In this document: positions 1 through 64,000 of the stretch, in pieces
Layout of the letters: every line of letters begins with the position of its first letter
How positions within the stretch are numbered: the first letter of the stretch is position 1
Sequence record: OR995200.1
Length of the DNA stretch: 64,000 bases
Source of the DNA: Escherichia phage JY01
Strand: one strand, 5' to 3'
Program-made: the position numbers and the translations under genes
Notes under the pieces: generated by a model
Seen by the model: the letters and a program-made list of their open reading frames with translations, nothing else
Database searches by the model: none
What the model was told of the DNA's origin: nothing

Positions 1-447
1 AATATAACAAATTACGTTATATTTTTCTTTTGCCTTTTTGAACAACTCTTCTTTTGAAGAATCATGACCACACATTAATATTTCTGAGAAGGCACCAGGA
101 AAAAGAGCATTCAAATTAAATTGACGATTCAGCAGAGCGTCAATAGAATCACCCAGTGCTGTAACAGCTACAAAATTATAATCTTCTTTTAATTTGTTAA
201 TTACACACAGGGCATCTTTATACGGAGACAAGTAACGAATAAAATCTGAACGATTGTATTTTTCAATTAACTTGACACCAAGTTCTTCATCGCAATTAAA
301 GAGCTTACCAGGAGAAATAAATTTTTCGTCCTGAATCATTTTTAAAATATGTTCTAATGGAAGATTATATTTTTGGGCAAAATAAGGAAGACCTGATTGC
401 CAGCTTAAACATACACCATCAATATCAGTCAAAATAGTAGGCTTCAT
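1..447 (-). CDS. HAD-superfamily hydrolase-like protein, partial (C-terminus runs off the window start); occupies the T4 30.2 position
   Basis: Minus-strand ATG at 445-447 overlapping the stop of the next ORF; N-terminus MKPTILTDIDGVCLSW carries a DxDx(T/V) HAD motif I; open to position 1. Confidence 0.5.
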   Translation of the reverse strand, partial: MKPTILTDIDGVCLSWQSGLPYFAQKYNLPLEHILKMIQDEKFISPGKLFNCDEELGVKLIEKYNRSDFIRYLSPYKDALCVINKLKEDYNFVAVTALGDSIDALLNRQFNLNALFPGAFSEILMCGHDSSKEELFKKAKEKYNVICYI

Positions 448-908
448 AGAGAGTCTCTTAATAGGTTTAACACATCAATAAATTCAGCTTCGGTTAGTAT
501 TGTATCATCTTTTGTTAGACCACTAGCCATGCTGTGCTTCAAAACTTTTCCTTTCGAGGCTTGTAATGCATCACGAAAGCCCTTGTTTTGGATCGCTGCT
601 TCAAAATATGCATTTGTGTATAATTCTTTCCACGCTGAGGAGTATCTTGAAAACGGAACTCCAAGCCAAAAGAGGGTCCCACGGTCCTGAGCTCTTGCAT
701 AAGACCTTCCAGCTTGTTGGGCGGCAAGCCCGGATAACCCAAATATACGACGTTGTTGTTCAACATTTTTCACCTTGCATCCTTGGAGGAATCCTTCAAG
801 ACCTCCAAATTGGATACCATCCATAACAAAAGGCCATTGGGCGAAATTACTTAATGCACATGATGGCCACCTAAAATTGCTTCTAATCTCTAACTCAGAC
901 ATTTTCAA
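444..908 (-). CDS. 30.3: YbiA/NADAR (DUF1768)-like protein, T4 30.3-like
   Basis: 154-aa ORF; LSNF...W...PF..DG..F...E motif pattern typical of the YbiA/NADAR family as recalled; position matches T4 30.3. Confidence 0.55.
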   Translation of the reverse strand: MKMSELEIRSNFRWPSCALSNFAQWPFVMDGIQFGGLEGFLQGCKVKNVEQQRRIFGLSGLAAQQAGRSYARAQDRGTLFWLGVPFSRYSSAWKELYTNAYFEAAIQNKGFRDALQASKGKVLKHSMASGLTKDDTILTEAEFIDVLNLLRDSL

Positions 909-1101
909 TGCTTATAATTTCAACATCAGCCCAATGACCATAGCAAGGAAGACGAAATTCAACTGGCCAGTTAGGGTCCTTTTCTAATATAATAGACTCA
1001 ACTCGTGGTTCTTCATGTTCATCAGTATATGGATTTTTATCTGTTACTTTATATGTGACTTTAATGTATTGAATTCCAAAAATCTTATTAATTATATTCA
1101 T
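895..1101 (-). CDS. hypothetical protein (T4 30.4 position)
   Basis: 68-aa ORF, minus strand, start/stop overlaps with neighbours. Confidence 0.45.
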   Translation of the reverse strand: MNIINKIFGIQYIKVTYKVTDKNPYTDEHEEPRVESIILEKDPNWPVEFRLPCYGHWADVEIISIENV

Positions 1102-1295
1102 ACTAATTCCTTTAATCCGTAAATAGGAGATAATTCATCACCCATACGAAGGTCTTCATTTCCATCTACCCAGGAAACAATATAAGCTTCTTTTATTTGA
1201 ATACCACTCCATTTAAATGGAGGTAGAACCTTAGAAATTAATCCAGGTATACCAACTCCCTTTAATTCAACAGTTTGACCTAAAAAGAATTTCAT
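1098..1295 (-). CDS. hypothetical protein (T4 30.5 position)
   Basis: 65-aa ORF, ATGA-type overlap with upstream ORF. Confidence 0.45.
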   Translation of the reverse strand: MKFFLGQTVELKGVGIPGLISKVLPPFKWSGIQIKEAYIVSWVDGNEDLRMGDELSPIYGLKELV

Positions 1296-1582
1296 TAGAA
1301 CCTCATCTGAAAACCGTGCGATTTAACATTACCGCCGCCAATATCAGAAATATTAATTTCACGCGCAATTGAAGGGTCAATGTCAATTTCACGATTGAGT
1401 TTAGTGATAGCTAAAGTATCGCACCCATTTACAATACGGAACTCCAAAGGGCAGACTATATTAACGTAGTTTTTAATTGATTCACTGGTAGGTTGCAAAT
1501 GAGCAGGAAGGTCTTTAGGCGCCTTAGAGAAAACCACTTCACAGAAATTTTTGCGGGTGTCAAAATAAGTAGTCATAAACAT
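1295..1582 (-). CDS. hypothetical protein (T4 30.6 position)
   Basis: 95-aa ORF; start preceded on the mRNA by a UUCG-tetraloop hairpin (1600-1613). Confidence 0.5.
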   Translation of the reverse strand: MFMTTYFDTRKNFCEVVFSKAPKDLPAHLQPTSESIKNYVNIVCPLEFRIVNGCDTLAITKLNREIDIDPSIAREINISDIGGGNVKSHGFQMRF

Positions 1583-1623
1583 AGTATTTTCCTTAGTAAG
1601 GGGCCGAAGCCCCTCATTTTATT

Positions 1624-1989
1624 TTAAATATCAAATTCGTTAAGAACTACATCAAAGATTGCTTCAAGATGCTCAGGTTTAGCTCTGTTACTCAGAATAT
1701 GACGAATCCAAGTTTTAACCAGAAGCTTGCGATTAACACCATTCCAGCAAGGATGAGTCCCTAAATCGCGTTGACGAAAATCATCATCCAAAGCGATTTT
1801 GAAGTTGGAACCTTCCATTGTGATTGAAACCGTGATGCCATTTTCAAATCGCATATAAACGTAGTTAGGAGTCATATACTGTTCAATTTCGCATACTGAT
1901 CCATTTTGATGTTTCCAAAGGCAGATAGTATCAATAGAACCTGCAATACCGTTAGAAACATATTTACGTTCAAAGTTGATGTAGTTCAT
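1624..1989 (-). CDS. hypothetical protein (T4 30.7 position)
   Basis: 121-aa ORF downstream of an early promoter module at 2025-2055. Confidence 0.5.
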   Translation of the reverse strand: MNYINFERKYVSNGIAGSIDTICLWKHQNGSVCEIEQYMTPNYVYMRFENGITVSITMEGSNFKIALDDDFRQRDLGTHPCWNGVNRKLLVKTWIRHILSNRAKPEHLEAIFDVVLNEFDI

Positions 1990-2024
1990 TTTTATTCTCC
2001 AAGATGTTTAATTGCGGTACAGGT

Positions 2025-2055
2025 ATATAATATCATATCCTGTACCAAAGTAAAC
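2025..2055 (-). promoter_or_regulatory. T4-type early promoter module
   Basis: Minus strand reads GTTTAC (2050-2055) and a TATAAT-like -10 about 17 nt downstream. Confidence 0.5.
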
Positions 2056-2057
2056 AA

Positions 2058-2390
2058 TTATTTTACTACTTTCCAATGCTGCATGTCAAGTTTACCAACT
2101 TTTTTCATCTTCTCAATCAAACGTTCGGCACGTTGGCGAGCTGTAACATAATACCATTCACCTAATTCATTTTGTTCAATTTTTCCAACGATTACTGTAT
2201 TCAATTCATAAATCCAACCAGTAAAGAAATTATGAACTTGAATTGTAAAGGTGAAATCTGTTCCCATACCTTCTGTTGTTTCTACTTCAATAATATCACC
2301 TTCAACTGCCATTAAGAACCACATAGTTTCATCATATTTACCATTGAAGCATTTAGTTTTAACTGCAGCGTTCAGATTAATCGTTTTCAT
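2058..2390 (-). CDS. hypothetical protein (T4 30.8 position)
   Basis: 110-aa ORF downstream of an early promoter module at 2417-2447. Confidence 0.5.
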   Translation of the reverse strand: MKTINLNAAVKTKCFNGKYDETMWFLMAVEGDIIEVETTEGMGTDFTFTIQVHNFFTGWIYELNTVIVGKIEQNELGEWYYVTARQRAERLIEKMKKVGKLDMQHWKVVK

Positions 2391-2416
2391 TTTATTCTCC
2401 TTTGTTTGTGTAAGAT

Positions 2417-2447
2417 AATACTATCACAAAGGAACCATACTGTAAAC
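2417..2447 (-). promoter_or_regulatory. T4-type early promoter module
   Basis: GTTTAC at 2442-2447 on the minus strand with a -10 near 2417-2425. Confidence 0.5.
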
Positions 2448-2470
2448 AACTTTATGCAATCTTTGGAAAA

Positions 2471-2495
2471 TAAAAAAGGACTCCCGAAGGAGTCC
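2471..2495 (-). terminator. intrinsic terminator (hairpin plus U-tract)
   Basis: GGACUCC-UUCG-GGAGUCC hairpin followed by UUUUUU on the minus-strand transcript. Confidence 0.6.
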
Positions 2496-2500
2496 TCAAC

Positions 2501-2677
2501 TTATGCTTTCTGCTTACCAAAACGAGAAGCATCATCTCGAAGAACCGCACGTGCTCGGCGCATGATCTTCTCAACAGTTTGATTGATACGAGAGTTCGAC
2601 CCACGCTTGTAGCCAGCGCGTTTAGAATCACCAACTTTCTTTTCAACTGCTTTCTTTGCTTTAGCTTGTTTTGCCAT
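2501..2677 (-). CDS. small basic protein (T4 30.9 position)
   Basis: Lys/Arg-rich ORF; likely start MAKQAKAKK at 2677 (track ORF extends to 2719); hairpin plus U-tract terminator immediately downstream. Confidence 0.45.
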   Translation of the reverse strand: MAKQAKAKKAVEKKVGDSKRAGYKRGSNSRINQTVEKIMRRARAVLRDDASRFGKQKA

Positions 2678-2921
2678 TATAAATTCTCTTTTAAATGAAA
2701 ATGCAGGACTTATTGGCATTGCCTGCGCAAGCCCTCAAGGGGAACGTAGGTTTTTGGATATTTAACGACCAGGATAACCATAAACCCGTCATCATTCACA
2801 TTCAAGAGGTACACCGTAAAACTGCCGGGGTCTTAAAACTATAATGATTCGCAAATCATTAATCAGACAGTTCGACGGCTCCTCGATTTAGCTCACACTA
2901 AGGCAGTGAATCTCCAATAAA

Positions 2922-3170
2922 TTACTTCAATGTTACCACAAAGTGACGAACTGCTTTTCGCGCAGCAGAAGCCAAAGGCTTAGCATATTTAAGTTCATCT
3001 TTTTCCTGAAGCTCAGCAGCTAATGCAGTTTGAGTAGGATTCAGATGTTTGAAATAACGCAGGATTTCAAGAGCTTCGGCTTCAACATCAATAGATGCGC
3101 CATAGTTTTCGTGACCATTATTCCATGCGTTTCGTTGCAGTTCAAGAGCGTGTTGTAATTGTTTAATCAT
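2922..3170 (-). CDS. rIII: rIII lysis-inhibition accessory protein
   Basis: 82 aa, same size as T4 RIII, located immediately downstream of gene 31 as in T4. Confidence 0.75.
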   Translation of the reverse strand: MIKQLQHALELQRNAWNNGHENYGASIDVEAEALEILRYFKHLNPTQTALAAELQEKDELKYAKPLASAARKAVRHFVVTLK

Positions 3171-3317
3171 TTAAAAATTCTCGTTAGAGATTAAAACTCG
3201 GTAGTCACGTTCTTCTGAATTTCATCTTCTTTCGACAGATCTCTCAGTTGTAGACTACCACATAGAATTGTTCGGTTAACTTATTATTCCGACACCCAAT
3301 TCATATTATTATTTATA

Positions 3318-3653
3318 TCACTTATAAAGACACGGAATAGCTTTATAGTGACAAGTAACGAATTTTTGTTTAATTTCTTTTGGCTGCTTAAGACCCAGAG
3401 CTACAAAAGGATGCGGAACATTTCGAATTTGACCAACTGGAAGAGAAGTCAAATCACCAACTTCGCAGAAACCTTCAGGAACATCAGGACCGACAGAGTG
3501 AACTACACACAGTTCAGGAACTTCACCTTGAACACGTTTACCGATAATAAGTCCTGATTCTGTAACTTCTTCATCACCGGCTTGTGCAGGTTCAGAAACT
3601 AAAATAACATATTCACCGACAGCACGAATTGGTAGCTGTTGTACTTCAGACAT
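3318..3653 (-). CDS. 31: gp31 co-chaperonin (GroES analogue for capsid protein folding)
   Basis: 111 aa; sequence and size as recalled for T4 gp31; synteny rIII-31-cd. Confidence 0.9.
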
Positions 3654-3709
3654 CGTTTTTCCTTTTTGTTAACAGATGAATTAATAATAACAAATAATTC
3701 TTAAAGCAT

Positions 3710-4018
3710 TTATTTACCAATAAATTGGAGCAAATGCTCAACTTTCATACCATTAACGGAAATCAATTTGTCAATAGAAAAACCTCGCCATGCACCAAGC
3801 TCAACATCAAATACCGGAATCATGTCAGTAGATTCTTTCCGAGTAGATTCAGTCAATTTGCCAGTTTGCATGGTTGGCATAAAGTCCGCGTCGCGAGTAC
3901 CTTTCATAACACGAATAGTACCGTCAGACTTTTCAAAAACTACGTTTGAAACACCCATGGACAATTTAGTTTTCAAAATTTCACGAATTGCTACTTTCTG
4001 CTCAGTTGTCAGTTTCAT
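3710..4018 (-). CDS. hypothetical protein (31.1 position)
   Basis: 102-aa ORF between 31 and cd. Confidence 0.5.
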   Translation of the reverse strand: MKLTTEQKVAIREILKTKLSMGVSNVVFEKSDGTIRVMKGTRDADFMPTMQTGKLTESTRKESTDMIPVFDVELGAWRGFSIDKLISVNGMKVEHLLQFIGK

Positions 4019-4255
4019 TTATTTACCTATTACAGTTTTAATATGAGTTGTTCCACGTTCTTTAAGGGTGGAAAGTAATTTTTGGCATTTTTCTAAATCA
4101 GATTTCCAACTATATGGTCTATCAATACAAACCCATTCTGACTTATAATACTGCTTCCATTTAGAGAAAAAATATTTCTTATACTCTACAGCAAATGAAA
4201 TGTTCTCGTTGGAATAAGAACTAATTGCTGTGAGTTGTACCAAACGAAATTTCAT
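4019..4255 (-). CDS. hypothetical protein (31.2 position)
   Basis: 78-aa ORF, stop overlaps cd region. Confidence 0.5.
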   Translation of the reverse strand: MKFRLVQLTAISSYSNENISFAVEYKKYFFSKWKQYYKSEWVCIDRPYSWKSDLEKCQKLLSTLKERGTTHIKTVIGK

Positions 4256-4836
4256 TATTCACCACAGAATTCGTTGATATTTTCCCAGTTTAACTTATTC
4301 AAGTTTTTCTTAGGAACATTAAACACTTCAATACCTGCATTTCGCAGAATATCATCCCAGCCAGGTTTATTTTTATCATATGTTTCGCAATAAACCAGCT
4401 TTTTAATACCAGATTGAGCTATCGCTTTTGCACAATCTGGACAAGGAGAAAGTGTTACATACATAGTAGCACCTTCAATAGAAGAGCCATTTCGTGCAGC
4501 AAACAAAATCGCATTTAGTTCAGCATGAATTTCATTTTTAGACGACCATTCCGAGTGAGCGCTACGATGTTCTTTCGCCAAAACAAAACGATCAGTTGAA
4601 CCAAATGATACGCATTCAGGCTTATGGCCTTGAATGATAGTATGTTTAGGTTTATTCAGCAACCAACCTTGCTCAGCGGCATAATCACAACAGTTCACAC
4701 CACCAGCAGGGGAACCATTATATCCGGTAGAAATAATACGTCCATTCTTTTCAATTACTGCTCCTACCTTCCAGGAGCAACATTTTGATTCCTGCGATAC
4801 TAAATATGCAATTTGAAGTACTGTACTCGCTTTCAT
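4255..4836 (-). CDS. cd: dCMP deaminase
   Basis: 193 aa; cytidine/dCMP deaminase zinc motifs HAELNAI and SPCPDCAKAI; T4 position. Confidence 0.9.
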   Translation of the reverse strand: MKASTVLQIAYLVSQESKCCSWKVGAVIEKNGRIISTGYNGSPAGGVNCCDYAAEQGWLLNKPKHTIIQGHKPECVSFGSTDRFVLAKEHRSAHSEWSSKNEIHAELNAILFAARNGSSIEGATMYVTLSPCPDCAKAIAQSGIKKLVYCETYDKNKPGWDDILRNAGIEVFNVPKKNLNKLNWENINEFCGE

Positions 4837-5171
4837 TTCATAATCACCAGATAAGCAGATTTAACAGTTTCAACACGATAAATTTCGTGACGAAGTTTAG
4901 TTATACTTTTAATAACAGAACTAATTATATTCTGCCCATCTTTAAAGCGGTTTTTCTTATCAATGAAAATTGCACCAGCCATCTTTTTGTGAAGCTCAAC
5001 TGGATACTTCGTCACAATAATAGCATCATACACAGAAGGATGAATACTATTCACTAGAGTATCGTTCATTAAAGTTATTCTAATGAACTGTGCTGTTTCA
5101 GAGTCAAGCGCTCTATGATCGCCAGTATCATTTTCAAGACAATTATCAATTATATCAGTTAAATTCATCAT
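4833..5171 (-). CDS. hypothetical protein (cd.x)
   Basis: 112-aa ORF, overlapping start/stop with neighbours. Confidence 0.45.
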   Translation of the reverse strand: MMNLTDIIDNCLENDTGDHRALDSETAQFIRITLMNDTLVNSIHPSVYDAIIVTKYPVELHKKMAGAIFIDKKNRFKDGQNIISSVIKSITKLRHEIYRVETVKSAYLVIMK

Positions 5172-5404
5172 AGTACGCCATACACCCTTTGTGCTTCAAC
5201 TAATCCATCAAAATCCAATTTGAGATGTGTTATTTGGTCACCATCACCTGGATTCACAATTACTAATACCGAACGAGGAGTTTCGGTAATAACACGAACC
5301 GACGTTTCAGGAAATCGTTCAGAAACCTTATTTACCAATTCTTGAGCAAATAGTTTAACTTTTTCTTGGAATTCTTTAACAGTAATTGGTTTTTCGCTTA
5401 GCAT
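5168..5404 (-). CDS. hypothetical protein (cd.x)
   Basis: 78-aa ORF. Confidence 0.45.
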   Translation of the reverse strand: MLSEKPITVKEFQEKVKLFAQELVNKVSERFPETSVRVITETPRSVLVIVNPGDGDQITHLKLDFDGLVEAQRVYGVL

Positions 5405-5925
5405 GTTGATCCTAGCTCCTTACTTTCAACATTTTTAACTAATTTGACAGAAACTAATTCAGCATCTTGGGTAATCATTACCGGACCTTCTTCATGCTCT
5501 TCAAGATATTCTAGAGCTTTCTTTTTAGCTTCTTCCTTCGTATCAGTTTGAGCATAGATATAGAACATACAACCAGTAATACCTACTACTTTCCACTTAA
5601 TTTCTTTACCAGTTTTAATTTCAAATTTACTTACAGAATCATCTTTTTGAACTTCTTCGAAAAAAGAATATTCTAACATATAAGCAATTGAAAATAACGG
5701 GCTAACTTTATAGGATTCACCCATTACATCAACAGCTTTATACCAACAATCATCAATTTCACGTTTAATGCTAATAACATTTTTCGCAGGATCTATTTTT
5801 ACTTTAAATGAATTTTCCCCAATAAACTGGGCAATTCGTTTATTAGCCCCGCAAGTTTCATTAAAAATATCTTTATATCCAGCTTTAAAGCGATAAACCT
5901 TATCTTCTTCAAACCATTCGCTCAT
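5398..5925 (-). CDS. hypothetical protein (cd.x)
   Basis: 175-aa ORF downstream of an early promoter module at 5955-5985. Confidence 0.5.
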   Translation of the reverse strand: MSEWFEEDKVYRFKAGYKDIFNETCGANKRIAQFIGENSFKVKIDPAKNVISIKREIDDCWYKAVDVMGESYKVSPLFSIAYMLEYSFFEEVQKDDSVSKFEIKTGKEIKWKVVGITGCMFYIYAQTDTKEEAKKKALEYLEEHEEGPVMITQDAELVSVKLVKNVESKELGSTC

Positions 5926-5954
5926 TTCAATTTCCTCATTTGTTTTGGTAGAGC

Positions 5955-5985
5955 TATAATATCACAACTCTACCGTAAAGTAAAC
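5955..5985 (-). promoter_or_regulatory. T4-type early promoter module
   Basis: GTTTAC at 5980-5985 and a TATAAT-containing -10 at 5955-5963 (minus strand). Confidence 0.5.
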
Positions 5986-5987
5986 TA

Positions 5988-6263
5988 TTAAATTGCTTTG
6001 AATTCTGATGTCTGTGATTCAAAGCGAATGTCGCCTTTGATAACTAGCTCAGCATCAAGACCAAATACAACAATGATATGCGCGGAACCTGGATACAACG
6101 TAATGGCAATAGAATCCACCTGGTCTGGAAGCAAAGCGTTCAATACATGAGTCACTTGAGCGTGGATTCGAAGTTCAGCTGCATTATCAAGCTTTTCAAA
6201 CATGTTATTAGCGATAATTTGGCTAAACACTACTTCTACGATTTTAGAGTAAGTCGGAAACAT
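5988..6263 (-). CDS. hypothetical protein (cd.x)
   Basis: 91-aa ORF. Confidence 0.45.
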   Translation of the reverse strand: MFPTYSKIVEVVFSQIIANNMFEKLDNAAELRIHAQVTHVLNALLPDQVDSIAITLYPGSAHIIVVFGLDAELVIKGDIRFESQTSEFKAI

Positions 6264-6265
6264 AT

Positions 6266-6458
6266 TTACCTCACATAATTTTCTTCAAGCCAATCAATAA
6301 CATCTAAAGCGTTATCAAAAGTTGAACCATCTACTCTGTCTTCTGTTTCATAATCAAGAACATCTAAGCCTACTCTTCCATCAACAATAGGCCATAAACA
6401 AAATAGATATTTCTTTTCTTTTTCAATTTTATCACAAAGATGATAAATCTTTTCTAGG

Positions 6459-6466
<8 letters not shown>
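6266..6466 (-). CDS. hypothetical protein (cd.x)
   Basis: 66-aa ORF. Confidence 0.4.
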
Positions 6467-7874
<1,408 letters not shown>

Positions 7875-7878
<4 letters not shown>

Positions 7879-8111
7879 TTATTTTTCTCAACTAATGATT
7901 GAATATAATCATGCAGATCTTTAGACGCCTTAGCCCAATTATTTTGATATTCATTTTTAAGATTAGCACGAGATTGAGCTAATAAAACATCATTAGTTGG
8001 AGGTAAAGATTCTAACCGCTGAATCTGGCGTCCGTAAATCATTGCAGCCATCTCGGATTCATAAATCAATCCTTTGAGATGTTCAAATTGATGCCATGAA
8101 ATCATTTGCAT
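7875..8111 (-). CDS. hypothetical protein (pseT.2 position)
   Basis: 78-aa ORF. Confidence 0.45.
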
Positions 8112-8401
8112 TTATCCTCTTTTAACTCTTGACGATAATAACATATCATAGTTTTCTGATCATGTACATATCGTTTTACATCATTAAGCCAAATGCGAAA
8201 TTCCTGGGAATCTTCAAATGGCATACCGACCCAAGCTTTACCATCAATAACTTTAACTTGCCAAGATAGTTTAGCTTCGTCATATGACTTTATTTGTACA
8301 GGCCAATTAGGATGAACTGTTTCTTTCTTTACTTCTAGAGGCTTTGTAGAACAACCAACTAGAAGACCAATAGATAATATTACTGCTGATAGTTTAATCA
8401 T
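8102..8401 (-). CDS. predicted lipoprotein (pseT.3 position)
   Basis: 99 aa; N-terminal signal peptide with lipobox-like LLVGC. Confidence 0.45.
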   Translation of the reverse strand: MIKLSAVILSIGLLVGCSTKPLEVKKETVHPNWPVQIKSYDEAKLSWQVKVIDGKAWVGMPFEDSQEFRIWLNDVKRYVHDQKTMICYYRQELKEDKCK

Positions 8402-8751
8402 TTAGAAAGGTCCTGGATGTCTTCTGCGAACTTATTGAAGGAGTTGTTGATTTGTTTTTCAACCAATCCTGGCTTACGAGCCACCACATCCGCCTTCTTT
8501 GCGTCTTTGCGCAGCTTTTCATTTTCACGCTCAATAGCAGCAATTGCCTCACGATTTTTATTATTCATTGCATCAATATAATTATATTGATTTTTTAAAT
8601 CATTTAATGCTAAAGCGTTTTCATTGGCCGTTTTTGTAATTTCAGTAACTGATGTTTCTAATCTTTCTACCTTATTTTTTAAAATAATAGATGTTCCGCC
8701 AAATGCTATTACAAGTAATAGCAATCCAGCTGTAAAATTACTTACATGCAT
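8398..8751 (-). CDS. membrane-anchored coiled-coil protein
   Basis: 117 aa; hydrophobic N-terminal helix (LLLLVIAFGGTSIIL) followed by charged helical region. Confidence 0.45.
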   Translation of the reverse strand: MHVSNFTAGLLLLVIAFGGTSIILKNKVERLETSVTEITKTANENALALNDLKNQYNYIDAMNNKNREAIAAIERENEKLRKDAKKADVVARKPGLVEKQINNSFNKFAEDIQDLSK

Positions 8752-9248
8752 AAAGTTTTAATAACCTCTATAATATCGTCTTGAGAAAGACCATTAATTA
8801 AAATATGATGTTCAGCTGGAGATTTAGAAATTTTAAAGCATGCCTCAACATCTTCTGCCATATCCGATGCACTACGATTTGGATTACTAATTCCAAGACG
8901 ATGTTTTCCCGTCAAAGGATTAACGATGATATAGCATTTGCAGCTATTGATATGAACATTAGGCTGAGTCTGATTAATGAATACTTCGCACTCATACTTA
9001 GCGAGTTGATTTTCTAAAAAGACTTTCATCTCCTCAACCGCATCAGGAAGCATATCACGGGCTTGCTCAAGACGACGATTTCGATATTCTTTAATGGTCG
9101 TTTTCCGTTTGACTTGCTTAGCTAAATCTTTCTTAAGATCGGTGATATATCCAACTCGACGATTTCCTTTAAATACAGAAATCCCATCCGTAGTATCACC
9201 GTATGCTTCAACAACCATTTCAGTAGTAATAAGCTGCAAATCCATCAT
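8742..9248 (-). CDS. alc: Alc-like protein (blocks host transcription on cytosine-containing DNA)
   Basis: 168 aa (T4 Alc is 167 aa), located between the pseT cluster and gene 63 as in T4; early promoter module just upstream (9277-9306). Confidence 0.6.
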   Translation of the reverse strand: MMDLQLITTEMVVEAYGDTTDGISVFKGNRRVGYITDLKKDLAKQVKRKTTIKEYRNRRLEQARDMLPDAVEEMKVFLENQLAKYECEVFINQTQPNVHINSCKCYIIVNPLTGKHRLGISNPNRSASDMAEDVEACFKISKSPAEHHILINGLSQDDIIEVIKTLCM

Positions 9249-9276
9249 AAAGTCCTCATGTTATGTCAGTAAAACT

Positions 9277-9306
9277 ACTATAACACAACACGAGAGACTT
9301 GTAAAC
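9277..9306 (-). promoter_or_regulatory. early promoter upstream of alc
   Basis: GTTTAC at 9301-9306 with a TATAGT-type -10. Confidence 0.5.
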
Positions 9307-9309
9307 AGC

Positions 9310-10897
<1,588 letters not shown>

Positions 10898-10919
10898 AAT
10901 AAAATGGGCCTTGCGGCCC
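10898..10919 (-). terminator. GNRA-tetraloop hairpin with U-rich tail between nrdB and denA
   Basis: GGGCC-GCAA-GGCCC then AUUUUAUU, immediately before the denA ATG. Confidence 0.45.
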
Positions 10920-10924
10920 ACTCC

Positions 10925-12103
10925 TTAAAAGTATTTTTTAAAACTCATCATAACTTTATCATCAACATCATTATCAATCTGTGCAACAAGATAAGATGAC
11001 AGTTCTACTTCTTGTGGCGCGGATTGAACATTATCAGAATTAAGGTATTCACGAATCCAAGGATATGGATGTTTAACCGGAGCATCGGTAATTGGGCATG
11101 GAAGACCACACTGTTTCATACGAGATACAGTTAAATAATCAATAAAGCTCCACATGCTATTTGTATTTAATCCAGGAACATCGCCATCTTTAAATAAATG
11201 AACTGCCCAATCTTTTTCTTGGCGGTTAACTTCCATGAAAATATCAACTGCTTCTTGTTCACACTCTTGAGCAATTTTAACCCATTCATCACCATCAGTG
11301 CCAAGTTGGAGCTGACGAATAATATACTGGGTGCCTTTAAGGTGGAGTTGTTCGTCTCGAGCAATGAATTTCATAATCTTCGCATTACCTTCCATGATTT
11401 CCATATTTTTATGGAAGTTGAAAGTACATGCAAAGGATACATAAAAACGAATAGCTTCCAGGGCATTGATAACATGAAGGCAGAGATAAAGCGACTTCAT
11501 CAATGCATATTTACATTCTTCCACATGCATAAGACTATTTGAATATGCATCTAAATCATATTCATTTTCGGAAAAACATTTAAAAATTTCTTTTGCATTT
11601 TCCCATTCGCGCGTCTTAACCAGAACATCATCATAATAATGACCAATAGATTCAGCACGTTTCATGATAGCTTTATCTAATACAATCTCATCAAATACCT
11701 TTGACGGATCAGTATAAAGATTTCGCATAATATGAGTGTATGAACGACTGTGAATAGTTTCACTAAAAGTCCATGTAGCAACCCATGTATCAAGACTTGG
11801 GTCTGAAATTAACGACATAAGTACAGCAGACGGTGCACGACCCTGAATGCTATCTAGAAGTGATTGATACTTCAGGTTATTAGTAAAAATATCTTGCTGA
11901 TATTGAGGAAGCTTGTTAAATTGCGCAGCATCCATCATTAAGTTTACTTCTTCAGGACGCCAGAAAAATGATAATTGCTTTTCGGTTAAATCTTCAAAAA
12001 CTTTATGGCGTTGAATATCATAACGCGCAATACCAAGACCTGAACCAAAAAACATAGGTTCTTTTAAAACATCAACTGGATTTGTATTAAAAACTGTGCT
12101 CAT
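10925..12103 (-). CDS. nrdB: ribonucleotide reductase small subunit (intronless)
   Basis: 392-aa continuous ORF with no interruption; adjacent to nrdA. Confidence 0.9.
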   Translation of the reverse strand: MSTVFNTNPVDVLKEPMFFGSGLGIARYDIQRHKVFEDLTEKQLSFFWRPEEVNLMMDAAQFNKLPQYQQDIFTNNLKYQSLLDSIQGRAPSAVLMSLISDPSLDTWVATWTFSETIHSRSYTHIMRNLYTDPSKVFDEIVLDKAIMKRAESIGHYYDDVLVKTREWENAKEIFKCFSENEYDLDAYSNSLMHVEECKYALMKSLYLCLHVINALEAIRFYVSFACTFNFHKNMEIMEGNAKIMKFIARDEQLHLKGTQYIIRQLQLGTDGDEWVKIAQECEQEAVDIFMEVNRQEKDWAVHLFKDGDVPGLNTNSMWSFIDYLTVSRMKQCGLPCPITDAPVKHPYPWIREYLNSDNVQSAPQEVELSSYLVAQIDNDVDDKVMMSFKKYF

Positions 12104-12154
12104 AAATTTTCCACTTAGTTAATAGACAGTGACTCGTCCATGAGTCAAATTATA

Positions 12155-14419
12155 TCATAATTTACAGGATGAACAATCTTCAGCTTTTGGAGTTTCTATT
12201 TCATAATCATCAGTACCAGAACCATCACGGGTATTATGATAATAGAAATTTTTTCCGCCAAAATACCAAAAATACAAAAGGTCATCAATCATTATTGACA
12301 TTGGAACCTTTCCTTTTGGAAAAATCTGTGGGTCATAGTATGTATTCGCCGAAGCTGATTGACAAACCCATTTCAGCATAATAGCTACCTGCGTGAGATA
12401 AGGTTTATTACCTTTCTTAGCTAATTTCCATGTATAATCATAGAGGTCTATGTTATGCTCAATATTGGGCACGACTTGATTAAAGGAGCCCTCTTTTGAT
12501 TCTTTAACAGAGACTGGTCCACGTGGAGGCTCGATACCGTTTGTACTGTTAGAAACTTGGGAAGATGACTCACATGGCATAAGTGCTGATAATGTGCTAT
12601 TACGGATGCCAAAGAGCTTAAGGTCTTCCCGCAGCGACGACCAGTCACAAACGTATTTTGGAGCTGCGATTTGGTCAATCTTTTTATTGTACCAGTCGAT
12701 AGGTAATTCGCCTCGAGACCAACGAGTGTCTGAATAATATTCGCAAGGTCCTTTTTCTTTGGCGAGCTTAATGGATGCTTTAATGAGTCCATACTGTAAT
12801 CTCTCAAATAGTTCATGTGTTAAATCGTTAGCATCTTCATAAGAAGCAAAGTTACTTGCCAGCCAAGCTGCATAGTTGGTAACACCTACACCGAGGTTAC
12901 GACGCTTTTTAGCTTTTTCTGCTTCAGGAACTGGATATCCTTGGTAATCCAAAAGATTATCAAGAGCACGAACTTGGACTTCTGCCAATTCATTAATTTT
13001 ATCTTGGTCTTGCCAGTCAAAATTATCCAGTACGAATGCAGAGAGAGTACACAATCCAATTTCAGCATCGGGGCTATTCACATCATTTGTTGGAATAGCA
13101 ATTTCACAGCACAAGTTACTCTGACGAATAGGTGCTTTTTCACGAATAAACGGAGTATAGTTATTCGTATTATCAATGAACTGTACATAAATCCTTGCTG
13201 TTCCTGAACGTTCAGTCATGAGCAATTCAAATAGTTCACGGGCTTTAATACGTTTTTTACGAATATTAGGGTCTTTTTCTGCTGCTTCGTATAATTCACG
13301 GAAACGGTCTTGGTCTTTAAAATAAGAATAATAAAGCTCGCCACCCATTTCATGCGGACTGAACAAAGTAATGTAATCGTTCTTTCCGAATCGTTCCATC
13401 ATCAAATCATTCAGCTGAACACCATAATCCATATGACGAATACGGTTTTCTTCAACACCTTTGTTATTTTTTAGAACGAGAAGATTTTCAACTTCCAAAT
13501 GCCAAATAGGATAATAAGCAGTAGCAGCGCCGCCACGAATTCCACCCTGTGAGCATGATTTAACAGCAGTCTGAAAATGTTTCCAAAAAGGAATAACACC
13601 AGTATGGCGGACTTCACCCATGCCAATCTTAGAACCTTCGGCACGAATCATACCAACGTTAATACCAATTCCAGCGCGTTTAGAGATATATTCAACAATT
13701 GAAGCTGAAGCCTTATTAATAGACTTCAGCGAATCACCTGCCTCAATAACAACACATGAACTAAACTGTCGAGTCGGAGTACGACAACCAGCCATAATAG
13801 GAGTTGGTAATGAAATCTGTCGAGTAGATACTGCTTCATAAAAACGAATAACATGTTTTAATCTATCAACAGGTTCATCTTGATGCAGTGCCATTCCAAT
13901 AGTCATAAATGCAAACTGCGGAGTTTCATAAATTTGACCAGTGGTTTTATCTTTAACTAGATATTTTTCTTTTAATTGCATCGCACCGGAATAAGTAAAT
14001 TCCATATCCCGCTCGTGCTTAATTTTTGATTCTAAAAATGTAATTTCTTCTGCTGAATATTTTGACAATAATTCAGGGTCATATTTACCTTCATTTACAC
14101 AGTAAGAAATATGGTCAATAAATGAACGTGGTTCATACTGCCCATAAACATGCTTACGAAGAGCAAACATTAAACAGCGTGCAGCTACATATTGATAATC
14201 AGGTTCTTCAACCGAAATAGAATTCGCAGCGGCCTTAATGACAATAGTCTGAATATCATCAGTTGTCATTCCATCACGGAGATAAGATTTAATATTTTCA
14301 TATAATTCATAAGGATCTACTGATGTTCCTTCAGCTGCCCAAGATAAAACTTTAATAATTTTTTGTGGGTCAAAGCTCTGAGAAACACCACTACTTTTGA
14401 TAACATTAATTAATTGCAT
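12155..14419 (-). CDS. nrdA: ribonucleotide reductase large subunit
   Basis: 754 aa, same length as T4 NrdA; class I RNR catalytic subunit. Confidence 0.95.
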   Translation of the reverse strand: MQLINVIKSSGVSQSFDPQKIIKVLSWAAEGTSVDPYELYENIKSYLRDGMTTDDIQTIVIKAAANSISVEEPDYQYVAARCLMFALRKHVYGQYEPRSFIDHISYCVNEGKYDPELLSKYSAEEITFLESKIKHERDMEFTYSGAMQLKEKYLVKDKTTGQIYETPQFAFMTIGMALHQDEPVDRLKHVIRFYEAVSTRQISLPTPIMAGCRTPTRQFSSCVVIEAGDSLKSINKASASIVEYISKRAGIGINVGMIRAEGSKIGMGEVRHTGVIPFWKHFQTAVKSCSQGGIRGGAATAYYPIWHLEVENLLVLKNNKGVEENRIRHMDYGVQLNDLMMERFGKNDYITLFSPHEMGGELYYSYFKDQDRFRELYEAAEKDPNIRKKRIKARELFELLMTERSGTARIYVQFIDNTNNYTPFIREKAPIRQSNLCCEIAIPTNDVNSPDAEIGLCTLSAFVLDNFDWQDQDKINELAEVQVRALDNLLDYQGYPVPEAEKAKKRRNLGVGVTNYAAWLASNFASYEDANDLTHELFERLQYGLIKASIKLAKEKGPCEYYSDTRWSRGELPIDWYNKKIDQIAAPKYVCDWSSLREDLKLFGIRNSTLSALMPCESSSQVSNSTNGIEPPRGPVSVKESKEGSFNQVVPNIEHNIDLYDYTWKLAKKGNKPYLTQVAIMLKWVCQSASANTYYDPQIFPKGKVPMSIMIDDLLYFWYFGGKNFYYHNTRDGSGTDDYEIETPKAEDCSSCKL

Positions 14420-14736
14420 AAGTCCTCAACTTGAAAATCGTCTTTAAACAATCGGTTAACTATATGAGCTATTATATCACCATGACACGGCTTTGGTTTA
14501 CATGTGCATCCTAGCCTCATTCCACGTAAAGGCTCTAAATGTGCTTTAGTTATTTCTCCGGATTTAATTCGACGTATAAAATCTTTTTTGAATAATTCAA
14601 TGGCAGCCTCCCGGCTGCCAGCATCTTTACCGACGTAATTTCCCCAAAATGTACCACGGTGAATATTAACATCAAAGTCGGATTTATATTTATTCACTAC
14701 TCGGCATATACGGCCTGCGCGGTTGTAAGTGTTCAT
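14410..14736 (-). CDS. hypothetical Cys/His-motif protein (nrdA.1 position)
   Basis: 108-aa ORF with [13 protein letters not shown] motif; 5' end overlaps the preceding ORF by 47 nt. Confidence 0.5.
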
Positions 14737-14965
14737 ATTGTTCTTCCGTTAAAACAGTAATATCGTAGTAACAGTCAGAAGAAGTTTTAACTGTAGAAAT
14801 TTTATTATCAAAATACTCACGAGTCATTTTATGAGTATAATATTTTTTGCCATAAATGATAATAGGCTGATTTGGTCCTGGAACTTCTAACTCGCTTGGA
14901 TTAGGAAGTGTAAAAAGAACTACACCAGAAGTATCTTTAAATCGTAAAATCATATATCCTCGCAA
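14690..14965 (-). CDS. hypothetical protein (nrdA.2 position)
   Basis: 91-aa ORF between td and nrdA. Confidence 0.5.
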
Positions 14966-14973
14966 TAATAAAA

Positions 14974-15834
14974 TTACACCGCCATCTTTCCTTTAATAGG
15001 AGGATGTGATTCATAGTTGTTAAGAACAAAATTATGAGGCTTTGCAAATTGACTCAACCAAAATACCTGCGATTCTGTGTCCCATTCATCAAATTCATCT
15101 GGAAATTTTAATTGTAATTCGCATAAATCCATAGGTTCACGACATAAAATTTCTTTACATTGTTCTACGTGATTCATATAGATATGAGTATTACCACCAG
15201 AAAATATCAAATCTCCCGGAATAAGATTACACATCTTAGCTACAATATGAACTAACGTAGCATATGATGCAATATTAAATGGAAGACCGAGGAAAACATC
15301 TACCGAACGTTGATACCATTGAAGGTCAAGGTATCCATTACGCACATTAAACTGATAGAACATATGACAAGGCGGTAATGCCATATATTTAAGTTCAGCT
15401 GGATTCCACGCAGAAACAATTTGACGCCTATCATTTGGCAGTTTTTTAATACGATCAATAACTTCTATAATTTGATCTACACCGCCAAAATCACGCCACT
15501 GTTTTCCATAAATTGGACCAAGTTCACCGCTATGGTATCCTAAATCTTTTGCTTGATTTTCGTAATTTTCATCCCAGACTGTTTTGCCTTGAATTAATGA
15601 ATCATGTTGAATTAATCGCAAATCATTGACATTTGTGCTTCCTGATAAAAACCATATTAGCTCAGCAATGCATGCATTCCAGGCGAGCTTTTTAGTTGTT
15701 ACTGCAGGAAAACCTTTGGTTAAATCCCAACGCAATTTAGTACCGAACAAAGCAATTGTTCCTGTGCCCGTTCGGTCATCGGTTTCATAGCCATTTTCAA
15801 AAATGTCTTTAATTAAATCTTGGTATTGTTTCAT
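14974..15834 (-). CDS. td: thymidylate synthase (intronless)
   Basis: 286-aa continuous ORF, same length as T4 TS; no group I intron or I-TevI ORF interrupts it. Confidence 0.95.
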
Positions 15835-15879
15835 TTAGTACCTTATATAAATTATAATACATTTTATGAAGCTAAATAA

Positions 15880-16239
15880 TCAATACGGTTTAGCATCAAA
15901 TTTTCTCTCAATTTCAGGCGTGAAATATAATTCTTTACCGCGTTTGGAAAAGCGACCAATAATATGATAATTATTCTCATCAAACGTGATATTACCAATA
16001 TCCATAGCTTTCAACCAAATATCGATATTTCTATCCAGCTTTATGTCAAAATTCCAATACGGAGAACTATTACCGAAAATACTACAAGCGGATTCAGTGA
16101 AACAACTGCTATAAATCTTGTCTTTAGGAACTACTAATTGATAAACACCTTTAATAAACTGAGGACCTTGCCATTTTGGCTGTTTCGCGTCTTCTTCTAA
16201 TAGAATAGGGTAATAATTAAAATTCATATTTTCCGCCAC
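15880..16239 (-). CDS. hypothetical protein inserted between frd and td
   Basis: 119-aa ORF filling a gap where T4 frd and td abut; no nuclease motif recognised. Confidence 0.5.
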   Translation of the reverse strand: MAENMNFNYYPILLEEDAKQPKWQGPQFIKGVYQLVVPKDKIYSSCFTESACSIFGNSSPYWNFDIKLDRNIDIWLKAMDIGNITFDENNYHIIGRFSKRGKELYFTPEIERKFDAKPY

Positions 16240-16247
16240 GCGTTATT

Positions 16248-17070
<823 letters not shown>

Positions 17071-17086
<16 letters not shown>

Positions 17087-17430
17087 TGAAAGGGGCCAGA
17101 AGCAAATCCGCTATCTTTAATCATTTTAACTAAAGTTACCATTCCTCTGTTAACTGCTTGCGAGATTTCATCAAAAACTTCATCACTATCACCATAAAGA
17201 TCGCTAAAAAGTTCTAACACGTTCTTCTGAACTTTTAATTTACAGCCAACAAATTCGCCTACAGTAAATTCGTTTCCGCCAACTCCAGCGTAAAACGTAA
17301 TTACACCAGTTAATGGTCTTTCACTAGAACATAGGTCGTGTGATAAATTAATATAAGCCGTCCCGGGTGCAGTTTTAAGTTGGCAACGAATACTTACTCG
17401 AGCAATTCCAGCTACACGAATGTCAGACAT
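17071..17430 (-). CDS. hypothetical protein (frd.2 position)
   Basis: 119-aa ORF. Confidence 0.5.
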
Positions 17431-17440
17431 AATATTTTCC

Positions 17441-17683
17441 TCAAATAGACTTTTTCACAATTTTCCAATCAGCTTTAAACTGATCAACGTCAGAATGATA
17501 AATCCAGAATCCTGCGCTTTCTCCATCCTCATAAAGAGGGCATCTATCACATTCATCTTCCCATCCCATATCACGTAAAAGATGTTCAGCTTTTTCAACA
17601 AGTTCAGAATCTTTACCGATGATATTAAAATACCATTTACCTCTAACTTCCGAATCTTTGATGCTCTGACGTTGTAATCTCAT
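17441..17683 (-). CDS. hypothetical protein (frd.3 position)
   Basis: 80-aa ORF downstream of an early promoter module at 17791-17823. Confidence 0.5.
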   Translation of the reverse strand: MRLQRQSIKDSEVRGKWYFNIIGKDSELVEKAEHLLRDMGWEDECDRCPLYEDGESAGFWIYHSDVDQFKADWKIVKKSI

Positions 17684-17790
17684 TTTATTCTCCTTAGCAA
17701 GCTTTAATCAAAAGATATAAACAAACTAACATAACTGCTGCCATAATATAAGGTGCGAACATTTTCTTTTCTCCATTAGTTTTGATAGGG

Positions 17791-17823
17791 TAATAGTATC
17801 ACACTACTACCCTGCTGTAAACT
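17791..17823 (-). promoter_or_regulatory. T4-type early promoter module
   Basis: GTTTAC at 17818-17823 with conserved -10 and leader. Confidence 0.5.
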
Positions 17824-18256
17824 ACTTTTTGAAAGTTTTTCGCAAAAGTTCAATGATTCGATCTACATTGTTTTCGTCAACGATGCAGTGAATTTTTGTT
17901 ACGCCAGAAATCGTGTCTTCGCCTTCATCTTCAGAAATCGGTTCTTTATACTCGCGAAAGCAATAAAATTCGTCTTCGCAAATTTCTGAAAGTCTATCAC
18001 AAAAGTAAAAATGTTTTCCATTGGCGCATTCAATATGTTTTACTGCTTTAAATCCATTATTAAAGAAAACTTCTTTAACTTCAAACCATCCACCATTTTC
18101 TTTGATAATTTTAACTATCGATCCATTAGAACGTGGGCTATGACTAATAAATGCGTCAATGAGACTTGGAACAAGTTCATACTTTTTACCGATATACATT
18201 TTCTTTTCCTCATTTTTAACGGGGTTATTGATAGCCCCTTGATAATTATTGTTCAA
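17822..18256 (-). CDS. hypothetical Cys-rich protein
   Basis: 144-aa ORF; the true start may be the internal MYIGKKYEL. Confidence 0.4.
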
Positions 18257-18473
18257 TCAGTCCCATGTAAAACTCTGCGTCTTCGGCATCCATACCATCA
18301 CAGTATTCATTAGCCATAAAGCGTTCAAGAACTTCTAAAGGACCTTCAACAACAATTTGAATACTCCAAAATTTAGAATCTTGCACACTTGCGATGCTAA
18401 GTTCAGGATAACGATTACGAATAATCTCTTCAATATATTCAAAATCAACGATGTCAATATCAACTTTAGCCAT
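18246..18473 (-). CDS. hypothetical acidic protein
   Basis: 75 aa from MAKVDIDIV; the track ORF (to 18599) includes in-frame translation of the conserved promoter leader. Confidence 0.5.
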
Positions 18474-18512
18474 ATTATTTTCCTCTTTGATCATCAGCAG
18501 TATTGCCGATAG

Positions 18513-18545
18513 TTGTATAGTACCATGGAAGGACAAGGATGTAAA
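18513..18545 (-). promoter_or_regulatory. T4-type early promoter module
   Basis: GTTTAC at 18540-18545, -10 TATAGTACC, conserved leader CAACTATCGGC. Confidence 0.55.
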
Positions 18546-18571
18546 CCGTTTTGTGAAAAAATTTTTTGAAA

Positions 18572-18596
18572 TAAAAAAGGGGACCTCTAGGGTCCC
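18572..18596 (-). terminator. intrinsic terminator after gene 32
   Basis: Hairpin GGGGACCCUAGAGGUCCCC followed by UUUUUU on the minus-strand transcript. Confidence 0.65.
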
Positions 18597-18619
18597 CAAT
18601 TAATTAGTAATATAATCTA

Positions 18620-19528
18620 TTAAAGGTCATTCAAAAGGTCATCCAGGTCCGTGTCATCAGCACTAGATGAACTGCCAGAGCTTGAGCTCATAAAATCATC
18701 TTCAGTTTTTGTATTGAAGTCATCAACATTGAATGCATCCAAATCATCAGCAACTTTATCAGCTTTCTTAGCAGCAGTTGCAGCGGCACCGCCCATCACA
18801 GCAGTTCCCATAACTTGACCGAATTTAGTGCTCAGTTCTTCAAACGATTTGAATTTATCTTTAGAAGTCATTTCAGAAAGGTCAACCATTTGTTCGAACA
18901 GTTCTTTCTGGAAAGATTCATCGTCAATGTTTGGAATCGCAGATTGATTCAGGAATTTAGATTCATCGTAGTTACTAAATCCAGAAACCTGTTTAACTTT
19001 CAGTACAAAGTTAGCACCTTCCCACGGACAAGTTACATCAACTGGAGTTTCACCCATTTCAACATCAACTGCAATCATTGCATTGATTTTATCCCAGATT
19101 TTCTTACCGAAACGATATTTAAATACTTTACCTTCGTTTTCTGGAGCAGCTGGGTCTTTTACAACAAGAATGTTAGCCCAGTAAGAAGTTTTGCGTTTAA
19201 CAAGACTGTACTCTTTATTATCAGTGTTGTACAAATCATTTTTACTGATGTACTGACATACTGGACAAGAATCGTAATCACCGTGGGTAGATGAACACGT
19301 TTCAATATACCATTTGCCATTTTTCTTGAAACCATGATTTACAAGAATTGCGAATGGTGCTTGTTCATCATTTTTAGACGGAAGAAAACGAATTACTGCT
19401 TGACCGTTACCCGCATTGTCGAGTTTCAGTTTCCACTCGCCTTTATCTTCAGAAGAAAAACCACCTTTATTTCCAGCCAGTTTAGCCATTTGCGCGGCGA
19501 GTTCAGCAGTAGATTTACGTTTAAACAT
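18620..19528 (-). CDS. 32: gp32 single-stranded DNA-binding protein
   Basis: 302 aa; sequence as recalled for T4 gp32 including the acidic Ser-rich C-terminal tail. Confidence 0.97.
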
Positions 19529-19625
19529 TTTTATTTCCTTTTTAATTTAATTAACAGTTGGTGCTATGACGATGTATGACCTCATAGCTGGTCAGTGAGA
19601 TAATTATAATCTATTTATAATAAGC
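19529..19625 (-). promoter_or_regulatory. gene 32 5' leader (translational operator region) with upstream promoter-like elements
   Basis: AU-rich leader with UUAAAUUAA repeats before the ATG and a structured upstream segment, as known for gp32 autoregulation; MotA-box-like TTGCTTAT and TATAAT on the minus strand. Confidence 0.5.
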
Positions 19626-19627
19626 AA

Positions 19628-20281
19628 TTAATACTTGCAAGATTTCACAGTTTCAATAAAAACTTTTTTAGCTTCCTGTGAATCGATATTTAAAATTTTT
19701 CTATAAGCTTTTAACTTTATAGAATAATTATTCCAGACTAAATTATCAGTCTGTTCATCATGTTTATCAATTATATTTAAAAACGAATCAAGCAAGATAA
19801 ACGTCTCAAACGAAATTATGTTCGATTGCAGAAGTTTAAAAATATAACTTGATTGAACTTTTGGATTATATTCAAAAATTTCTTTAAAAGCAGAAACTTC
19901 AACTTTTTTACTAAAATAATAAATGTTGCGAATATCTTCTTCAAACTTAAATTTAATTTGCTTTAAGCGTCCGATATATTCACGATAAAACACAAGTGCA
20001 TCAGCGTCAGAGATGTCACCAATCCAAGCATCTTGGTTAGCAACCAAATTACTTATAAAGATTAAAGCAAGTTCCTTTAATTTATATTTTTCTGATAACT
20101 TCTGAAAAAAATACTTATCCCTTCGCTTTTGATAAGCGGCATCAGACACCCGCATGCACCAATTATACTTAATAACATCATACTTTCCATTCATATGTTG
20201 TTTTATCATTAAGTATAATTTATAAACTGATTTACCATCAATGTATCTTTCACCACCAGCAGGCATGCGGAGTTTAATCAT
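19628..20281 (-). CDS. 59: gp59 helicase loader
   Basis: 217 aa, same size as T4 gp59; synteny 32-59-33 with no segG between 32 and 59. Confidence 0.85.
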   Translation of the reverse strand: MIKLRMPAGGERYIDGKSVYKLYLMIKQHMNGKYDVIKYNWCMRVSDAAYQKRRDKYFFQKLSEKYKLKELALIFISNLVANQDAWIGDISDADALVFYREYIGRLKQIKFKFEEDIRNIYYFSKKVEVSAFKEIFEYNPKVQSSYIFKLLQSNIISFETFILLDSFLNIIDKHDEQTDNLVWNNYSIKLKAYRKILNIDSQEAKKVFIETVKSCKY

Positions 20282-20616
20282 AGCAGAAAATCTAATGTAT
20301 TAGTTTTTTCACAACGAACAACAGAAGGACGTAAAAGATTTTCGTCAATAGCTTCTGACTGAATTTTTTCAATTATACCCGAAGGAATAAATTTAGCAAA
20401 TTGAGTTTCAGGAATAGAATTTTCTTCTAAGAATGCTGTTGTAGCTTCAAGATAACTCATTCCAAACTCTTCTACCATTTTTTCAATAATAAATCCATTT
20501 TCTTGGCGGTCAAGAAGCTTTGCAATTTCATCCTTTTCTTTCTTAATTGAAAGTTCTTTTTCTGAAAGCCCGGCCTCATCGACCGGGCGAATATCATTTA
20601 GAGAAAACTGTGTCAT
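20278..20616 (-). CDS. 33: gp33 late-transcription co-activator
   Basis: 112 aa from MTQFSLND (track ORF starts 3 codons earlier); acidic; T4 position. Confidence 0.75.
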   Translation of the reverse strand: MTQFSLNDIRPVDEAGLSEKELSIKKEKDEIAKLLDRQENGFIIEKMVEEFGMSYLEATTAFLEENSIPETQFAKFIPSGIIEKIQSEAIDENLLRPSVVRCEKTNTLDFLL

Positions 20617-20863
20617 AAAGTTCAACTACCTCTTCAGTTTCAGCTTCAAACACATCACGATTATCTTTATGATACAAAGCTAATAGACGATTAAACATCT
20701 TGCCATCAACACCAAGTTCATCTTTGGCACGAATTCGAATATCTTTAATCAATTCATTATAACCGGAAATTTTCAGTTTATGATCAGATGCTTCTTTAAT
20801 AAATTTAGCCAAGTCTTCGCCATGGATAGCTTCATCAAATTCAACCATTTCTTTTTTAGCCAT
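20594..20863 (-). CDS. dsbA: DsbA double-stranded DNA-binding protein
   Basis: 89 aa, same size and position as T4 DsbA. Confidence 0.75.
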   Translation of the reverse strand: MAKKEMVEFDEAIHGEDLAKFIKEASDHKLKISGYNELIKDIRIRAKDELGVDGKMFNRLLALYHKDNRDVFEAETEEVVELYDTVFSK

Positions 20864-20871
20864 TATTCACC

Positions 20872-21789
20872 TCAAAATTCATTAATGCTATTAGTTAATT
20901 TAGAAAGACCCGCTTTTACAAAATATGAATAAATTTTGCCACGCGGTGGTAATTTATATGAATTATAGTAATTCACAATGTTTGAAGCAATATTATCAGG
21001 AATATAATCAAAATCAATTAGAACTAAATTTTCTTTATAACGATTATATTCAGATTCTGTGAGAAGCACCTTAGCTTGCTCACGGTCATTAGCAATAGCT
21101 TCAATGATTGAAGTTTTCATTGAAGGAGTTCGTTCACCTTCAACTTTGGTAAACCAAAAGTCAGATCGTACTTTAACTGAAGCAACGTTATCCTTTTTGT
21201 CGCCTTTAAGGATTTTAGTCATACAGTCAATTTCAGCAGAACCGCTTTTAATTTTAACCCATTTCTTGTGCATCGGTGACCATTGCTTAACATTTGGATA
21301 TTTGTGAAGTTGAGTAAAGTCACCATCAGATGAAATGATTAAAATCTTGTGTCCTTCTAAAGAGAACTTTTTAACAAGAACAGCAATGTGGTCATCTGCT
21401 TCATACTTATCGATATCCATAACAATGTATGGCATATAAGCTTTCAATTCATCTATAACTTTATGACTGGATTCAAAATAACCTTCCCAGTCCCAAGTAG
21501 ATTCTTCTCGTGCTTTTCCACGGTTTTTCTTATAATAATACGCGAAATCACGACGCCAATATCCAGATTTCGCATTATCAATACACAGTACAATTTTAGT
21601 GTATCCAAGAGTTTTTGCTTTTTTGACATTAAACTTAATTGAGTTCAATATCAAATGACGAACCATTGATAAATTAATTTTTTCTTTATCTGGAAAGTTT
21701 ACCAAAGCAGTTGAAAGCGCAATTTGACTAAAGTCAATAAAGCAAATTCCTTCTTTGTAATCTTCATCCAGCATCATTTCTAAATCCAT
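20872..21789 (-). CDS. rnh: RNase H (5'-3' exonuclease, FEN family)
   Basis: 305 aa from MDLEMMLDEDYKEG as recalled for T4 RNase H; track ORF has a 5-codon extension. Confidence 0.9.
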   Translation of the reverse strand: MDLEMMLDEDYKEGICFIDFSQIALSTALVNFPDKEKINLSMVRHLILNSIKFNVKKAKTLGYTKIVLCIDNAKSGYWRRDFAYYYKKNRGKAREESTWDWEGYFESSHKVIDELKAYMPYIVMDIDKYEADDHIAVLVKKFSLEGHKILIISSDGDFTQLHKYPNVKQWSPMHKKWVKIKSGSAEIDCMTKILKGDKKDNVASVKVRSDFWFTKVEGERTPSMKTSIIEAIANDREQAKVLLTESEYNRYKENLVLIDFDYIPDNIASNIVNYYNSYKLPPRGKIYSYFVKAGLSKLTNSINEF

Positions 21790-21816
21790 ATGAACCTCGT
21801 TCAATTAGTGAGATTT

Positions 21817-21848
21817 CTATTATATACCATCCAAATCTTAAAGTAAAC
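21817..21848 (-). promoter_or_regulatory. early promoter upstream of rnh
   Basis: GTTTAC at 21843-21848 with a -10 near 21817-21828. Confidence 0.45.
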
Positions 21849-21851
21849 AAG

Positions 21852-21859
21852 TATAAATA
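21852..21859 (+). promoter_or_regulatory. late promoter (TATAAATA) for gene 34
   Basis: Exact TATAAATA 35 nt upstream of the gene 34 ATG. Confidence 0.65.
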
Positions 21860-21893
21860 CTTATTATTGAAAACACAATAGGAGCCCGGGAGA

Positions 21894-24800
21894 ATGGCCG
21901 AGATTAAAAGAAAGTTCAGAGCAGAAGACGGTCTGGACGCAGGTGGTGATAAAATAATCAACGTAGCTTTAGCTGATCGTACCGTAGGAACTGACGGTGT
22001 AAACGTTGATTACTTAATTCAAGAAAACACAGTTCAACAATATGATCCAACTCGTGGATATTTAAAAGATTTTGTAATCATTTATGATAACCGCTTTTGG
22101 GCTGCTATAAATGATATTCCAAAACCAGCAGGAGCTTTTAATAGCGTACGATGGAGAGCGTTACGCACTGATGCAAACTGGACAACTGTTTCGTCAGGAC
22201 CTTATCAATTAAAATCAGGCGAATCGATTTCAGTTAACACCGCAGCGGGTAATGACATTACATTTACTTTGCCATCTTCTCCAATTGATGGTGATACTAT
22301 CGTTCTCCAAGATATTGGAGGAAAACCTGGAGTTAACCAGGTTTTAATTACAGCTCCGGTACAAAGCATTGTAAACTTTAGAGGTCAACAAGTACGCTCA
22401 GTACTAATGACTCATCCAAAATCACAGATAGTTTTAATTTTTAGTAATCGTCTGTGGCAAATGTATGTTGCTGATTATAGCAGAGAAGCGGCAGTTGTAA
22501 CACCGGCAAGTCTTTATCAAGCGCAATCAAACGATTTTATCGTGCGTAGATTTACTTCTGCTTCAGCAATTAATATTAAACTTCCAAGATTTGCTAATCA
22601 TGGCGATATTATTAATTTCGTTGATTTGGATAAATTAAATCCACTTTATCACACAATTGTTACCACATACGACGAAACGACTTCAGTACAAGAAGTTGGA
22701 ACTCATTCCATTGAAGGTCGTACATCTATTGATGGTTTCTTGATGTTTGATGATAATGAGAAATTGTGGAGATTGTTTGACGGGGATAGTAAAGCACGTT
22801 TACGCATTATAACGACTAATTCTAATATTCGTCCAAATGAAGAAGTCATGGTATTTGGCGCAAATAATGGAACAACCCAAACAATTGAACTTCAGCTTCC
22901 AACTGATATTTCTATCGGTGATACTGTTAAGATTTCCATGAATTATATGAGAAAAGGACAAACAGTTAAAATCAAAGCTGCCGGTGAAGATAAAATTGCT
23001 TCTTCAGTTCAATTGCTGCAATTTCCAAAACGTTCAGAATACCCACCTGAAACTAAATGGGTGACTGTTCAAGAATTAGTTTTTAATGGCGAAACCAATT
23101 ATGTTCCAGTTTTACAGCTTGCTTATATCGAAGATTCCGATGGAAAATATTGGGTTGTACAGCAAAACGTTCCAACTGTAGAAAGAGTAGACTCTTTAAA
23201 TAATTCTACTAGAGCAAGATTAGGCGTAATTGCTTTAGCTACACAGGCTCAAGCTAATGCTGATCTAGAAAATTCTCCACAAAAAGAATTGGCAATTACT
23301 CCAGAAACGTTAGCTAATCGTACTGCTACAGAAACTCGTAGAGGTATTGCAAGAATAGCAACAACTGCGCAAGTAAACCAGGATACCACATTCTCTTTTG
23401 CTGATGATATTATCATCACTCCTAAAAAGCTGAATGAAAGAACAGCTACTGAAACTCGCAGAGGTGTTGCTGAAATTGCTACGCAGCAAGAAACTAATGC
23501 AGGAACCGATGATACTACAATCATCACTCCTAAAAAGCTTCAAGCCCGCCAGGGTTCTGAGTCATTATCTGGTATTGTAACTTTTGTATCTACTGCAGGT
23601 GCTACTCCAGCTTCTAGCCGTGAATTAAATGGTACGAATGTTTATAATAAAAACACTAATAATTTAGTTGTTTCGCCAAAAGCTTTGGACCAGTATAAAG
23701 CTACGCCTACTCAACAGGGTGCAGTAATTTTAGCAGTTGAAAGTGAAGTAATTGCTGGTCAAAGTCAAGAAGGATGGGCAAATGCTGTTGTAACGCCAGA
23801 AACGTTACACAAAAAGACATCAACTGATGGAAGAATTGGATTAATTGAAATTGCTACGCAAAGTGAAGTTAATACAGGAACTGATTATACTCGTGCAGTC
23901 ACTCCTAAAACTTTAAATGACCGTAGAGCAACTGAAAGTTTAAGTGGTATAGCTGAAATTGCTACACAAGTTGAATTCGACGCAGGCGTCGACGATACTC
24001 GTATCTCTACACCATTAAAAATTAAAACTAGATTTAATAGTACTGATCGTACTTCTGTTGTTGCTCTATCTGGATTAGTTGAATCAGGAACTCTCTGGGA
24101 CCATTATACCCTTAATATTCTTGAAGCAAATGAGACACAACGTGGTACACTTCGTGTAGCTACACAAGTTGAAGCTGCTGCAGGAACATTAGATAATGTT
24201 TTAATAACTCCTAAAAAGCTTTTAGGTACTAAATCTACTGAAGCGCAAGAAGGTGTTATTAAAGTTGCAACACAAACCGAAACTGTTGCTGGAACATCGG
24301 CAAATACTGCTGTATCTCCAAAAAATTTAAAATGGATTGTGCAGAGTGAACCTACTTGGGCAGCTACTACTGCAGTAAGAGGCTTTGTTAAAACTTCATC
24401 TGGTTCAATTACATTCGTTGGTAATGATACAGCCGGTTCTACTCAGGACTTAGAGCTATACGAGAAAAATAGCTATGCAGTATCACCATACGAATTAAAC
24501 CGTGTATTAGCAAATTATTTGCCATTAAAAGCAAAAGCTGCAGATAGTAATTTATTGGATGGTCTAGATTCATCTCAGTTCATTCGTAGGGATATTGCGC
24601 AGACGGTTAATGGTTCACTAACCTTAACTCAACAAACGAATCTGAGTGCCCCTCTTGTATCATCTAGTACTGCTACGTTCGGTGGATCAGTTTCAGCAAA
24701 TAGTACATTAACTATTTCTAATACTGGAACAGCAACTCGATTGATTTTTGAGAAAGGACCTCAAACTGGAACAAACCCAGCCCAAACGATGACTGTTAGA

Positions 24801-25763
24801 GTGTGGGGAAATCAATTTAGTGGGGAATTAGATACAACACGTTCTACCGTATTTGAAGTTAGTGATGAAACATCTAGTCATTTTTATTCTCAGCGCAATA
24901 AAGCCGGAAATATAACATTTAATATCAACGGTACAGTAACACCGATAAATGTTAATGCTTCAGGAACATTGAATGCAAATGGCGTAGCAACATTTGGTAA
25001 TTCAGTCACTGCAACTGGTGAAATTATTTCTCGAAGCGCAAATGCTTTCCGTGCTATTAACGGAAATTACGGTTTCATTGTTCGCAATGATGGATCAGTA
25101 ACGAATTTTATGCTTACTGCATCGGGTGATCAGACTGGTGGATTTAATGGATTACGCCCATTAGCTATTAATAATGCATCTGGCCAAGTAACGATTGGTG
25201 AAAGCTTAATCATTGCCAAAGGTGCTACTATAAATTCAGGTGGTTTGACTGTTAACTCGAGAATTCGTTCTCAAGGTACTAAAACATCTGACTTATATAC
25301 ACGTGCGCCAACATCTGATACTGTAGGATTCTGGTCAATTGATATTAACGATTCAGCTACTTATAACCAGTTCCCAGGTTATTTTAAAATGGTTGAAAAA
25401 ACTAATGAAGTGACTGGTCTTCCATATTTAGAACGTGGCGAAGAAGTTAAATCTCCTGGTACACTGACTCAGTTTGGTAACACACTTGATTCGCTTTACC
25501 AAGATTGGATTACTTATCCAACAACGCCAGAAGCGCGTACCACTCGCTGGACACGTACATGGCAGAAAACCAAAAATTCTTGGTCAAGTTTTGTTCAGGT
25601 ATTTGATGGAGGTAACCCTCCTCAACCGTCTGATATCGGTGCTTTACCATCTGATAATGCTACAATGGGTAATCTTACTATTCGTGATTTCTTACGAATT
25701 GGTAATGTTCGCATTATTCCTGACCCAGTGAATAAAACTGTTAAATTTGAATGGGTTGAATAA
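21894..25763 (+). CDS. 34: gp34 long tail fibre proximal subunit
   Basis: 1289 aa (same as T4 gp34); internal repeats of the ...TATETRRG(I/V)A.IAT... type; TATAAATA late promoter upstream. Confidence 0.95.
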   Translation: MAEIKRKFRAEDGLDAGGDKIINVALADRTVGTDGVNVDYLIQENTVQQYDPTRGYLKDFVIIYDNRFWAAINDIPKPAGAFNSVRWRALRTDANWTTVSSGPYQLKSGESISVNTAAGNDITFTLPSSPIDGDTIVLQDIGGKPGVNQVLITAPVQSIVNFRGQQVRSVLMTHPKSQIVLIFSNRLWQMYVADYSREAAVVTPASLYQAQSNDFIVRRFTSASAINIKLPRFANHGDIINFVDLDKLNPLYHTIVTTYDETTSVQEVGTHSIEGRTSIDGFLMFDDNEKLWRLFDGDSKARLRIITTNSNIRPNEEVMVFGANNGTTQTIELQLPTDISIGDTVKISMNYMRKGQTVKIKAAGEDKIASSVQLLQFPKRSEYPPETKWVTVQELVFNGETNYVPVLQLAYIEDSDGKYWVVQQNVPTVERVDSLNNSTRARLGVIALATQAQANADLENSPQKELAITPETLANRTATETRRGIARIATTAQVNQDTTFSFADDIIITPKKLNERTATETRRGVAEIATQQETNAGTDDTTIITPKKLQARQGSESLSGIVTFVSTAGATPASSRELNGTNVYNKNTNNLVVSPKALDQYKATPTQQGAVILAVESEVIAGQSQEGWANAVVTPETLHKKTSTDGRIGLIEIATQSEVNTGTDYTRAVTPKTLNDRRATESLSGIAEIATQVEFDAGVDDTRISTPLKIKTRFNSTDRTSVVALSGLVESGTLWDHYTLNILEANETQRGTLRVATQVEAAAGTLDNVLITPKKLLGTKSTEAQEGVIKVATQTETVAGTSANTAVSPKNLKWIVQSEPTWAATTAVRGFVKTSSGSITFVGNDTAGSTQDLELYEKNSYAVSPYELNRVLANYLPLKAKAADSNLLDGLDSSQFIRRDIAQTVNGSLTLTQQTNLSAPLVSSSTATFGGSVSANSTLTISNTGTATRLIFEKGPQTGTNPAQTMTVRVWGNQFSGELDTTRSTVFEVSDETSSHFYSQRNKAGNITFNINGTVTPINVNASGTLNANGVATFGNSVTATGEIISRSANAFRAINGNYGFIVRNDGSVTNFMLTASGDQTGGFNGLRPLAINNASGQVTIGESLIIAKGATINSGGLTVNSRIRSQGTKTSDLYTRAPTSDTVGFWSIDINDSATYNQFPGYFKMVEKTNEVTGLPYLERGEEVKSPGTLTQFGNTLDSLYQDWITYPTTPEARTTRWTRTWQKTKNSWSSFVQVFDGGNPPQPSDIGALPSDNATMGNLTIRDFLRIGNVRIIPDPVNKTVKFEWVE

Positions 25764-25771
25764 GAGGTATT

Positions 25772-26887
25772 ATGGAAAAATTTATGGCAGAGTTTGGACA
25801 AGGATATGTCCAAACGCCATTTTTATCGGAAAGCAATTCAGTAAGATATAAAATAAGTATAGCGGGTTCTTGCCCGCTTTCTACCGCAGGACCATACGTT
25901 AAATTTCAAGATAATCCTGTAGGAAGTCAAACATTTAGTGCAGGTCTTCATTTAAGAGTTTTTGACCCTTCTACAGGAGCATTGGTTGATAGTAAGTCAT
26001 ATGTTTTTTCTACTTCAAATGATACAACATCTGCTGCCTTTGTTAGTTTCATGAATTCTTTTTCAAGCAATAGACTTGTTGCCATATTAACTAGCGGAAA
26101 GGTTAATTTTCCTCCTGAAGTAGTATCTTGGTTAAGAACGGCAGGAACATCTGCTTTTCCATCTGATTCTTTATTGTCAAGATTTGACGTATCATATGCT
26201 GCCTTTTACACTTCTTCTAAAAGAGCTATCGCACTAGAGCATGTTAAACTGAGTAACAGAAAAAGCACAGATGACTATCAAACTATATTAGATGTAGTAT
26301 TTGATAGTTTAGAAGATGTTGGAGCGACAGGATTTCCTAAAAGAACATATGAAAGCGTTGAGCAATTTATGTCAGCTGTTGGTGGAACTAATAACGAAAT
26401 TGCCCGTCTACCTACAGCATCTGCAATAAGTAAACTTTCTGACTATAATTTAATTCCTGGAGATGTTCTTTATCTTAAAGCACAACTATATGCTGACGCT
26501 GATTTATTAGCGTTGGGAACTACTAATATTTCAATTCGTTTTTATAATGCGTCGAATGGATATATTTCCTCGACACAAGCTGAGTTTACTGGACAGGCTG
26601 GGTCTTGGGAATTAAAGGAAGACTATGTAGTTGTTCCAGAAAATGCAGTTGGATTTACGATATATGCACAGAGAACTGCACAAGCGGGTCAAGGCGGTAT
26701 GAGAAATTTAAGCTTTTCTGAAGTGTCAAGAAATGGTGGCATTTCAAAACCTGCTGAGTTTGGCGTCAATGGTATTCGAGTTAATTATATCTGTGAATCT
26801 GCTTCACCTCCGGATATAATGGTACTTCCTACGCAAGCATCGTCTAAAACTGGTAAAGTGTTTGGACAGGAATTTAGAGAAGTTTAA
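25772..26887 (+). CDS. 35: gp35 long tail fibre hinge connector
   Basis: 371 aa, immediately after gene 34; hairpin plus T-tract terminator follows. Confidence 0.9.
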   Translation: MEKFMAEFGQGYVQTPFLSESNSVRYKISIAGSCPLSTAGPYVKFQDNPVGSQTFSAGLHLRVFDPSTGALVDSKSYVFSTSNDTTSAAFVSFMNSFSSNRLVAILTSGKVNFPPEVVSWLRTAGTSAFPSDSLLSRFDVSYAAFYTSSKRAIALEHVKLSNRKSTDDYQTILDVVFDSLEDVGATGFPKRTYESVEQFMSAVGGTNNEIARLPTASAISKLSDYNLIPGDVLYLKAQLYADADLLALGTTNISIRFYNASNGYISSTQAEFTGQAGSWELKEDYVVVPENAVGFTIYAQRTAQAGQGGMRNLSFSEVSRNGGISKPAEFGVNGIRVNYICESASPPDIMVLPTQASSKTGKVFGQEFREV

Positions 26888-26891
26888 ATTG

Positions 26892-26918
26892 AGGGAGCCT
26901 TCGGGTTCCCTTTTTCTT
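26892..26918 (+). terminator. intrinsic terminator after gene 35
   Basis: Hairpin GGGAGCC-UUCG-GGUUCCC followed by a T-run. Confidence 0.6.
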
Positions 26919-26926
26919 TATAAATA
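26919..26926 (+). promoter_or_regulatory. late promoter (TATAAATA) for gene 36
   Basis: Exact TATAAATA 24 nt upstream of the gene 36 ATG, just after the gene 35 terminator. Confidence 0.65.
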
Positions 26927-26949
26927 CTATTAAAATAAAGGGGCATACA

Positions 26950-27606
26950 ATGGCTGATTTAAAAGTAGGTTCAACAACTGGAGGCTCTGTCATTTGGCAT
27001 CAAGGAAATTTTCCATTGAATCCAGCCGGTGACGATGTACTCTATAAATCATTTAAAATATATTCAGAATACAATAAACCGCAAGCGGCTGATAACGATT
27101 TCGTTTCTAAAGCTAATGGTGGTACTTATTTAAATAAAGTAATTTTTAATAAAGGAATGACTGTTCCTGGTGCTGGGTCAGGTGACAACGGTATTTTTGC
27201 CGGTCCTGGTGATAATGCCACATATGATACTACAAATATGGATATTGTTTCATGGTATGGTATCGGCTTTAAATCATCACAAGGGGCAGCAGGTAGAACT
27301 GTAGTAATTAACACACGAAACGGAGATATTAGCTCAAAGGGTGTAATTGAAGCATCACAAATACGCGCAACTTCGTTATCACCAGTAAATAATTATGACC
27401 TTACGAGAAAAGATTATGTTGATGGGGCAATAAATATTGTTACAACAAATGCAAACTCTAGAGTATTACGCTCTGGAGACACTATGACAGGAAATTTAAC
27501 TGCGCCAAACCTTTTTTCACAGAATCCTGCATCTCAACCCTCGCATGTTCCGCGATTTGACCAAATCGTAATTAAGGATTCTGTTCAAGATTTCGGCTAT
27601 TATTAA
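26950..27606 (+). CDS. 36: gp36 long tail fibre distal connector
   Basis: 218 aa; TATAAATA late promoter at 26919-26926. Confidence 0.9.
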   Translation: MADLKVGSTTGGSVIWHQGNFPLNPAGDDVLYKSFKIYSEYNKPQAADNDFVSKANGGTYLNKVIFNKGMTVPGAGSGDNGIFAGPGDNATYDTTNMDIVSWYGIGFKSSQGAAGRTVVINTRNGDISSKGVIEASQIRATSLSPVNNYDLTRKDYVDGAINIVTTNANSRVLRSGDTMTGNLTAPNLFSQNPASQPSHVPRFDQIVIKDSVQDFGYY

Positions 27607-27614
27607 GAGGACTT

Positions 27615-31737
<4,123 letters not shown>

Positions 31738-31767
31738 TTTGAATAAATATCCTTAAAAGGAGGGTCT

Positions 31768-32424
31768 ATGTCAGCACCTAGAATATCATTTTCGCCCTCT
31801 GATATTCTATTTGGTGTTCTAGATCGCTTGTTCAAAGATAACGCTACCGGGAAAGTTCTTGCTTCCCGGATAGCTGTCGTAATTCTTTTGTTTATGATGG
31901 CGATTGTTTGGTATAGGGGAGATAGTTTCTTTGAGTACTATAAGCAATCAAAGTATGAAACATACAGTGAAATTATTGAAAAGGAAAGAAATGCACGCTT
32001 TGAATCTGTCGCCCTGGAACAACTCCAGATAGTTCATATATCATCTGAGGCAGACTTTAGTGCGGTGTATTCTTTCCGCCCTAAAAACTTAAACTATTTT
32101 GTTGATATTATAGCATATGAAGGAAAATTACCTTCAACAATAAGTGAAAAATCACTTGGAGGATATCCTGTTGATAAAACTATGGATGAATATGCAGTTC
32201 ATTTAAATGGACGTCATTATTATTCCAACTCAAAATTTGCTTTTTTACCAACTAAAAAGCCTACTCCCGAAATAAACTACATGTACAGTTGTCCATATTT
32301 TAATTTGGATAATATCTATGCTGGAACGATAACCATGTACTGGTATAGAAATGATCATATAAGTAATGACCGCCTTGAATCAATATGTGCTCAGGCGGCC
32401 AGAATATTAGGAAGGGCTAAATAA
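31768..32424 (+). CDS. t: holin T
   Basis: 218 aa; N-terminal TM segment (VVILLFMMAIVWY) and large periplasmic domain; matches T4 T as recalled. Confidence 0.95.
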   Translation: MSAPRISFSPSDILFGVLDRLFKDNATGKVLASRIAVVILLFMMAIVWYRGDSFFEYYKQSKYETYSEIIEKERNARFESVALEQLQIVHISSEADFSAVYSFRPKNLNYFVDIIAYEGKLPSTISEKSLGGYPVDKTMDEYAVHLNGRHYYSNSKFAFLPTKKPTPEINYMYSCPYFNLDNIYAGTITMYWYRNDHISNDRLESICAQAARILGRAK

Positions 32425-32697
32425 TTATTTGTTCGTATACATCTCTAGATATCGATATACACCCTCAAAACCCTCGTTGAATTCGTCGATGAGGGTTTTC
32501 TTATCTTCTTGAGTTAATTCAGAAACAATTTTACGGAATGAATTCTGATTTAATTTTCTACCTTCATGCGTTACTCCAATCTCATTCAGAAATGCAATAA
32601 AATTAGCACGATTTTCAACAATATCTTCTCTGGAAAATTTAATCAAAATAGACGCAACAGTAATAATTTCACGAACTGTATCAATGTTTTTATTCAT
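32425..32697 (-). CDS. asiA: anti-sigma70 factor AsiA
   Basis: 90 aa; sequence as recalled for T4 AsiA. Confidence 0.95.
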   Translation of the reverse strand: MNKNIDTVREIITVASILIKFSREDIVENRANFIAFLNEIGVTHEGRKLNQNSFRKIVSELTQEDKKTLIDEFNEGFEGVYRYLEMYTNK

Positions 32698-32709
32698 TAA
32701 CTATACCAC

Positions 32710-32862
32710 TCAATTAGTTGACTTTGTTATAATATCATCAGACGCTTGATTTGTAAACTGGTCTGTGTTATTTTCTTCAAAAATTTTTTCTACGAATTCC
32801 TTGAACGACTCGCGTTCCTGAGCTGCATTATGCTCGATTACCTTTTCAAGATTATGACTCAT
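32710..32862 (-). CDS. small acidic protein (asiA.1 position)
   Basis: 50-codon ORF missed by the 60-aa track cutoff; ATGA overlap with the upstream gene stop. Confidence 0.35.
   Translation of the reverse strand: MSHNLEKVIEHNAAQERESFKEFVEKIFEENNTDQFTNQASDDIITKSTN
32727..32759 (-). promoter_or_regulatory. early promoter upstream of asiA
   Basis: GTTTAC at 32754-32759 with a TATAAT-containing -10. Confidence 0.5.
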
Positions 32863-33137
32863 TCGAAATAATCTTCAATTTCGTAATCATGGACGTAAAT
32901 CATTATAGTTTTTAATACATCATCAATACTTTTTCCTGGAGCTGGAATTACGTAAAAATATCCTGCTTTTGAGAGGTCTTTATAAGTTCCAACCAAGAAA
33001 TCATTATTCTCGAGATGTAATTCTTCAACTAATTCATTAACAATTGAGTGGTATAAATTTGGTAGAAACTTATACAGCTTTTCTAGAATATCAATTTTGA
33101 TTGTGTATTGAACCACAGACTGAGAATCAATAATCAT
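32859..33137 (-). CDS. arn: Arn-like anti-restriction protein (DNA mimic, McrBC inhibitor)
   Basis: 92 aa, acidic; size and position between asiA and motA as T4 Arn. Confidence 0.6.
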   Translation of the reverse strand: MIIDSQSVVQYTIKIDILEKLYKFLPNLYHSIVNELVEELHLENNDFLVGTYKDLSKAGYFYVIPAPGKSIDDVLKTIMIYVHDYEIEDYFE

Positions 33138-33220
33138 AGACCTTCCCCTTATGTTTCTGTTTGCGATTAGATTCTTTAAACGCTTTCTTCTTATCCTTAT
33201 GAACAGAAGCTTTATTAAAA

Positions 33221-33439
33221 TTATGTTTTGCGACTAAATTGTTCATAATGCTGAATTACCTCTCTTAAACATTTGCATGTGAATGAGAACTTTTTAGCTA
33301 CACCACATTCAAATATATGTTCTCTTAAATCACGTGTATCAGTATATCCCATCTCAACAATAAAATGCCTTATTAGATTTTTATCTTTATCATTGAGAGA
33401 ATTAAAATAATCAGATTTTGAATTAATTTCCCTGGCCAA
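33221..33439 (-). CDS. hypothetical Cys-containing protein (arn.x)
   Basis: 72-aa ORF. Confidence 0.4.
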   Translation of the reverse strand: MAREINSKSDYFNSLNDKDKNLIRHFIVEMGYTDTRDLREHIFECGVAKKFSFTCKCLREVIQHYEQFSRKT

Positions 33440-33719
33440 ATTGAATCACCTTCAGTTGACGTTTTAATTCTTTTATCATTTCTTCGTTCATCGCAATATA
33501 AAGATCGCGTAAAGCAGGTTTTAGCATTCCATTTACCGGAGAACTAAATGGGCATACATAATCTTTTCCTACAAGCTTTTTGGTAAATTCCATATCACAA
33601 AATTTAAATGCTGGCTCATTCGCATAAATTCCCCAATTAGTTGACATCATTTTATTGGCATATTCCAGTGCCTGAATTTGATTCATAATTCCATCGATTT
33701 GAAACTTTTTAATATTCAT
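33423..33719 (-). CDS. hypothetical protein (arn.x)
   Basis: 98-aa ORF. Confidence 0.45.
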   Translation of the reverse strand: MNIKKFQIDGIMNQIQALEYANKMMSTNWGIYANEPAFKFCDMEFTKKLVGKDYVCPFSSPVNGMLKPALRDLYIAMNEEMIKELKRQLKVIQFGQGN

Positions 33720-34180
33720 TAGTAAAGGTCCTCAGAGTAAAGTTCTTTTTCACTACCACCACGTTCAATACGTACTTGTCCAGCGTAAGTTGCAATAATC
33801 ATTGCTTCTTCACGTGTCCAATAATTACTATATTGGTCAATAAACCCTTGGTCATCATCACAAACTTGTTGAGTAACTAATTGAGGTTTAACTACATCTA
33901 AAACTTCGGCCATATCTTTAGAATAATGACGAGCACCTGGAATAATAAGAGTTCGTCCATCTTTTAATTTAAAACGGTTGGCCGCGCAGACAATTCGTCG
34001 TTGATACTTTTGGTTTTCATCCCAATATGCAGTCTGCCAACATATTTCAGGAACTTCTTTTAGAATATCTTCTTCTGTGCATTTATAACCATGCGCTTTA
34101 AATTTTTCAGCAAGACTTTCTGGAGTTTCACGAGATAAAGGAACATTCAGCATTTTTAAACGATTGATAAATGGGTTCAT
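33719..34180 (-). CDS. hypothetical protein (arn.x)
   Basis: 153-aa ORF. Confidence 0.45.
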
Positions 34181-34506
34181 TTAAACCATCCTTTAATACG
34201 TTGCCACAAAGTTTTCTGTTGAGCTTTGTTAACACCAATTGAGCGAATAACTGGTTGAGATTCCTGGAATTCTTTATAATCGGCAAGGTAAATTTCGTAA
34301 GCTGCATCTGTAAAGGAACTTATCGCTGCCATGAAATTATTGCGAATACCTACTGGAGCATCTTTACTTTCACGAATAATCATGTATTTACCAGTCTTAA
34401 TCTTTACAATAGTTCCAAGATAAGCTCCATGGTACCAAATATCCCAACCCTCTTGAGTAGGTTCTGCACAACGACGAAGTTCATTGATAATTTCTAACTT
34501 GTTCAT
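34177..34506 (-). CDS. hypothetical protein (arn.x)
   Basis: 109-aa ORF. Confidence 0.45.
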
Positions 34507-34516
34507 TATTTATTCC

Positions 34517-35152
34517 TCACAGTTCAGATGCTACAGTGATTACTGCTTCAATGTTTTCTTCCGAGCGTTTAATGTCAAGATACACATTACCGTTTTTAGC
34601 GATTTTACATGACATTCCGATATCAGTAAATTTCTGAATATGATGTTCCATCATTTTGTATCCAAAAATTCGCATATTTCCATTGTTGTTAATTTCAAAA
34701 TTACGAATTCCGTGAGTGCGTTTTTCTAAAATAGCGAGATAGTTACTACGATAAGTTTCGACCTTTTTAAGAACAAATCCATTTTCATCTAAAAGTTTTA
34801 ACATGAGGTCTTTATCTTCTTCCATATCAGAAGTAATCTCACGAGCTTTACGAGTTGCTCGTTTTTTCAGTAGTTCCGGAGCATTTTCCTGTGCGTATAA
34901 AGTTGCTGCATTTGAAATAATATCCTGAGCTTCACCAGTAATGATTAATCCATCACCTGATTTCTCCACCAGGCCTTTTTTAATCAACACCCCAATATTA
35001 CTATTAACTACTGCGTTACCTAAATCTGGATGCACCTCACGAACTTCTGCAGCTGTAATGAAATCTTTCTTAGCAATAGTAATTAAAATCGCAGCAGTTT
35101 TTTCATTCAGAACATCGTTAGAAGCTTTGATGATGTAAGTTACTTTAGACAT
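34517..35152 (-). CDS. motA: MotA middle-transcription activator
   Basis: 211 aa; matches T4 MotA as recalled; early promoter module just upstream. Confidence 0.9.
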   Translation of the reverse strand: MSKVTYIIKASNDVLNEKTAAILITIAKKDFITAAEVREVHPDLGNAVVNSNIGVLIKKGLVEKSGDGLIITGEAQDIISNAATLYAQENAPELLKKRATRKAREITSDMEEDKDLMLKLLDENGFVLKKVETYRSNYLAILEKRTHGIRNFEINNNGNMRIFGYKMMEHHIQKFTDIGMSCKIAKNGNVYLDIKRSEENIEAVITVASEL

Positions 35153-35191
35153 TTTCTAATCTCCGTAATTCTGTATCAGTAGTTGATAGTT

Positions 35192-35223
35192 GTATAGTAC
35201 CACAGTATGCTTTGGTTGTAAAC
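35192..35223 (-). promoter_or_regulatory. early promoter upstream of motA
   Basis: GTTTAC at 35218-35223, -10 TATAGTACC, conserved leader. Confidence 0.55.
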
Positions 35224-35249
35224 CGTTTTGTGAAAAAAATTTTTGAAAT

Positions 35250-35276
35250 AAAAAAAGGGAGAGCCGAGGCTCTCCC
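35250..35276 (-). terminator. intrinsic terminator after gene 52 / motA.1
   Basis: Hairpin GGGAGAGCC-UCG-GCUCUCCC followed by UUUUUUU. Confidence 0.65.
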
Positions 35277-35282
35277 TAAAAA

Positions 35283-35432
35283 TTACTGCATGACTGTGAT
35301 AACTGTCATGATAACACGTTGAATGCCGAACGCAAGAAGACCTCCTGCTACGGCTGGAACAACACCTAAACCCGCCAGTAAAATGCTACCGGATACTAAT
35401 GCAGCGCTTGTAATACCTATGAATGGACTCAT
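35283..35432 (-). CDS. small hydrophobic membrane peptide
   Basis: 49-codon ORF (MSPFIGITSAALVSGSILLAGLG...); ATGA overlap with gene 52 stop; below track cutoff. Confidence 0.4.
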   Translation of the reverse strand: MSPFIGITSAALVSGSILLAGLGVVPAVAGGLLAFGIQRVIMTVITVMQ

Positions 35433-36757
35433 TTGATTTCCTCTAAATCTTTAGTGTATTCGGTAACTACATTAGTAGTTTTCCAATATTCGTTTTCTTC
35501 TTTCTTAGCTTTAGCTTCTTCAGCAAGTTTCTTTGCTTCGTCGGAAGTCATATGAAAAATATTCATTCCAACTAGTTTATCAACATAAGAAGAATACATA
35601 TCGATTTTCGAAAGTTCTTCGGTCAGTTCTTTGCGAGTTTTACCCTGCACAACGATTTCACCTGAAATTACTTTCTTAATGAAATGTGCCTTGGCAAAGG
35701 CTAAACGAAAAGCTGACTCAGTTTCTTTGATTTTGTTATCAATTCGTTTTTTGACATAAGTTTTACGAACTTCAACAAAGTCTTTAATTAAATCGACTAC
35801 GTTATCGTAAACTTGTAGTTTTCCTTTCTCATTAATAACCGTAATATTCTGAGAACGGCGCTCAATTAACCCAAAGTCTTTCATAATTTTTGCATGGCGT
35901 TCTTCTTCATTATCGCTCAAAGAATATTCTTTACGGAATTTAACTTTAAAGCCAAAACCATGCTCACCACAAGCATCATCCCATGTAATGAAGCCTTTAT
36001 CTTCAAGTGGGTCTAAGATTTTACTCACATAAGTTTCACGATCATACTTATACGGAATCTCAGTGATATGCATTTGAGTTCGTGAAGTAAACTTATATGT
36101 TCCACGAATTTCATATTGCCCATCAATCTCAACGACTTCACCACGAAATTCTGGGAATTCTACCTTCGGTTTAGTTACTTTCTTTCCTTGAAGAGCTTGT
36201 AATACAGCTTTCTTAACAGAAGAAACGCTATGAGGAAGAATGTAAGTTGCATAACCAGTTGCAATACCGGAAACGCCATTAAGAAGAACAGTAGGAATAA
36301 TAGGCAAATAGAAAGCAGGCGGAATGTGTTCTTTATCTTGATGTACCGGAGCATATTCAGTATCTTTATATACGTTATAGAAATTTTTACTTACACGAGC
36401 AAAAATATAACGACTTGCTGCTGCTTTTTGGACGGTACGAGAACCAAAGTTTCCTTGACCATCTAACAAAGGAAAGTTATTATTCCAAGTGTTAGCCATC
36501 AAAGCCCCCGCATCTTGTGCAGAGTTTTCACCATGATGATATCCAAGGTCAGCTACACCACCTGCAATAGAAGCAAGTTTGTGAAACTTATCTTTATTTC
36601 CTCGTGCTAAATCAAGGGCTCGAGCAATAACAAATCGTTGGACTGGCTTAAATCCGTCAATCATATTTGGAATGGCACGATTTTCAACCGTGTACATAGC
36701 ATAAGCCAATGCTTCATTATCAATGATACTTTTTAAATCGCGATTATTCAGTTGCAT
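35429..36757 (-). CDS. 52: DNA topoisomerase II medium subunit (GyrA-like)
   Basis: 442 aa, same size as T4 gp52; synteny motA-52-ac-stp-ndd. Confidence 0.9.
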   Translation of the reverse strand: MQLNNRDLKSIIDNEALAYAMYTVENRAIPNMIDGFKPVQRFVIARALDLARGNKDKFHKLASIAGGVADLGYHHGENSAQDAGALMANTWNNNFPLLDGQGNFGSRTVQKAAASRYIFARVSKNFYNVYKDTEYAPVHQDKEHIPPAFYLPIIPTVLLNGVSGIATGYATYILPHSVSSVKKAVLQALQGKKVTKPKVEFPEFRGEVVEIDGQYEIRGTYKFTSRTQMHITEIPYKYDRETYVSKILDPLEDKGFITWDDACGEHGFGFKVKFRKEYSLSDNEEERHAKIMKDFGLIERRSQNITVINEKGKLQVYDNVVDLIKDFVEVRKTYVKKRIDNKIKETESAFRLAFAKAHFIKKVISGEIVVQGKTRKELTEELSKIDMYSSYVDKLVGMNIFHMTSDEAKKLAEEAKAKKEENEYWKTTNVVTEYTKDLEEIK

Positions 36758-36761
36758 AAAT

Positions 36762-36902
36762 TTACCATACTAGTGAATGTAGTGCCATAATAACATCAGA
36801 AATGAAAAGCACGACTTGAATTAATCCGAACATTACTCCATAATATAGTGCTACTAATAAAGTAGCAAGGGCTAATGAATAGCCCAAGATTTTCTTAATC
36901 AT
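36762..36902 (-). CDS. small membrane peptide (52.1 position)
   Basis: 46-codon hydrophobic ORF; overlaps the next ORF by ATGATTAA. Confidence 0.35.
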   Translation of the reverse strand: MIKKILGYSLALATLLVALYYGVMFGLIQVVLFISDVIMALHSLVW

Positions 36903-37047
36903 TTTCATTTAATAGCCAAAACAATGATAAAATTGCTAATACGCCTTGAGCTGTTGCTTGTAAAAATACTGAAGTTTCTCCAGTTATTACTGTTCCGGCG
37001 AATAAAAAGGACCAGCAGAAAAAGGCTATACCATAAACAAATTTCAT
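36895..37047 (-). CDS. ac: Ac-like small membrane protein (acriflavine sensitivity)
   Basis: 50-codon hydrophobic ORF at the T4 ac position; assignment by position and size only. Confidence 0.45.
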   Translation of the reverse strand: MKFVYGIAFFCWSFLFAGTVITGETSVFLQATAQGVLAILSLFWLLNEND

Positions 37048-37054
37048 ATTTTCC

Positions 37055-37135
37055 TCACTGGCGTCCGAAGACGCCTTTAGTTTTAAAATTATTACGATAG
37101 AACTGCATCACATGTTCGTTATGGAAATTACTCAT
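37055..37135 (-). CDS. stp: Stp peptide (suppressor of three-prime phosphatase; modulates the host EcoprrI-PrrC system)
   Basis: 26-codon [29 protein letters not shown], as recalled for T4 Stp; start overlaps the ndd stop. Confidence 0.7.
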
Positions 37136-37593
37136 TAATATGCCTGCAAAACGAATTTAAAGTTATCAGCCAACATACGGTTCATTTCTTCAAGTGTTTG
37201 ATACTCAGAATGATGATTACGAGTAAACGCTAAAGCTAACTGTCCTTTTCCAAATCCCGTCGTCAGAGGTTTCATCTTAGAAGCAGGCAGATAAAACACT
37301 GTGTATGGAACATTGTTATTTGCAATAGTACGTGCAAGCTGAGACCGACGTTGACGAATATGACTTAGAACTGCACTGAATCCTTGCTTAGAACGCTGAT
37401 TACCTACATAAAATCGTGCTGACACACATGGATTACTAAATGGACGACCATCTAATTTACTTACTAAAAAGTAAAATCCAGGTTTAGATAAAATATCTTT
37501 ATGCGGAGTTCCCAAAAACCACTCACCACCCTTGATTGTACCAATAACAGTAGCACCTGCATCATTCAGATCAGTAACAGTCATATATTTCAT
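37135..37593 (-). CDS. ndd: Ndd nucleoid disruption protein
   Basis: 152 aa from [10 protein letters not shown], matching T4 Ndd as recalled; track ORF has a 26-codon extension. Confidence 0.85.
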
Positions 37594-37651
37594 ATTAATT
37601 TCCTCTAAATTATTTTCTACTCCAAGGCCGCATGAATACGCGGCCATTAAA

Positions 37652-37867
37652 TTAATCGTCGCAGTCGACACTCAATTCCCAAAACTCTTCTACGGTATAA
37701 GTTTCAGTATCATTTTCAATACAGAAACGTTCATTACTATTGTTTGCTAAAGTAGCGTTAACTGTCATTTTTTCGCTAGTGCTCTTAAGAGGTGAAATAC
37801 GAATTAACTGATCGCCGTTATCTAAACAAAAAATTTCACCAACTTTTAAATCTTTAAAGATTTTCAT
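37652..37867 (-). CDS. hypothetical protein (ndd.x)
   Basis: 71-aa ORF. Confidence 0.45.
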
Positions 37868-37982
37868 AATTCACCTCAAGGAGTATAAAATCCGAATGCA
37901 GTTGTTGACCATCCCATCCAATATGGAAAATTTGCACCAATGTAAAACATAAGAATATAAAACCAACCGCTCAACAAATTCA

Positions 37983-38201
37983 TCATTTTACACCATTCCA
38001 AATTGTTTCAACCACAGATTTTAAACCATTTTGATGAATATCAATTCCGACTACTGTCATCAAATAGATTCCAACTACAACTGAACCTAAGACAAAAATC
38101 AGCATAAAAATGAATAAAGCCGGAAAAATATTATCGAAAAACCATTCAATAAATGTAAAAGCACTGCGTTTACGCTTCATATTTTCCTCACATAAATCCA
38201 A
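37983..38201 (-). CDS. small membrane protein (ndd.x)
   Basis: 72 aa with a long hydrophobic segment (LFIFMLIFVLGSVVVGIYLM). Confidence 0.45.
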   Translation of the reverse strand: MDLCEENMKRKRSAFTFIEWFFDNIFPALFIFMLIFVLGSVVVGIYLMTVVGIDIHQNGLKSVVETIWNGVK

Positions 38202-38301
38202 AGTAAACGTTTAATACATCAATCATTAAAACGATTGGGAATATACTCAAAACTATTAGTATTATAACTACATTCCATATAGCTTTAACAATCTTTTTCA
38301 T
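38188..38301 (-). CDS. small membrane peptide (ndd.x)
   Basis: 37 aa from MKKIVKAIWNVVIILIV; the track ORF's N-terminus is translated promoter leader. Confidence 0.45.
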   Translation of the reverse strand: MKKIVKAIWNVVIILIVLSIFPIVLMIDVLNVYFGFM

Positions 38302-38325
38302 TTTCTGTTCCTCCGTAGTTGATAG

Positions 38326-38359
38326 GGTAATAGTACCACGGAAGAACAGTCTTGTAAAC
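38326..38359 (-). promoter_or_regulatory. T4-type early promoter module
   Basis: GTTTAC at 38354-38359 with conserved -10 and leader CAACTACGGAGG. Confidence 0.55.
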
Positions 38360-38543
38360 AACTTTTTAAAAATATTCGTAATAAATGTGAATACCAATCA
38401 CCACTGTTGAAACCTGTGCAACCCACCACGCACAAGCAATAAGTACAGAATTCAAAATTTTCATAATAACCTCATCACAAAAGTAAATGTTAAACAAATT
38501 AATGGAATACTAATTAACCAAACGAAACACCACCATAATGAAC

Positions 38544-38807
38544 TCATAGTTCAATCTCAGCAATTTTCATTTCATTACTATTAATAGCCGCTTTAAGACT
38601 ATCTGAAAGAATTACATCCCAGTGGTCATTCATATGACCATTAATTAAGCGTGTAATTTCTTCTGGAGTTGAAAAATAAGGCGTATCAGACTCCCAATGC
38701 GATAGTCCCAAGCGAGTATAAATCATACCTTCATCATCGCTAGAATATTCAACTGACACAAATTCATCAGTTATTTTATGTTTAGCGTAATAAAATTTAA
38801 ATTTCAT
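38544..38807 (-). CDS. hypothetical protein (ndd.x)
   Basis: 87 aa from MKFKFYYAKH; the track ORF's N-terminus is translated promoter leader. Confidence 0.5.
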   Translation of the reverse strand: MKFKFYYAKHKITDEFVSVEYSSDDEGMIYTRLGLSHWESDTPYFSTPEEITRLINGHMNDHWDVILSDSLKAAINSNEMKIAEIEL

Positions 38808-38832
38808 TTTCCGCTCCTCCGTAGTTGATAGT

Positions 38833-38865
38833 TGTATAGTACCACGGTCCTTGTGGTATGTAAAC
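38833..38865 (-). promoter_or_regulatory. T4-type early promoter module
   Basis: GTTTAC at 38860-38865, -10 TATAGTACC, conserved leader. Confidence 0.55.
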
Positions 38866-38881
38866 TGTTTTATGAAATTTT

Positions 38882-39439
38882 TTAAATAGAAAGATACCAT
38901 CCGTTGTAGTTGCTTTTTCTTACAACCTTACGAAGGTCTTCTCTATCACCGATGAATTTCGGAGTGTACTGGATGACACCTGGATGAATTTCTTTAGTGT
39001 TGAATATAATTATACAGTCAGCGACTTGATGATTTAGAATGGGCCCTAAATTTATTCCAGAACCATATGGATACTCTCCGCTGCATCCCGTTGTTACCGA
39101 AATCCAACGCGAGTCAGTTTGATGTGTTTTGACTTCTACACGAAGCCCGCAATATTTTGGATGCGCTAAAACATCCCATGCATACGTGTACGGATCATCG
39201 ACATTTTCTTGGCCTTTATTGACATATCCGCTTAGCCAATCTGCCACAAAAAACTCTGCGTACACCGCGATACGGCATCTTTCGATAACTTCTGCTTTAT
39301 CCTGGTTCGGGTTTTGTTTTAAAGAGTATCTTGCTGTATCAGCAATTTTGACCTTCATTTCACTAGTCAAGTCACTGTTCGATAGGGTAAATGTCGGAAT
39401 CTGAAATAGTCTCTGCAAACCCGGATTTGTTTTCTGCAT
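38882..39439 (-). CDS. denB: endonuclease IV (DenB-like)
   Basis: 185 aa, same size as T4 DenB, immediately upstream (in map order) of rIIB. Confidence 0.7.
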   Translation of the reverse strand: MQKTNPGLQRLFQIPTFTLSNSDLTSEMKVKIADTARYSLKQNPNQDKAEVIERCRIAVYAEFFVADWLSGYVNKGQENVDDPYTYAWDVLAHPKYCGLRVEVKTHQTDSRWISVTTGCSGEYPYGSGINLGPILNHQVADCIIIFNTKEIHPGVIQYTPKFIGDREDLRKVVRKSNYNGWYLSI

Positions 39440-39480
39440 TTAAACTTTCCTTTATGTCGGAATCATAATTTCTCTTAAAA

Positions 39481-39510
39481 CAAAAGGGCCGAAGCCCCTT
39501 ATTTTATTTG
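39481..39510. terminator. bidirectional terminator hairpin
   Basis: GGGCCGAAGCCC stem-loop flanked by A-run on one side and T-run on the other. Confidence 0.55.
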
Positions 39511-39698
39511 AATTGTGCAATTCTTTTTTCTAAACACTCTGCGTAAGATTTCATTGAGATGAACTGTGAAAGTAGAAGTTCTTGCTCAACTGCACTAACT
39601 GTTAGAAACTTTGTGCTTTCTAAAAATTTGCTCAGTGCATTAATTTTGAGCATTAATTGATCGTATTCTTCTTTTACTCGTGCTTGATAACCTAACAT
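39504..39698 (-). CDS. hypothetical protein (denB.1 position)
   Basis: 64-aa ORF flanked by tetraloop hairpins. Confidence 0.45.
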   Translation of the reverse strand: MLGYQARVKEEYDQLMLKINALSKFLESTKFLTVSAVEQELLLSQFISMKSYAECLEKRIAQFK

Positions 39699-39726
39699 AA
39701 TTTTCCTTAGTTAAGGGCCGAAGCCC

Positions 39727-40665
39727 TTATTTAAATTGTTCAGTAACGTCTTCAACTACTTCGTATTGGCAGGTACGCATTTTAGCGTCGTTGTAATCAA
39801 TCGGAATTGATACTACATCACGTGGATGTACTTTAACTTTTACAACTCGGCTGGTTGAACTGCCAAAGTGACGAATATAAGATTTAGAACACACATGCAG
39901 ACCACGAGAACAAGTTTGTGTATCATCATCATTCACACGAGTACGTGGCATTTTAACTACTTTACCCGGACTGTTATCAAAGGTGTTTGAGTGACAGTCA
40001 AAGTAGTTGTCACGAACTACTTTCCAAGCATAGAAGTAACCATCTTCGGTGATTTCAATATCGTTTGCTACCAAGAAATCAAAGAGTCGAGATACCGCTT
40101 TTTGGCTTGGGTTTTCCAGCAGATTTTCCAAGAACGGAAAATAAAATTCAAAGTTTTCGCCTTTTTCCATCGAGTCAAGAATACGATCAACCAAACCAGA
40201 CCGCAATTCAATATTTTGATAGAACAAGCTTCCACCTTCAATTCGAACATCACCGGAAATATATTTTTCAACAGCGCGACGAACATTAATTTTTTGTGCC
40301 GCTTCTTCCAACTTATCTGCTACAAGCAGATTAAGAATTTCCTGGAAGTTTGAATGAGTATTAGGAGTTGCGTTATAAGTTACACCGTCAACAGTAATTG
40401 AAATGAATTTTTTAGAAGCATTCCAAATAATATCAGATTTAGCAACTGGAGCAATAGCTACATCGCTATTAACTTTAACTGTAATATCACCGCTAATAGT
40501 AACTTTAGGGCGTTTAGCTTCTTCAGCATTTTTCAAAACACGACGGATTGTGTCAACCGATACATCCTTCCAATAAGCTAATTCCTGCTGAGTGTAATTA
40601 CCGCTTGAATACAATTTAACAATTTCAGCTTGTTCGTTTTTGGTCAGGCATTTAATATTGTACAT
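39727..40665 (-). CDS. rIIB: rIIB protein
   Basis: 312 aa, same as T4 rIIB, adjacent to rIIA. Confidence 0.9.
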   Translation of the reverse strand: MYNIKCLTKNEQAEIVKLYSSGNYTQQELAYWKDVSVDTIRRVLKNAEEAKRPKVTISGDITVKVNSDVAIAPVAKSDIIWNASKKFISITVDGVTYNATPNTHSNFQEILNLLVADKLEEAAQKINVRRAVEKYISGDVRIEGGSLFYQNIELRSGLVDRILDSMEKGENFEFYFPFLENLLENPSQKAVSRLFDFLVANDIEITEDGYFYAWKVVRDNYFDCHSNTFDNSPGKVVKMPRTRVNDDDTQTCSRGLHVCSKSYIRHFGSSTSRVVKVKVHPRDVVSIPIDYNDAKMRTCQYEVVEDVTEQFK

Positions 40666-40676
40666 AATTTTCCTTA

Positions 40677-42854
40677 TTAGGCCGCAAGGGCCTTCATAGT
40701 TTTAGCGATTTGGGAAACTTCATCATCACTCAAAGAGTTACGATAACCGATGAAGTCGGAAACAATACGGAATTTCTTGGTAAACTCAGCAACCATTTTA
40801 TCACTATTTTTTGAAGCATTACGTGATAATTCATCAAAGAGATTAGTTACTGTCCAGATATCATGACCGATGGTATCTTTTCCACCATTGAAATACACAC
40901 CGCGTAATGAACTAACCATATTACCAAGTCGTGTATATTCTTCAGAAACTTCATCTGTACTGAAGTACTTCATCATAAAATCTAGTTCAGGATACTTGAT
41001 AATTTTATCAATATATCGTTGAGCTGAACTTGAATAACCTACATACTTATCATAATCTACATCATCAAAAGCATCTACATATAAATCACGCAAAGCTTCA
41101 AAAATACATTGGCACTGACCGAGTTCTTTTACCTTTTTCTGTAAAAGCGGACGAATAACATAAAATTCATTAATGCCAATAAGATTAGCCATACGAATCA
41201 AAATATTCATAGATGGATGACAAAGTGATGTAGTACCATCCATAGAGAAAATATCAGAACGATGCATATACGCTACATAACCAGTAATTTCATCTGCTTC
41301 TGACGTAAGTGTAAATAGTTCCTCTTTTTCCCATCGTCCATCTTTAATTTCAAATTTAAATGCTGTAGCAGCTTTAGGACGAGGAGCTTTACTTTTAACT
41401 ACCTTTGGAATATAGCTTTTAACTAAAGCTTCAATTTCTGACAAATAATGAATGTTAACTTCATCACTTTCAAACATTGCCATAATATCAGGTAGTAAAT
41501 CAATCTGCGATTCTACTTCCGGATTAATAAACAGAAGACGCTCATTGTGATGAATATTTAAAGTGTTATTAAATTCACTATCATCTAACGCATGCGCTAA
41601 TCCACGGACAATATTAACACGATTTTTAATATTATCAATAACGATATTAATTTTTGTTGTATTAATACCAAACAGACGATAACTTGATGCAACGGCTGAA
41701 GTTTCATGGCTTTGCTTAATGCGTTTCAGTCGAGGGTCAAGATTTACTTCATACACAACTCCTGCATTGCATAACTTACTATCAGGTTCAAACATGCTCT
41801 GCATCTTTTTATATGACAGATTTTTAGTCGTGAATTTGACTGAATTACTAATCATATAATCTCGAGCAGAATACCCCATCTTCATCAATTCACGATATGT
41901 GTGACGAGGAGATGTAGATTCTTTAAATCGTTTTACATCTTCATTAAATGCTTTCTCACTGAGTTCTTTAACTCGTTCAATGATATTTTTACGAGTGCGA
42001 TCATCTAGTGAAAGAGCCTCGCGAGATGGAGCAATATCAAGTGAACCCATTGGAAACTTAATGTAATTCACTTCATTGCGAATGCTTAGCCAGTTACGGT
42101 CTCTAATAACACCATCGATAGGATAAACAATACCGCCATAGATAGCATATAATCCACCGCGATCAGGCCAGTATCTTTCTGGATTTACGCCATAATAATC
42201 ATCAAAATCCGGAAAATAATCAATTTCGCGGTCAAGACCATTAATGATAGCCAAATCTTTGAATGGTCGCATGATATAAGAAACTTCATAAGCAAAGTTT
42301 CTAAAGTCTTTTTCTTCAACTGGAACTACGATTTCAATACCAGTTTTATCATTTGGACCCATTTCTTTTACGAATGTAGGTTTAATTTGTGGACCATCGC
42401 CATCCATGTAAGCTACATAACCACGAATTTCACCTTTATGATACGAAGTAATACTAAACGTATCAGTATAACTAAACGGAGATTTAGAACCTAAACCAAA
42501 TCCGCCAATAAAGTCATTAGATTCAGCCTTAGATGAACTGAAATATGAATTATACAGCCCAGGAGAATTATCATCACCCTGAATATCAAAATCACTCATA
42601 CCCGGACCAAAATCTCGACAAACAAATCGTGGATCTAAACGTCCAGGAACTTGAATGATAAATTTTTCAGGATTTCCATTGAGAGCATGGGCATCAATCA
42701 TGTTGGTAATCAATTCACGAACAACTGCGCGAATTTTGTTTGTATACAAATCAGATGACAGAATTTTAAATACTTTAGGAGATGCTGCGATGCTAAATGC
42801 TTTTGATTTAGAACCATTGCCAAGAATTGTTTCTTTTTCAGTGGTGATAATCAT
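40677..42854 (-). CDS. rIIA: rIIA protein
   Basis: 725 aa, same as T4 rIIA; N-terminal ATPase-like region. Confidence 0.9.
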
Positions 42855-42864
42855 AATTTCCTCA

Positions 42865-43068
42865 TTAATTCATATTACGCTTAATAACTTCAGCAACTTC
42901 TAGTAGTTCATCTTTAGTTGCAGTGTCGGATTGAATTTTATCTCTAATATCTTTAAAGCGGTTTTTAAATTCTTCGGCTTCTCCCATATCGAAAAAGCGT
43001 TGAATGATTCTATATTCTCGATGAACTGCTTTATCAAAAAGTTCTAAATTTACTTTATATGATTTCAT
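42865..43068 (-). CDS. hypothetical protein (rIIA.1 position)
   Basis: 67-aa ORF downstream of an early promoter module at 43093-43123. Confidence 0.5.
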
Positions 43069-43092
43069 TTCAATATCCTCATTTGCCCAATT

Positions 43093-43123
43093 AATTATAC
43101 CACATCCTTGTGGTAAAGTAAAC
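43093..43123 (-). promoter_or_regulatory. T4-type early promoter module
   Basis: GTTTAC at 43118-43123 overlapping the gene 39 stop. Confidence 0.5.
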
Positions 43124-44943
43124 TACTGGCTCATCCATTCTTTACGAAGGTCAGCATTATCTCCCATGAGCATTTCAAAAAGATCTTTCCAGTTCTCAGG
43201 AAGTTTAACAACATCATATACTGGATTTTGAATCATCTCACGATATTCAGATTTTTCCAAAGAGCCAAGTCCCTTAATATAACGGATGCTATGTTTAGGT
43301 AGAGCATCTTTAGCACTCTCATATTCAGCGACTGTATAAAACCATTCTTGTTTTTTACCGACCTGGGCGATGATTACAGGAGTTTTGACAAAGCGAATTC
43401 GTCCTTGCTCAAACAATTCTGGCCAATTACTAAAAAATCCAAGAAGAGAAGGATAAATGCTTCCTAGACCATCATGGTCAGCATCAGTCATAATAGCAAT
43501 ATTATGATAATTCAAGTTTTCAGCTTTTTCACCAAGAACTAATCCAGTGATTGCGCAAATATCAAATAGTTCTTTGTTTTTAAGCATATCAGCATATGAC
43601 ATACCCCAACTGTTGAGAACTTTACCGCGCAATGGATAACCACCATGAAGTTCTTTATCACGAACATCAATAAGATATCCGATAGCAGAATCACCCTCAG
43701 TCAAGAAAAGAGTAGTATCAGCATCTTTACCGCAAAGATTCGCTTTGATATGTTTATGAACCTTTGCCTTAGAAGCCTTTTTAGCTGCTTTAGTTTCAGC
43801 TGCTTTTTCTGCTGCCAATTTACGAGCTAGTGCAGCTTCAATAATTGGCATCAGAATTGCTTCATTATTTAGAATAGCGCGTGAAATCTTTTTAGCGTCA
43901 AGTTGAATATGACTACGGATTTCACCAAATGGAGAAGTCAAACGCTCTTTAGTTTGAGAATCAAATCGCATGTTTTTCATATCACGAACAAACATAACGA
44001 TAGTCAAACATTCTTTAACACGTGCTTTAGTTACATCAATTTTGAACTTACGTTTGATTTGTGGAATAAGGTCTTCACAAATATCATCCATAACACAGTC
44101 AATGTGATGACCACCATTCTTAGTATGAATGTTATTGACGTATGTTAATTGACGAAAACCATCCGGTGAACGACCAACCGCAATAGAACAATTTTCTTGT
44201 TCTTGAACAATAGCATGCTCATCATATTGGCGTGCATATTTCTTAAAATTACCCTGAACCTTTTTACCGTTAAAGGTAAATTGAATATCAGGATAAACTA
44301 CTGCAAGTGTCTGGAGACGATCTAGTGTAATGTCAAGATAAACCTGAGATAGCTCATTAGTTTCAAATGACATAAAATCAGGAATGAAAGTAACACGAGT
44401 TCCTTTCCATTTTCCAGGAATATCTTCCCATGATTTATTTTCCATGCCATTTGAACAACGAACTACAATATTATTTTGACCGTCGCCAGTTTCACCGACA
44501 AACATAACAGAAAAAATGTTAGTTAAACTAGAGCCAACACCGTTCATACCGCCAGTGACGCGTTCTTTATCATCGCCGAAGTTACCACCTGCTTTTGGAA
44601 TAGTCCAGGCGGCAACAGGACCAGGAATTTCTTCACCAGTAGGTGTTTTAACCATCGCTTGTGGAATACCACGACCGTTATCTTCAACTGTTACTTGATT
44701 GTTTTTAATAGTAACGTTAATTTTATTTGCGAATTTAAACTTAGTACGAATACCTTCATCTACTGAGTTATCGATAATTTCATCAATAAGCTTAACAAGA
44801 CCAGGTACATACTGAACACTTTCCCATTTACCAAACAGAAAGCGCTCATGCATTTCATTAGCAGAAGAACCAATGTACATGCCGCTACGCTTTTTGATAT
44901 GTTCAATATCGCTCAGAATTTTAATTTCATTCTTAATCATCAC
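43123..44943 (-). CDS. 39: DNA topoisomerase II large subunit (GyrB-like), single fused ORF covering T4 genes 39 and 60
   Basis: 606-aa continuous ORF; N-terminal GHKL ATPase region and C-terminal Toprim region (LTEGDSAIGYL); no translational-bypass gap and no mobA. Confidence 0.9.
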   Translation of the reverse strand: MMIKNEIKILSDIEHIKKRSGMYIGSSANEMHERFLFGKWESVQYVPGLVKLIDEIIDNSVDEGIRTKFKFANKINVTIKNNQVTVEDNGRGIPQAMVKTPTGEEIPGPVAAWTIPKAGGNFGDDKERVTGGMNGVGSSLTNIFSVMFVGETGDGQNNIVVRCSNGMENKSWEDIPGKWKGTRVTFIPDFMSFETNELSQVYLDITLDRLQTLAVVYPDIQFTFNGKKVQGNFKKYARQYDEHAIVQEQENCSIAVGRSPDGFRQLTYVNNIHTKNGGHHIDCVMDDICEDLIPQIKRKFKIDVTKARVKECLTIVMFVRDMKNMRFDSQTKERLTSPFGEIRSHIQLDAKKISRAILNNEAILMPIIEAALARKLAAEKAAETKAAKKASKAKVHKHIKANLCGKDADTTLFLTEGDSAIGYLIDVRDKELHGGYPLRGKVLNSWGMSYADMLKNKELFDICAITGLVLGEKAENLNYHNIAIMTDADHDGLGSIYPSLLGFFSNWPELFEQGRIRFVKTPVIIAQVGKKQEWFYTVAEYESAKDALPKHSIRYIKGLGSLEKSEYREMIQNPVYDVVKLPENWKDLFEMLMGDNADLRKEWMSQ

Positions 44944-45009
44944 TTATCCTCGTTTGGTTTCGGGAATATTATACTCCGGTAATCATAAAGCTAAAGGCCC
45001 GAAGGCCTT

Positions 45010-45282
45010 TTATTTAAAACGGATAGTCGAATCCTTGAAGAATAGACCAGAACATACGGTTCCTTCTACTTTCTGCCCGGTAGGTCCAATAGCGCGAAAT
45101 CCAGTATGTTGGAAATCATTTTCAGAGCAACCGAACCAATTGTATCCAGTGATTTCAATATTAGTAAAACCGCTTGATGACAAAATTTTGGTTGCATTAT
45201 CAGCATCAGTACATCCTGCTAAAGACACTGCTAATACTAATGCTGCGATAGAACGATTAATATATTTCATAATTTCACTCAA
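45010..45282 (-). CDS. predicted lipoprotein
   Basis: 90 aa; signal peptide with lipobox LAGC. Confidence 0.5.
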   Translation of the reverse strand: MSEIMKYINRSIAALVLAVSLAGCTDADNATKILSSSGFTNIEITGYNWFGCSENDFQHTGFRAIGPTGQKVEGTVCSGLFFKDSTIRFK

Positions 45283-45646
45283 ATTTAATGGCTTGAAGAA
45301 GACTAATAATTCTCAAGCGACTTCTTTCATCTTTAACTGTAAAAGAAAGAGGGTCACCAGATTTCATAGTGATGATGCATCCAAAATCAAAATCTTCTGT
45401 AACTTCTTCGAAGAAGTCAAATTCTTCATCATAAATTAGAACATTACTCTGAAAGCTGTGAAGAATTTTTCCATCATTTCCAGATGCTGTACTAATCATT
45501 GTAACATTATGACCTTTCATATCTTCAACGATAAATTCGCTTGTAGATATTACTGCATTAATAGAACCGTTCCTATGAATAGCAGAAAATAGATATTTCT
45601 TTTCTTCACCTTCGCGAACACGATATTTCTTACCGATTTTAAACAT
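45275..45646 (-). CDS. hypothetical protein
   Basis: 123-aa ORF. Confidence 0.45.
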   Translation of the reverse strand: MFKIGKKYRVREGEEKKYLFSAIHRNGSINAVISTSEFIVEDMKGHNVTMISTASGNDGKILHSFQSNVLIYDEEFDFFEEVTEDFDFGCIITMKSGDPLSFTVKDERSRLRIISLLQAIKFE

Positions 45647-45648
45647 AA

Positions 45649-45825
45649 TTACCCTTTAAGTAAGTCGTAAAATCCACCATTCACATGCTTAGGAGCAGAA
45701 GGCCGACGAGTAGACAAACGATGACATTTAGGGCAAACATCATTTTCTCGTTCAGAAATCTTTTTAATTTTTTCATATTCATGCCCGCAATCTTCGGATT
45801 GGCATTTATAATCATACATTGGCAT
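45649..45825 (-). CDS. small zinc-ribbon protein
   Basis: 58-codon ORF MPMYDYKCQSEDCGHEY...CPKCH with two CxxC pairs; below track cutoff. Confidence 0.45.
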   Translation of the reverse strand: MPMYDYKCQSEDCGHEYEKIKKISERENDVCPKCHRLSTRRPSAPKHVNGGFYDLLKG

Positions 45826-45827
45826 AA

Positions 45828-46247
45828 TTATTCCTTAAAGTGTGCTTTCAACATCTGATACAAGGACCATGCCTGTTCATTATTTTCAATAGTAACTTTC
45901 ATGACTGGGAATTCTGTGAAATCTTCTATTTGTTCTTGCTCTTCCTGCTCTTGTTCTTCAGCTGCCTGATATGGATTTTCCACTTCATCAAAGAACCCAG
46001 CTTCGGTAGTAGAAAGCCAGATAAAGTTTTCGTCAAGGATATCACCATGTGTTGCATATCCAACTGTGCCAGTAGATGTCACAATTTTAGTAGGACGACC
46101 AAGATGGTCAACATCTAAAATTTTAAAAGGATGCATACCTAAACGGCGTGCATAGATTCCGTTATCAGTATGGTCTTTAATAAAATTTTCTTGAGCTTGT
46201 TTATTTTTAAATTGATACCATTTATTAACTTCAAATTTAATAGCCAT
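45828..46247 (-). CDS. hypothetical acidic protein
   Basis: 139 aa with an [10 protein letters not shown] acidic tract. Confidence 0.45.
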
Positions 46248-46462
46248 TAATAAATTTCCTTCCAGTAAGTTGTGCCATCTTCAGTAATTTCACGAAATAC
46301 ACCGTAAATTGGTTGTTTATCACCAACCTTTTCATACACATAAACCGAAGTCAAGTGAGTAAACTTGATGGTGTGTTCCTTTTGAACTACTACCAAATCT
46401 GGATCGAATAATACATCTTCAAATTCGTCATTAGTGCAATTCTGAACAATTTTACGTTTCAT
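46247..46462 (-). CDS. hypothetical protein
   Basis: 71-aa ORF. Confidence 0.4.
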
Positions 46463-46475
46463 TACAATTTCCTCA

Positions 46476-46757
46476 TTAATTGAACAGTGGAGCGATGCGT
46501 TTCAGAAGAGTAGCAGCACCTTTAGCGAATTTTACATCATGAAAAACAGTTTCTTCTTCCGTTACAACACGAACTTTAATGTTTTCACAATCCCAATTTT
46601 TACGAACAATCTTCAAAAGCTGCAGTAAATCTTTACATTCAGCAATATCGATAACACATCCACGAGAATCTTCCATTATCGCACGATAACCGTAAGCCAT
46701 ACCATAATCGTTGAAAGATTGCTCGATGATAATTAAGTTTTCCATTTTATTCTCCAA
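46476..46757 (-). CDS. hypothetical protein
   Basis: 93-aa ORF downstream of a palindromic promoter-like module. Confidence 0.45.
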   Translation of the reverse strand: MENKMENLIIIEQSFNDYGMAYGYRAIMEDSRGCVIDIAECKDLLQLLKIVRKNWDCENIKVRVVTEEETVFHDVKFAKGAATLLKRIAPLFN

Positions 46758-46852
46758 GTTATTTTCTGTATCAGTAGTTGATATTGATATAGTACCATAA
46801 TCAACTACTGATGTATATAGTTTTATGAAAAAATTTTAAACTTTATGCAAAT

Positions 46853-47272
46853 TTATGCTAAAGCTGCTTCGCACCATTTTTTAATTTGGAATTCAGGAAC
46901 TACCATGAACTGGCCTGCAAAAACAATATTGTAGAGCTTGACACCATCTTCTACCCAACGGTCCGAAATAAAACCAGCGACTTGATTCGTTGTCCATGGA
47001 GTTCCATCTGTTGCCGCCGCAATTGTGAATTTATGGTCTTTTACAACTAAAACTGAAGAACAAAGTTTCCATTTAAATGCGCTTTCTTCTGGCTCAATGA
47101 ACTGACTTGAGACATAACCAATGTTACCATCAGCGTCACGAACTTTAACCTCGTTACGACCAAAAACTGGATCACTTACAGAAAGAACTTCAACCAGCTT
47201 TCCTGCAACTTTAGAACGAGAAGCAACGGATACATATACGTAATCACCAGTAGAGAGATTTACAATATTCAT
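46853..47272 (-). CDS. paralog family member A (shared C-terminal domain)
   Basis: 139 aa; N-terminal ASRSKVAGKLVEV and C-terminal GFISDRWVEDGVKLYNIVFAGQF shared with the adjacent ORF. Confidence 0.55.
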   Translation of the reverse strand: MNIVNLSTGDYVYVSVASRSKVAGKLVEVLSVSDPVFGRNEVKVRDADGNIGYVSSQFIEPEESAFKWKLCSSVLVVKDHKFTIAAATDGTPWTTNQVAGFISDRWVEDGVKLYNIVFAGQFMVVPEFQIKKWCEAALA

Positions 47273-47281
47273 AATAATTCC

Positions 47282-47755
47282 TTAAGCTTTACGAGGAGAA
47301 GCATAACGAGTGATTTCAGATTCTTCAACAACCCGGAAGTCACCTAAGAATACGATATTGTAGAGCTTTTCACCATCTTCAACCCATTGGTCTGTGATGA
47401 AGCCACACATCCTATCAGTTTTACTTGGACCAGCGAAATCATCAATATAATCGAATTCTTCATCAGTTACAAATTCAACGCCTTTACACAACGCCCATTT
47501 AAATTGTGCATTAGACTCAGTGGATTCAACTTCTTCAACAGAAGCAAAATGAGAGCTAACACGAGTTTCCAGAAATTTAGGACTTACGTAAGCGTACTGA
47601 GTTTCAGTTTTTCCAGAACTAGGAATGATTCGAACTTTAACTTCTATAACACGACCAGTACCATTAGTACGAAGTCCTACCACTTCAACTAGACGACCTG
47701 CAGCTTTAGAACGAGATGCAGACGATACACGCTTAATTTCACCGATAGTAATCAT
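47282..47755 (-). CDS. paralog family member B
   Basis: 157 aa; ASRSKAAGRLVEV and GFITDQWVEDGEKLYNIVFLGDF motifs. Confidence 0.55.
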   Translation of the reverse strand: MITIGEIKRVSSASRSKAAGRLVEVVGLRTNGTGRVIEVKVRIIPSSGKTETQYAYVSPKFLETRVSSHFASVEEVESTESNAQFKWALCKGVEFVTDEEFDYIDDFAGPSKTDRMCGFITDQWVEDGEKLYNIVFLGDFRVVEESEITRYASPRKA

Positions 47756-47827
47756 AATTTTTCTCTCTTTATTGTTAAGATTTATTCTCCATGAGAGCCA
47801 TTATAACAGGCTCTCTATAAAGTAAAC

Positions 47828-48322
47828 TTAATTAAGGATATTAATTACTGCACTACGTGGAACTACACTAAAATCACCTGCATGAACAACGTTCAGAAGT
47901 TCAACACCGTCTTCAATCCACTGATCAGTTACCCATCCACTCACTGGACCTGCGAACGGACGTCGAATTGAAACAGCTTTACACAACAAATCAGTAGGCT
48001 CAATAGGCTTAACCAGAGTACCGTACATACAAGCGATATCCATATCAATACAGATGTCTTTAACGGGTTCTACTTCTTCAATCAACAGTTCAAAGTCGGT
48101 GCTTGGAAGGGCGGTAGTAGAAATTGTACCGTATGAATTTTTAATTTCTAAGAATAACCAAGAGCCTTCAACTTGTTTGATGAAGTTAACAATAGTGAAA
48201 CTATTACCTTGAGTGGCGCCTAAAATTTCACAAAACTTTTCATAAGCTCGCACTGAAGCACCATACCAGTTGATTTGCTTTTCGTCTTTCAGGATGTAAG
48301 TAGCTGTAGTACTGATATTCAT
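47828..48322 (-). CDS. paralog family member C (C-terminal domain only)
   Basis: 164 aa; C-terminal GWVTDQWIEDGVELLNVVHAGDF matches A and B. Confidence 0.55.
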   Translation of the reverse strand: MNISTTATYILKDEKQINWYGASVRAYEKFCEILGATQGNSFTIVNFIKQVEGSWLFLEIKNSYGTISTTALPSTDFELLIEEVEPVKDICIDMDIACMYGTLVKPIEPTDLLCKAVSIRRPFAGPVSGWVTDQWIEDGVELLNVVHAGDFSVVPRSAVINILN

Positions 48323-48334
48323 GATGTTTTCCCC

Positions 48335-48838
48335 TTAATCTAAGGTAATAAAGCCTTTTAATTCGGCATGTGACTTGCGGAACATTACTTGATGACCGCC
48401 AATGATAACTTGGTCATCAGGTACTTCGTATACAGCGAGATAAAATCCTTTAGAAGCTAATTCTTCACGCTCTTCTCGTGTGAACCATCTCATCATATCA
48501 TATTCGCTAGCGAAAGCAAAATGATAAAGAGCTATAAACCATCCTGGAATATAGTGATCTACGCCTACATATTCTTCTTTCTCAAAATTAGTATTAATTG
48601 CTATATTAGCATTTTTAACTAATAGTTTGTCTTCGTGCGGAAGAGGAATTCTTTTATTATCATTACTATGATGCATAAAATTAGGTCTGTCATAACCTAC
48701 GTGTAATAACCACTCTTCACTCCATGAATCTATTATACTCCTGTACGGAGTTATTTGAACACAAAGATCTCGACGTATTGTTATAGCATCTTCATAATTA
48801 AGAATACTAAATGATGATTCAACACGATAAATTTTCAT
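48335..48838 (-). CDS. hypothetical protein
   Basis: 167 aa from MKIYRVESS; the track ORF start lies inside the promoter module. Confidence 0.45.
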   Translation of the reverse strand: MKIYRVESSFSILNYEDAITIRRDLCVQITPYRSIIDSWSEEWLLHVGYDRPNFMHHSNDNKRIPLPHEDKLLVKNANIAINTNFEKEEYVGVDHYIPGWFIALYHFAFASEYDMMRWFTREEREELASKGFYLAVYEVPDDQVIIGGHQVMFRKSHAELKGFITLD

Positions 48839-48862
48839 TTTATTATCCTCAGTAGCTATGGT

Positions 48863-48895
48863 GTTATAATACCACAACTAACCGAGGAAGTAAAC
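48863..48895 (-). promoter_or_regulatory. T4-type early promoter module
   Basis: GTTTAC at 48890-48895 with a TATAAT-containing -10. Confidence 0.5.
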
Positions 48896-48901
48896 AACTT
48901 T

Positions 48902-49585
48902 TTATCGTTTTGTTGGAAGAGACAGAGGATCGCACTCTTCCTCTGACGGAGCATCTTCAAGACCCATAGCGTATCGCAAAGCATACTTCATCATCAGGAT
49001 GTCTTTCGCGCAGTCATGAATAGAATCATGTGCAACGAATCCATCTAAAGTTCCTTTTGGAAGAGGACACGTGGTCATATCACGAACAAGCAGAAGTGCT
49101 TCAATTCTGGTACGAATATCACGCTGATTCCAGAATTTACAAGGTTCTAACTTAAATGTATCAAGCTCATTCTCGGAAACGCCGTTAAGACGTTGAATAT
49201 CGCGAATGAGATCGACTAAAATTGGAAAATCAAACGACATTCCACGGCACCAACCTTGAGATTTCCAAGGATCGATATTATGCGCATTGATGTAATCATT
49301 AAATTTTGCAATACCATCGATAGTGCTTACATCTTCATCTGATGGCGCAATATTTTTTCGAGCTTCAGGAGATTGATTCTTCCACCATTCGATAGTGCTT
49401 TTAGTAAAAAGACGATGTCCTTTTTGACTTTTTAAGTCAAATTTAATTTTAATGCCACGTGAAACTAGTTCATCGAATGTTTCAACAACTTCCGGGTTAG
49501 GGTCAAAAGCAATTACAGCCAAATCAATAACAGCTGCTTTTTCACCGCTTCCCATCGTTTCAAAATCTATAATAAAATCAAACAT
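48902..49585 (-). CDS. dexA: exonuclease A (DnaQ-like 3'-5' exonuclease)
   Basis: 227 aa, same as T4 DexA; N-terminal FDFIIDFETMG exonuclease motif. Confidence 0.85.
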   Translation of the reverse strand: MFDFIIDFETMGSGEKAAVIDLAVIAFDPNPEVVETFDELVSRGIKIKFDLKSQKGHRLFTKSTIEWWKNQSPEARKNIAPSDEDVSTIDGIAKFNDYINAHNIDPWKSQGWCRGMSFDFPILVDLIRDIQRLNGVSENELDTFKLEPCKFWNQRDIRTRIEALLLVRDMTTCPLPKGTLDGFVAHDSIHDCAKDILMMKYALRYAMGLEDAPSEEECDPLSLPTKR

Positions 49586-49827
49586 TAAACTTTCCTCGCT
49601 AAATCGCGAATTTGACCTACAGTATAATCTTGGATATAAACTTTATTAATGGGCTCATCAATAAATTTTGCCATAGATTCAATATCTTTTTGCATCTCTT
49701 CAAGACTGTATACTATCTTTGAAGCTTTTTCACGAATAGTTACATTTTCAGGTCCTGGATTTTCTTCAATGACAGCTTTAACATTTGCCATAAGAGATTT
49801 AAACTGATACCAACTTAATTCAATCAT
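49585..49827 (-). CDS. hypothetical protein (dexA.x)
   Basis: 80-aa ORF. Confidence 0.45.
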   Translation of the reverse strand: MIELSWYQFKSLMANVKAVIEENPGPENVTIREKASKIVYSLEEMQKDIESMAKFIDEPINKVYIQDYTVGQIRDLARKV

Positions 49828-50080
49828 TAATAATCGCCTTATAAAGATGGCTAATTTCGCCTAAAACATAATCACTGATTGTAACAGTTTTCACTTCACC
49901 ACAAAAGAATTCTAACGCAATTAAATCTCGTTCAATTTCTTCTAATTGAAGCATTAACTTGCCAGATTCAATTTTTACATTTCTACGATTTTTACTATAA
50001 GCTATTTCATAAATTTCGCTCACATTATCTTGAAGCAGATAAAACTGGTCTTTAGTTATTTCCACGAATAGCTTCCTCAA
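49820..50080 (-). CDS. hypothetical protein (dexA.x)
   Basis: 86-aa ORF. Confidence 0.45.
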   Translation of the reverse strand: MRKLFVEITKDQFYLLQDNVSEIYEIAYSKNRRNVKIESGKLMLQLEEIERDLIALEFFCGEVKTVTISDYVLGEISHLYKAIIND

Positions 50081-50312
50081 ATTTAATTAGTAATTTACAG
50101 ACACTTTCATCTAGTGTAATTACCGTATCTGTATTACTGTGATATGATTGTTTTTCAATTCGTTTAATTGCTAATATAGTATCACTTATAAGATAAAGCT
50201 TATGAAGGAGCTCAGCTCCTGTTACCATAACATCGAGATTATCTTGCTTATTAGTATGCTTCCTTATACCATCTATTAGACGATTTAAATATTTTGAATT
50301 GATGTTAATCAT
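50052..50312 (-). CDS. hypothetical protein
   Basis: 86-aa ORF. Confidence 0.4.
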   Translation of the reverse strand: MININSKYLNRLIDGIRKHTNKQDNLDVMVTGAELLHKLYLISDTILAIKRIEKQSYHSNTDTVITLDESVCKLLIKFEEAIRGNN

Positions 50313-50318
50313 ATAGCC

Positions 50319-51638
50319 TCACACATAAAACACATCATAACGACCACGTGTTACACCAACATAAAGAAGCTGCTGAGCTAGTTCAGCATCTGCATAATGA
50401 ATACAAGGCGTATAAATGAAAGCACGGTCTACAGACATACCCTGGGCTTTATGGAATGTTGATGCAGGAAGTGCTTTCACTTTACTAAACTGTGATTTAG
50501 CATCCCAAAAATCACTCCACGGAGCCTTTCCGCCTTTATTCCAATTTTTATAAGTTTCTGCCGTTTTACCTAAAAACAGGTTAAACTTATATAGCTCTTC
50601 ATCAGATGAAATTATTTTAATCTTTTCACGATAATATTCATCATCGCCGTAAGTTTCTACTGTTAAATCCCAATGACGAATTAAGTATTCTCCAGGAACA
50701 CCACGAGCTTTAACAAACGTTGATGTATACTCTGCTTCTATAATACGAACTAATTGTCCGTTATTAAAAATAATTTCTGATACCGGTTTTCCGTCAATTT
50801 TATACGTTTTAATTAACGGTTCTTGCATTACAATAATTTCACCGACAATAAAATCTTTATCAGTTTCAAAAATCTTTTTACGAATAATGCTATTTAACTT
50901 GTCAACAGATTTATTCGTAAATGCCATTACGCGATTTTCAAACAAATCATCTAATGATTTTACGATTGAAAAATAATTTACCATAAAATCGCGTAAAGCG
51001 GTATCACCAGTAAATCCACGTACTCCATGCCCGTCAACAACTTTATCATAAATCCACTTACCGTTGCGAACATCAGTAGCTACATCAATAATAGGAGCAT
51101 TACTGCGTTTAACTTCAGTAAGTTCACACTGATAAAAATCTTTGTGTGTAAAGAATGGACTGATATAAGCAGTATTTTCTCCTGGATCAACAGGTCTAAT
51201 TTGCTTATTATCACCTATTCCAATTATAGTACACCACGGCGGGATAGTTGAAAGCAGAATTTTAAATAGCTTTCTATCATACATTGACACTTCATCGCAG
51301 ATTAATACTCTGCATTTAGCTAAATCTGGTACTTCTTTTTGTTCAAAAAGAACGTTTTCTTCATATGTTACCGGGTTAATTTTAAGAATGCTGTGAATAG
51401 TACTCGCTTCTTTCCCTGATAGTTTTGAAAGAATCTTTTTAGCTGCATGTGTAGGAGCTGCTAAAATAATACCAGTTTCACCCGTAGATATTAAAGCTTC
51501 AATGATGAATTTAGTAAGAGTAGTCTTACCGGTACCAGCAGGTCCATTAATAGTTACATGATGTTTCTTTTCTTTAATAGCCTTCATAACAATGTTAAAG
51601 GCATTTTTCTGGCCTTCGGTCAAATCATCAAATGTCAT
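50319..51638 (-). CDS. dda: Dda DNA helicase (SF1B)
   Basis: 439 aa, same as T4 Dda; Walker A GPAGTGKTT. Confidence 0.95.
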   Translation of the reverse strand: MTFDDLTEGQKNAFNIVMKAIKEKKHHVTINGPAGTGKTTLTKFIIEALISTGETGIILAAPTHAAKKILSKLSGKEASTIHSILKINPVTYEENVLFEQKEVPDLAKCRVLICDEVSMYDRKLFKILLSTIPPWCTIIGIGDNKQIRPVDPGENTAYISPFFTHKDFYQCELTEVKRSNAPIIDVATDVRNGKWIYDKVVDGHGVRGFTGDTALRDFMVNYFSIVKSLDDLFENRVMAFTNKSVDKLNSIIRKKIFETDKDFIVGEIIVMQEPLIKTYKIDGKPVSEIIFNNGQLVRIIEAEYTSTFVKARGVPGEYLIRHWDLTVETYGDDEYYREKIKIISSDEELYKFNLFLGKTAETYKNWNKGGKAPWSDFWDAKSQFSKVKALPASTFHKAQGMSVDRAFIYTPCIHYADAELAQQLLYVGVTRGRYDVFYV

Positions 51639-51946
51639 CGGAAAGTCCCTGCAATTGGAATACTAACAATACGCCCAGTATCTAGAATTCGTTGATATAA
51701 TCTTTGTGTATCTACATCAGGCTTAACATGTTTAACTTCTATTTTATTAAACCAAAACTTGCGTGGAGTCTCAACTAGTCTTGGAATTCCCATACCTAAA
51801 GCTAGTTTATATTGGTCTTTGAGAGTAGTAAAAACTCTATCAGCAATCTCTCTTTCAAAAAACACAGCAGGACGATGTTCATCAAGTGGAACTGGCGCCG
51901 TAAATCCGTCTTTGTCTCGGTAAACTATCGCATATACATAAACCAT
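51635..51946 (-). CDS. hypothetical protein (dda.1 position)
   Basis: 103-aa ORF. Confidence 0.45.
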   Translation of the reverse strand: MVYVYAIVYRDKDGFTAPVPLDEHRPAVFFEREIADRVFTTLKDQYKLALGMGIPRLVETPRKFWFNKIEVKHVKPDVDTQRLYQRILDTGRIVSIPIAGTFR

Positions 51947-51947
51947 A

Positions 51948-52694
51948 TTATCCTCGGATAAGTTTAAAAATTGAACAATTTAGCGGGTATCCTCTTTTCA
52001 GTTTAAGTTTATCAATAAAAGACAAGTTTTGATACCGCTCTACACCTTGAATAATTTTATCACACATGTCATATTGCATTTCTGCTTCTGACAACTTTTT
52101 CACAATTTTCCAATCCGAGCCTTTAAGAAGAACGTTCAGTTTAACAACTTCAGCGCCTTCTGCTATGCGAGAACCATCAATACGAGCTTTAAGTGCTATA
52201 ATCCTTAGCTTAATGTCAGAGGTCTGTTTTGATTTAGAAAGCTGAGAAATGTGTTCAATTCGATTTTCACGCTTTTTCTGTATAGCTTTAATTTGATTAT
52301 AAGTCTTTTTGATTTTAGCCCATTTCTTTTCATCTAAATTTAGTTTATGAACTTTTTTCGCAGATGAACGACCAATTCGCAAAGCAAATAAATCCCGTTT
52401 TTCAATCAACTCTTCTAAAGTATAATCAGAACGAAATGTATTATACTTTTTCTTTACTGCAATAACGTTCCCTTTAATGTATCCAATGTTATTATCAAAA
52501 CGTTCTAATGATAATTTCTCTCCTTCAATACGATTATCAAAAGGTTCTCCCGAGTAAGCACAAACTTTTTGATCTAAAATGTTCTTAATGTAATTGAAGT
52601 CTAAGTTAAAATCTTTAGAACGTCTTTTTGCAGATGCCTGAGTGTGCTCTAAACGACGTTTAATTTTACGAATTTGATTATTAGACAGTTTCAT
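51948..52694 (-). CDS. Srd-like basic protein
   Basis: 248 aa, highly basic; position between dda and modA as T4 srd; identity not verified. Confidence 0.4.
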   Translation of the reverse strand: MKLSNNQIRKIKRRLEHTQASAKRRSKDFNLDFNYIKNILDQKVCAYSGEPFDNRIEGEKLSLERFDNNIGYIKGNVIAVKKKYNTFRSDYTLEELIEKRDLFALRIGRSSAKKVHKLNLDEKKWAKIKKTYNQIKAIQKKRENRIEHISQLSKSKQTSDIKLRIIALKARIDGSRIAEGAEVVKLNVLLKGSDWKIVKKLSEAEMQYDMCDKIIQGVERYQNLSFIDKLKLKRGYPLNCSIFKLIRG

Positions 52695-52722
52695 ATTTTT
52701 CTCACATCTTACGGACGATTGA

Positions 52723-52758
52723 CTACTATACTATAACATTTTTACCTTAACTTGTAAA
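52723..52758 (-). promoter_or_regulatory. early promoter upstream of the srd-like gene
   Basis: GTTTAC at 52753-52758 with a TATAGT-type -10. Confidence 0.5.
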
Positions 52759-52815
52759 CAACTTTATGAAAAATGCTTTAAAACTTTCATGGTATAATGA
52801 ATCTAAGTCCTTCCA

Positions 52816-53418
52816 TTATAGATTAAATCCTTCAAAATCAAGAGTATAGATAGTGTATGTTGAATACTTTTTATACTCATATCTATCTGCAATTCTAAAT
52901 ACACTTCCAGCTGGTATCATTACTTCTTGTTCATCTGAAACTAATTCCATATTACGATAACGATGGCTATCCGGAAACTTAAAGTTTGGATTGTATTCTT
53001 TACAACGTAGAGCTTTTATAGCATACTCCTGGAAATTGAATACCATAGGAGCTTTGAATTCAAAAATAACCTGTGTGTTATACTCTAAACCGGAAGCAAA
53101 ATGTAGAGCTATATTTTTATCATATGAAGCTGATACGACTTTATCAAATGTAATAATATCAATTCCTTGATTTAACACCTGCTTAGTCTCAATTGGAACA
53201 CCTCTCCAAAGAGGTTTATCGTTTGGAACCAAACGAGATTTAATTATTTCATTTAACCAAGTATGGTCATCTGGTTTGTTGGTAATACAATGAATTAAAA
53301 GTTCAATTTCAGATAAATTAAACCCTTCAGAAAGTAATTCTTCACGAATAGAAGCACGCACCGATGCATCCATTGATTTTATTTTAAAATCTTTTAGTTG
53401 CATTACTGAGTATTTCAT
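52816..53418 (-). CDS. modA: ADP-ribosyltransferase ModA
   Basis: 200 aa; R-S-ExE ART motifs (LWRG..., ...SASY..., SDEQEVMIP); paired with modB. Confidence 0.7.
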   Translation of the reverse strand: MKYSVMQLKDFKIKSMDASVRASIREELLSEGFNLSEIELLIHCITNKPDDHTWLNEIIKSRLVPNDKPLWRGVPIETKQVLNQGIDIITFDKVVSASYDKNIALHFASGLEYNTQVIFEFKAPMVFNFQEYAIKALRCKEYNPNFKFPDSHRYRNMELVSDEQEVMIPAGSVFRIADRYEYKKYSTYTIYTLDFEGFNL

Positions 53419-54038
53419 TCAACTACCTCAATATCATAAACTTTAAATGTTCCAAATGAATCGTGTAATTTTTCTTTTGAAATAGAAGTTATTTTATACT
53501 TTCCAATTGGAATCATCCATTCTTGTTCACGCACAATCATCATTAAGTTATCAGTTCTTTCTGAATCTAACCCGTCAGTATCTTCATACGTGTACTTAAA
53601 CTCAGTATTAGGAGAAGAAAGTATAATATCGCTGATATGGTCAGAATAATTAAAAGCTTTATCAGTTTTTAAGCGAAAAATTATTTCAGTGAAATACTCA
53701 AAATAAGAAAAACCACATGCTGTGTGCAAACTAGTAGTAAATGAATCTACCCTGTTCGTTGAAAACACTTCTCCAACTTGTAAATCTTTAATAAGTTCTT
53801 TTGTCGATTTTGATATACCACGATATAATTGATAAGGCGATTTAGTTAAATGCTTTTTAATGATTTTATTCAATTGCCGATGAAGAGCTTCATTCTTTTT
53901 GGCTTCCATACATTGCCAAAGAACAGACTGCTCAAAGTCAGTAAATTTTTCACAGACTTTTTTATACATATCATATTGAAAATCAACGCTTTCAGCTTTT
54001 ATAGATAACTGTTCAACATCTGCAAGATTAATAATCAT
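53415..54038 (-). CDS. modB: ADP-ribosyltransferase ModB
   Basis: 207 aa; R-S-ExE motifs (LYRGIS, FSTNRV, REQEWMIP). Confidence 0.7.
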   Translation of the reverse strand: MIINLADVEQLSIKAESVDFQYDMYKKVCEKFTDFEQSVLWQCMEAKKNEALHRQLNKIIKKHLTKSPYQLYRGISKSTKELIKDLQVGEVFSTNRVDSFTTSLHTACGFSYFEYFTEIIFRLKTDKAFNYSDHISDIILSSPNTEFKYTYEDTDGLDSERTDNLMMIVREQEWMIPIGKYKITSISKEKLHDSFGTFKVYDIEVVE

Positions 54039-54105
54039 GATAGCCTCCGTATACTTCAGAAGCTATCATATCATCGTTAGAAAGGAAAGTAAACAACTTT
54101 TTGAA

Positions 54106-54288
54106 TTATTTTGCCCAGGGAGCCCAAGGCGGAGGGTCAAGATGGTATGAAGCTAGTTCTTCTAGAAGAGCATCTGGGGCTTCAATTCCATAATTCTGTA
54201 ATACTATACGGTATTCTTTCTTATAATCACTAGAATCATTCTGGATATTCGTAGAATGATTATCTTCTAACATCTCAAATAAATCCAT
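54106..54288 (-). CDS. hypothetical acidic protein
   Basis: 60-aa ORF. Confidence 0.35.
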   Translation of the reverse strand: MDLFEMLEDNHSTNIQNDSSDYKKEYRIVLQNYGIEAPDALLEELASYHLDPPPWAPWAK

Positions 54289-54296
54289 ACTAATTC

Positions 54297-54767
54297 CTAG
54301 CGATAAAAACCAAAGTAACGATTAGCTTCAATAATCTTTCTTTCTTCTTCGGACATTCTCCAGCGTAGTCCAACATCAAAATGAGCCCAGACCATCTTAA
54401 CAAATGCATTTATATCTTTAATATCTTCAATAATGAATGTTTTACTTTTAGAAGGTTGACTCGCTAATTTAACTTTATCGTCTTCAAACATGTCAAAAAG
54501 ACCATATTCATGAGCTCTTTTATAGCCTTTAATAGTTAAAGCTTCAGAAGAAGAAAACGGTGAATCAGTATTCTGCAAAATATCTTCAGTATGCTTTATA
54601 ATTAGAATAACATTTTCTGGATATTTTCTTTCTTTTATATCTTTAATTAAAATATCCGGATTTTCTGCTAAAGGAATAATTAATGAGCACTTTTTATCAA
54701 GTGTATTTACTGATTTACCTTCTTTGGACATAAATTCTATTGAATAATGTTTTGCTACTTCAATCAT
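54297..54767 (-). CDS. hypothetical protein
   Basis: 156-aa ORF. Confidence 0.45.
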
Positions 54768-54920
54768 GTGATTTCCTTTTGCCTACTAATGGACCGTCAG
54801 GAATTTTATTTTCCTGAATGTATTTTTCATTTTCTTCCATCATTTTACTGCCAATTTTAAGAAGCAAATCCAAAGCTTCATTTGCTTTAGCCTTTGCCTC
54901 TTCTAACGTCATATCTTTGG

Positions 54921-55124
54921 TCATGATTTATCACCATAGATGTCTCTCATCAATTTAAGCGCTGAGCGTTCTAATTTCTTTTCTTTCTCAGCACTAATCA
55001 TTGATTTCATCCATTCTTCTGACTCGTTCTGCATTTCTTTATTTGCTTGTTCAACCCAACCATCATCAATATACATTGAGTTTGGTCTATTGAACCATTC
55101 AAGCATTTTCTTTAGGACTTTCAT
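54921..55124 (-). CDS. hypothetical protein
   Basis: 67-aa ORF. Confidence 0.4.
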
Positions 55125-55605
55125 TCATTTTACCTAAAACAATAGTAGGAGCATCGTCAAATTTATGAATTTTTAGCAAATTTGGAGTTAATTTATTCCA
55201 TAAAGAAGTAATAAAATATGATAGCGCAATTTCTTCCGCAATTATGAATTTATTTCCCTTATCTCCCTTATCTATTTTCCAGTCATGTACTGAATCATAT
55301 GAATAGAAGGACAACGGTTTATTGTTATAAAATGCTTCACCAGCATCAATATAGTTAGATTTAGTAAATGCTTGAATTGACGTAAATGGAGAATTTTGTA
55401 CAGTTTCAATAATTCCGATCTTTTTAAGTTTTATTTCAACATCTTCTGGAACTGGCATTGAAATAAAATCTTCTACTAGATACATGCTATTGTCATATCT
55501 TTTGTCAATCATTACTGCTACAGTAATTGGAACATCCTTGACAAACACCGTACTAATACTATTGATAAACATTTCAAACAAAATTGCTTCCATAATTTTC
55601 CTCAA
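55099..55605 (-). CDS. hypothetical protein
   Basis: 168-aa ORF. Confidence 0.45.
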
Positions 55606-55940
55606 TCACAGGATGTAGATGAACAACTAGAATCACAAGAACTTCCACATGAATCGCCCGTCCATACATGAACAGGAACATTAGTATCATATGAATCAGA
55701 ACTAGACTGTGTATTCTGTGTGTTAGATGATGTAGGTACTGACCAGCGCCAAGGATTTTTATAATATTCTTGGGCTTCTTCATAAGTCATAGTAACTTCT
55801 TCAACTGTTCCATCTCCCATATAAACATACTCAACTACAGTTAAAGGAAGGTAGTCATTTGAAATAGGAACTACACCTTCTCCCGGAGTTGTAGAGAAAA
55901 AATCTGTAAAGAAATTTTTAAACCAATTAAAGATAAACAT
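55602..55940 (-). CDS. hypothetical protein with Cys/Ser-rich C-terminal tail
   Basis: 112 aa ending ...[20 protein letters not shown]. Confidence 0.45.
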
Positions 55941-56146
55941 TACAAAAAGCCTCTTTTGAATTCGACTTGCTTCTCACCATAATCATACCTAATCTCTGCA
56001 TTAAATTCAACAGAACCATCTGCGTACATCATAAATGAATGCACAACAACTTCTGTAGACCATGGCTGCAGTTCATATTTCTTCATTACATGTCGTGAAA
56101 TGATAATATCTAAATCTTCATTTGGTTTAATCCAACGATTTAACAT
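55940..56146 (-). CDS. hypothetical protein
   Basis: 68-aa ORF downstream of an early promoter module at 56171-56202. Confidence 0.45.
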   Translation of the reverse strand: MLNRWIKPNEDLDIIISRHVMKKYELQPWSTEVVVHSFMMYADGSVEFNAEIRYDYGEKQVEFKRGFL

Positions 56147-56170
56147 AGTGCTCTCCTCTATAAGATAATT

Positions 56171-56202
56171 CTATTATACCATACTCATTTTGATATGTAA
56201 AC
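56171..56202 (-). promoter_or_regulatory. T4-type early promoter module
   Basis: GTTTAC at 56197-56202 with a TATAAT-type -10. Confidence 0.5.
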
Positions 56203-56212
56203 CGGTAAAATG

Positions 56213-56236
56213 AAAAAAGGAACCCCGAAGGATTCC
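56213..56236 (-). terminator. intrinsic terminator after soc
   Basis: Hairpin GGAAUCC-UUCG-GGGUUCC followed by UUUUUU. Confidence 0.6.
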
Positions 56237-56244
56237 TTAAATTA

Positions 56245-56481
56245 TTAACCACCTATTTCTGTAGGTGTAAACATCGCAGCATTCTTAGTTTTCCAGTCAG
56301 CTGCATCAGAAACTACAGTAGAATATGCCGCCTTTTCAGAAGGAAAGGTCTGATAATGAGAATCTGCAATACGATGCTCGTTAGAATAGATTTCAAATGG
56401 AACAGAAACTTCCATACCTTTAACTTCTTTGCCTTCACCTGCTGGATGAGTAAAGGTCTTGATGTTAACGAAACCACCCAT
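56245..56481 (-). CDS. soc: small outer capsid protein Soc (divergent from T4)
   Basis: 78 aa; conserved Soc motifs VNIKTF and HYQTFPSEKAAYSTV; hairpin plus U-tract terminator downstream. Confidence 0.8.
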   Translation of the reverse strand: MGGFVNIKTFTHPAGEGKEVKGMEVSVPFEIYSNEHRIADSHYQTFPSEKAAYSTVVSDAADWKTKNAAMFTPTEIGG

Positions 56482-56662
56482 AATAAACTCCTTTATTGTT
56501 TAATTACAGGTGTATTTATAACTTATAATTTAGCGGCTTTCCAGAGTTGTTCAATAATCTCTTGGTCTATTTCTTTAGTTATTTCATTACGTAATAAAGC
56601 AGTAAGGGCTTTCGCCCTTTTCTTATTCAACTTTTTGAGTTGACGTTTATTTAAACGAGACA

Positions 56663-57181
56663 TTAATAACCTCGGTCTTGACGTGCGAAATTTTCAGCAT
56701 TTTTCAGGTAATAAAGTTTAAAGATTTCTTCTGCTGTAAGACCAAGACCTTGGAACATATTCAGAACGAAATGGAGAATATCAATCATTTCAAATTTAAT
56801 TTCCAGTTGGTCTTGTGGAGACAAATCAGTAATCAGAGTTTCACGACGTTCACCATGCTGCGACTTCCAAGGTTTCCATACAGCAGATGCATCTTTTTCA
56901 CCATTGCTCATACCACCAAGAGAAGTCAGAAGTTCGCGGAATTCATCATCAATATAATCTTTCTGATTACGCATCCAATCAACAACTTCACCTGCAGTAG
57001 CCAAATCATCAGGATGACGGTTATATTCAGGTTTATCTTTAGCTAAACGAACCTGTAAAGATTTCTGCATATCAAGCATAACTTGCAGCGGGTCTTTTTC
57101 ATCACCGAGAATATCCCAATATTCATTTTGAGCTTTATCAGCGCCTTCAATCAGTTGTGAACATTCGTTAAAGTAAGCCAT
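56663..57181 (-). CDS. 56: dCTP pyrophosphatase (MazG-like)
   Basis: 172 aa from MAYFNECSQ; track ORF has a 31-codon hydrophobic extension that is probably not translated. Confidence 0.8.
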   Translation of the reverse strand: MAYFNECSQLIEGADKAQNEYWDILGDEKDPLQVMLDMQKSLQVRLAKDKPEYNRHPDDLATAGEVVDWMRNQKDYIDDEFRELLTSLGGMSNGEKDASAVWKPWKSQHGERRETLITDLSPQDQLEIKFEMIDILHFVLNMFQGLGLTAEEIFKLYYLKNAENFARQDRGY

Positions 57182-57252
57182 TATTTTTCCTTTCAATTCA
57201 TGGGTTAGTAGATTAATTATACAATAAATATATAAAGCAATAAGGAGGACAT

Positions 57253-57453
57253 ATGGTACAAAAATTAATGGCACTTGTTAATGCCATCAAAGGTAATAAG
57301 AAACGTATAGCTTTTACTATTTCTGCTATGGTAGGAATTTTACTCTGGAACTTTATTTTATCACCAATTGCAATTGCACATGGTGTTAATATTCCAGTAG
57401 TTACTCTTGATACATTTGTAGATTTAGCATTTGCTTTAGTTGGGTTAATTTAA
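57253..57453 (+). CDS. small two-helix membrane protein (plus strand, late-type promoter)
   Basis: 66 aa with two hydrophobic segments; strong SD AAGGAGGA 5 nt upstream; TATAAA-type late-promoter-like sequence upstream; convergent with gene 61. Confidence 0.45.
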   Translation: MVQKLMALVNAIKGNKKRIAFTISAMVGILLWNFILSPIAIAHGVNIPVVTLDTFVDLAFALVGLI

Positions 57454-58478
57454 ATCTTAGCATATTTAGATAACCGCATTTTAGCCATCAACCCCTGGGC
57501 AATATTATTTTTCATATATTCCATAATTTGTTCAGGGGTTGCACCTTCCTTTCTAATCATATCATTAACATCTTTTGATTTCCAGGGAGATTTATCCCAA
57601 AACATAACCCTTTCTCCTGCATCAACTAATTTAGTCATTCGCTTAATAGTGTCAGGATGACGAGGTTCATTATCTAAGACCCACACACGCCTATCTTTAA
57701 ATGGAACAACTTCTAGGTCTAATTGACCACCCGTAATAGCTATACCATTTTCAATAAAAAGTGAATCTATAGGTCCTTCTAAAACATATACATCACCATC
57801 TTTAACTCGTTCGACTCCATATATTTTTGTTGCCTCAGGATAAGCTTTGATGGTGATATATTTTTGAGGAGCATCTTTCTTTAATGCACGCCCTTGAAAC
57901 GACTCGGCTTTTCCATTAGCATTATAAATTGGAATAACAAGACGAGGCTCAGAAATTTCCTTTTTGTATGTTCCCGGTGCTATGCTATTAACTAATTTAG
58001 GCCATTCGGTTGTAAACCAAAGATATTTCCATTTATCCTTTGGAATACAACGAGCTTTTACATATTTTATAATTGGATGGTCTTCCACCAGTTTATCTAA
58101 TCTAACACATGACTGAAGAGATTTAATTATTTTCTTCTCAGGATGTTTAGGAAGTTCTTTAGGTTTTTCTACTGGACGACTTTTACCTTTTTCTTTTCTT
58201 ATTTCAAAGATATACTCACGATATAAATCAGGTTCAAACTCCTTTAAATATATTCCGATTGGTGCATGATAGTTACAGTTATAACAATGAATATTTCCTT
58301 CATTATTATCACCGTAATACCATCCACGGGCTTTATTCTGGTCGGTTTTTGAATCTCCACAAACAGGGCATCTAAACCGTAATTTAAAAGTTGAACTATT
58401 ATTTACTTGTGTGAATTTAGGTAAATGAGCTAATGCACGATACGCAAACTCATTATCAATCCAAGGTATTGATGACAT
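57450..58478 (-). CDS. 61: DNA primase
   Basis: 342 aa, same as T4 gp61; N-terminal zinc ribbon CPVCGD...CYNC. Confidence 0.95.
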   Translation of the reverse strand: MSSIPWIDNEFAYRALAHLPKFTQVNNSSTFKLRFRCPVCGDSKTDQNKARGWYYGDNNEGNIHCYNCNYHAPIGIYLKEFEPDLYREYIFEIRKEKGKSRPVEKPKELPKHPEKKIIKSLQSCVRLDKLVEDHPIIKYVKARCIPKDKWKYLWFTTEWPKLVNSIAPGTYKKEISEPRLVIPIYNANGKAESFQGRALKKDAPQKYITIKAYPEATKIYGVERVKDGDVYVLEGPIDSLFIENGIAITGGQLDLEVVPFKDRRVWVLDNEPRHPDTIKRMTKLVDAGERVMFWDKSPWKSKDVNDMIRKEGATPEQIMEYMKNNIAQGLMAKMRLSKYAKI

Positions 58479-58480
58479 TT

Positions 58481-58645
58481 TTACTCTTCTTTTTCTTTAG
58501 ATTCCTCTTTTTTCTTTTTAGGAATCTGTTCAGGACCTTTATTTACTACAGCGCCCGACGTTGTTCCAGTAGAGATATTTTCAGGATTACCACCTGAATC
58601 TCCAGCTACCATATCTTCTTTAATAAATTCTTTATATGTTTTCAT
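58481..58645 (-). CDS. small hypothetical protein
   Basis: 54-codon ORF MKTYKEFIKED...; below track cutoff; start lies in the 49-bp repeat. Confidence 0.3.
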   Translation of the reverse strand: MKTYKEFIKEDMVAGDSGGNPENISTGTTSGAVVNKGPEQIPKKKKEESKEKEE

Positions 58646-58646
58646 A

Positions 58647-59003
58647 TTAACCTCTATTCATAAAAGCATTAAAAATTTGGTCATCAATAGATGGAATAGC
58701 AACCTTTTCGGCATCATTTAGCAAATCATTAATTTCATCAGATAGCATAACACATGTGCCTTTATTTCCTGTAATTGTTACTGCGCAATTACGAACGTTT
58801 TCTTTATCAAATTTTAGGTTAATATTTTCGTAGTGAAAATCCTTTAATGCCGAATATATCTTTAAAATGAAATTGTCTTTTACTACAATAAACCCAACCT
58901 CACTATTAAAACGTGGTTCATGGAAACTGTAATAAACCTTTTCATCTATAAAATCGTATGAAATTTTTTCCATTTTTAAATATGAAAATTCAGAACTATA
59001 CAT
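58647..59003 (-). CDS. hypothetical protein (61.x)
   Basis: 118 aa; C-terminus IDDQIFNAFMNRG shared with the next ORF. Confidence 0.5.
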   Translation of the reverse strand: MYSSEFSYLKMEKISYDFIDEKVYYSFHEPRFNSEVGFIVVKDNFILKIYSALKDFHYENINLKFDKENVRNCAVTITGNKGTCVMLSDEINDLLNDAEKVAIPSIDDQIFNAFMNRG

Positions 59004-59004
59004 A

Positions 59005-59646
59005 TTAACCTTTATTCATAAAAGCATTAAAAATTTGATCGTCAATAGAAACTTTTACTTTAGGCTGTTCTTCAAACGGTAATTCATATCCACATATTAC
59101 AATTTTGTGATCAATATCAAAATACACAGAAGAAATATGATTAATGATGTTTTCAGTAAAGTCTAAATCAACATCAATATCTTTTTGACCACAGCCCAAA
59201 GGATAAATAATGCGAGTAATTCGATTATCTTTAACAAATATTCCACCGACATACTCTGTGCTGCGTTTAAAGTTTACACGTTTCCTAAATGAAAAATATT
59301 CAGGCTCTCTATGAGCTCGGCTCATAGGACACAACGAGTAACTAGAATAAGAGATGTCAAATCCTACACCTTCAATATGAGCCAACGCGTCATGATTAAA
59401 CCAATTATAATCGTACGCCAAATCCATTATATTGTAATATGTGAAAGGCACCGGATTAACATCATGCGTTGTACCTTTAAAATCTGCCCAGGCAACGATT
59501 TCGTTATCTTTAACAATTACAAAAATTGTGCCAATAAGATATCCACGGTTATTTTCATCAGGCGTTATATTATAACATTGTGCACCAGGAAATTTACCGT
59601 ATTTAAACGGTGGATTTTTGTGCATATAATAAATCATATTATTCAC
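59005..59646 (-). CDS. hypothetical protein (61.x)
   Basis: 213 aa; C-terminus IDDQIFNAFMNKG. Confidence 0.5.
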   Translation of the reverse strand: MNNMIYYMHKNPPFKYGKFPGAQCYNITPDENNRGYLIGTIFVIVKDNEIVAWADFKGTTHDVNPVPFTYYNIMDLAYDYNWFNHDALAHIEGVGFDISYSSYSLCPMSRAHREPEYFSFRKRVNFKRSTEYVGGIFVKDNRITRIIYPLGCGQKDIDVDLDFTENIINHISSVYFDIDHKIVICGYELPFEEQPKVKVSIDDQIFNAFMNKG

Positions 59647-59932
59647 CTGTGATTTCGGTTACGATATCTTTGTTATTAAAGTTTTTATCGCAATACAAAA
59701 CATAATTATACTGCATTACACCACCAGACTTAAGCTGTTTTTGCACTTCAGCTTTCATTTCAGGACGATCGCGCTCAACAATATTCATAATATCCGCTTC
59801 AATTTGAGTTTCAACTTCAGTCTGATCCGCAGTCATAGACCATTCACACAAATCTTTATCATAACCTGCCATAGCAGGCTGAGCAGCACAAGAAGCTAAA
59901 GCAAAAATTGTAGCAAAAATAAATTTTTTCAT
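59639..59932 (-). CDS. sp: Spackle periplasmic superinfection-exclusion protein
   Basis: 97 aa with cleavable signal peptide MKKFIFATIFALASCAAQPAMA; matches T4 Sp as recalled. Confidence 0.8.
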   Translation of the reverse strand: MKKFIFATIFALASCAAQPAMAGYDKDLCEWSMTADQTEVETQIEADIMNIVERDRPEMKAEVQKQLKSGGVMQYNYVLYCDKNFNNKDIVTEITGE

Positions 59933-59992
59933 GATAATCTCCTCAGTAGTTTATGTTTATATAGTATCTCAATTTCCAACAAAAGTAAATAG

Positions 59993-60250
59993 TTATTTTA
60001 AAACTTCTGCATAATCACATGTTACAAACTGTTTCTCTAACTTAACGATCTTACGAAAATATCTTTTGCATTGACGAATCTGCCTCTTCGTAGGACGTAC
60101 AGCAAACTTAATAAATTCCACTCGACCAAATGGAGGGCTTTCTTCTGCTGGAATATCTAACACCAATTCCCACGTTTCTGCAATAAGTGCTTTGAATTGA
60201 GTATTTTTCCTGACGTTATACGGAGTAGGTTTAAATAAAACAATATGCAT
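59993..60250 (-). CDS. hypothetical basic protein (61.4 position)
   Basis: 85-aa ORF. Confidence 0.45.
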   Translation of the reverse strand: MHIVLFKPTPYNVRKNTQFKALIAETWELVLDIPAEESPPFGRVEFIKFAVRPTKRQIRQCKRYFRKIVKLEKQFVTCDYAEVLK

Positions 60251-60251
60251 A

Positions 60252-60434
60252 TTATCCTCGGCAATCTACTTCACATACTTTCTTGTCATCAATGAAAGCT
60301 TTAACTAATGCTTTATTAACTTCAGCATATTGAGTAGTAGCCCATTGAACGTCATCTTTCATCATTGTGGTTTCTTTAGTAAACATGCTTTCATTCTTAA
60401 ACCACCCCATAAAAACTACCTTTACCAATTCCAT
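60252..60434 (-). CDS. dmd: Dmd antitoxin (inhibitor of host RnlA/LsoA toxins)
   Basis: 60 aa MELVKVVFMGWFKNESMFTKE..., as recalled for T4 Dmd. Confidence 0.85.
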   Translation of the reverse strand: MELVKVVFMGWFKNESMFTKETTMMKDDVQWATTQYAEVNKALVKAFIDDKKVCEVDCRG

Positions 60435-60462
60435 AACAATCTCCTCATTTAACCAACAAGAC

Positions 60463-60493
60463 TACTATACCATAGTCTTGTCAGCTTGTAAAC
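60463..60493 (-). promoter_or_regulatory. early promoter upstream of dmd
   Basis: GTTTAC at 60488-60493 overlapping the gene 41 stop. Confidence 0.5.
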
Positions 60494-61920
60494 TAAAATT
60501 TTAATTCATTTGCCAAAGCATCTAACTGAGCTCGAGTGGATTCATTTCTTTGATAGCGATTCTGTTCAGCCTGAATCTGTTGTGAACCTGCTACTTCACT
60601 CACTTCAGTTGGAGTAGAATCTTGTTCAATTTCTACCCATTTTTGATTTCCTTTTTGAACACCCATCAAAAACTTATTCCACTTATTCTTATCACCATAT
60701 CGTGATTTGATTTGCTTAATGAGTTGTTGTTCAGCAGCTGCTAGCTCCTCGGTTTCAATGACCGCAAGCATAAAATCAGCTGTTGCTGGAAGACCAGCAG
60801 ATTCTGCAATATCACTCATGTTAACATCAGAAGAGTCCCAAGCTTGTTTACCGACCTGTGCTGCAGTCCAAAGAACAGTTTCGGTTTCAACAGCCAGAGC
60901 ACGTAATTCCTCTGCAATAGCTTTAACAGTTGTGTAACTATTTTCTGAATAAACTCTAATGCGACAAGATTTACAAATACCTAGATAGTCGACAATAATG
61001 ATCGTTGGAACAAAATTCTTTTTGAGCTTCAATTCATTCAAGAGAGACCTGAATGTATTAGCGTCTGCTCCACCAGTGGGATACTGTTTAACGATTAAAC
61101 GACCGAGAGTAGATTTCTCACGCCATTTTTCCATTTTTCCTTTATACTCGGCGTAAGAAATATGTCCATCATCAATATCGTCAAGAGAAACATCGAGCAT
61201 GTTAGCATCAATACGTTTAGCACAGACTTCTTCTGCCATTTCCATGGAGATATAAAGAACGTTATGACCAAGCTGTAAATAATCCGCTGCTAATGAACAA
61301 AGTCCTAATGATTTACCAACGTTAACGCCAGCCATTAAAACGTTCAGTGTTCCTGTCTCAGCTCCGCCTTTAGTAATTTTGTTTAGAATTCTGAGTTTAA
61401 ATGGAACTTTACGAGCTTTATTCATATAAGATAGCCAGCGTGCTTCGTAGTCATCCATCCAATCATGACCAACGTAGCTATCAAATGAAATTGATAATGC
61501 TTGACGCATGATATCAGGAATAGCACCTACATCTGGCATTTTCTTATTTCGTTTTTCCGGAGGAAGCTCAGCATTAGTTTGAATTTCGATTATTTTAGAC
61601 GTAGCATTAAACATCGCCCTTTGCTGAACATATTTTTCTGTTTCTTTTACTAACCAACTGTGGTCTTCTGGAGAATCGGCTAGTTTTGAAATAAGTGTTT
61701 TTACACCAGAATATTCTGTTTCAGTAAATGAACTATTTTCTAATGCAACATTTAACGCATTAATAGATGGAACGCTATGATACTCATTAACATGAGATTT
61801 AATTAATTTGAATGTATTTTTAGCTGGACCACTTTCAAAATATTCTGAATCCATATATGGCCAAACTTTTGAAAAATAAGCTTGATCAAATATAAGATGA
61901 GAAAGAATAATTTCTACCAC
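60493..61920 (-). CDS. 41: replicative DNA helicase
   Basis: 475 aa, same as T4 gp41; DnaB-family Walker A GVNVGKS. Confidence 0.95.
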   Translation of the reverse strand: MVEIILSHLIFDQAYFSKVWPYMDSEYFESGPAKNTFKLIKSHVNEYHSVPSINALNVALENSSFTETEYSGVKTLISKLADSPEDHSWLVKETEKYVQQRAMFNATSKIIEIQTNAELPPEKRNKKMPDVGAIPDIMRQALSISFDSYVGHDWMDDYEARWLSYMNKARKVPFKLRILNKITKGGAETGTLNVLMAGVNVGKSLGLCSLAADYLQLGHNVLYISMEMAEEVCAKRIDANMLDVSLDDIDDGHISYAEYKGKMEKWREKSTLGRLIVKQYPTGGADANTFRSLLNELKLKKNFVPTIIIVDYLGICKSCRIRVYSENSYTTVKAIAEELRALAVETETVLWTAAQVGKQAWDSSDVNMSDIAESAGLPATADFMLAVIETEELAAAEQQLIKQIKSRYGDKNKWNKFLMGVQKGNQKWVEIEQDSTPTEVSEVAGSQQIQAEQNRYQRNESTRAQLDALANELKF

Positions 61921-61929
61921 ACTTACTCC

Positions 61930-62274
61930 TTAAAAGAATTTAAATTTTTTCTTTGACCTTTTATTAAATGCATCTTGTAGTTGCATTGTAATACATTTTT
62001 CTACATGAGGAGCTAACTCAGCTTTTCTTTCTTGGTCAAGAACAGCAAAGTCCATTACGACTTTTCCATCAACCCAATCTAATTTTGTCACATACACAAT
62101 GTGTGTAGAACCATCTTCTAGTTTAATGACAATCTCCTGGATAACATTTTCCATGGCAGATTTAATTATCTTAAGAGATTCATTAAAAAGACGTTCTTTT
62201 CTTTCTTCTTCCCCCTCCGAAGAGGGGGATTCATCGATAATTTCTAGATCTAAGTCTAAATCATCTTTATTCAT
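61930..62274 (-). CDS. 40: gp40 head-vertex assembly chaperone
   Basis: 114 aa from MNKDDLDL (track ORF is 120 aa); position between 41 and uvsX. Confidence 0.55.
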   Translation of the reverse strand: MNKDDLDLDLEIIDESPSSEGEEERKERLFNESLKIIKSAMENVIQEIVIKLEDGSTHIVYVTKLDWVDGKVVMDFAVLDQERKAELAPHVEKCITMQLQDAFNKRSKKKFKFF

Positions 62275-63448
62275 TAAATTCTTCCATATCACTTAACTGT
62301 TCGAGGTCAGTTTCTAAATCAGCAGCTGATTTACTTTTACTTTCTGGAGATTTAAATTTTTCAACCTTTGAGTTAATCAATTCATCAACTTCAGCTTCAA
62401 CAATTTCATTACTATCAATAGCACCTAACTGATAAGCACGTTTAATAGCATCTCGGAATGGTTGATGCTTAAATAAAGGACCCCAGAATGTAGTGCAGTT
62501 AGTATCTTTTGCACGCCAAGATTTTTCTTCGCGAATCATCTCGCCGGTTTCTTCTTCAAGAAATTCACGAGCATACCAACCATTCTTAGGTTTTACTACA
62601 AATCCTAATTCTAGAGCCATATCTAACAATCCAGAATAAGGATCGATACCACCGTCAAATTTAACATCAATAAAGAATTTACTTTTTTCTTTAACGGTAC
62701 GAGATTTTTCTACATTTAGAACAAATTGATACCCCTGAAGATCAGAACCATCTTTAATCTGACGCTTACCGATAATGAATACAGTATCAGCCGAATACAT
62801 TACGCCTGTACCACCTGTCATCACGGTTTTACTAAACATTTCAATTGTTTCAATTGTATGGTTAACCGCAACACACGGAATATTTTTAATGCTAAAATAA
62901 GGAGTAACGATACGGAATAATGACTTCAGTGATTTAGCACGAGTCATATCTGCAACAGATTTTTCATTCAAGGCATCTTCCGTTTCTTTCTTAGAAGCCA
63001 TATTACCGATTGAGTCGATGAATACAATAACCTTTTCGCCACGCTCAATAGCTTCAAGCTGATTCACCATATCAATTTTCAGCTGTTCAACTGATTGAAT
63101 TGGCGTATGAATTACACGTTCCGGGTCAACTCCCATGGATCGCAAATAAGCTGGAGTAATACCAAATTCGCTATCATAGAATAGACAAACCGCGTCAGGA
63201 TATTTGTTCAAATATGCCGCAACCATAGTCAAAGACATATTTGATTTAAAGTGTTTAGAAGGCCCTGCGAAAATAGTTAAACCAGACTGCATACCGCCAT
63301 CAATCGCACCAGAAATAGCGATATTAAGCATTGGGATTTTTGTACGAATTACATCCTTTTCATTAAAGAATTTAGATGTAGTCAGTTCGGCAGTCATTTT
63401 AGAAGTGGAAGCTTTAATCAAACGGGATTTTAAATCTGCAATAGACAT
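62267..63448 (-). CDS. uvsX: UvsX recombinase (RecA-like)
   Basis: 393 aa; Walker A GPSKHFKS; T4 position. Confidence 0.95.
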   Translation of the reverse strand: MSIADLKSRLIKASTSKMTAELTTSKFFNEKDVIRTKIPMLNIAISGAIDGGMQSGLTIFAGPSKHFKSNMSLTMVAAYLNKYPDAVCLFYDSEFGITPAYLRSMGVDPERVIHTPIQSVEQLKIDMVNQLEAIERGEKVIVFIDSIGNMASKKETEDALNEKSVADMTRAKSLKSLFRIVTPYFSIKNIPCVAVNHTIETIEMFSKTVMTGGTGVMYSADTVFIIGKRQIKDGSDLQGYQFVLNVEKSRTVKEKSKFFIDVKFDGGIDPYSGLLDMALELGFVVKPKNGWYAREFLEEETGEMIREEKSWRAKDTNCTTFWGPLFKHQPFRDAIKRAYQLGAIDSNEIVEAEVDELINSKVEKFKSPESKSKSAADLETDLEQLSDMEEFNE

Positions 63449-63525
63449 TCATTTTTTCCATAGGCATCATTATATTTTCCTCACTGGTTAAAGATAGAGT
63501 AATTATAACACAATAAATTTAGGCA

Positions 63526-64000
63526 TTAATCAACTGCTATTGGATGAATAGCATTAAACTTATGAAACGCTTCTGATTTTTCTTTGCGCGAAACACACAT
63601 GCGAAGAACCTTTAATGGCTCGTCTTCTTCACCCAACGATTTTCTCTTTTCAATATTCGATGTTTTCCAACGAGCTTGCTCTGGAAACTCTCTATTGATT
63701 TGCTCAAGCGCTCTATTATGTTTAGAATTACTACGAATTGAACTACATCCGCCAGGAGCTTGTGCTTTTCCAGATACAACCAGATATTTGAACAGGGCCA
63801 AATGCGGATAACCTTGACTAATTAAATTGAGAAATGCATACATATCTTCGCATAAATCAATTTTTCCATACCCAATTTGTTCTGTCGTAAGTTTTCCGAG
63901 GTCATACCATGTATTCGTGAATCCATATGAATTTTCACGATAATTACCCCAAGATGAAGTAATTTTAAAAATAGGTAGACGAGCATGGCCATGATAATAC
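63526..64000 (-). CDS. gene at the T4 beta-glucosyltransferase locus (beta-gt or beta-alpha-gt), partial; N-terminus beyond window end
   Basis: Frame is open from the window end to the stop at 63526 (at least 157 codons); identity inferred from position next to uvsX only. Confidence 0.35.
   Translation of the reverse strand, partial: YYHGHARLPIFKITSSWGNYRENSYGFTNTWYDLGKLTTEQIGYGKIDLCEDMYAFLNLISQGYPHLALFKYLVVSGKAQAPGGCSSIRSNSKHNRALEQINREFPEQARWKTSNIEKRKSLGEEDEPLKVLRMCVSRKEKSEAFHKFNAIHPIAVD

Follow-up and report, generated by a model that had tools for sequence, protein, structure and literature searches.

Probable T4 orthologues among the short minus-strand reading frames of Escherichia phage JY01

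The circuit that connects Stp of phage T4 with EcoprrI, PrrC, Pnk and Rnl1 has been textbook knowledge since the 1990s. Through inhibition of EcoprrI, a type Ic restriction enzyme, Stp activates the latent anticodon nuclease PrrC, and Pnk (pseT) together with Rnl1 (rnlA) constitutes the counter-system to PrrC (PMC3014915; bioRxiv 10.1101/2023.04.06.535777). Loss of stp function suppresses the pseT/rnlA (pnk/rli) defect; published loss-of-function mutations of Stp concentrate at residues 4–14, and its N-proximal 18 residues are almost invariant and carry the activity (PMC3014915). For ac, the wild-type gene renders the phage acridine-sensitive and its loss confers resistance, as shown for the T4/T2-type allele only.

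The window analysed here, a stretch of 64,000 nucleotides of Escherichia phage JY01 (OR995200.1), belongs to a T4-like phage (Tequatrovirus) with 99% identity to phages CAM-21 and G157lw. Five short open reading frames (ORFs), which an initial annotation had put forward as missed genes, lie on the minus strand exactly where that annotation had placed them, as confirmed by the ORF listing. Judged by their sequences, they are very probably genuine conserved genes orthologous to T4 asiA.1, motA.1, 52.1, ac and stp; the three that had been left unnamed correspond to 52.1, motA.1 and asiA.1.

37055-37135, minus strand: stp, the 26-aa Stp peptide (ORF; T4 identity, Pfam, PHROG)
36895-37047, minus strand: ac, a 50-aa predicted two-helix membrane protein (ORF; phrog_2501)
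36762-36902, minus strand: 52.1, a 46-aa hydrophobic membrane protein, DUF7396 (ORF; Pfam PF24129, phrog_3595)
35283-35432, minus strand: motA.1, a 49-aa glycine-rich hydrophobic peptide (ORF; phrog_3487)
32710-32862, minus strand: asiA.1, a 50-aa acidic soluble protein of net charge -6 (ORF; phrog_3762)

All five were catalogued in T4 before, and the finding reflects an omission by automatic gene callers, not a discovery. Gene order and coordinates match those of the annotated T4 genes, every one of the five proteins has a full-length PHROG match, and identity to the T4 proteins amounts to 96–100% at the amino-acid level for four of the five genes, ac being the exception. Absence of the frames from close relatives had been named as the refuting observation; each frame is instead uninterrupted in 272–812 phage records.

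Compared with T4, the genes 52.1 (DUF7396), motA.1 and asiA.1 have identical lengths and positions and show no material difference. The 52.1 product shares 45 of its 46 residues with T4 (98%), scores 81.9 bits against the Pfam PF24129 cut-off of 27 over positions 1–46 of 46, and occurs in 812 phage records from Escherichia, Klebsiella and Enterobacter phages, with dN/dS values of 0.06–0.40. The gene and ac share 8 nt. Initiation at an in-frame ATG at 36908 would yield a protein of 48 aa, but the start at 36902 is favoured because relatives in other genera begin at the MIKK/MKK position. MotA.1 is identical to its T4 counterpart (49/49 aa, 100%; phrog_3487, E=2e-31) and is found in 492 phage records, all at least 80% identical; 49-aa homologues occupy the same position in four loci of a second locus group. 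At its start, motA.1 forms an ATGA overlap with the stop of gene 52, and GAGG lies 7 nt upstream. Directly after motA.1 lies the following element.

35256-35277, minus strand: strong terminator-like hairpin, 9-bp stem including 6 GC pairs, followed by a T run (stem-loop scan)

This hairpin probably ends the ndd-stp-ac-52.1-52-motA.1 transcription unit; across the region, 12 terminator-like sites were observed where shuffled sequences gave an expectation of 2.9. AsiA.1 matches T4 AsiA.1 at 48 of 50 residues (96%; phrog_3762, E=3e-37) and is present in 484 phage records; Dhakavirus, Mosigvirus and Klebsiella phages retain its N-terminus MSHNLE. The asiA.1 start and the arn stop share an ATGA overlap. 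A sequence search of the PDB with AsiA.1 returned no solved relative. The 52.1 and motA.1 products would be small hydrophobic membrane peptides and asiA.1 a small acidic cytoplasmic protein, and all three may serve non-essential host-modifying roles.

The ac gene departs from this close agreement. Its product, labelled ‘ac-like' in the initial annotation, does occupy the ac slot and matches phrog_2501 (E=9e-23). As in T4 ac (NP_049877, acridine resistance/sensitivity protein, 51 aa), the gene sits between stp and 52.1 and encodes about 50 residues with two hydrophobic segments, evident in the hydropathy of the window's protein, and an SVFxQAxAQG core. In contrast to this shared layout, only 23 of 54 aligned residues are identical (about 43%; about 56% at the nucleotide level), and the replacement is limited to the gene itself: identity to T4 drops to about 50% solely from the ac start codon to the 52.1 start codon. 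The allele is nearer to those of Shfl2 (86%) and RB68 (76%) than to that of T4, and shows 60% identity to a Mosigvirus allele over 40 aligned residues. An ac-like frame is present without interruption in 272 phage records, and pN values of 0.30–0.51 compare with pS values of 0.66–0.80. The gene overlaps no other; it starts 7 nt past the stp stop, with a GAGG Shine-Dalgarno sequence in front.

Such divergence raises the question of whether the name fits. The gene could be a positional replacement with another function that confers no acridine sensitivity, ‘ac' then being a misnomer, a reading that is compatible with the orthology of the other four genes and that we consider possible but rather unlikely. 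It draws on the contrast between 23 of 54 matching residues and flanks that are 95–100% identical, on the rarity of the window's allele (just 15 phage records at 95% identity or more) and on the JS98-type phages, which carry another small membrane ORF in the ac slot; moreover, the high Ac conservation reported in a 2025 preprint covers only BLASTN hits of 93–100% identity, that is, the T4-type allele. Against it, length class, two-helix hydropathy and slot are all as in T4 Ac, homology to T4 Ac is detectable though weak (phmmer E ~5e-6), an SV(F/I)xQAxAQG core is common to both proteins, and the window's protein falls in the same PHROG. Furthermore, the TGETSV-type sequence seen in the window is the common form across genera, T4 being the outlier. 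Under the preferred reading of an orthologous ac, the protein would be a small two-helix inner-membrane protein that causes acridine accumulation in infected cells, the window's allele being a divergent cassette, and may well retain the acridine activity of T4 Ac. A tentative extension is that the ac position may act as a gene-precise exchange cassette, in which ancient, strongly diverged alleles of a membrane protein of about 50 aa are swapped among otherwise near-identical T4-like genomes, the breakpoints being the conserved leader GAGGAAAATATGAA and the start codon of 52.1. Host AcrZ is a 49-aa partner of AcrB, and Ac or 52.1 was considered as an AcrZ mimic; the idea was dropped, as BLASTP gave no alignment at all with AcrZ.

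The identification of stp, already proposed in the initial annotation, is borne out by a Pfam PF08133 match (71.2 bits against a cut-off of 25, positions 1–26 of 26, E=4e-20), by phrog_6763 (E=4e-20) and by identity to T4 at 25 of 26 residues and 78 of 81 nt. The window's gene and T4 stp (NP_049878; PF08133 ‘anticodon nuclease activator') have in common the length of 26 aa, the slot between ndd and ac, a 1-nt overlap of the start with ndd (TAATG) and a hairpin at the 3′ end; they differ by L17F, the sole amino-acid change, residues 1–16 and 18 being those of T4. This change falls within the near-invariant N-proximal 18 residues. F17 is a minority allele, carried by 29 records at 99% identity or more; at 90% identity or more, stp is found in 502 phage records. 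A PDB sequence search with Stp returned no solved relative. The hairpin overlaps the end of the gene.

37060-37075, minus strand: C(UUCG)G-type hairpin GGCGUC-UUCG-GACGCC (predicted fold and stem-loop scan)

It occupies codons G-V-F-G-R inside the stp 3′ end, shortly before the Shine-Dalgarno sequence of ac, and corresponds to no catalogued RNA family: an Rfam scan of the whole window returned no family at threshold, nor were the td/nrdB introns found by it. The presence of this structure allows for the view that the stp interval is kept as an RNA element, made up of the ndd-ac junction with the hairpin, instead of for its peptide. The hairpin is indeed perfect over the last stp codons and kept in all T4-like copies, with GGUGUC..GACGCC in two JS98-like copies, and deletion of the eight C-terminal codons lowers Stp activity only moderately (PMC3014915). 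However, stp variation sits mostly at third codon positions (variable columns 4/4/15 by codon position; dN/dS 0.04–0.29), and 26-aa homologues with their own Shine-Dalgarno sequence and the same N-terminal motif, but no hairpin, exist in the unrelated siphoviruses Kagunavirus (the hairpin is absent from the stp homologue of RP180, for example), Tunavirus and Swiduovirus. Taking into account in addition that the Stp peptide supplied from a plasmid suffices for both activities (PMC3014915), an RNA element in place of the peptide is highly improbable. The most fitting interpretation of the hairpin is that of an additional constraint at the 3′ end, on top of the peptide and not replacing it. The siphovirus Stp-like peptides were rejected as a new discovery: they match the Stp PHROG at E values of 2.5e-13 to 5e-20, and one GenBank record already labels such a peptide ‘anticodon nuclease activator family protein'.

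The genes for tRNA repair lie elsewhere in the window and were located by tblastn.

6656-7561, minus strand: pseT, polynucleotide kinase/3′-phosphatase, tRNA-Lys healing (tblastn with T4 PseT)
9310-10434, minus strand: rnlA (gene 63), RNA ligase 1, tRNA-Lys sealing (tblastn with T4 RnlA)

Both enzymes of the T4 Pnk and Rnl1 tRNA-Lys repair pair are present at full length, pseT as an intact 301-aa ORF covering residues 1–301 of T4 PseT at 89.7% amino-acid identity and rnlA covering residues 1–374 of T4 RnlA at 98.4%; the rnlA open frame spans 9310-10470, with the T4-equivalent ATG at 10434. The proposal that stp, pseT and rnlA together form a counter-system to PrrC thus holds for the two repair genes, which are intact and counter PrrC; it does not hold for Stp, which activates PrrC (PMC3014915). 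Since the pseT/rnlA defect is suppressed by mutations in stp, the peptide is placed outside the repair pair, as an anti-restriction factor that acts upstream and as the trigger of PrrC. The L17F peptide of the window would be expected to retain the activities described for Stp. Its target would be the type Ic restriction complex of the host (EcoprrI, EcoR124I), and its binding would block DNA restriction; in prr+ hosts this action would unmask PrrC, leading to cleavage of tRNA-Lys, which PseT would heal and RnlA seal.

The coding nature of the five frames does not follow from their size, as the ORF listing contains 86 ORFs of 20 aa or more overlapping positions 32000-38000, and 70 of these have fewer than 60 aa; length by itself is not beyond chance, and the support is conservation. 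In all comparisons pN is far below pS, with dN/dS values of about 0.04–0.4 where dS is unsaturated, a pattern that indicates purifying selection on every one of the five frames. Substitutions in the five genes show a third-position excess, which is the coding-type pattern, and in the same homologue copies the alternative frames are, for the most part, closed, a sense-frame test that is partly circular since the homologues were gathered as ORFs; this problem does not affect the counts obtained by tblastn in the phage collection. Every start has a Shine-Dalgarno sequence or overlaps the upstream gene; the claim that most of them are ATGA overlaps is accurate for just two of the five, asiA.1 and motA.1. 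With coupled starts, the ORFs fit exactly into the spaces left between the other genes of a same-strand array. A reading of them as untranslated chance frames, located in AT-rich stretches that separate real genes, might be suggested by the abundance of short ORFs, the triviality of a 26-codon frame and the antisense frame of stp, which is open in 7 of the 10 distinct copies. It is effectively refuted already and has a negligible probability, given that all five are named, annotated T4 genes (genetics being available for two) with curated family matches, in-frame conservation across genera and an exact fit to the array. The five genes would be early and translated, within minus-strand operons, their translation being partly coupled to that of the upstream gene. 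None of the seven short proteins has a model in NCBIfam, the literature search found nothing relevant on ribosome profiling of T4 small proteins, and searching by gene name (asiA.1, motA.1, ndd.2a, arn.1) found no paper on expression or function.

The five entries of the initial annotation are real, but its list is not complete, as two further genes share the interval.

33127-33246, minus strand: sixth short gene, a 39-aa strongly basic protein (MNNLVAKHNFNKASVHKDKKK...) (ORF; phrog_1359)
33221-33439, minus strand: arn.1 (phrog_4452); the T4-annotated form is 33221-33352, with the ATG at 33352 and a length of 43 aa

The 39-aa ORF, missed inside the annotation's own interval, matches phrog_1359 over 39 of 39 positions (E=5e-23) and occurs in 1,196 phage records, with pN values of 0.13–0.20 against pS values of 0.68–1.05. 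It is annotated in G157lw, JS98, APCEc01 and PG7, and the T4 RefSeq record NC_000866 holds an identical ORF without annotation. For arn.1, the real product is more likely the 72-aa form initiated at the TTG at 33439, judging from the match to phrog_4452 over 72 of 72 positions and from the N-terminal extension, whose pN/pS values against Mosigvirus APCEc01_044 (0.17/0.59) are like those of the ATG-initiated part (0.16/0.53).

Common phage gene callers such as Prodigal apply a minimum gene length of 90 nt, above the 81 nt of stp, and ORFs of 26–50 aa are seldom called at all. Consistent with the initial statement that short genes are missed, the closest annotated relative, G157lw, has neither stp nor 52.1 annotated, and an explicit stp feature exists in about 6 of 24 sampled annotated T4-like records; the two genes are missing from the annotation of the closest relative and from most of the sampled records. 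Where stp goes unannotated, an anti-restriction peptide and defence trigger is lost from inventories of defence and counter-defence. The practical value of these results lies in annotation and leaves biological understanding unchanged, while the diversity of ac alleles and the unannotated 39-aa gene bring minor corrections to the presumed conservation of the region and to the completeness of its annotation in T4. Should the ac position prove to be an exchange cassette, individual Ac variants may be suited to distinct envelope or efflux targets of the host, and the window's allele may differ from T4 Ac in its behaviour towards acridines and other intercalators.

An open reading frame (ORF) listing with a 20-codon minimum recovered all five short minus-strand frames proposed by the initial annotation, and their gene identities were assigned correctly, each corresponding one-to-one with an annotated T4 gene:

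32710–32862, minus strand: asiA.1 (48 of 50 residues identical to T4)
35283–35432, minus strand: motA.1 (49 of 49 identical)
36762–36902, minus strand: 52.1 (45 of 46 identical)
36895–37047, minus strand: ac, a divergent allele (23 of 54 aligned residues identical)
37055–37135, minus strand: stp (25 of 26 identical; L17F)

Length alone proves nothing here, since 86 ORFs of 20 residues or more overlap 32000–38000 and 70 of them are shorter than 60 residues. All five products have full-length PHROG matches; Stp hits phrog_6763 and, at 71.2 bits against a cut-off of 25, the Pfam family PF08133 (‘anticodon nuclease activator'), and 52.1 matches PF24129/DUF7396 (81.9 bits against a cut-off of 27). 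The 52.1 frame has a second in-frame ATG upstream, at 36908, but the 46-residue form is preferred because homologues from other genera start at the MIKK/MKK position. The 52.1 and MotA.1 products are strongly hydrophobic (GRAVY 1.68 and 1.60, respectively), AsiA.1 is acidic and soluble by its computed properties, and a PDB sequence search with Stp and AsiA.1 returned no solved structure for either protein.

Absence of the frames from close relatives had been named as the observation that would speak against them; they are instead conserved. In a tblastn search of 50,697 phage records, Stp is found at ≥90% identity in 502, 52.1 in 812, MotA.1 in 492, AsiA.1 in 484 and an ac-type protein in 272. 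In a set of 41 gene 52 loci from IMG/VR and six GenBank loci, every Tequatrovirus locus carries an intact ORF at each covered position, and 52.1, ac, motA.1 and asiA.1 have same-position homologues in other genera. Nei–Gojobori counts place pN far below pS throughout, with dN/dS values of 0.04–0.29 for stp, 0.06–0.40 for 52.1, 0.18–0.35 for ac and ∼0.07–0.43 for motA.1 and asiA.1 among close relatives, synonymous sites of the latter two being saturated against other genera. The remaining five frames are mostly interrupted in the same gene copies; the sense-frame count is biased because the locus homologues were gathered as ORFs, a bias of which the tblastn counts are free.

The 32000–38000 region matches 945 phage records by megablast, with the T4-like Tequatrovirus Escherichia phages CAM-21 and vB_EcoM-G157lw on top (99.0% identity, full length), and its genes follow the T4 order (t, asiA, asiA.1, arn, arn.1–arn.4, motA, motA.1, 52, 52.1, ac, stp, ndd). 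The G157lw annotation lacks both stp and 52.1. Among 24 annotated T4-like records, a spread sample of the Stp tblastn matches, about six carry an explicit stp feature; 52.1 is also missing from many records, where only an ‘acridine resistance protein' lies under the match. Prodigal has a minimum gene length of 90 nt, so that the 81-nt stp is excluded by design. Collisions between gene names have also left relatives in GenBank with a ‘naphthalene 1,2-dioxygenase' for ndd and a ‘flagellar motor protein' for motA. As in JS98 and APCEc01 (330 nt), arn.4 (34177–34506, minus strand) encodes 109 residues in the window; the T4 reference copy, with 68, looks truncated. A scan of positions 1–64000 gives no Rfam match at or above the gathering score. 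This phage therefore apparently lacks the group I introns that T4 has in td and nrdB, in agreement with a pseT-to-t distance ∼1.1 kb shorter than in T4.

Most of the five genes had been described as starting with ATGA overlaps, which holds for only two: asiA.1 overlaps the stop of arn in this way, and motA.1, which has a correctly spaced GAGG before its start, overlaps that of gene 52. The stp start codon and the ndd stop codon have one base in common (TAATG), ac starts 7 nt past the stp stop with GAGG ahead of it, and 52.1 starts 8 nt within ac. Three further elements lie along this strand:

35194–35222, minus strand: promoter-like site (TTTACA-17-TACTAT with TG), after the terminator-like hairpin and upstream of motA
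35256–35277, minus strand: strong intrinsic-terminator-like hairpin directly 3′ of motA.1
37060–37075, minus strand: perfect tetraloop hairpin GGCGUC-UUCG-GACGCC in the last stp codons, 5 nt ahead of the ac Shine–Dalgarno sequence

Because the terminator-like hairpin stands directly behind motA.1, ndd-stp-ac-52.1-52-motA.1 looks like a single transcription unit; together with the promoter-like site, this hairpin implies that motA.1 closes one unit and motA opens another. The stp hairpin is kept in T4-like stp copies, two JS98-like copies having one G–U pair (GGUGUC), and was not found in the Kagunavirus homologue; it may act in mRNA stability or in controlling translation of ac.

Stp, pseT and rnlA had been grouped as a counter-system to PrrC, a phrase that merges two layers. 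The 26-residue Stp acts on the restriction complex of type Ic (EcoprrI and also EcoR124I), relieving DNA restriction; where the host is prr+, the associated anticodon nuclease PrrC is thereby unmasked and cleaves tRNA-Lys, and the cut tRNA is healed by T4 polynucleotide kinase (pseT) and sealed by RNA ligase 1 (rnlA), stp itself having been defined through mutations suppressing the pseT/rnlA defect on prr+ hosts (PMC3014915; bioRxiv 10.1101/2023.04.06.535777). Stp is thus an anti-restriction factor and the trigger of PrrC, whereas PseT and RnlA are the counter-measure. Both repair genes are indeed in the window and intact: pseT at 6656–7561 on the minus strand (89.7% amino acid identity to T4) and rnlA ending at 9310, with its T4-equivalent start at 10434 (98.4%). 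Loss-of-function mutations of stp cluster at residues 4–14 (PMC3014915), inside the stretch (residues 1–16) identical between the window Stp and T4; L17F is a minority allele common to 29 records. We infer that the window Stp would keep T4 activity.

Unrelated siphoviruses (Kagunavirus, Tunavirus, Swiduovirus and many phages of Salmonella and Citrobacter) also encode Stp homologues of 25–26 residues, as in these comparison loci:

L049, 2001–2078: Stp homologue of Raoultella phage RP180
L050, 2001–2081: Stp homologue of Tunavirus SA30RD
L051, 2001–2081: Stp homologue of Salmonella phage CF-SP1

They share a MSN[FW]HNEH[VI]MQ[FW]YR... motif, each has its own Shine–Dalgarno sequence, and they score in phrog_6763 with E-values from 2.5e-13 to 5e-20; nearly all are unannotated, one record naming an ‘anticodon nuclease activator family protein'. 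Beside its annotated stp (orf257), JS98 carries a second copy without a start codon (locus L005, ∼6835–6962, minus strand), fused to a 21-residue 52.1 fragment and followed by an unannotated 53-residue membrane ORF in the ac slot, an arrangement suggestive of a recombination scar. An additional 57-residue membrane ORF (M..FVMGYL..ERLCKMCG.YE) is present in the ndd–stp interval of Shfl2-type and JS98-type phages; it overlaps the stp start and is absent from the window and from T4:

L052, 147–320: the 57-residue ORF in Shigella phage Shfl2
L005, ∼7205–7371: the same ORF in JS98

In place of the T4 ac gene, the window has a divergent allele whose breakpoints are gene-precise. While ndd, stp, 52.1 and gene 52 show 95–100% nucleotide identity to T4, identity falls to ∼50% exactly from the ac start (37047) to the 52.1 start (36902) on the minus strand. 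The window allele is found at ≥95% in only 15 phage records; other Tequatrovirus alleles (Shfl2, RB68) are 74–86% identical to it and Mosigvirus alleles ∼60%, and at least four classes of allele exist among T4-like phages. It is the Ac of T4 that is the outlier, because the TGETSV...QAxAQG core of the window Ac recurs across genera and T4 Ac lacks TGETSV. Between alleles pN is still below pS, at saturated synonymous sites, and the divergence looks like an exchange of old alleles rather than rapid divergence. In T4 genetics wild-type ac makes infection acridine-sensitive and its loss gives resistance; the window allele may share this phenotype. A 2025 preprint proposes that Ac interferes with AcrAB-TolC efflux and calls ac highly conserved on the basis of BLASTN hits of 93–100% identity; this conservation covers the T4-type allele only, because such hits see nothing else. 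The divergence of pseT from T4, noticeably greater than that of the adjoining rnlA or of the studied region (95–100% nucleotide identity), is a further sign of mosaicism.

The most widely conserved short gene of the interval had been missed; it overlaps arn.1, for which a longer form is probable:

33127–33246, minus strand: strongly basic 39-residue ORF, MNNLVAKHNFNKASVHKDKKKAFKESNRKQKHKGKVYDY, overlapping the 3′ end of arn.1 and the 5′ end of arn
33221–33439, minus strand: arn.1, 72-residue TTG-initiated form (TTG at 33439), matching phrog_4452 over 72 of 72 positions

The 39-residue ORF has matches in 1,196 phage records, among them phages of Klebsiella, Enterobacter, Cronobacter, Serratia and Aeromonas, aligns with phrog_1359 at full length and, judging from its substitutions (pN 0.13–0.20 against pS 0.68–1.05), is under purifying selection. 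T4 carries an identical ORF for which NC_000866 has no annotation. In T4, arn.1 is annotated as 43 residues from an ATG; the 29-codon N-terminal extension is as constrained as the rest (pN 0.17, pS 0.59 in comparison with the Mosigvirus homologue, which starts with ATG). Given this constraint and the end-to-end phrog_4452 match, the real arn.1 is probably the 72-residue TTG-initiated protein and the T4 annotation truncated.

The central biology of the five genes is already known from T4; beyond it, the results offer cleaner annotation, the cassette of ac alleles and an unannotated 39-residue gene.

Follow-up and report, generated by a model that had tools for sequence, protein, structure and literature searches.

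The interval at positions 37652–38545 of the window, the 64,000-nucleotide stretch of Escherichia phage JY01 (OR995200.1) analyzed here, was identified as the ndd.1–ndd.6 gene cluster of a Tequatrovirus (T4-like) phage, which is encoded on the minus strand between ndd (37135–37593) and denB (38882–39439), the two flanking genes named in the original prediction. Six small genes are located in this interval, five of which are predicted to encode single-helix hydrophobic peptides (28–65 aa) and one a soluble acidic protein of 71 aa. Comparative sequence analysis indicates that ndd.1–ndd.6 are genuine protein-coding genes under purifying selection. We consider it probable that they supply, in a short immediate-early pulse, inner-membrane micro-proteins by which host envelope functions are adjusted. 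The cluster itself is already known, and its recovery in JY01 is a re-discovery of annotated T4 genes.

Alignment with T4 and FriedrichZschokke, together with their annotation tables, placed the ndd.x genes in the T4 order and strand between ndd and denB. The region shares 95–98% nucleotide identity with approximately 490 Tequatrovirus genomes and is colinear with T4 from ndd to denB. Each ORF matched its own PHROG (2183, 4135, 2401, 3098, 5011, and 8851) over the full length, with E-values from 1e-37 to 3e-17. The cluster of tiny ORFs that had been proposed was found on the minus strand, except that its 72-aa member is the ndd.2a/3 frame read from an upstream TTG. Two ORFs that had been placed below the cutoff of the ORF track were also recovered, the 36-aa one as ndd.2 and the 32-aa one as ndd.5. 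A 72-aa ORF on the plus strand (37532–37750) was dismissed as antisense noise.

In the direction of transcription, the first member of the interval is ndd.6 (38461–38547), a hydrophobic 28-aa peptide (PHROG 8851, E = 3e-17) with the pattern MSSxxW...WLxSIPxIC...R.L, which was full length in all of its 494 records. Homologues of 28 aa (54–57% identity) occupy the same coupled position in Mosigvirus RB69 and in JM17; the RB69 copy is unannotated there. The hydrophobic 32-aa ndd.5 (MKILNSVLIACAWWVAQ...; 38366–38464; PHROG 5011, E = 1.5e-25) was full length in all of 493 records, and its Shine-Dalgarno (SD) site GAGG lies within the 3' end of ndd.6, with which it shares a 4-nt overlap. The next gene, ndd.4 (38188–38301), encodes a 37-aa predicted single-pass peptide (PHROG 3098, E = 3e-21; precomputed Pfam PF26889) of the pattern MKKxxKAIWN ... 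VLSIFPIVxMID ..., and is the most widely distributed member, with 596 phage records of which approximately 100 lie outside Tequatrovirus. A common SI(F)P motif prompted the idea of paralogy between ndd.4 and ndd.6, which was rejected at an hhalign probability of 0.4%.

The 65-aa ndd.2a/3 (37983–38180), present as one fused, intact gene, matched Pfam PF23906 (DUF7248) over residues 6–63 (E = 5.5e-19; 68 bits, cut-off 27), and was found in one piece at a query coverage of at least 80% in 493 of 494 records. It is composed of a basic N-terminus, an interfacial helix, a long helix with a predicted transmembrane segment, and a conserved C-terminal ENGLKSVxETxWNG tail; a 76-aa homologue of 54% identity keeps the juxtamembrane motifs and varies in the transmembrane core. 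Its stop is overlapped by the start of the aromatic-rich, hydrophobic ndd.2 (37876–37986; 36 aa, MMNLLSGWFYILMFY...; PHROG 4135, E = 2e-24), in which the second ATG is the conserved start and yields 35 aa. This peptide carries the conserved motif N-x-P-Y-W/L-x-G-W/I-S and was detected in 518 phage records, 25 of them from Klebsiella phages (approximately 44% identity, full length). The last gene, ndd.1 (37652–37867; PHROG 2183, E = 1e-37; precomputed Pfam PF26909), has the SD site GAGGTGA 8 nt after the ndd.2 stop and has homologues of 66–70 aa in RB69, Gaprivervirus, and Dhakavirus. The members common to several genera are ndd.4, ndd.2, ndd.6, and ndd.1. Searches for homologous proteins with ndd.2a/3, ndd.1, and ndd.4 returned close T4-like relatives only, plus one 54%-identical homologue, and no similarity to characterized proteins was found in Pfam, NCBIfam, PADLOC, or the PDB. 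Many records label the ndd.x ORFs “Naphthalene 1,2-dioxygenase”, which no family search supports; the label is probably a mis-expanded form of the gene symbol ndd.

The in-frame pN/pS ratios evaluated among 20 genomes were 0.093 for ndd.1, 0.154 for ndd.2, 0.085 for ndd.2a/3, 0.064 for ndd.5, and 0.153 for ndd.6, as against 0.4–12 in the two shifted sense frames. A ratio of 0.675 was obtained for ndd.4 within Tequatrovirus, resting on 8 variable sites out of 114, which are too few substitutions to show selection alone; its cross-genus dN/dS was 0.08–0.21 against the Gaprivervirus and Dhakavirus homologues. Same-length homologues of ndd.x genes occur in Mosigvirus, Gaprivervirus, Dhakavirus, Mosugukvirus, Marfavirus, and one metagenomic lineage. 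We also checked close relatives for loss of the reading frames, which the original prediction had named as evidence against itself, and tblastn recovered full-length uninterrupted copies in 493–596 phage records. It is very improbable that these ORFs are chance frames in AT-rich spacer or leader DNA whose conservation is at the nucleotide level only. They are very short, and some were left out of several annotations (EP01, OES_C-2), but each one has an SD site or a 4-nt coupling overlap with its upstream neighbor, and the frames are intact in all those genomes. The low nucleotide diversity of ndd.4 (π = 0.020) and ndd.6 (π = 0.027) could reflect a constraint on DNA or RNA, and five of the products have never been detected as protein; against this, ndd.4, ndd.6, ndd.2, and ndd.2a/3 retain their length, start, and motifs across genera despite saturating synonymous divergence. 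A nucleotide-level explanation is already contradicted by the substitution pattern, in which the changes are mostly synonymous in the annotated frames (pN/pS 0.06–0.15) as compared with the shifted ones (0.4–12).

Bilayer-spanning segments were predicted for ndd.2a/3, ndd.4, ndd.5, and ndd.6, for which the best 19-residue Kyte–Doolittle means were 2.83, 3.06, 2.05, and 2.31, respectively. On the same scale, ndd.2 was borderline (1.17), and ndd.1, with a GRAVY of −0.42 and a pI of 4.3, gave 0.48 and is not hydrophobic. The AlphaFold model of ndd.2a/3 consists of helices 3–17 and 19–64 (pLDDT 81), of which the latter forms one long helix, and that of ndd.1, built on a shallow alignment, reached a pLDDT of 44. 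The description of the cluster as mostly single-helix hydrophobic peptides accordingly holds for five of the six products, as predicted from the hydropathy means and the ndd.2a/3 model, but not for the soluble, acidic ndd.1. The basic N-termini of ndd.4 (MKK) and ndd.2a/3 (MKRKR) suggest an N-in orientation by the positive-inside argument. The hydrophobic peptides are 94–100% identical in amino-acid sequence across phages of E. coli, Yersinia, Salmonella, Hafnia, and Citrobacter.

Two early-promoter cassettes were located on the minus strand, one within the interval before ndd.4 (38302–38365; promoter scan, repeat family D1) and one just outside it (38808–38881), ahead of an 87-aa ORF. The first string of genes consists of the 87-aa ORF, ndd.6, and ndd.5, and the second of ndd.4, ndd.2a/3, ndd.2, and ndd.1, which probably runs on into ndd. 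Genes within the strings are joined by 4-nt ATGA overlaps or by 7–8-nt spacers bearing an SD site. This arrangement reads as two translationally coupled strings, each behind a predicted strong sigma-70 early promoter (UP/−35/TGn/−10) and a short GGAGG leader. The ndd.4 cassette has an AT-rich upstream region, a −35 box TTTACA (38358–38353), a TGn element, a −10 box TACTAT (38335–38330), and the leader ATCAACTACGGAGGAACAGAAA, and the second cassette has its −35 box at 38864–38859, its −10 box at 38841–38836, and the SD site GGAGGA. In general form, the cassette promoter is TTTACA-17-TACTAT with TGn, preceded by AAAAAGTT or AAAATTTCATAAAACA and followed by GGAGGA 6–7 nt before the ATG; four copies of this core were detected in the 64-kb window where 0 were expected. 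Promoter-like sites at 38159, 38011, 37911, and 37768 were discounted, as 18 such sites were found against 13.4 ± 3.9 in shuffled sequence. It had been proposed that several of the genes carry their own early promoter and are independently promoted, which has to be reduced to two cassettes driving two coupled strings. No terminator was found between the two cassettes and ndd. A GC-rich hairpin between ndd.1 and ndd (GGCCGCGU...AUGCGGCC; 37626–37645, minus strand) has a folding z-score of −2.6 without a U-tract, and is conserved, apart from 2 nt in the loop, in T4 and FriedrichZschokke.

The 87-aa ORF that heads the first string (38544–38807, minus strand; soluble and acidic) lies outside the interval originally described, and matched PHROG 2390 with an E-value of 7e-46. 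It shows the highest local diversity (π = 0.21), with approximately 50% divergent alleles in OES_C-2, SG1, and Sf25. The ORF is missing from T4, where, by alignment, an in-frame deletion bounded by ATGAAA repeats has left MKIAEIEL, and it is replaced by an unrelated 68-aa ORF in RB32 and EP01. Gene content and module order of the ndd.x slot also vary between genera.

The ndd.4 cassette contains a 15-bp inverted repeat, of which the 5' arm (38349–38335) lies in the promoter spacer and the 3' arm (38319–38305) covers the SD site. The cassette RNA folds at −22.7 kcal/mol (z = −4.2), a value matched by none of 200 shuffled sequences, and only a 7-bp remnant of the hairpin exists in the second cassette. 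Among 14 Tequatrovirus variants, 14–15 of the 15 pairs are retained. Alignment by MAFFT across genera set the hairpin arms out of register, the arm having shifted relative to the −35/−10 boxes; pair counting was therefore limited to the Gaprivervirus/Dhakavirus subset, which gave one compensatory pair and two wobble-preserving changes. The cross-genus argument was made instead from folding z-scores lineage by lineage. These were −4.2 to −6.75 in Tequatrovirus, Gaprivervirus, and Dhakavirus and −2.9 in PM2, with GGAGG located within the 3' arm, and in one metagenomic lineage (L049) the helix covers the AUG as well. Judged from these predicted folds, a promoter-embedded anti-SD hairpin recurs in several genera, though the arm sequences differ. 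Expression of ndd.4 appears to be restricted to transcripts from its own promoter, as the hairpin would pair the promoter spacer with the SD site in read-through RNA.

The comparison with the T4 ndd.1–ndd.6 region that had been suggested proved to be the right one. The T4 genes ndd.1, ndd.2, ndd.2a, ndd.3, ndd.4, ndd.5, and ndd.6 (NC_000866, T4p269–T4p275) are orthologues with 94–100% amino-acid identity and the same PHROG/Pfam families. The T4 reference differs in annotating ndd.3 and ndd.2a where JY01 has one 65-aa gene, the two being a single G apart. Two re-sequenced T4 genomes carry the G that is absent from NC_000866 around position 166,620, and the split looks like a one-base error in the reference. 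Two further differences are that the 42-aa start of ndd.4 annotated in T4 is not conserved whereas the 37-aa start is, and that JY01 has the extra gene upstream of ndd.6 that was lost in T4. RNA of the early class has been reported for all T4 orthologues (PMC9697503, Table S2), in agreement with the early expression originally expected, and we infer the same class of transcription in JY01 from its early-promoter cassettes. In the T4 proteome, the Ndd.1 protein is early and the five hydrophobic peptides are given as NA (PMC9697503, Table S2); standard tryptic mass spectrometry is poorly suited to peptides so small and hydrophobic. Every T4 orthologue was scored “Not fit” by CRISPRi-ART, meaning that knock-down had no fitness cost on laboratory E. 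coli (PMC11879866). The T4 deletion saΔ9, which removes 52.1, ac, stp, ndd, ndd.1–6, and denB, is viable, but its yield is 50% of wild type and infection no longer stimulates phospholipid synthesis (PMC6071114). This phenotype maps only to the 3.4-kb deletion as a whole, which takes ac, stp, ndd, and denB too. No literature was found on T4 ribosome profiling or on phenotypes of individual ndd.x genes.

On the reading that we favor, the peptides would be made in a short pulse during the first minutes of infection, which early-promoter shutdown would end, probably aided by RegB cutting GGAG in the SD sites, since RegB is known to cleave GGAG in early SDs (PMC3014915). The peptides would then insert into the host inner membrane and act stoichiometrically, the targets being membrane proteins of host or phage or the machinery of lipid synthesis, as accessory host-takeover or counter-defence factors needed only on some hosts or under some conditions. 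That they may target host membrane complexes is a reasonable supposition. A role as membrane-damaging toxins, similar to type I toxins or holins, is unlikely; such toxins would contribute to host shut-off by depolarizing or permeabilizing the inner membrane, with no specific partner to bind. TisB, Hok, and the Ibs-type toxins are small, with one hydrophobic helix and a short charged end, and the ndd.x peptides of 28–37 aa resemble them in these respects. The conserved non-hydrophobic motifs, namely KAIWN and MID of ndd.4, ENGLKSVxETxWNG of ndd.2a/3, and PYWxGWS of ndd.2, point however to specific contacts, and neither an antisense RNA nor an Rfam family (searched on both strands) was found. 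According to Kutter et al. (PMC6071114), the products of a number of small T4 immediate-early genes are host-lethal, and an anti-SD hairpin, as predicted in several genera, that makes ndd.4 translation depend on the gene's own early promoter would suit a tightly dosed product, but the phage needs host energy for approximately 25 minutes, so that early loss of the membrane potential would harm it.

Somewhat less unlikely than a toxic role, though still improbable, is that the peptides serve as counter-defence or superinfection-exclusion factors, which would neutralize abortive-infection or exclusion systems anchored in the membrane or seal the envelope to secondary phages and would be useful on particular hosts only. 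The neighboring genes stp, ac, and rIIA/rIIB are rich in such functions; one record describes stp as activating host PrrC and another as inhibiting type IC restriction, and rIIA/rIIB counteract RexAB. The high conservation of the peptides (94–100% identity on diverse hosts) is unlike that of fast-evolving anti-defence proteins, while the cassette turnover of the slot between genera and the divergent alleles of the 87-aa gene are as expected from arms-race selection. The genes are dispensable on K-12 and yet retained in approximately 500 genomes. PADLOC, whose models cover defence and not anti-defence, gave no match. We suggest only tentatively that ndd.4, possibly with its neighbors, is a dose- and time-critical immediate-early membrane effector gated by the promoter-embedded anti-SD hairpin, which is kept in at least five T4-like lineages. 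If this were true, ndd.4 would be translated only from RNA started at its own early promoter, by a hairpin design not described before, and ndd.4 could be the unmapped T4 determinant of the post-infection phospholipid switch or a membrane-directed counter-defence factor.

T4-like phages are in wide use for phage therapy, and a sizeable part of their unexplained genes are small, hydrophobic, and early. The ndd.x cluster is a compact example, conserved in approximately 500 genomes and dispensable in the laboratory, and the only T4 deletion for which a loss of phospholipid-synthesis stimulation upon infection has been reported includes it. The present analysis gives a cleaner gene map, with a single 65-aa gene for ndd.3 and ndd.2a, the 37-aa ndd.4 start, and the unannotated ndd.6 of RB69, while the cross-genus members and the predicted regulatory feature of ndd.4 narrow which genes to prioritize.

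Bacterial small membrane proteins such as AcrZ, MgrB, MgtS, and SgrT modulate larger membrane proteins. The ndd.x peptides resemble them, as well as Ac and gp52.1 of T4, in being of similar size, with one hydrophobic helix and a short charged terminus, and ac and 52.1 of the same window (36762–37047) share this character. The ndd.x peptides differ in having no sequence similarity to any of these proteins, so that membership of their families is not claimed. The cassettes were compared with T4 early promoters, which have the UP/−35/TGn/−10 form (PMC2988021), and with the PeSL (promoter-early stem-loop) cassettes of T4-type phages (Arbiol et al. 2010, PMC2839356; Comeau et al. 2014, PMC4122927), for which the ndd.4/.5 region of T4 versus PST was given as an example of cassette exchange (PMC4122927). 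The likeness consists of a repeated AT-rich region, sigma-70-like −35/−10 boxes, a stem-loop, an SD site, and a start codon beside small variable ORFs. Both ndd cassettes have such a promoter, which fits the PST/T4 consensus TTTACW-N17-TAYWAT, and the four core copies and the deletion (T4) or replacement (RB32, EP01) of the 87-aa gene agree with the repetition and turnover of PeSLs; the stem-loop is present in the ndd.4 cassette but not in the second one (7-bp stem, z = −0.45). The two papers place the PST and T4 stem-loops upstream of the promoter, whereas that of the ndd.4 cassette encloses the −10 box and has the SD region as its 3' arm; neither paper mentions SD sequestration (PMC2839356, PMC4122927).

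A parallel in geometry is given by the T4 genes e, soc, 49, and I-TevI, which have inhibitory RNA structures at their translation starts (Uzan and Miller 2010, PMC3014915). In these genes, the long RNA initiated upstream buries the SD site in a helix, and the RNA from an internal promoter, which lacks the 5' arm, is translatable (PMC3014915). The ndd.4 cassette has the same geometry. The difference is that the internal promoter of the T4 genes is late and delays translation, whereas that of ndd.4 is of the immediate-early sigma-70 type. The translation of ndd.4 would hence be confined to the earliest period of infection, and its cassette would at most represent a variation on the e/soc/49/I-TevI design.

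The window belongs to a T4-like phage (Tequatrovirus), and the cluster between ndd and denB is the T4 ndd.1–ndd.6 set, which was annotated long ago and is therefore already known. In a nucleotide search with the surrounding 2.4 kb, 558 phage records matched; in 489, the match covered at least 80% of the length. The top match was 97.8% identical, and identity to T4 is approximately 95–96%. All genes of this region lie on the minus strand, with gene 52, 52.1, and ac located beyond stp (37055–37135) on the side of ndd (37135–37593). These are followed by ndd.1 (37652–37867, 71 aa), ndd.2 (37876–37986, 36 aa), ndd.2a/3 (37983–38180, 65 aa), ndd.4 (38188–38301, 37 aa), ndd.5 (38366–38464, 32 aa), ndd.6 (38461–38547, 28 aa), an acidic 87-aa ORF of PHROG 2390 (38544–38807), which is the first gene of the ndd.6–ndd.5 string, and denB (38882–39439). 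The gene order and sequences agree with the annotated ndd.1 to ndd.6 of T4 and their equivalents in other Tequatrovirus records; the two ORFs shorter than 60 aa in the original prediction were correctly positioned and correspond to ndd.2 and ndd.5. Many GenBank records (e.g., PYPS2T, JLBYU31, and T4_7t1) label homologues of ndd.1–ndd.5 as “naphthalene 1,2-dioxygenase”. This identity was unsupported by any family search, and the label seems to stem from a wrong expansion of the gene symbol ndd, spread by similarity.

The denB-to-ndd interval was aligned between the window and 19 relatives (T4, RB32, ime09, Sf23, Sf25, PYPS2T, Kha5h, KNP5, SG1, OES_C-2, EP01, pSe_SNUABM_01, IsaacDaniel, FriedrichZschokke, and five IMG/VR contigs). 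The frames were unbroken throughout these 20 genomes except for ndd.2a/3 of the T4 reference, ndd.6 of one IMG/VR contig, which has a 2-nt insertion at its end, and Sf25, in which ndd.4 and ndd.2a/3 are naturally fused in frame; a fourth exception is the laboratory T4 mutant T4_583L, from outside the aligned relatives. Pooled pairwise pN/pS in the annotated frame was 0.093 for ndd.1, 0.154 for ndd.2, 0.085 for ndd.2a/3, 0.064 for ndd.5, and 0.153 for ndd.6, compared with 0.095 for ndd and 0.039 for denB, and ranged from 0.4 to 12 in the two shifted sense frames. For ndd.4, the within-genus value of 0.675 is uninformative at 8 variable sites of 114; dN/dS was 0.17–0.21 against its 36-aa Gaprivervirus and Dhakavirus homologues (68–69% nucleotide identity) and 0.08 between those two. 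Full-length copies were counted by tblastn in 50,697 phage records, which gave 494 matching records for ndd.2a/3 (493 with a single match spanning at least 80% of the query), 596 for ndd.4 (approximately 100 outside Tequatrovirus), 494 for ndd.6, 493 for ndd.5, and 518 for ndd.2, including 25 Klebsiella phages at approximately 44% identity. Every gene has its own Shine–Dalgarno (SD) site or is coupled to its neighbor, through 4-nt ATGA overlaps (87-aa ORF/ndd.6, ndd.6/ndd.5, and ndd.2a/3/ndd.2) or 7–8-nt spacers containing GAGGA or GAGGTGA (ndd.4/ndd.2a/3 and ndd.2/ndd.1). The observation thus holds, and these are genuine genes. Loss of the frames in close relatives, the outcome proposed as refuting, was not found. 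Nucleotide diversity across 20 Tequatrovirus genomes was lower in ndd.4 (π = 0.020) and ndd.6 (π = 0.027) than in their neighbors (0.04–0.07), as was the synonymous pS of ndd.4 (0.025 vs. 0.14–0.21); this low diversity could stem either from recombination that recently spread the cassette or from an additional RNA constraint.

The T4 reference (NC_000866) annotates ndd.3 (26 aa) and ndd.2a (40 aa) where the window carries the single 65-aa DUF7248 gene, which is split there by one missing G in codon 2 (pieces at 4049–4129 and 3933–4055 of the compared T4 stretch, L003). Since this G is present in two re-sequenced T4 genomes (OL964745 and OZ209057; L026 and L050) and the frame is uninterrupted in 493 of 494 phage records, the split is probably a reference error or a stock-specific variant. 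Likewise, the start ATG of the 42-aa T4 ndd.4 (L003 4137–4265) owes its existence to a C-to-T substitution within the SD (ACTATGGAGG) and is missing from the window and most relatives, so that the conserved 37-aa start is likely the true one.

Four of the peptides possess a strongly hydrophobic 19-residue core, with Kyte–Doolittle means of 2.05–3.06. The proposed hydrophobic character hence holds for these four, is borderline for the aromatic-rich ndd.2 (1.17), and fails for ndd.1, which is soluble and acidic. The basic N-termini of ndd.4 (MKK) and ndd.2a/3 (MKRKR) suggest an N-in orientation by the positive-inside rule. An AlphaFold model of ndd.2a/3 (pLDDT 81) exhibited a helix at 3–17 and an unbroken helix at 19–64, with a kink at Pro20, and the predicted protein is therefore single-pass rather than a helical hairpin. 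In a 76-aa homologue of 54% identity, the juxtamembrane motifs IEWFFDNIFP and ENGLKSVxETxWNG are kept and the transmembrane core is variable, a pattern expected of flanking segments that make specific contacts. In ndd.4 (KAIWN, MID), ndd.6 (W..WL.SIP.IC), and ndd.2 (N-x-PYW/L-x-GW/IS), polar or special residues conserved in or beside the helices also argue for such contacts. No similarity to characterized families was detected in Pfam (except for a DUF), NCBIfam, PADLOC, or PDB sequences, and neither strand matched Rfam.

The early promoter/leader module assigned to several of these genes is real. Its core GTGGTACTAT-N4-CTATCAACTAC occurs four times on the minus strand of the window (35179–35203, 38315–38339, 38821–38845, and 46774–46798; none expected in shuffles), but only two copies serve the cluster. 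In T4, related leaders precede nrdC.8 and imm.1, as shown by the off-targets tabulated for a published guide library of that phage. The two minus-strand cassettes, at 38302–38365 for ndd.4 and 38808–38881 for the 87-aa ORF, both contain an AT-rich upstream region, a −35 TTTACA, a 17-nt spacer, TGn, and a −10 TACTAT, which is the UP/−35/TGn/−10 make-up of T4 early promoters (PMC2988021) and matches the consensus TTTACW-N17-TAYWAT of the promoter-early stem-loop (PeSL) cassettes of PST and T4 (PMC4122927). No terminator-like site was found between the cassettes and the genes downstream; hence, instead of an independently promoted battery, the genes form two coupled strings behind two cassettes. 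The second string probably runs on into ndd, and the ndd.1–ndd gap contains a GC hairpin without a U-tract. Wolfram-Schauerte et al. assigned T4 ndd.1 to ndd.6 RNA to the early class, and detected Ndd.1 as an early protein with the remaining ndd.x products undetected (PMC9697503 Table S2). GGAG in early SD sites is a target of RegB cleavage (PMC3014915), and GGAGG is present in both cassette leaders.

The cluster probably yields a short immediate-early pulse of small inner-membrane proteins, which would have membrane components of the host or phage, or the lipid-synthesis machinery, as binding partners and serve as accessory takeover or counter-defence factors of use on some hosts only. That the ndd.x genes encode real, early, membrane-directed micro-proteins is highly probable; we regard the overall explanation as moderately favored, and action by specific partner binding rather than membrane damage as an evenly balanced proposition. 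In CRISPRi-ART, every ndd.x was “Not fit”, i.e., its knock-down carried no cost on the laboratory host (PMC11879866). Kutter et al., who call the ndd.1–ndd.6 products unknown, described the deletion saΔ9 spanning 52.1, ac, stp, ndd, ndd.1–ndd.6, and denB, which halved the normal yield and abolished the post-infection stimulation of phospholipid synthesis (PMC6071114). This phenotype is a regional lead only. The original interpretation is partly supported; a cleaner gene map and a regulatory feature of ndd.4 were gained, and the peptide function is otherwise no more testable than before.

The denB-to-ndd interval is modular, and its gene content varies by lineage. Mosigvirus (RB69, JM17) carries the 87-aa gene, ndd.6, an unrelated 36-aa hydrophobic ORF, and ndd.1. 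Gaprivervirus and Dhakavirus carry an extra ORF (91 or 75 aa), an 87/88-aa gene, ndd.4, ndd.1, and a 114-aa gene, with an additional 48-aa ORF in the ndd.4–ndd.1 gap of Gaprivervirus. Mosugukvirus PM2 holds ndd.4 alone, Marfavirus (a Klebsiella phage) two soluble ORFs (66 and 79 aa), an ndd.4-like 35-aa peptide, and ndd.2, and the metagenomic lineage L049 ndd.4, an 87-aa-like gene, ndd.2, and a DUF7248 gene. Within Tequatrovirus, the 87-aa gene is a hot spot (π = 0.21; neighbors 0.02–0.07) with alleles approximately 50% divergent, and its slot is occupied by an unrelated 68-aa ORF in RB32 and EP01. In T4, the 87-aa gene was deleted in frame between two ATGAAA repeats, and the 8-codon mini-ORF that remains (MKIAEIEL) still overlaps the start of ndd.6. 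This variation fits the published model of PeSL-mediated shuffling, which cites the ndd.4/.5 region as an example of exchange (PMC4122927). The hydrophobic modules evidently recombine with the frame kept, as seen in two in-frame fusions of neighboring micro-protein genes. In Sf25, codons 1–31 of ndd.4 lead into the final 31 codons of ndd.2a/3 (L019 1592–1780), and in T4_583L, ndd.5 is fused at a GCGGTAGTAG microhomology to the tail of ndd.2a/3 (L027 964–1095). RB69 (NC_004928) also contains, on the minus strand of L024, an unannotated 28-aa ndd.6 homologue (MSSKMWIGIWLLSIPMICIIFSIVLRYL; 3380–3466) overlapping the ORF270c stop, followed by the 36-aa hydrophobic ORF, likewise unannotated (3273–3383); the same pair was observed in JM17. 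Separately, denB.1 (39504–39698) is flanked by two near-identical GGGC-UUCG-GCCC tetraloop hairpins (39483–39500 and 39712–39729), which lie 229 nt apart as a direct repeat. With the U-tract that follows it, the downstream hairpin resembles a terminator, and the repeats could also mediate gene excision.

In the ndd.4 cassette, the −35/−10 spacer (CTGTTCTTCCGTGGT) complements the leader, with the SD included (ACTACGGAGGAACAG), which gives a 15-bp hairpin with the spacer as the 5′ arm, the SD region as the 3′ arm, and the −10 box in the loop. The cassette RNA folded at −22.7 kcal/mol (z = −4.2), and none of 200 shuffles folded as well; RNA folding revealed no such structure in the other cassette copies of the 64-kb window. 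Among 14 Tequatrovirus variants, 14–15 of the 15 pairs are retained with a variable loop, and arm substitutions preserve pairing in all but one, at a terminal pair. The same design with other arm sequences lies upstream of ndd.4 homologues in other lineages (L021, L022, L025, and L049), namely Gaprivervirus (−25.5 kcal/mol, z = −6.75), Dhakavirus (−18.8, z = −4.3), Mosugukvirus PM2 (−13.4, z = −2.9), and the metagenomic L049 (−26.8 as a sum including a second upstream hairpin), where the AUG is also in the helix. Two other IMG/VR lineages have a weaker hairpin or none (z = −2.4 and −1.4), and in Marfavirus a 9-bp stem around the −10 box ends before the SD. In the Gaprivervirus/Dhakavirus subset, 99 of 99 pair cells are paired; covariation there is limited, comprising one compensatory pair (UA to GC) together with two wobble-preserving changes. 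The stem could be an attenuator or a recombination site, instead of or besides burying the SD. As for SD burial, the ndd.4 SD would be buried in read-through RNA that comes from the upstream cassette, and RNA from the ndd.4 promoter would start in the loop and be translatable because it lacks the 5′ arm. The hairpin thereby probably silences ndd.4 translation on read-through RNA, where we infer both the start site and the translation effect from sequence. SD sequestration is part of this reading and is unmentioned in the PeSL papers. The same SD-burying logic operates in T4 e, soc, 49, and I-TevI, in which the internal promoter is late, whereas that of ndd.4 is early (PMC3014915).

Follow-up and report, generated by a model that had tools for sequence, protein, structure and literature searches.

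An unsplit gene 39 of the T2/T6 type for the topoisomerase large subunit in Escherichia phage JY01

The type II topoisomerase of the T-even phages relaxes DNA without supercoiling it. In T4 this enzyme is built from three subunits, and ribosomes translating gene 60 must bypass a 50-nt gap after Gly46. The T2 and T6 enzymes have two subunits, and published work on T6 gp39 includes structures solved by cryo-EM and its activity together with gp52 in vitro (PMC11461880). Manning & Atkins (bioRxiv 10.1101/2022.08.31.505936) describe a MobA element of 1097-1106 nt that replaces a 64-nt parental segment, and they report that the element-borne HomR is 67-81% identical to the parental sequence, that the T4 clade carries an extra 9 nt of HomR past the gap, and that the deleted parental segment holds the nick site/recognition region of MobA in T2. 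In the literature MobA is treated as a mobile element for which T2 is an experimentally shown recipient, and T4 with its 15 homing endonucleases is considered an oddity among the T-even phages (PMC2988022). With gp39 of T2 and T6, gene '60plus39' of RB14 and the mobile MobA cassette all described, the existence of an unsplit gene 39 is already established in the literature.

Here, we compare these systems with the gene 39 locus in a 64,000-nt stretch of Escherichia phage JY01 (OR995200.1), referred to as the window. The window is a segment of a Tequatrovirus (T4-like) genome and is colinear with T4 from 127.9 kb through the map origin and onward. The gene 39 locus matches 552 phage records, the best being SA21RB and PP01 at 97.8-97.9% DNA identity, and a 25-kb stretch is closest to CAM-21 (97.6%). 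The local gene order is rIIA (40677-42854), rIIA.1 (42865-43068), 39, 39.1, an ORF similar to RB32ORF005c, 39.2, goF and cef; T6 and RB14 have the same order from rIIA downstream to cef upstream of gene 39.

The original prediction held that the large subunit is encoded here by a single uninterrupted gene, and this is borne out by the reading frame. The ORF listing contains one open frame at 43123..44943 on the minus strand, with 606 codons counted from a GTG, and upon translation the sole stop in this frame is the terminal one. Given the base composition of the window (35.4% G+C), the probability of 606 open codons arising by chance is ~4e-21. The predicted continuity of the ORF stands and its predicted length of 606 aa does not: the latter results from the ORF rule, which mechanically takes the GTG located one codon upstream of an ATG. 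A GAGGA Shine-Dalgarno sequence at 44951-44947 lies 6 nt from the ATG (44940-44938) and only 3 nt from the GTG, and in T4 gp39, as in the 605-aa genes annotated in T2, T6 and RB14, the corresponding ATG is taken as the start. Based on the Shine-Dalgarno spacing and the annotated starts of the homologues, gene 39 is 43123..44940 on the minus strand, starts with ATG and codes for 605 aa plus the stop; it should be annotated accordingly, and the GTG at 44943-44941 is probably not an initiation codon. The gene and the sequence preceding it comprise the following features:

45007-44996, minus strand: GGCC-UUCG-GGCC hairpin just past the stop codon of 39.1, read directly, a putative signal
44992-44986, minus strand: AGCTTTA, similar to a MotA box, upstream of gene 39, read by eye, putative
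44973-44968, minus strand: TATAAT, after a spacer of 12 nt from AGCTTTA, read by eye, putative
43522..44940, minus strand: part equivalent to T4 gp39 1-473, with the GHKL ATPase, the transducer and the first half of Toprim including EGDSA
43459..43522, minus strand: 64-nt 'parental' segment, from the third base of codon 473 to codon 494, replaced by the ~1.1-kb MobA element in T4-type phages
43123..43458, minus strand: part equivalent to T4 gp60 50-160 plus stop, with the second half of Toprim and the C-terminal associated domain

The sequence similar to a MotA box together with TATAAT may constitute a MotA-dependent middle promoter for gene 39. A generic sigma-70 scan for promoters and terminators around gene 39 found no promoter directly upstream of the gene, and it returned fewer promoter-like sites in this region than in shuffled sequence. 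The miss is expected because a middle promoter, if MotA-dependent, would have no -35 hexamer.

The protein has the domains of a complete large subunit on a single chain, i.e. the GHKL ATPase, the transducer and a complete Toprim domain, with all catalytic motifs in frame. Pfam matches are to HATPase_c (E=2e-9), DNA_gyraseB (E=1.5e-13, aa 251-385) and TOPRIM_C (aa 520-605). The Pfam Toprim model itself remained below threshold on this protein, and the Toprim domain is established by aligning the whole protein with T6 gp39 and with Topo II/ParE structures. Among the PHROGs, phrog_543 ('DNA topoisomerase II large subunit') matches aa 1-605 with E=4e-295. A motif scan and the search for the partner subunit gave the following features:

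aa 54-61: N-box, EIIDNSVD
aa 87-93: G1, DNGRGIP (DxGxG)
aa 130-136: G2, GGMNGVG (GxxGxG)
aa 329-331: QTK, lysine of the transducer loop
aa 415-419: EGDSA, catalytic Glu of Toprim
aa 486-491 (43468..43485, minus strand): DADHDG, the DxDxD metal-binding motif of Toprim
35429..36757, minus strand: gene 52, 442 aa, GyrA/ParC-like (Pfam DNA_topoisoIV, E=9e-77, aa 27-429)

The architecture of GHKL ATPase, transducer and Toprim is shared with GyrB/ParE and with the N-terminal half of eukaryotic Topo II, chains of which match the gene 39 protein with E about 1e-59. NCBIfam models for gyrB and parE match from end to end with E-values down to 7e-69, but score 233 bits against cut-offs of at least 740; being far below these curated cut-offs, the protein is not an equivalog of gyrB or parE. 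As judged from its sequence, we assign the gene 39 protein to the B-type subunits of the type IIA topoisomerases (GyrB/ParE/T-even gp39). Gene 52 is intact, syntenic with T4 gene 52 and located 6.4 kb from gene 39. Thus, gp39 and gp52 would form a two-subunit (A2B2) ATP-dependent type IIA topoisomerase of the T2/T6 type, and that this enzyme would be active is suggested by the near-identity of its large subunit to T6 gp39.

T6 gp39 (YP_010067157; 605 aa) is identical to the gene 39 protein at 602 of 605 positions, with substitutions at aa 172 (D/T), 526 (Q/H) and 586 (D/E), and is the chain represented in PDB entries 8YLU, 8YO1, 8YO5, 8YO7, 8YOD and 8YON (the 602/605 match being to 8ylu_C). 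T2 gp39 (BBC14618; 605 aa) is identical at 603 of 605 positions, with substitutions at aa 70 (F/L) and 586 (D/E), and the two genes differ at 73 nucleotides, mostly synonymously. The comparison with T2 and T6 gave the same domain order, the same partnership with gp52 and the same neighbours, and no structural or organisational difference was found. RB14 '60plus39' (YP_002854339) likewise codes for 605 aa, is unsplit and has the same junction; in RB14 and ~450 other Tequatrovirus records the junction is 95-100% identical and differs only by point polymorphisms.

The enzyme, its genomic position and its partner gp52 are the same as in T4; the differences lie in how the large subunit is encoded. 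In blastp comparisons, aa 1-473 of the gene 39 protein align to T4 gp39 1-473 with 466/473 identities (99%), and aa 472-605 align to T4 gp60 27-160 with 127/134 identities (95%). At the DNA level, homology to T4 ends at window position 43523 (T4 3911) and resumes at 43458 (T4 2793) with 98.6% identity, leaving 64 nt in the window versus 1117 nt in T4 (3910..2794). The 1117 nt of T4 contain the gp39 tail, the mobA pseudogene/60.1, the gp60 head and the 50-nt bypass gap, and all of these except the gap lie in a block of ~1 kb, missing from the window, that follows the Ala473 codon. In T4 the gap comes after GAT GGA (the GGA coding for Gly46 of gp60) and before TTA GGT; at this site the window reads GAT GGT CTA GGA AGC without interruption, the equivalent position being after the Gly491 codon (GGT, 43470-43468) and before the Leu492 codon (CTA, 43467-43465). 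In a MAFFT alignment the window, T2, T6 and RB14 have a clean gap of 50 columns relative to T4 and HY01. Accordingly, the 43-aa C-terminal extension of T4 gp39 (aa 474-516) and the N-terminal extension of ~26-30 aa of T4 gp60 with its recoded HomR have no counterpart in the window protein. Codon-level comparison and alignment revealed no in-frame stop, frameshift or gap at the 39/60 junction or at the bypass site, in agreement with the original prediction, for which realignment with T4 gp39 and gp60 and with the T2, T6 and RB homologues had been proposed.

The comparison also locates the T4 split. The prediction that one ORF carries both the ATPase and the Toprim parts is correct, but it implied that T4 is divided between the two; the T4 split after aa 473 lies inside Toprim, between EGDSA on the gp39 side and DADHDG on the gp60 side, and the literature agrees with this placement. 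Apart from the junction, T4 NC_000866 differs at codons 326-328 of gene 39, where it reads MR LIR QTK versus MR FDS QTK in the window (43965-43957), T2 and T6. In the DNA, two indels (-1/+1) that compensate each other within 10 nt, immediately ahead of the QTK loop, account for this difference (CGATTGATTCGTCAA vs CGATTTGATTCTCAA). Either the T4 reference contains a legacy sequencing error at this site or the double frameshift is real.

The absence of the mobA insertion and of the bypass element, as predicted, is upheld by the DNA comparison and the MAFFT alignment and also by direct searches for their remnants, which found none either at the junction or anywhere else in the window. A search with 28 nt of the bypass gap sequence, allowing up to 3 mismatches, gave no match in the window, and tblastn of the T4 MobA fragment and gp60.1 against the window gave nothing below E=1. 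Gene 39 of the window also lacks the arrangement in which a take-off GGA and a stop are followed by a 50-nt coding gap with a matching landing codon (GGA). The 45 nt between the two insertions of T4 (HomR) differ between the window and T4 at 12 positions (73% identity), and the flanks of this stretch are 95-98.6% identical to T4. The window has the parental variant at all 12 diagnostic HomR positions and in the 9 nt after the gap, and over 43541-43445 its identity to the naive phage T2 is 100%. The 73% identity in HomR and the T2-identical segment fit the published account of the cassette and show that the window gene 39 represents the T2/T6-type ('parental', unsplit) allele without the MobA/gene-60 bypass cassette. 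Moreover, the 300-nt flanks, in which the window and T2 differ at 17 positions, resemble the T4 haplotype no more than those of T2 do, and we therefore see no sign of a past invasion.

Combining these data, we suggest that gene 39 of the window is the ordinary T-even allele in its 'parental', uninvaded form, a reading to which we assign a probability of about 0.96. In T4 and a minority of its relatives, a cassette of ~1.1 kb replaces 64 nt of gene 39, and the inserted DNA cuts the gene into 39 and 60 and adds the 50-nt translational bypass gap. According to this model, the phage studied here would either have escaped invasion by the MobA homing-endonuclease cassette altogether or have regained the parental sequence through recombination with a naive phage. 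As its 64-nt target segment does not differ from that of T2, the phage is predicted to be open to homing of the cassette when it infects a cell together with a phage whose MobA is active.

Alternatively, an ancestor could have carried the MobA/bypass cassette and the gene could have been re-fused later by deletion of the element in a 'hit and run' history. Such histories exist in Myoviridae: Manning & Atkins report lineages in which the endonuclease, the bypass or both were progressively lost, as well as one clade whose ORFs became fused secondarily. However, re-fused or degraded lineages retain the cassette-derived C- and N-terminal extensions, of which the window has none, and the window contains only parental variants and no cassette-type polymorphisms, including over the stretch in which it is identical to T2. 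Only homologous recombination with a naive phage would be traceless, and its outcome coincides with the parental allele as set out above. We consider secondary loss by deletion very improbable.

The uninterrupted junction could also be an artefact of assembly or annotation, the true genome being split and the insert having been collapsed or lost. Against this stand the same junction in 449 independent phage records at 95-100% identity, including T2, T6 and RB14, the expression and solved structure of the T6 protein, and a base composition that runs smoothly across the junction; the chance that the parental arrangement is an artefact appears close to negligible.

The number of records with each arrangement reverses the perspective from which the locus was first described. 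Using a 132-nt query that covers both T4 insertion points and requiring at least 80% coverage, an intact junction was found in 449 phage records. The T4 cassette occurs in 43 records and is nearly complete in 41, and among them are many T4 laboratory strains and RefSeq/GenBank duplicates; T4, HY01, RB55 and others are the phages that bear it. A count of 520 records obtained with a 2.5-kb query at a coverage of at least 80% was rejected, as it may include T4-type records with joined pieces. The unsplit gene 39 is the normal state, present in about 90% of sequenced relatives, and the T4 split is the exception. The original prediction, which took T4 as its reference, was right that the gene is unsplit, but it is the unsplit gene that is parental and usual (449 versus 41-43 records). 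Therefore, the feature is the absence of a peculiarity of T4 and not a special trait of this phage.

The same pattern was predicted for td and nrdB, both expected to be uninterrupted, and for segG, expected to be absent between genes 32 and 59, and all three expectations hold:

10925-12103: nrdB, 392 aa in a single ORF; the T4 intron of ~600 nt is absent, with the break at 11427/11430
14974-15834: td, 286 aa in a single ORF matching the whole thymidylate synthase profile; the T4 intron of ~1017 nt is absent at 15285/15286
18620-19528 and 19628-20281: genes 32 and 59, respectively, 99 nt apart; segG is absent

The window also lacks mobE and nrdB.1 between nrdA and nrdB (12104-12154), segF between soc and 56 (56482-56662), where a 46-aa ORF at 56523-56663 occupies the site, and segA downstream of uvsX (63449-64000). 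In total, all seven T4 homing endonucleases that map to these 64 kb are missing (I-TevI, I-TevIII, MobE, SegG, MobA, SegF and SegA). In tblastn searches of the window with the seven proteins there was no match below E=0.3, and Pfam searches with 20 window-specific or unassigned ORFs identified no HNH, GIY-YIG or LAGLIDADG domains.

The absence of all seven genes despite a MobA target that is intact and identical to that of T2 raises the idea that the lineage is actively protected from invasion by homing elements, for example through an ecology in which co-infection is rare or through an exclusion function. Since it is T4 that published work regards as the outlier, the simple reading of a typical naive T-even phage is far more likely; active protection we regard as highly unlikely. 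With respect to the MobA/bypass cassette and six further homing elements of T4 the genome is 'naive', and the phage could serve as a recipient or control in studies of homing and bypass, for which T2, T6 and hundreds of sequenced relatives are already available.

The window differs from T4 at several other sites. Small ORFs on the minus strand at 5398-5925, 7558-7878, 15880-16239, 16829-17086, 17071-17430 and 38544-38900 are without counterpart at the syntenic T4 positions, and among the ORFs of this kind is a 119-aa ORF inserted in the td/frd interval. The only Pfam match in this group is that of 17071-17430 to DUF7247, and none of the ORFs is homing-endonuclease-like. Next to gene 39, a 123-aa ORF at 45275-45646 (minus strand) lies between 39.1 and 39.2; it is absent in T4 and is present in T6 and RB14 as 'RB32ORF005c'. 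This ORF matches phrog_622, a family of unknown function, and weakly (E=1e-6) resembles the N-terminal part of a goF family.

The window is a mosaic, with 100% identity to ECML-363 over 56200-58500 and 97.6-97.9% identity to CAM-21, SA21RB and PP01 over 20000-45300. The dam gene of T4 is missing at 57275-57449, between gene 56 (56663-~57181) and gene 61 (57450-58478), and tblastn of T4 Dam against the whole window gave no match. ECML-363 has the same 56/61 arrangement without dam at 100% identity, and wV7 and many others have it at about 97%; its presence in these phages indicates that it is a common Tequatrovirus variant. For the region of the distal tail fibres at 27781-31743 (3' part of gene 37 plus gene 38), blastn gave no match to T4; this region may code for a different type of adhesin, possibly with a T2-like gp38.

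Two loci contain related genes side by side. Three tandem paralogues of the MotB family are located on the minus strand at 46853-47272, 47282-47755 and 47828-48322 (Pfam motB, E=6e-20, 6e-41 and 2e-8, respectively), in a region with only 69-79% DNA identity to T4 motB, motB.1 and motB.2. Gene 61.2 at 59005-59646 (minus strand; 213 aa) aligns end to end with the Pfam family AdfA (anti-DarT factor A; E=5e-136). The adjoining 118-aa ORF at 58647-59003 (minus strand) matches only the C-terminal half of AdfA (E=2e-8), which suggests that it is a partial tandem duplicate or a diverged paralogue of 61.2.

What the first reader, a model, noticed from the sequence alone, without database searches (positions are those of the whole stretch)
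45649..45825. 58-aa zinc-ribbon protein missed by the ORF track
MPMYDYKCQSEDCGHEYEKIKKISERENDVCPKCHRLSTRR... has two CxxC pairs spaced like an FmdB-type zinc ribbon. Small zinc ribbons in early regions often bind RNA polymerase or nucleic acids. It sits in the variable 39-to-dexA interval.
Basis: seen in the sequence. Interest (0 to 1): 0.35.

Follow-up and report, generated by a model that had tools for sequence, protein, structure and literature searches.

The report
Known T4 39.2 GroEL-modulator gene

Summary
The ORF exists as described, at 45649-45825 on the minus strand. It has a good Shine-Dalgarno site and is packed 2 nt from both neighbouring genes. The window is a Tequatrovirus, 99.5% identical to Shigella phage Sf23. 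The ORF is the positional and sequence ortholog of T4 gene 39.2: it lies between goF and 39.1/39 and is 81% identical to resequenced T4.

It passes the curated cut-offs of Pfam Zn_ribbon_8 and NCBIfam TIGR02605 (FmdB family). dN/dS against T4 is 0.14. In 67 homologs, three cysteines are invariant and the fourth is Cys or His. One correction: the first pair is Cx4C, not CxxC.

T4 Gp39.2 (NwgI, 58 aa) was shown by Ang & Georgopoulos (2012) to modulate GroEL/GroES. The RNA-polymerase or nucleic-acid idea, and the database label "FmdB-like transcriptional regulator", have no support here.

Three extras emerged:
- The family also contains M. tuberculosis Ruc, a redox-activated chaperone (profile comparison 98%).
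- The closest non-T4-like relatives, in one jumbo-phage clade, sit directly upstream of a GroES-family gene.
- The old T4 reference carries a frameshifted 45-aa version of 39.2.

Verdict: already known, low interest.

The parts
45649..45825 (-). CDS of the gene 39.2 ortholog (58 aa plus stop), a Zn_ribbon_8 / FmdB-family protein
   Evidence: ORF and translation. Pfam and NCBIfam scores above the curated cut-offs. 81% aa identity to the 58-aa gp39.2 of resequenced T4 MT984581, in the same position. dN/dS 0.14.
45831..45836 (-). Shine-Dalgarno sequence AAGGAA, 5 nt upstream of the ATG. It lies inside the last codons of goF, whose TAA stop (45828-45830) ends 2 nt before the 39.2 start.
   Evidence: Read directly from the sequence. 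The same junction is present in T4.
45787..45804 (-). First zinc knuckle, Cys8-x4-Cys13 (CQSEDC)
   Evidence: C8 is invariant in 67/67 homologs. Position 13 is Cys in 58 and His in 9. In the aligned set the 2-residue insertion (Cx4C) is shared only with T-even and Tegunavirus 39.2 and with the jumbo-phage group next to Cpn10.
45724..45735 (-). Second zinc knuckle, Cys31-Pro-Lys-Cys34
   Evidence: C31 and C34 are invariant in 67/67 homologs. It lies 17 residues after C13, as in Ruc and TIGR02605.
45652..45699 (-). C-terminal tail, residues 43-58 (SAPKHVNGGFYDLLKG). It carries the family-wide G-[FYW]-[YF]-[DE] motif and is predicted to be flexible.
   Evidence: Identical in T4. G51 is present in 66/67 homologs and the aromatic pair at 52-53 is conserved. 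pLDDT is about 57, against about 85 for residues 1-40. It aligns with GSGFYRTD of actinobacterial Ruc orthologs.
45828..46247 (-). goF (comC-alpha) ortholog, the gene immediately upstream in the same transcription direction
   Evidence: PHROG 622 and goF families. Annotated goF in Sf23 and T4.
45275..45646 (-). 123-aa goF-like paralog (PHROG 622) immediately downstream. Its ATG lies 2 nt after the 39.2 stop. Absent from T4.
43123..44943 (-). Gene 39 (topoisomerase II large subunit), the downstream anchor of the synteny
   Evidence: ORF. Annotation in Sf23 and T4.
3318..3653 (-). Gene 31, the phage GroES-like co-chaperonin. It is the functional partner of host GroEL, the machine that Gp39.2 modulates in T4.
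   Evidence: 111-aa ORF. Sf23 gp57 is annotated 'head assembly chaperone; GroEL cochaperone; similar to T4 gp31' at the collinear position.

Best explanation
This is the ortholog of bacteriophage T4 early gene 39.2 (product Gp39.2, also called NwgI). It encodes a 58-residue protein with two parts. Residues 1-40 form a four-stranded zinc ribbon whose metal is held by Cys8, Cys13, Cys31 and Cys34. Residues 41-58 form a short flexible tail carrying the conserved GGFYD motif.

It is translated from the early leftward transcript. Its own Shine-Dalgarno site sits 2 nt behind the goF stop, so translation is probably coupled to goF.

Its most likely job is the one shown for T4 Gp39.2. It acts on the host GroEL/GroES chaperonin and shifts GroEL toward the 'open' state that accepts a co-chaperonin (host GroES or phage Gp31). 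Chaperonin-dependent folding, above all of the major capsid protein, then still works on hosts whose GroEL is a poor match for the phage. It is therefore a host-range or fitness accessory rather than an essential gene.

Shown here: the gene is real, its family, its orthology, purifying selection, ligand conservation and the predicted fold. Taken from the literature: the GroEL/GroES phenotypes of T4 Gp39.2. Inferred: that this 81%-identical ortholog does the same, that zinc is bound, and which surface touches GroEL.
For: - Orthology: same position (cef-goF-39.2-...-39.1-39) as in T4. 81% aa identity to the 58-aa gp39.2 of resequenced T4, with residues 43-58 identical. The BFVD top structural hit is T4 Q01434.
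- Coding and selection: dN/dS 0.14, 885 phage records with a match, and the Shine-Dalgarno site with coupled junctions.
- Zinc ribbon: Pfam and NCBIfam scores above cut-off. Ligand positions are conserved in 67 homologs. The AlphaFold model has four beta strands in residues 1-40 at pLDDT of about 85 and a low-confidence tail.
- Function, from the literature: T4 39.2 encodes a 58-aa peptide that subtly modulates GroES/GroEL and shifts GroEL toward the open, GroES-binding conformation. A T4 39.2 deletion is completely blocked on specific groEL mutant hosts (PMC5153855; PMC4396842; primary paper Ang & Georgopoulos, Genetics 2012, PMID 22234860, not held in the library).
- Independent context: the relatives sharing the unusual Cx4C knuckle, outside the T4-like phages (T-even, Tegunavirus), are 66-69-aa proteins of one jumbo-phage clade. 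Each lies immediately upstream (overlapping or within about 20 nt) of a Cpn10/GroES-family gene. None of 80 other viral FmdB-like genes has a GroES or gp31 relative within 2.5 kb.
- The only other studied family member, M. tuberculosis Ruc, is also a proteostasis factor. The Ruc paper reports that ruc sits beside groES/groEL in some phyla. Ruc-type proteins are homologous to the phage group at hhalign probability 98%, E=1.8e-13.
- The phage in the window also carries gene 31.
Against: - No experiment exists for this phage's allele. It differs from T4 Gp39.2 at 11 of 58 residues, all within residues 3-42.
- I could not read the primary 2012 paper. The mechanism comes from the authors' later summary and from one citing paper.
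- No structure of a Gp39.2-GroEL complex exists (no PDB relative by sequence, or by fold), so direct binding and the contact surface remain unproven.
- The jumbo-phage synteny is a single lineage, and those proteins match only residues 1-40 well.
- The gene is not next to gene 31 in this genome.
Confidence: 0.8

Rival explanations
1. It is a transcription regulator, or an RNA-polymerase or nucleic-acid-binding zinc ribbon. This is the first reader's suggestion and the database label 'FmdB-like transcriptional regulator'.
For: Name propagation in RefSeq and PHROGs (phrog_1076 'FmdB-like transcriptional regulator'; annotations). It lies in an early region with goF and motB. Foldseek lists RbpA, an RNA-polymerase-binding protein, among the top hits (2m6o, E=0.39, TM about 0.5).
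Against: No Foldseek PDB hit reaches E<=0.001. The list is a mix of generic zinc ribbons such as MCM, ribosomal proteins and aRF1. The held literature contains nothing that characterises FmdB as a regulator. From my own knowledge, the FmdB name rests on gene-neighbourhood inference in Methylophilus. Both experimentally studied family members act in protein folding.
Confidence: 0.05
2. It is a Ruc-like stand-alone holdase. Oxidation of the zinc-binding cysteines releases zinc and turns the protein into an ATP-independent chaperone. That chaperone keeps unfolded proteins soluble and hands them to DnaK or GroEL. The GroEL phenotypes in T4 would then be indirect.
For: Homology to mycobacterial Ruc orthologs over 53 columns, including the GFY motif (hhalign 98%; same Pfam family). 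The cysteine layout matches Ruc (Cys 8/11/29/32, one Zn). Both have a flexible C-terminal tail.
Against: Ruc needs its long disordered C-terminal half. RucNterm (1-49) cannot prevent aggregation, and Gp39.2 has only about 17 residues after the ribbon. The T4 effects are described as modulation of the GroEL open/closed equilibrium. From my memory of the 2012 abstract, they are also allele-specific.
Confidence: 0.1
3. It is a chance ORF or a decayed remnant with no function.
For: Short ORFs abound in this AT-rich DNA: 56 of at least 25 aa in 4.5 kb. The T4 reference record shows a truncated 45-aa version.
Against: dN/dS 0.14, with stops in all other frames. Family scores are above the curated cut-offs. 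It is conserved across Tequatrovirus, Tegunavirus, Krischvirus and Vequintavirinae. The T4 truncation is absent from the 12 other T4 records in the search; the one read in full has the intact 58-aa gene.
Confidence: 0.01

Closest known systems
Bacteriophage T4 Gp39.2 (NwgI), modulator of GroEL/GroES (Ang & Georgopoulos, Genetics 2012, PMID 22234860)
   Same: Same genomic slot (goF-39.2-39.1-39), same length (58 aa), 81% identity, identical C-terminal 16 residues, and the same Cx4C...CxxC ligands.
   Different: Eleven substitutions within residues 3-42. In this phage an extra 123-aa goF-like gene separates 39.2 from 39.1. The function of this allele has not been tested.
Mycobacterium tuberculosis Ruc (Rv0991c), a redox-regulated chaperone (Becker et al., mBio 2020, PMC7448276)
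   Same: Same Pfam family. The M. celatum ortholog scores 56.5 bits on PF09723, and the profile-profile probability is 98%. Both start MP-x-Y-x-Y-x-C, have four Cys with a 17-residue spacer, carry a G-F-Y motif after the ribbon, and end in a flexible tail. Both are tied to chaperone systems.
   Different: Ruc has CxxC in both knuckles and a long Ser-rich disordered tail that its holdase activity requires. It cooperates with DnaKJE and is switched on by oxidation. Gp39.2 has a 2-residue insertion in knuckle 1 and a tail of only about 17 residues, and it is reported to act on GroEL. In the held library I found no paper that links the two proteins.
Pfam PF09723 Zn_ribbon_8 / NCBIfam TIGR02605 'FmdB family zinc ribbon protein'
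   Same: Scores above both curated cut-offs. The conserved N-terminus and ligand spacing are present.
   Different: The first knuckle is Cx4C. The tail is short rather than long and low-complexity. The 'regulatory protein' meaning of the family name is untested for this protein, and the two characterised members contradict it.
Jumbo-phage 66-69-aa zinc-ribbon proteins encoded directly upstream of a Cpn10 gene (Klebsiella phage fENko-Kae01 ENKO_297/298; Yersinia phage fHe-Yen9-04 g260/g261)
   Same: Same Cx4C first knuckle and about 50% identity over residues 1-35/40. Both have a chaperonin connection.
   Different: Their tail differs (…GDKGA-FR[FY]KGNWFNTTGRY). They sit next to the co-chaperonin gene, whereas 39.2 and gene 31 are about 42 kb apart in this window. 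No function has been tested.
T4 Gp31 / E. coli GroES co-chaperonins
   Same: Same pathway, namely the GroEL-dependent folding needed by the phage. Gene 31 is present in the window.
   Different: There is no sequence or fold relationship. Gp31 caps GroEL as a heptamer, whereas Gp39.2 is a small accessory that changes GroEL's readiness to bind the cap.

Membership tests
T4 gene 39.2 (NwgI) orthologous group | Located in the early leftward cluster between goF and 39.1/39 | tested here: met
   The window order is cef, goF, 39.2, 123-aa ORF, 39.1, 39 on the minus strand. This matches Sf23 and T4.
T4 gene 39.2 (NwgI) orthologous group | Full-length sequence similarity to the 58-aa T4 Gp39.2 | tested here: met
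   81% identity over 58/58 residues to MT984581 gp39.2. The literature gives 58 aa for T4 Gp39.2.
T4 gene 39.2 (NwgI) orthologous group | Modulates GroEL/GroES: suppresses groEL/groES alleles, and a deletion is blocked on certain groEL hosts | not testable with these tools
   Known only for T4 and, from my memory of the 2012 abstract, for the RB69, RB43 and RB49 homologs. Summarised.
Pfam PF09723 Zn_ribbon_8 / NCBIfam TIGR02605 FmdB family | Score above the curated gathering or trusted cut-off | tested here: met
   45.7 bits against 34.4. 44.9 bits against 31.3.
Pfam PF09723 Zn_ribbon_8 / NCBIfam TIGR02605 FmdB family | Begins at the initiator Met and has two Cys pairs separated by 17 residues | tested here: met
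   M1-P2-x-Y4-x-Y6-x-C8, C13, 17 residues, then C31xxC34. The first pair is Cx4C rather than CxxC.
Pfam PF09723 Zn_ribbon_8 / NCBIfam TIGR02605 FmdB family | Binds one zinc ion through the four cysteines | not testable with these tools
   Shown for Ruc by ICP-MS. Here there is only ligand conservation and a zinc-ribbon-like model.
Ruc-type redox-regulated holdase | Long intrinsically disordered hydrophilic C-terminal domain, required for activity | tested here: inconclusive
   The tail is only residues 41-58, with low pLDDT of about 57. The Ruc paper reports tails of 7-61 residues among homologs but shows that Ruc 1-49 is inactive.
Ruc-type redox-regulated holdase | Oxidation-activated prevention of protein aggregation | not testable with these tools
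   Needs a biochemical assay.
Transcription regulator (the label 'FmdB-like transcriptional regulator') | Sequence-specific DNA binding or RNA-polymerase binding with an effect on transcription | not testable with these tools
   No such evidence was found in the literature searched. The structural resemblance to RbpA is not significant.

The most novel reading that the evidence does not exclude
T4 Gp39.2 and mycobacterial Ruc belong to one ancient family (Zn_ribbon_8/FmdB). Its general role would be as an accessory of chaperone machines, not as a transcription regulator. Under this reading, the Cx4C subgroup shared by the T4-like phages (T-even, Tegunavirus) and one jumbo-phage clade is a dedicated chaperonin cofactor. 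In the jumbo phages it would form a two-gene module with the phage's own GroES. I found no paper in the held library that connects Gp39.2 with Ruc. If this is right, thousands of 'FmdB-like transcriptional regulator' annotations are mislabelled, and the phage protein offers a minimal 58-residue model for how the family touches a chaperone.
Probability: 0.35. Interest if true: 0.45.

Novelty: already known. Interest (0 to 1): 0.15.

Why it matters
For the scan it matters little. The ORF is a named, annotated gene whose T4 ortholog has a published function.

Three practical points have some value:
- The label 'FmdB-like transcriptional regulator' that RefSeq and PHROGs attach to this gene is contradicted by the only two experimentally studied family members, which are both protein-folding factors. 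It should not be used to infer a transcription role.
- The T4 reference records (NC_000866/AF158101, UniProt Q01434) carry a frameshifted 45-aa version. Homology transfer from them truncates the conserved tail.
- The homology to Ruc, and the zinc-ribbon-plus-GroES gene pair in jumbo phages, give independent computational support to the chaperonin role. They also suggest simple experiments on how a 58-residue protein can tune GroEL.

Tried and rejected
- Solved-structure relatives. A sequence profile search of the PDB gave only chance zinc-finger matches such as Aart and Fpg. Foldseek against the PDB gave no hit at E<=0.001. No template and no GroEL complex exists.
- Reading the primary paper. 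The DOI and PMC3296260 are not held, so I used the authors' own later summary and a citing paper.
- Promoter and terminator scan of 44800-49500. It found 16 promoter-like sites against 16.9 expected and 2 terminator-like sites against 2.4 expected, so nothing interpretable.
- Whether viral FmdB-like genes in general sit near co-chaperonin genes. I scanned 1,767 ORFs within 2.5 kb of 80 diverse viral family members with GroES, gp31 and jumbo-phage Cpn10 queries and found no hit. The link is confined to the Cx4C jumbo-phage clade.
- A wider locus search. A profile search of viral contigs with A3 failed because no stretch was conserved enough. With A2 it returned only the T4-like and Vequintavirinae clades already seen.
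- The M. tuberculosis Ruc sequence itself was not retrieved. I used M. celatum, whose cysteines at 8/11/29/32 match the positions named in the Ruc paper.
- A resemblance between the GGFYDLL tail and the GroES/Gp31 mobile loops (GGIVL / GLII) was considered. I dropped it as too loose to count as evidence.

Full report
**Observation**

ORF length alone is uninformative in this AT-rich DNA: 56 ORFs of at least 25 aa overlap the surrounding 4.5 kb.

The signals around it are those of a real gene:
- An AAGGAA Shine-Dalgarno sequence lies at 45831-45836, 5 nt before the ATG.
- The upstream gene's TAA ends 2 nt before that ATG.
- The ORF's own TAA is followed after 2 nt by the ATG of the next gene. 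Both junctions read TAATTATG.

One detail in the finding needs correcting. The first cysteine pair is Cx4C (C8-QSED-C13). Only the second is CxxC (C31-PK-C34).

**Where we are**

The 1.5 kb around the ORF is 99.5% identical to Shigella phage Sf23, and 80-99% identical to most of the other 690-odd matching records, chiefly Escherichia and Shigella phages. In Sf23 the ORF is annotated as gp126, 'putative FmdB-like regulatory protein'. It is flanked by goF and cef upstream, and downstream by a hypothetical gene, 39.1 and the large topoisomerase II subunit. In PP01 and ime09 the same gene is called 39.2.

In the T4 reference the order is cef, goF, 39.2, 39.1, 39.

**Orthology with T4 39.2, and a reference-sequence problem**

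The old T4 record (NC_000866/AF158101, derived from M89919) annotates 39.2 as only 45 aa. Aligned with the window, it carries a one-base indel after codon 40. Beyond that point the conserved tail …PKH-NGGFYDLLKG can still be read in another frame.

Twelve other T4 records in the search (T4T, resequenced isolates and deletion derivatives) are only 96-97% identical to the old record across these 301 nt. MT984581, the one I read, annotates a 177-nt, 58-aa gp39.2.

That protein is 81% identical to the window's, with residues 43-58 identical. Thirty-five of 177 nucleotides differ, split 10/5/20 by codon position. dN = 0.127 and dS = 0.92, so dN/dS = 0.14. Every alternative frame is interrupted by stops in one or both phages. 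The gene is under clear purifying selection.

**Family**

- The protein passes the curated cut-offs of Pfam PF09723 Zn_ribbon_8 (45.7 bits against 34.4, E=6.7e-12) and NCBIfam TIGR02605 'FmdB family zinc ribbon protein' (44.9 against 31.3).
- tblastn finds it in 885 phage records. These include Tegunavirus (47% identity), Krischvirus (44%), Vequintavirinae (37-43%) and, over the N-terminal 35 residues only, two jumbo phages.
- In an alignment of 67 homologs from a 5.8-billion-protein search, C8, C31 and C34 are invariant. Position 13 is Cys in 58 and His in 9. G51 is present in 66/67, and an aromatic pair follows it.

- An AlphaFold2 model built on this alignment has four beta strands in residues 1-40 at pLDDT of about 85, and a tail (41-58) at about 57.
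- Foldseek finds the T4 protein Q01434 first in the viral library (E=1.3e-5).
- Nothing in the PDB reaches E<=0.001. The best entries are generic zinc ribbons such as the MCM N-terminal domain, RbpA and ribosomal proteins.
- By sequence there is no solved relative either.

**Function**

T4 gene 39.2 is not an orphan. Ang & Georgopoulos (Genetics 2012, PMID 22234860) named its product NwgI. I could not open that paper.

Georgopoulos's own 2015 account states three things (PMC5153855):
- Genetic and biochemical data suggest that it shifts GroEL toward its 'open' conformation, which can bind host and phage co-chaperones.
- A T4 39.2 deletion, unlike wild type, is completely blocked on specific groEL mutant hosts.

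Mattenberger et al. 2015 summarise it the same way (PMC4396842). The window also carries gene 31, the phage GroES analogue, at 3318-3653.

I therefore assign the ORF as the 39.2 ortholog. The chaperonin-modulator mechanism is my best explanation. It is inferred by orthology and was not tested here.

**Two further lines that bear on function**

First, the relatives outside the T4-like phages (T-even, Tegunavirus) that share the unusual two-residue insertion in knuckle 1 (Cx4C) are 66-69-aa proteins of one jumbo-phage clade. The clade comprises Klebsiella phage fENko-Kae01, Yersinia phage fHe-Yen9-04 and several metagenomic contigs.

In every case the zinc-ribbon gene lies immediately upstream (overlapping or within about 20 nt) of a Cpn10/GroES-family gene (PF00166, E=2e-18). 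All share one synteny block, so this counts as a single lineage.

The association is not a general property of the family, however. Among 80 diverse viral FmdB-like genes pulled by a degenerate DNA pattern, none of 1,767 ORFs within 2.5 kb matched GroES, gp31 or the jumbo-phage Cpn10.

Second, the family has another characterised member. M. tuberculosis Ruc (Rv0991c) has the following properties (PMC7448276):
- It has an N-terminal zinc ribbon (Cys 8, 11, 29, 32; CxxC-N17-CxxC) that binds one zinc.
- It has a disordered C-terminal half that is required for activity.
- Oxidation activates it as a holdase that feeds DnaKJE.
- It belongs to the HrcA heat-shock regulon.
- According to the Ruc paper, ruc sits beside groES/groEL in some phyla.

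A mycobacterial ortholog (M. celatum) has cysteines at the same positions and is flanked by galU-like, SAF-domain and mscL genes. It scores 56.5 bits on PF09723. A profile of 15 actinobacterial orthologs aligns with the phage profile over 53 columns, including GGFYD against GSGFYRTD, at hhalign probability 98% and E=1.8e-13.

The Ruc paper mentions neither phages nor Pfam. I found no held paper that links the two proteins.

**Rivals**

- Transcription regulator or RNA-polymerase binder. This rests on a propagated name and a non-significant fold resemblance to RbpA. Both studied family members are proteostasis factors.
- Ruc-like autonomous holdase. This is possible by homology. However, Gp39.2 has only about 17 residues after the ribbon, and Ruc residues 1-49 alone are inactive.
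- Chance ORF. Excluded by the selection and conservation data.

**Verdict**

The structural interpretation (FmdB-type zinc ribbon) is right, and the functional guess is not supported. The feature is already known as the ortholog of T4 39.2/NwgI, so interest is low.

The residual novelty lies in side observations:
- the likely mislabelling of the family as transcription regulators;
- the Gp39.2-Ruc homology;
- the zinc-ribbon/GroES gene pair in jumbo phages;
- the frameshifted T4 reference entry.

Noticed in passing
L002 (NC_000866.4) 2703-2840, compared with window 45649-45825 and L003 (MT984581) 661-837: The T4 reference records (NC_000866/AF158101, from M89919) annotate a 45-aa 39.2, and UniProt Q01434 calls it a '5.1 kDa protein'. 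The cause is a 1-nt indel. Twelve other T4 records (T4T, resequenced isolates and deletion derivatives) are only 96-97% identical to the reference over these 301 nt, and MT984581, the one read in full, encodes the complete 58-aa protein. This is probably an old sequencing error that still propagates.
   Followed up: yes
L009 1501-1994; L010 2001-2517; L011-L016: In one jumbo-phage clade (Klebsiella phage fENko-Kae01, Yersinia phage fHe-Yen9-04 and metagenomic contigs), a 66-69-aa Zn_ribbon_8 gene lies directly upstream of a Cpn10/GroES gene. It has the same Cx4C first knuckle as T-even 39.2. None of 80 other viral FmdB-like genes has a GroES or gp31 relative within 2.5 kb.
   Followed up: yes
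window 45275-45646 (-): A 123-aa ORF sits between 39.2 and 39.1 and is absent from T4. It is a paralog of the goF-like family (PHROG 622, E=2e-28), the same family as the 139-aa goF ortholog at 45828-46247. It looks like a local duplication or insertion in the variable interval.
   Followed up: partly
window 45010-45282 (-): The 39.1 ortholog is 90 aa here and has a lipoprotein-like signal (…LAVSLAGC). It has a weak LPAM hit and is annotated 'putative lipoprotein' in some relatives. It overlaps the upstream ORF by 8 nt. The T4 reference annotates only a 65-aa internal fragment, whereas resequenced T4 has 86 aa.
   Followed up: partly
window 43123-44943 (-): Gene 39 is a single ORF of about 605 aa, followed directly by rIIA.1 and rIIA in the near-identical Sf23. 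This phage therefore lacks the T4 split into genes 39 and 60 with the mobA insertion, and so also lacks the gene 60 translational bypass.
   Followed up: partly
alignment A3 (P0013, P0016, P0026, P0027, P0033-35, P0044, P0073; Krischvirus-like): In nine homologs the second ligand is His instead of Cys (C-x2-H), and column 38 is Cys in nine sequences (the eight of the nine checked by eye have it, after the second knuckle: …CPECGKEC…). This may be an alternative zinc-ligand set. Vequintavirinae homologs have CxC instead of CxxC in the second knuckle.
   Followed up: partly
L026 4001-4309 and alignment A4: Mycobacterial Ruc (Rv0991c) orthologs belong to the same Pfam family as the phage protein and align with it over 53 columns (hhalign 98%). 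The Ruc paper mentions neither Pfam nor phages. The family label 'FmdB-like transcriptional regulator' conflicts with both characterised members.
   Followed up: yes
window 3318-3653 (-): Gene 31, the GroES-like co-chaperonin (111 aa), lies in the same window about 42 kb from 39.2. The two chaperonin-related phage genes are not linked in T4-type genomes.
   Followed up: partly

Follow-up and report, generated by a model that had tools for sequence, protein, structure and literature searches.

Three tandem MotB/MotB.1 family genes in Escherichia phage JY01 and the C-terminal domain shared by their products

Gene layout and identity of the cluster

Three consecutive genes occupy the minus strand of the region studied, which lies within a window of 64,000 nucleotides (the whole stretch of Escherichia phage JY01, OR995200.1, that was analysed). 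They are transcribed in the order motB.1 (164 aa), motB (157 aa), and a MotB-like paralog (139 aa), and are listed with their features in Table 1. The coordinates of the open reading frames confirm the three minus-strand ORFs of the preliminary description, which had presented them as a tandem of diversified paralogs within an early accessory region; the genes indeed lie between cef/goF and motB.2/dexA, in a nonessential early region. It had also been guessed that one of them may be MotB or a motB.x gene. This holds for two, the middle gene being the motB ortholog and the third, by coordinate, motB.1, while the first, an additional MotB-like copy, has no equivalent in T4.

Table 1. Positions of genes and sequence features of the cluster in the window
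Feature	Positions	Strand	Basis
motB.1, 164 aa	47828..48322	-	ORF list, PHROG 2333, synteny
Motif DMDIACMY, aa 93-100, disordered linker of MotB.1	48023..48046	-	AF2 pLDDT <50
C-terminal core of MotB.1, GWVTDQWIEDGVELLNVVHAGDFSVV, aa 129-154	47861..47938	-	alignments A1, A5
motB.1-motB spacer with early-promoter-like site and hairpin	47793..47827	-	sequence reading
motB ortholog, RB69-type allele, 157 aa	47282..47755	-	PF17613, BLASTP, synteny
C-terminal core of MotB, GFITDQWVEDGEKLYNIVFLGDFRVV, aa 118-143	47327..47404	-	alignments A1, A5
Extra MotB-like paralog, 139 aa (= RB51ncORF010c, RB68 gp10, RB69p010)	46853..47272	-	
C-terminal core of the 139-aa paralog, GFISDRWVEDGVKLYNIVFAGQFMVV, aa 100-125	46898..46975	-	alignments A1, A5

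The window belongs to Tequatrovirus, with 99.6% identity over 1.7 kb to phages CAM-21, KRT47, and Sf23. Gene order around the trio agrees with that in RB51, Sf23, T4, and RB69, a syntenic position characteristic of MotB proper. Because annotation, gene order, Pfam, PHROG, BLASTP, and hhalign provide several independent lines, the identity of the trio is well founded, and we consider it very probable, as a judgement on the best explanation as a whole, that these genes are a MotB/MotB.1 family cluster of a T4-like phage. The three are not all one-to-one orthologs of characterized, functionally unrelated T4 genes: two have T4 orthologs, which are related to each other and of which only MotB is characterized. 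Plus-strand ORFs in the region, of which the longest (101 aa) lies antisense to motB, are unsupported and were taken as noise.

Alignment of the 157-aa protein to T4 MotB (NP_049626, 162 aa; phrog_1671) runs from end to end, with 46% identity (E = 8e-44); the protein is 99% identical to RB51 MotB and 85% to RB69 MotB. It shares with T4 MotB the genomic slot, the two-domain plan, the SRSKAAGK motif, and the C-terminal core FKWxL...G(F/Y)ITDQWVEDG(V/E)KLYN(I/V)VF. The 139-aa protein matches phrog_1671 (E = 1e-50) and belongs to a clade separate from T4 MotB (37% identity, E = 2e-21); it is 100% identical to proteins of RB51 and RB68, and about 88-90% identical in Mosigvirus-type relatives. The 164-aa protein matches phrog_2333 over aa 1-164 (E = 7e-83), with a cross-match to phrog_1671 “MotB-like” (E = 4e-15). 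The former represents the MotB.1 clade, which comprises categories 2-4 of Patterson-West et al. 2021, an LSm-like family together with GoF and Frd.2. Identity of the window MotB.1 is 38% to T4 MotB.1 (P39415 / NP_049627), 74% to RB51 MotB.1, and, by eye, about 95% to the RB69 protein. Like the T4 gene it is located directly upstream of motB, and its product shares with the clade the C-terminal segment DPTDLLCKAV...GWVTDQWIEDGVELLNVVHAG; its N-terminal domain is predicted to be LSm-like. Its linker is longer and includes DMDIACMY, a motif that T4-type MotB.1 lacks.

The Mosigvirus RB69, recorded earlier with two motB copies and motB.1 (Patterson-West et al. 2021), carries these three genes in identical order, motB.1 - motB - RB69p010. 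The two phages differ in the place of motB.2, which is downstream of the 139-aa gene in RB69 and upstream of motB.1 in the window. In the RB69 reference, motB.1 is split by two 1-nt insertions into ORFs of 132 and 29 aa.

In the spacer between motB.1 and motB, an early-promoter-like GTTTAC (47822-47827) followed by TGtTATAAT, with the -10 hexamer at 47800-47805, was read by eye. It is overlapped by a 7-bp hairpin, GAGAGCC/GGCTCTC (47793-47815), and RNA folding gives -18.5 kcal/mol (z = -3.3). The arrangement GTTTAC(A)...TATAAT likewise precedes motB in T4 and JK45. A generic scan for sigma-70 promoters and terminators showed no excess (11 found vs 9.8 expected in shuffles); this site is missing from the scan because its spacing is 15.

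Relatedness and evolution of the three proteins

All motifs quoted in the preliminary description were found in the translations, i.e. ASRSK(V/A)AG(K/R)LVEV and FKW.LC in the 139- and 157-aa proteins, and the block G(F/W)(I/V)(S/T)D(R/Q)W(V/I)EDG...VV in all three. Formal pairwise alignment, proposed there as a check, gave significant similarity for every pair (BLASTP at a nominal database size of 1e6). The 139- and 157-aa proteins align over the full length with 40% identity (E = 3e-25). Comparisons of the 164-aa protein with the 139-aa (E = 3.5e-7) and 157-aa (E = 8.6e-8) proteins align 29-42 C-terminal residues. Accordingly, all three score above the gathering threshold (25 bits) of the Pfam family PF17613 “motB” (“Modifier of transcription”), with 72.1 bits for the 139-aa, 140.4 for the 157-aa, and 35.0 for the 164-aa protein. 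The match is full-length for the 157-aa protein (profile positions 2-158 of 162) and confined to the C-terminal part, aa 84-159, in the 164-aa protein.

Profile comparison of the C-terminal domains of the MotB and MotB.1 clades (hhalign) yielded 99.2% probability (E = 5.6e-20, 50 columns). For the N-terminal domain of the 164-aa protein against the other two, the probability was 0.2% (<1%), which means no sequence relation. Both the 157- and 139-aa proteins have the SRSK-motif N-terminal domain and align end to end with T4 MotB, and the 164-aa protein lacks the S-x-S-R-S-K-x-A-G KOW/SH3-like domain of MotB proper. The common region exceeds the block noticed originally, as it begins at an LC(K/S)xV strand about 55-70 residues before the C-terminus (alignment A5). 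All three proteins contain the family core G-[WFY]-[VI]-[ST]-D-[QR]-W-[VI]-E-D-G-x-x-L-x-N-[IV]-V. This signature is almost invariant in all clades, and residues D122, W124, E126, G128, L131, and N133 of MotB are invariant in 62/62 MotB-clade sequences (alignment A2). Internal duplication, in which the two domains of MotB would be homologous to each other, is unsupported by profile comparison (probability <=1%).

The 139-aa gene, counted as copies at least 80% identical, is present in about 207 of the 777 matching MotB-bearing phage records, and is intact across Tequatrovirus and Mosigvirus. Copy number and alleles vary among closely related phages. Values of dN/dS are 0.12 for the 139-aa gene (dS = 0.68, against the JK45 ortholog), 0.25-0.34 for motB, and 0.29 for motB.1. 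The compared sequences indicate that the paralogs are old and that each is kept by purifying selection. Residues identical between paralogs are specified by the same codon in 33/59, 6/16, and 7/20 cases; since so few codons are shared and synonymous sites are scrambled, recent gene conversion as a source of the conserved block was ruled out. Chimeric proteins exist in the database, combining the MotB N-terminal with the 139-type C-terminal domain (P0104, P0036) or a KOW-like N-terminal with the MotB.1-type C-terminal domain (P0165, P0268, and others). Recombination among T-even phages may have reshuffled the paralogs in this way.

A search with the C-terminal-domain profile through 1.84 billion representatives retrieved only 26 clusters, all of small proteins that end in this domain, and these clusters added no new fusion partner of established function. 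By sequence, no relative with a solved structure was found, the best hit (E = 0.36) being a chance match to gingipain. Top matches of the fold search in BFVD were MotB/MotB.1 relatives; other matches, with E down to about 1e-5, were uncharacterized or generic phage proteins, none with demonstrated function. One of them is labelled “KOW domain-containing” and one “DUF1653”.

That MotB and MotB.1 have a C-terminal domain in common, and that genomes with multiple copies exist, was published earlier (Patterson-West et al. 2021). Because the family is already described, the observation of the trio is correct yet ordinary: it is present in Pfam and PHROGs, and RefSeq uses the label “MotB-like”. Added here are barrel models of both domains, the placement of charge, and the age of the paralogs with purifying selection on each. 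The value as a discovery is small and the practical value modest.

Domain architecture and charge

According to AF2 models, each protein would consist of a pair of small beta-barrel domains with a flexible linker between them. For both types of domain, the models are small barrels of SH3/Tudor-like form, and SH3-like small beta-barrels (Tudor, chromo, PWWP, KOW, and domain I of EF-P/eIF5A) are the nearest predicted fold class; an OB-fold would be the alternative for the C-terminal domain. Domains are modelled confidently (block pLDDT about 85-92), and linkers as disordered. The C-terminal domain is five-stranded in every case, and a short 3-10 turn separates strands 4 and 5.

In MotB.1 (mean pLDDT 78.8; <50 for residues 86-105), the model predicts that aa 1-84 form an LSm/SH3-like domain and aa 106-164 a MotB-type barrel, separated by a disordered linker (85-105), with the conserved core on beta-strands 127-137, 140-147, and 150-155. 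For the window MotB (mean pLDDT 82.1), the model places a KOW/SH3-like domain at the N-terminus (aa 1-64), which is basic with net charge +6, and a barrel of net charge -7 at the C-terminus (aa 85-157); between them lies an acidic linker, aa 65-84, that is disordered. The 139-aa paralog repeats the two-domain plan of MotB with the linker nearly deleted (4 aa), and its N-terminal domain is non-basic, with net charge -1 or -2 depending on the boundary chosen.

The N-terminal domain is basic in T4 MotB and in the window MotB alike. Across the MotB clade, its net charge ranges from +1 to +9, averaging about +5 (+4.5 over all 62 rows of alignment A2, in which the 139-aa clade is included), and in the 139-aa clade from -2 to +1. 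C-terminal domains range from -7 to +3, those of MotB.1 from -5 to 0. Positive charge is thus a property of the MotB N-terminal domain rather than of the domain common to all three proteins, and the 139-aa copy has lost it. The pI is 5.2 for the window MotB, 5.4 for the 139-aa protein, and 9.2 for T4 MotB; the window MotB is acidic overall because its C-terminal domain carries -7, compared to +1 in T4.

The pattern D-x-D-[IVLMT]-x-x-[MTLAI]-Y, represented by DMDIACMY in the MotB.1 linker, occurs in 103 of 281 family sequences (280 fetched proteins and MotB.1 of the window). The C-terminal core is also present in 101 of these 103, and all inspected examples have the MotB.1-type C-terminal domain. 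Position of the pattern shifts between the N-terminus and the linker across the family.

Function and alternative readings

T4 MotB is an abundant early protein, toxic to E. coli, which binds dsDNA tightly and nonspecifically, without sequence preference, compacts DNA, alters H-NS footprints, de-represses some of the H-NS-regulated genes, and about doubles the burst size (PMC6070864, PMC7827196); its function is reportedly also the subject of Son et al. 2021 (PMC8450097). Either of its domains could bind DNA (PMC7827196). Early relievers of H-NS silencing also include T7 gp5.5 and T4 Arn, although only as functional analogues: they bind H-NS directly, whereas MotB meets H-NS only via DNA (PMC7827196), and they have no kinship with MotB in sequence or fold. 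By analogy, the window MotB probably shares the activities of T4 MotB, and would act through its basic N-terminal barrel. T4-like DNA binding by this protein is an extrapolation because of the difference in pI and the identity of 46%.

The trio would combine one C-terminal module with three distinct heads. MotB and the 139-aa copy would begin with a KOW/SH3-like barrel (SRSKxAG) and MotB.1 with an unrelated LSm-like barrel, and the shared terminal barrel would bear the family signature G(W/F)xTDQWxEDGxxLxNxV. That this barrel is neutral to acidic in most members, with D, W, E, D, and G as invariant residues, argues against a generic electrostatic DNA clamp. From charge and conservation, it is more likely a common module for interaction or assembly, by which the proteins may associate with themselves, with one another, or with a single shared partner. 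The series from the basic MotB N-terminal domain, through the neutral one of the 139-aa protein, to the predicted LSm-like one of MotB.1, all with the same C-terminal barrel, offers a ready natural domain dissection, suited to asking where in MotB the DNA-binding activity resides and what role the invariant C-terminal motif has.

Interpretation of T4 data is affected by the state of its motB.1. The T4 reference gene (119 aa) is shortened by a single additional G, absent from 11 other T4 records; an intact motB.1 of 143 aa is found in these 11 and in RB55 and RB59. Because of this 1-nt insertion, the reference protein is missing the last 28 residues of the domain, and the 119-aa form studied experimentally is probably an artefact of this single added base. 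In most T-even phages, MotB.1 is full-length and its MotB-type domain complete. Knock-outs of T4 motB.1 had no phenotype, and AF3 homomultimer models of the T4 protein were of low confidence (PMC12152347). The knock-out background has a reference sequence showing the truncated gene. Since the 119-aa form is likely artefactual, null phenotypes of T4 MotB.1 merit re-testing.

The frameshifts of motB.1 in the T4 and RB69 reference records could suggest that the extra copies are redundant duplicates on the way to loss, with motB alone being important, as could the absence of the 139-aa gene from T4, a 43-aa motB.2-motB.1 deletion fusion in the database (P0279), and the dispensability of the region in the laboratory. 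We find this highly improbable: of the trio, the 139-aa gene shows the lowest dN/dS, and about 207 phage records contain it intact, motB.1 is intact in the 11 other T4 records as well as in RB55 and RB59, and charge and linker differ systematically between the paralogs, which indicates divergence of function. Diversification in an arms race, with the trio as a dedicated anti-defence module in which each paralog inhibits one immune system, would fit the variable early accessory region and the differences in copy number and alleles between close phages; H-NS silencing, countered by T4 MotB, is arguably a xenogeneic defence. It is nevertheless quite improbable, as the trio matched no PADLOC model, no link of MotB or MotB.1 to defence systems was found in the literature searched, in which two papers mention motB.1, and dN/dS of 0.12-0.34 is purifying overall and not diversifying. 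The near-invariant signature in all clades is better explained by a conserved partner than by a changing target. Of the host-interaction or anti-defence role proposed initially, the host-directed part therefore stands for T4 MotB, by experiment, and the specific anti-defence part is not supported by PADLOC or the literature.

Another reading is that the proteins, chiefly MotB.1, act on RNA, as post-transcriptional regulators made up of KOW-like and LSm-like barrels. We regard this as rather unlikely, given that T4 MotB.1 had no clear effect on a gene 41 5'UTR reporter, albeit tested in the 119-aa form (PMC12152347), that an acidic protein is a poor RNA binder, and that MotB itself binds dsDNA experimentally. 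Returning to the shared barrel as an interaction module, a specific version can be offered, unlikely as it stands: the Tudor/SH3-like barrel would join paralogs or a common host target, the 139-aa protein and MotB.1 would modulate MotB assemblies, and D-x-D-[IVL]-x-[SC]-M-Y would be the ligand. In this version, the 139-aa copy (charge-neutral) and MotB.1 (acidic) might act as caps, competitors, or adaptors. If true, the cluster would represent a small tunable phage kit for chromatin remodelling instead of three independent DNA binders. The peptide ICIDMDIACMYGTLVKPIEP would be a candidate ligand of the C-terminal domain.

Membership and setting of the three tandem genes

The three back-to-back ORFs at 46853-48322 (minus strand; 139, 157 and 164 aa) had been proposed in the preliminary description to be tandem paralogs sharing a C-terminal block, and each of the motifs quoted there was found in the encoded proteins. 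Similarity between the 139- and 157-aa proteins extends over their full length (BLASTP, E = 3e-25, 40% identity), and the 164-aa protein matches either of them over the C-terminal 29-42 residues (BLASTP, E ~1e-7). All three exceed the curated threshold of 25 bits for Pfam PF17613 "motB", with 72, 140 and 35 bits in order of length. In PHROGs, the 139- and 157-aa proteins fall into phrog_1671 ("MotB-like transcriptional regulator") and the 164-aa protein into phrog_2333, the two being connected by reciprocal cross-hits via the C-terminus. Comparison of family alignments relates the MotB clade to the MotB.1 clade through the C-terminal domain (99.2% probability, E = 5.6e-20, 50 columns), while profile comparison of the same alignments found the N-terminal domains of the two clades unrelated. 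These comparisons show that similarity within the trio is not due to chance. The tandem-paralog interpretation is upheld, all three belonging to the same known MotB family. The shared block itself is real but was delimited too short, its true start lying earlier, at a conserved LC(K/S)xV strand.

Annotation of related phages, T4 among them, settles the gene names: the 157-aa gene is motB (99, 85 and 46% identity to MotB of RB51, RB69 and T4, respectively), and the 164-aa gene is motB.1 (74% to RB51 and 38% to T4 MotB.1). The 139-aa gene is an additional "MotB-like" ORF, equivalent to RB51ncORF010c, RB68 gp10 and RB69p010; it has no counterpart in T4, unlike in RB69, where the same three genes follow in the same order. 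By tblastn, 777 phage records have some MotB relative, and 207 of these carry the 139-aa gene at 80% identity or higher. For the three-gene stretch as a whole, coverage reaches at least 80% in 170 records.

The trio is part of a long minus-strand gene run, which starts at gene 39 (topoisomerase large subunit, unsplit), passes through 39.1, 39.2, goF, cef, an 89-aa ORF, the trio and motB.2, and ends with dexA and dda. The 1.7-kb trio stretch finds matches in 688 phage records overall; it is 99.6% identical to Tequatrovirus genomes including CAM-21, KRT47, Ge15 and Sf23, which identifies the window as a T4-like phage, and 93.7% identical to RB51 and RB68. The region is the classical nonessential early region of such phages. 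Gene 39 is one 606-aa ORF, as in RB51 and RB69, unlike in T4, where the gene is split into gene 39 (1551 nt, 516 aa) and a separate gene 60. Two RefSeq product names in this family and its neighborhood seem to be errors passed on between records: dexA.2 is listed as a 'dextranase', apparently after the gene name, and a MotB.1-type protein of a Hafnia phage (P0180) is named 'putative adenylribosylating enzyme'.

Coordinates of features in the window and in reference loci, and of domains in AlphaFold2 models
Feature	Location	Strand	Remarks
139-aa gene	window 46853-47272	-	MotB-like ORF
motB	window 47282-47755	-	157 aa
motB.1	window 47828-48322	-	164 aa
motB.2, mechanical ORF	window 48335-48877	-	from TTG, 180 aa
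motB.2, start as in orthologs	window 48335-48838	-	from ATG, 167 aa
Gene 39	window 43123-44943	-	topoisomerase II large subunit
13-bp inverted repeat	window 46770-46812	-	ATCAGTAGTTGAT...ATCAACTACTGAT
motB.1-motB spacer	window 47793-47827	-	early-promoter-like GTTTAC...TG-n-TATAAT
T4 spacer equivalent	L003 (T4 locus) 3655-3715	-	early-promoter-like GTTTAC...TATAAT and hairpin
Extra G in T4 motB.1	L003 (NC_000866.4) ~3790-3800; record ~7289-7300		window equivalent ~47912-47925
RB69 motB.1	L005 (NC_004928.1) 3877-4373		two 1-nt insertions
MotB N-terminal domain	strands 7-10, 22-30, 36-43, 53-57		AlphaFold2
MotB linker	66-82		pLDDT <50, AlphaFold2
MotB C-terminal domain	strands 92-105, 109-126, 129-136, 139-144, 3-10 turn, 148-151		AlphaFold2
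MotB.1 N-terminal domain	aa 8-83		beta-alpha-beta-beta-beta-alpha-beta, AlphaFold2
MotB.1 linker	86-105		disordered, AlphaFold2
MotB.1 C-terminal domain	strands 116-119, 127-137, 140-147, 150-155, 3-10 turn, 159-161		AlphaFold2
DMDIACMY	MotB.1 aa 93-100; window 48023-48046	-	motif match, followed by GTLVKPIEP

Domain anatomy, charge partition and evolution

The MotB-family system has been described before and is present in annotations. The T4 protein is basic (predicted pI 9.23) and poisons E. coli; DNA, H-NS and StpA copurify with it, and it raises burst size about twofold, while knock-down of motB scarcely alters the T4 transcriptome (Patterson-West et al. 2018, PMC6070864). MotB changes the footprint of H-NS and increases expression of 75 host genes, roughly one third belonging to the H-NS regulon; the conserved C-terminal domain common to MotB and MotB.1, with differing N-terminal domains, is explicit in the same work (Patterson-West et al. 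2021, PMC7827196). For the N-terminal domain of MotB.1, an LSm-like fold and a relationship to GoF and Frd.2 have been predicted (Kim et al. 2025, PMC12152347). Because the MotB/MotB.1 relationship was already published, its recognition from the window is a correct rediscovery; the additions made here are incremental and concern fold re-assignment, charge partition, paralog age and selection, and reference-sequence frameshifts. Going by the title of Son et al. 2021, MotB is reportedly also nucleoid-associated, compacting DNA and relieving silencing by H-NS. The 'transcriptional regulator' name for MotB is a legacy label to which T4 transcriptome data give no support.

AlphaFold2 models built with family alignments predict confident domains joined by disordered linkers in both MotB and MotB.1. 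Net charge of the N-terminal domain is +1 to +9 in the MotB clade proper (mean about +5; +4.5 across all 62 sequences of the MotB-clade alignment, the 139-aa clade included), where the linker is acidic; C-terminal domains range from -7 to +3. In the 139-aa clade, the N-terminal domain has a charge of -2 to +1 and the linker is reduced to 4 residues; both halves are acidic in MotB.1 proteins. Window MotB (pI 5.2, net -4) combines an N-terminal domain of +6 with a C-terminal domain of -7 and thus differs from T4 MotB (pI 9.2, net +6). The label 'highly basic DNA-binding protein' is inapplicable to RB69-type alleles.

This partition, together with the invariant residues D, W, E, D, G, L and N of the shared C-terminal domain, suggests that nonspecific DNA binding would reside mainly in the basic KOW-like N-terminal domain of MotB. 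Since window MotB is acidic overall, even its DNA binding would be an extrapolation from T4. The shared barrel may mediate a common interaction that is conserved, for instance self-assembly, paralog association or binding of a single partner. The more specific proposal, that the barrel is an assembly or peptide-binding module and the three proteins one interacting system, seems improbable. Of 281 family sequences, 103 carry a conserved short linear motif, D-x-D-[IVL]-x-[SC]-[MTA]-Y, and every example inspected has a C-terminal domain of the MotB.1 type. Depending on the architecture, the motif is placed N-terminally or in the linker, in predicted disorder (AlphaFold2), and could be a docking peptide.

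Conservation of the block was considered as a possible outcome of gene conversion. Codons at identical residues are shared between paralogs only at about the level that saturated synonymous sites permit, which rules out conversion as the cause and means that the block is kept by selection at the protein level. The paralogs are old, and dN/dS values of 0.12 (139-aa gene), 0.25-0.34 (motB) and 0.29 (motB.1) show purifying selection on each gene. The family is narrow: a profile of the C-terminal domain only retrieved 26 clusters among 1.84 billion representatives, and in all of them the proteins are small and end with this domain. Natural chimeras between the paralogs come in two forms: T4-type or RB69-type MotB N-terminal domains precede a 139-type C-terminal domain (database proteins including P0104 and P0036), or a KOW-like N-terminal domain precedes a C-terminal domain of the MotB.1 type (including P0165 and P0268). 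The locus is a recombination and deletion hotspot. In a 43-aa ORF (P0279), a deletion product, the initial 16 residues of MotB.2 are followed directly by the final 27 of MotB.1.

Frameshifts in the motB.1 reference sequences

The T4 reference motB.1 (NC_000866 / AF158101) contains one extra G, reading TGGATTGGAAGATGG vs TGGATT-GAAGA(C/T)GG or, in short form, ATTGGAAG vs ATTGAAG. As a consequence, the reference MotB.1 ends at 119 aa, within the conserved C-terminal signature motif; in the next frame the sequence reads on as LEDGVELLNVVHAGEYSVVPRSAVVAILN. An intact, otherwise identical MotB.1 of 143 aa (P0121) is encoded in eleven other T4 records, RB55 and RB59. In the two papers mentioning motB.1 the word "frameshift" is absent, and "truncat" is used only of H-NS. 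The size given for MotB.1 in recent work, 13.8 kDa (Kim et al. 2025, PMC12152347), is that of the 119-aa form, and T4 constructs with stated coordinates in published MotB.1 work were designed on NC_000866.4; the papers make no comment on any of these points.

In the RB69 reference, two 1-nt insertions in the C-terminal domain split motB.1 in two, an ORF of 132 aa, which is annotated, and another of 29 aa (RB69p012), and therefore account for the orphan '29-aa peptide' category of Patterson-West et al. 2021. Read through, RB69 MotB.1 is ~95% identical to the window protein.

Flanking gene and spacers

Orthologs of motB.2 in T4, RB51 and Sf23 start at an ATG 13 codons downstream of the mechanical TTG start. 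BLASTP found no sequence similarity of the motB.2 product to the trio (MotB, MotB.1); the gene is named for its position only.

Downstream of the 139-aa gene, a spacer of 95 bp contains a perfect 13-bp inverted repeat (fold -22.3 kcal/mol, z = -5.6), which is not a classical intrinsic terminator because no U-tract follows. In the motB.1-motB spacer, the GTTTAC...TATAAT element upstream of motB is kept in the window, T4 and JK45 and is likely to be an early promoter. A hairpin overlaps this element and encloses the -10 in both the window and T4; its stem differs in sequence (GAGAGCC/GGCTCTC vs GGGACC/GGTCCC) while pairing is kept, and the spacer RNA folds have z-scores of -3.3 and -4.1, respectively.
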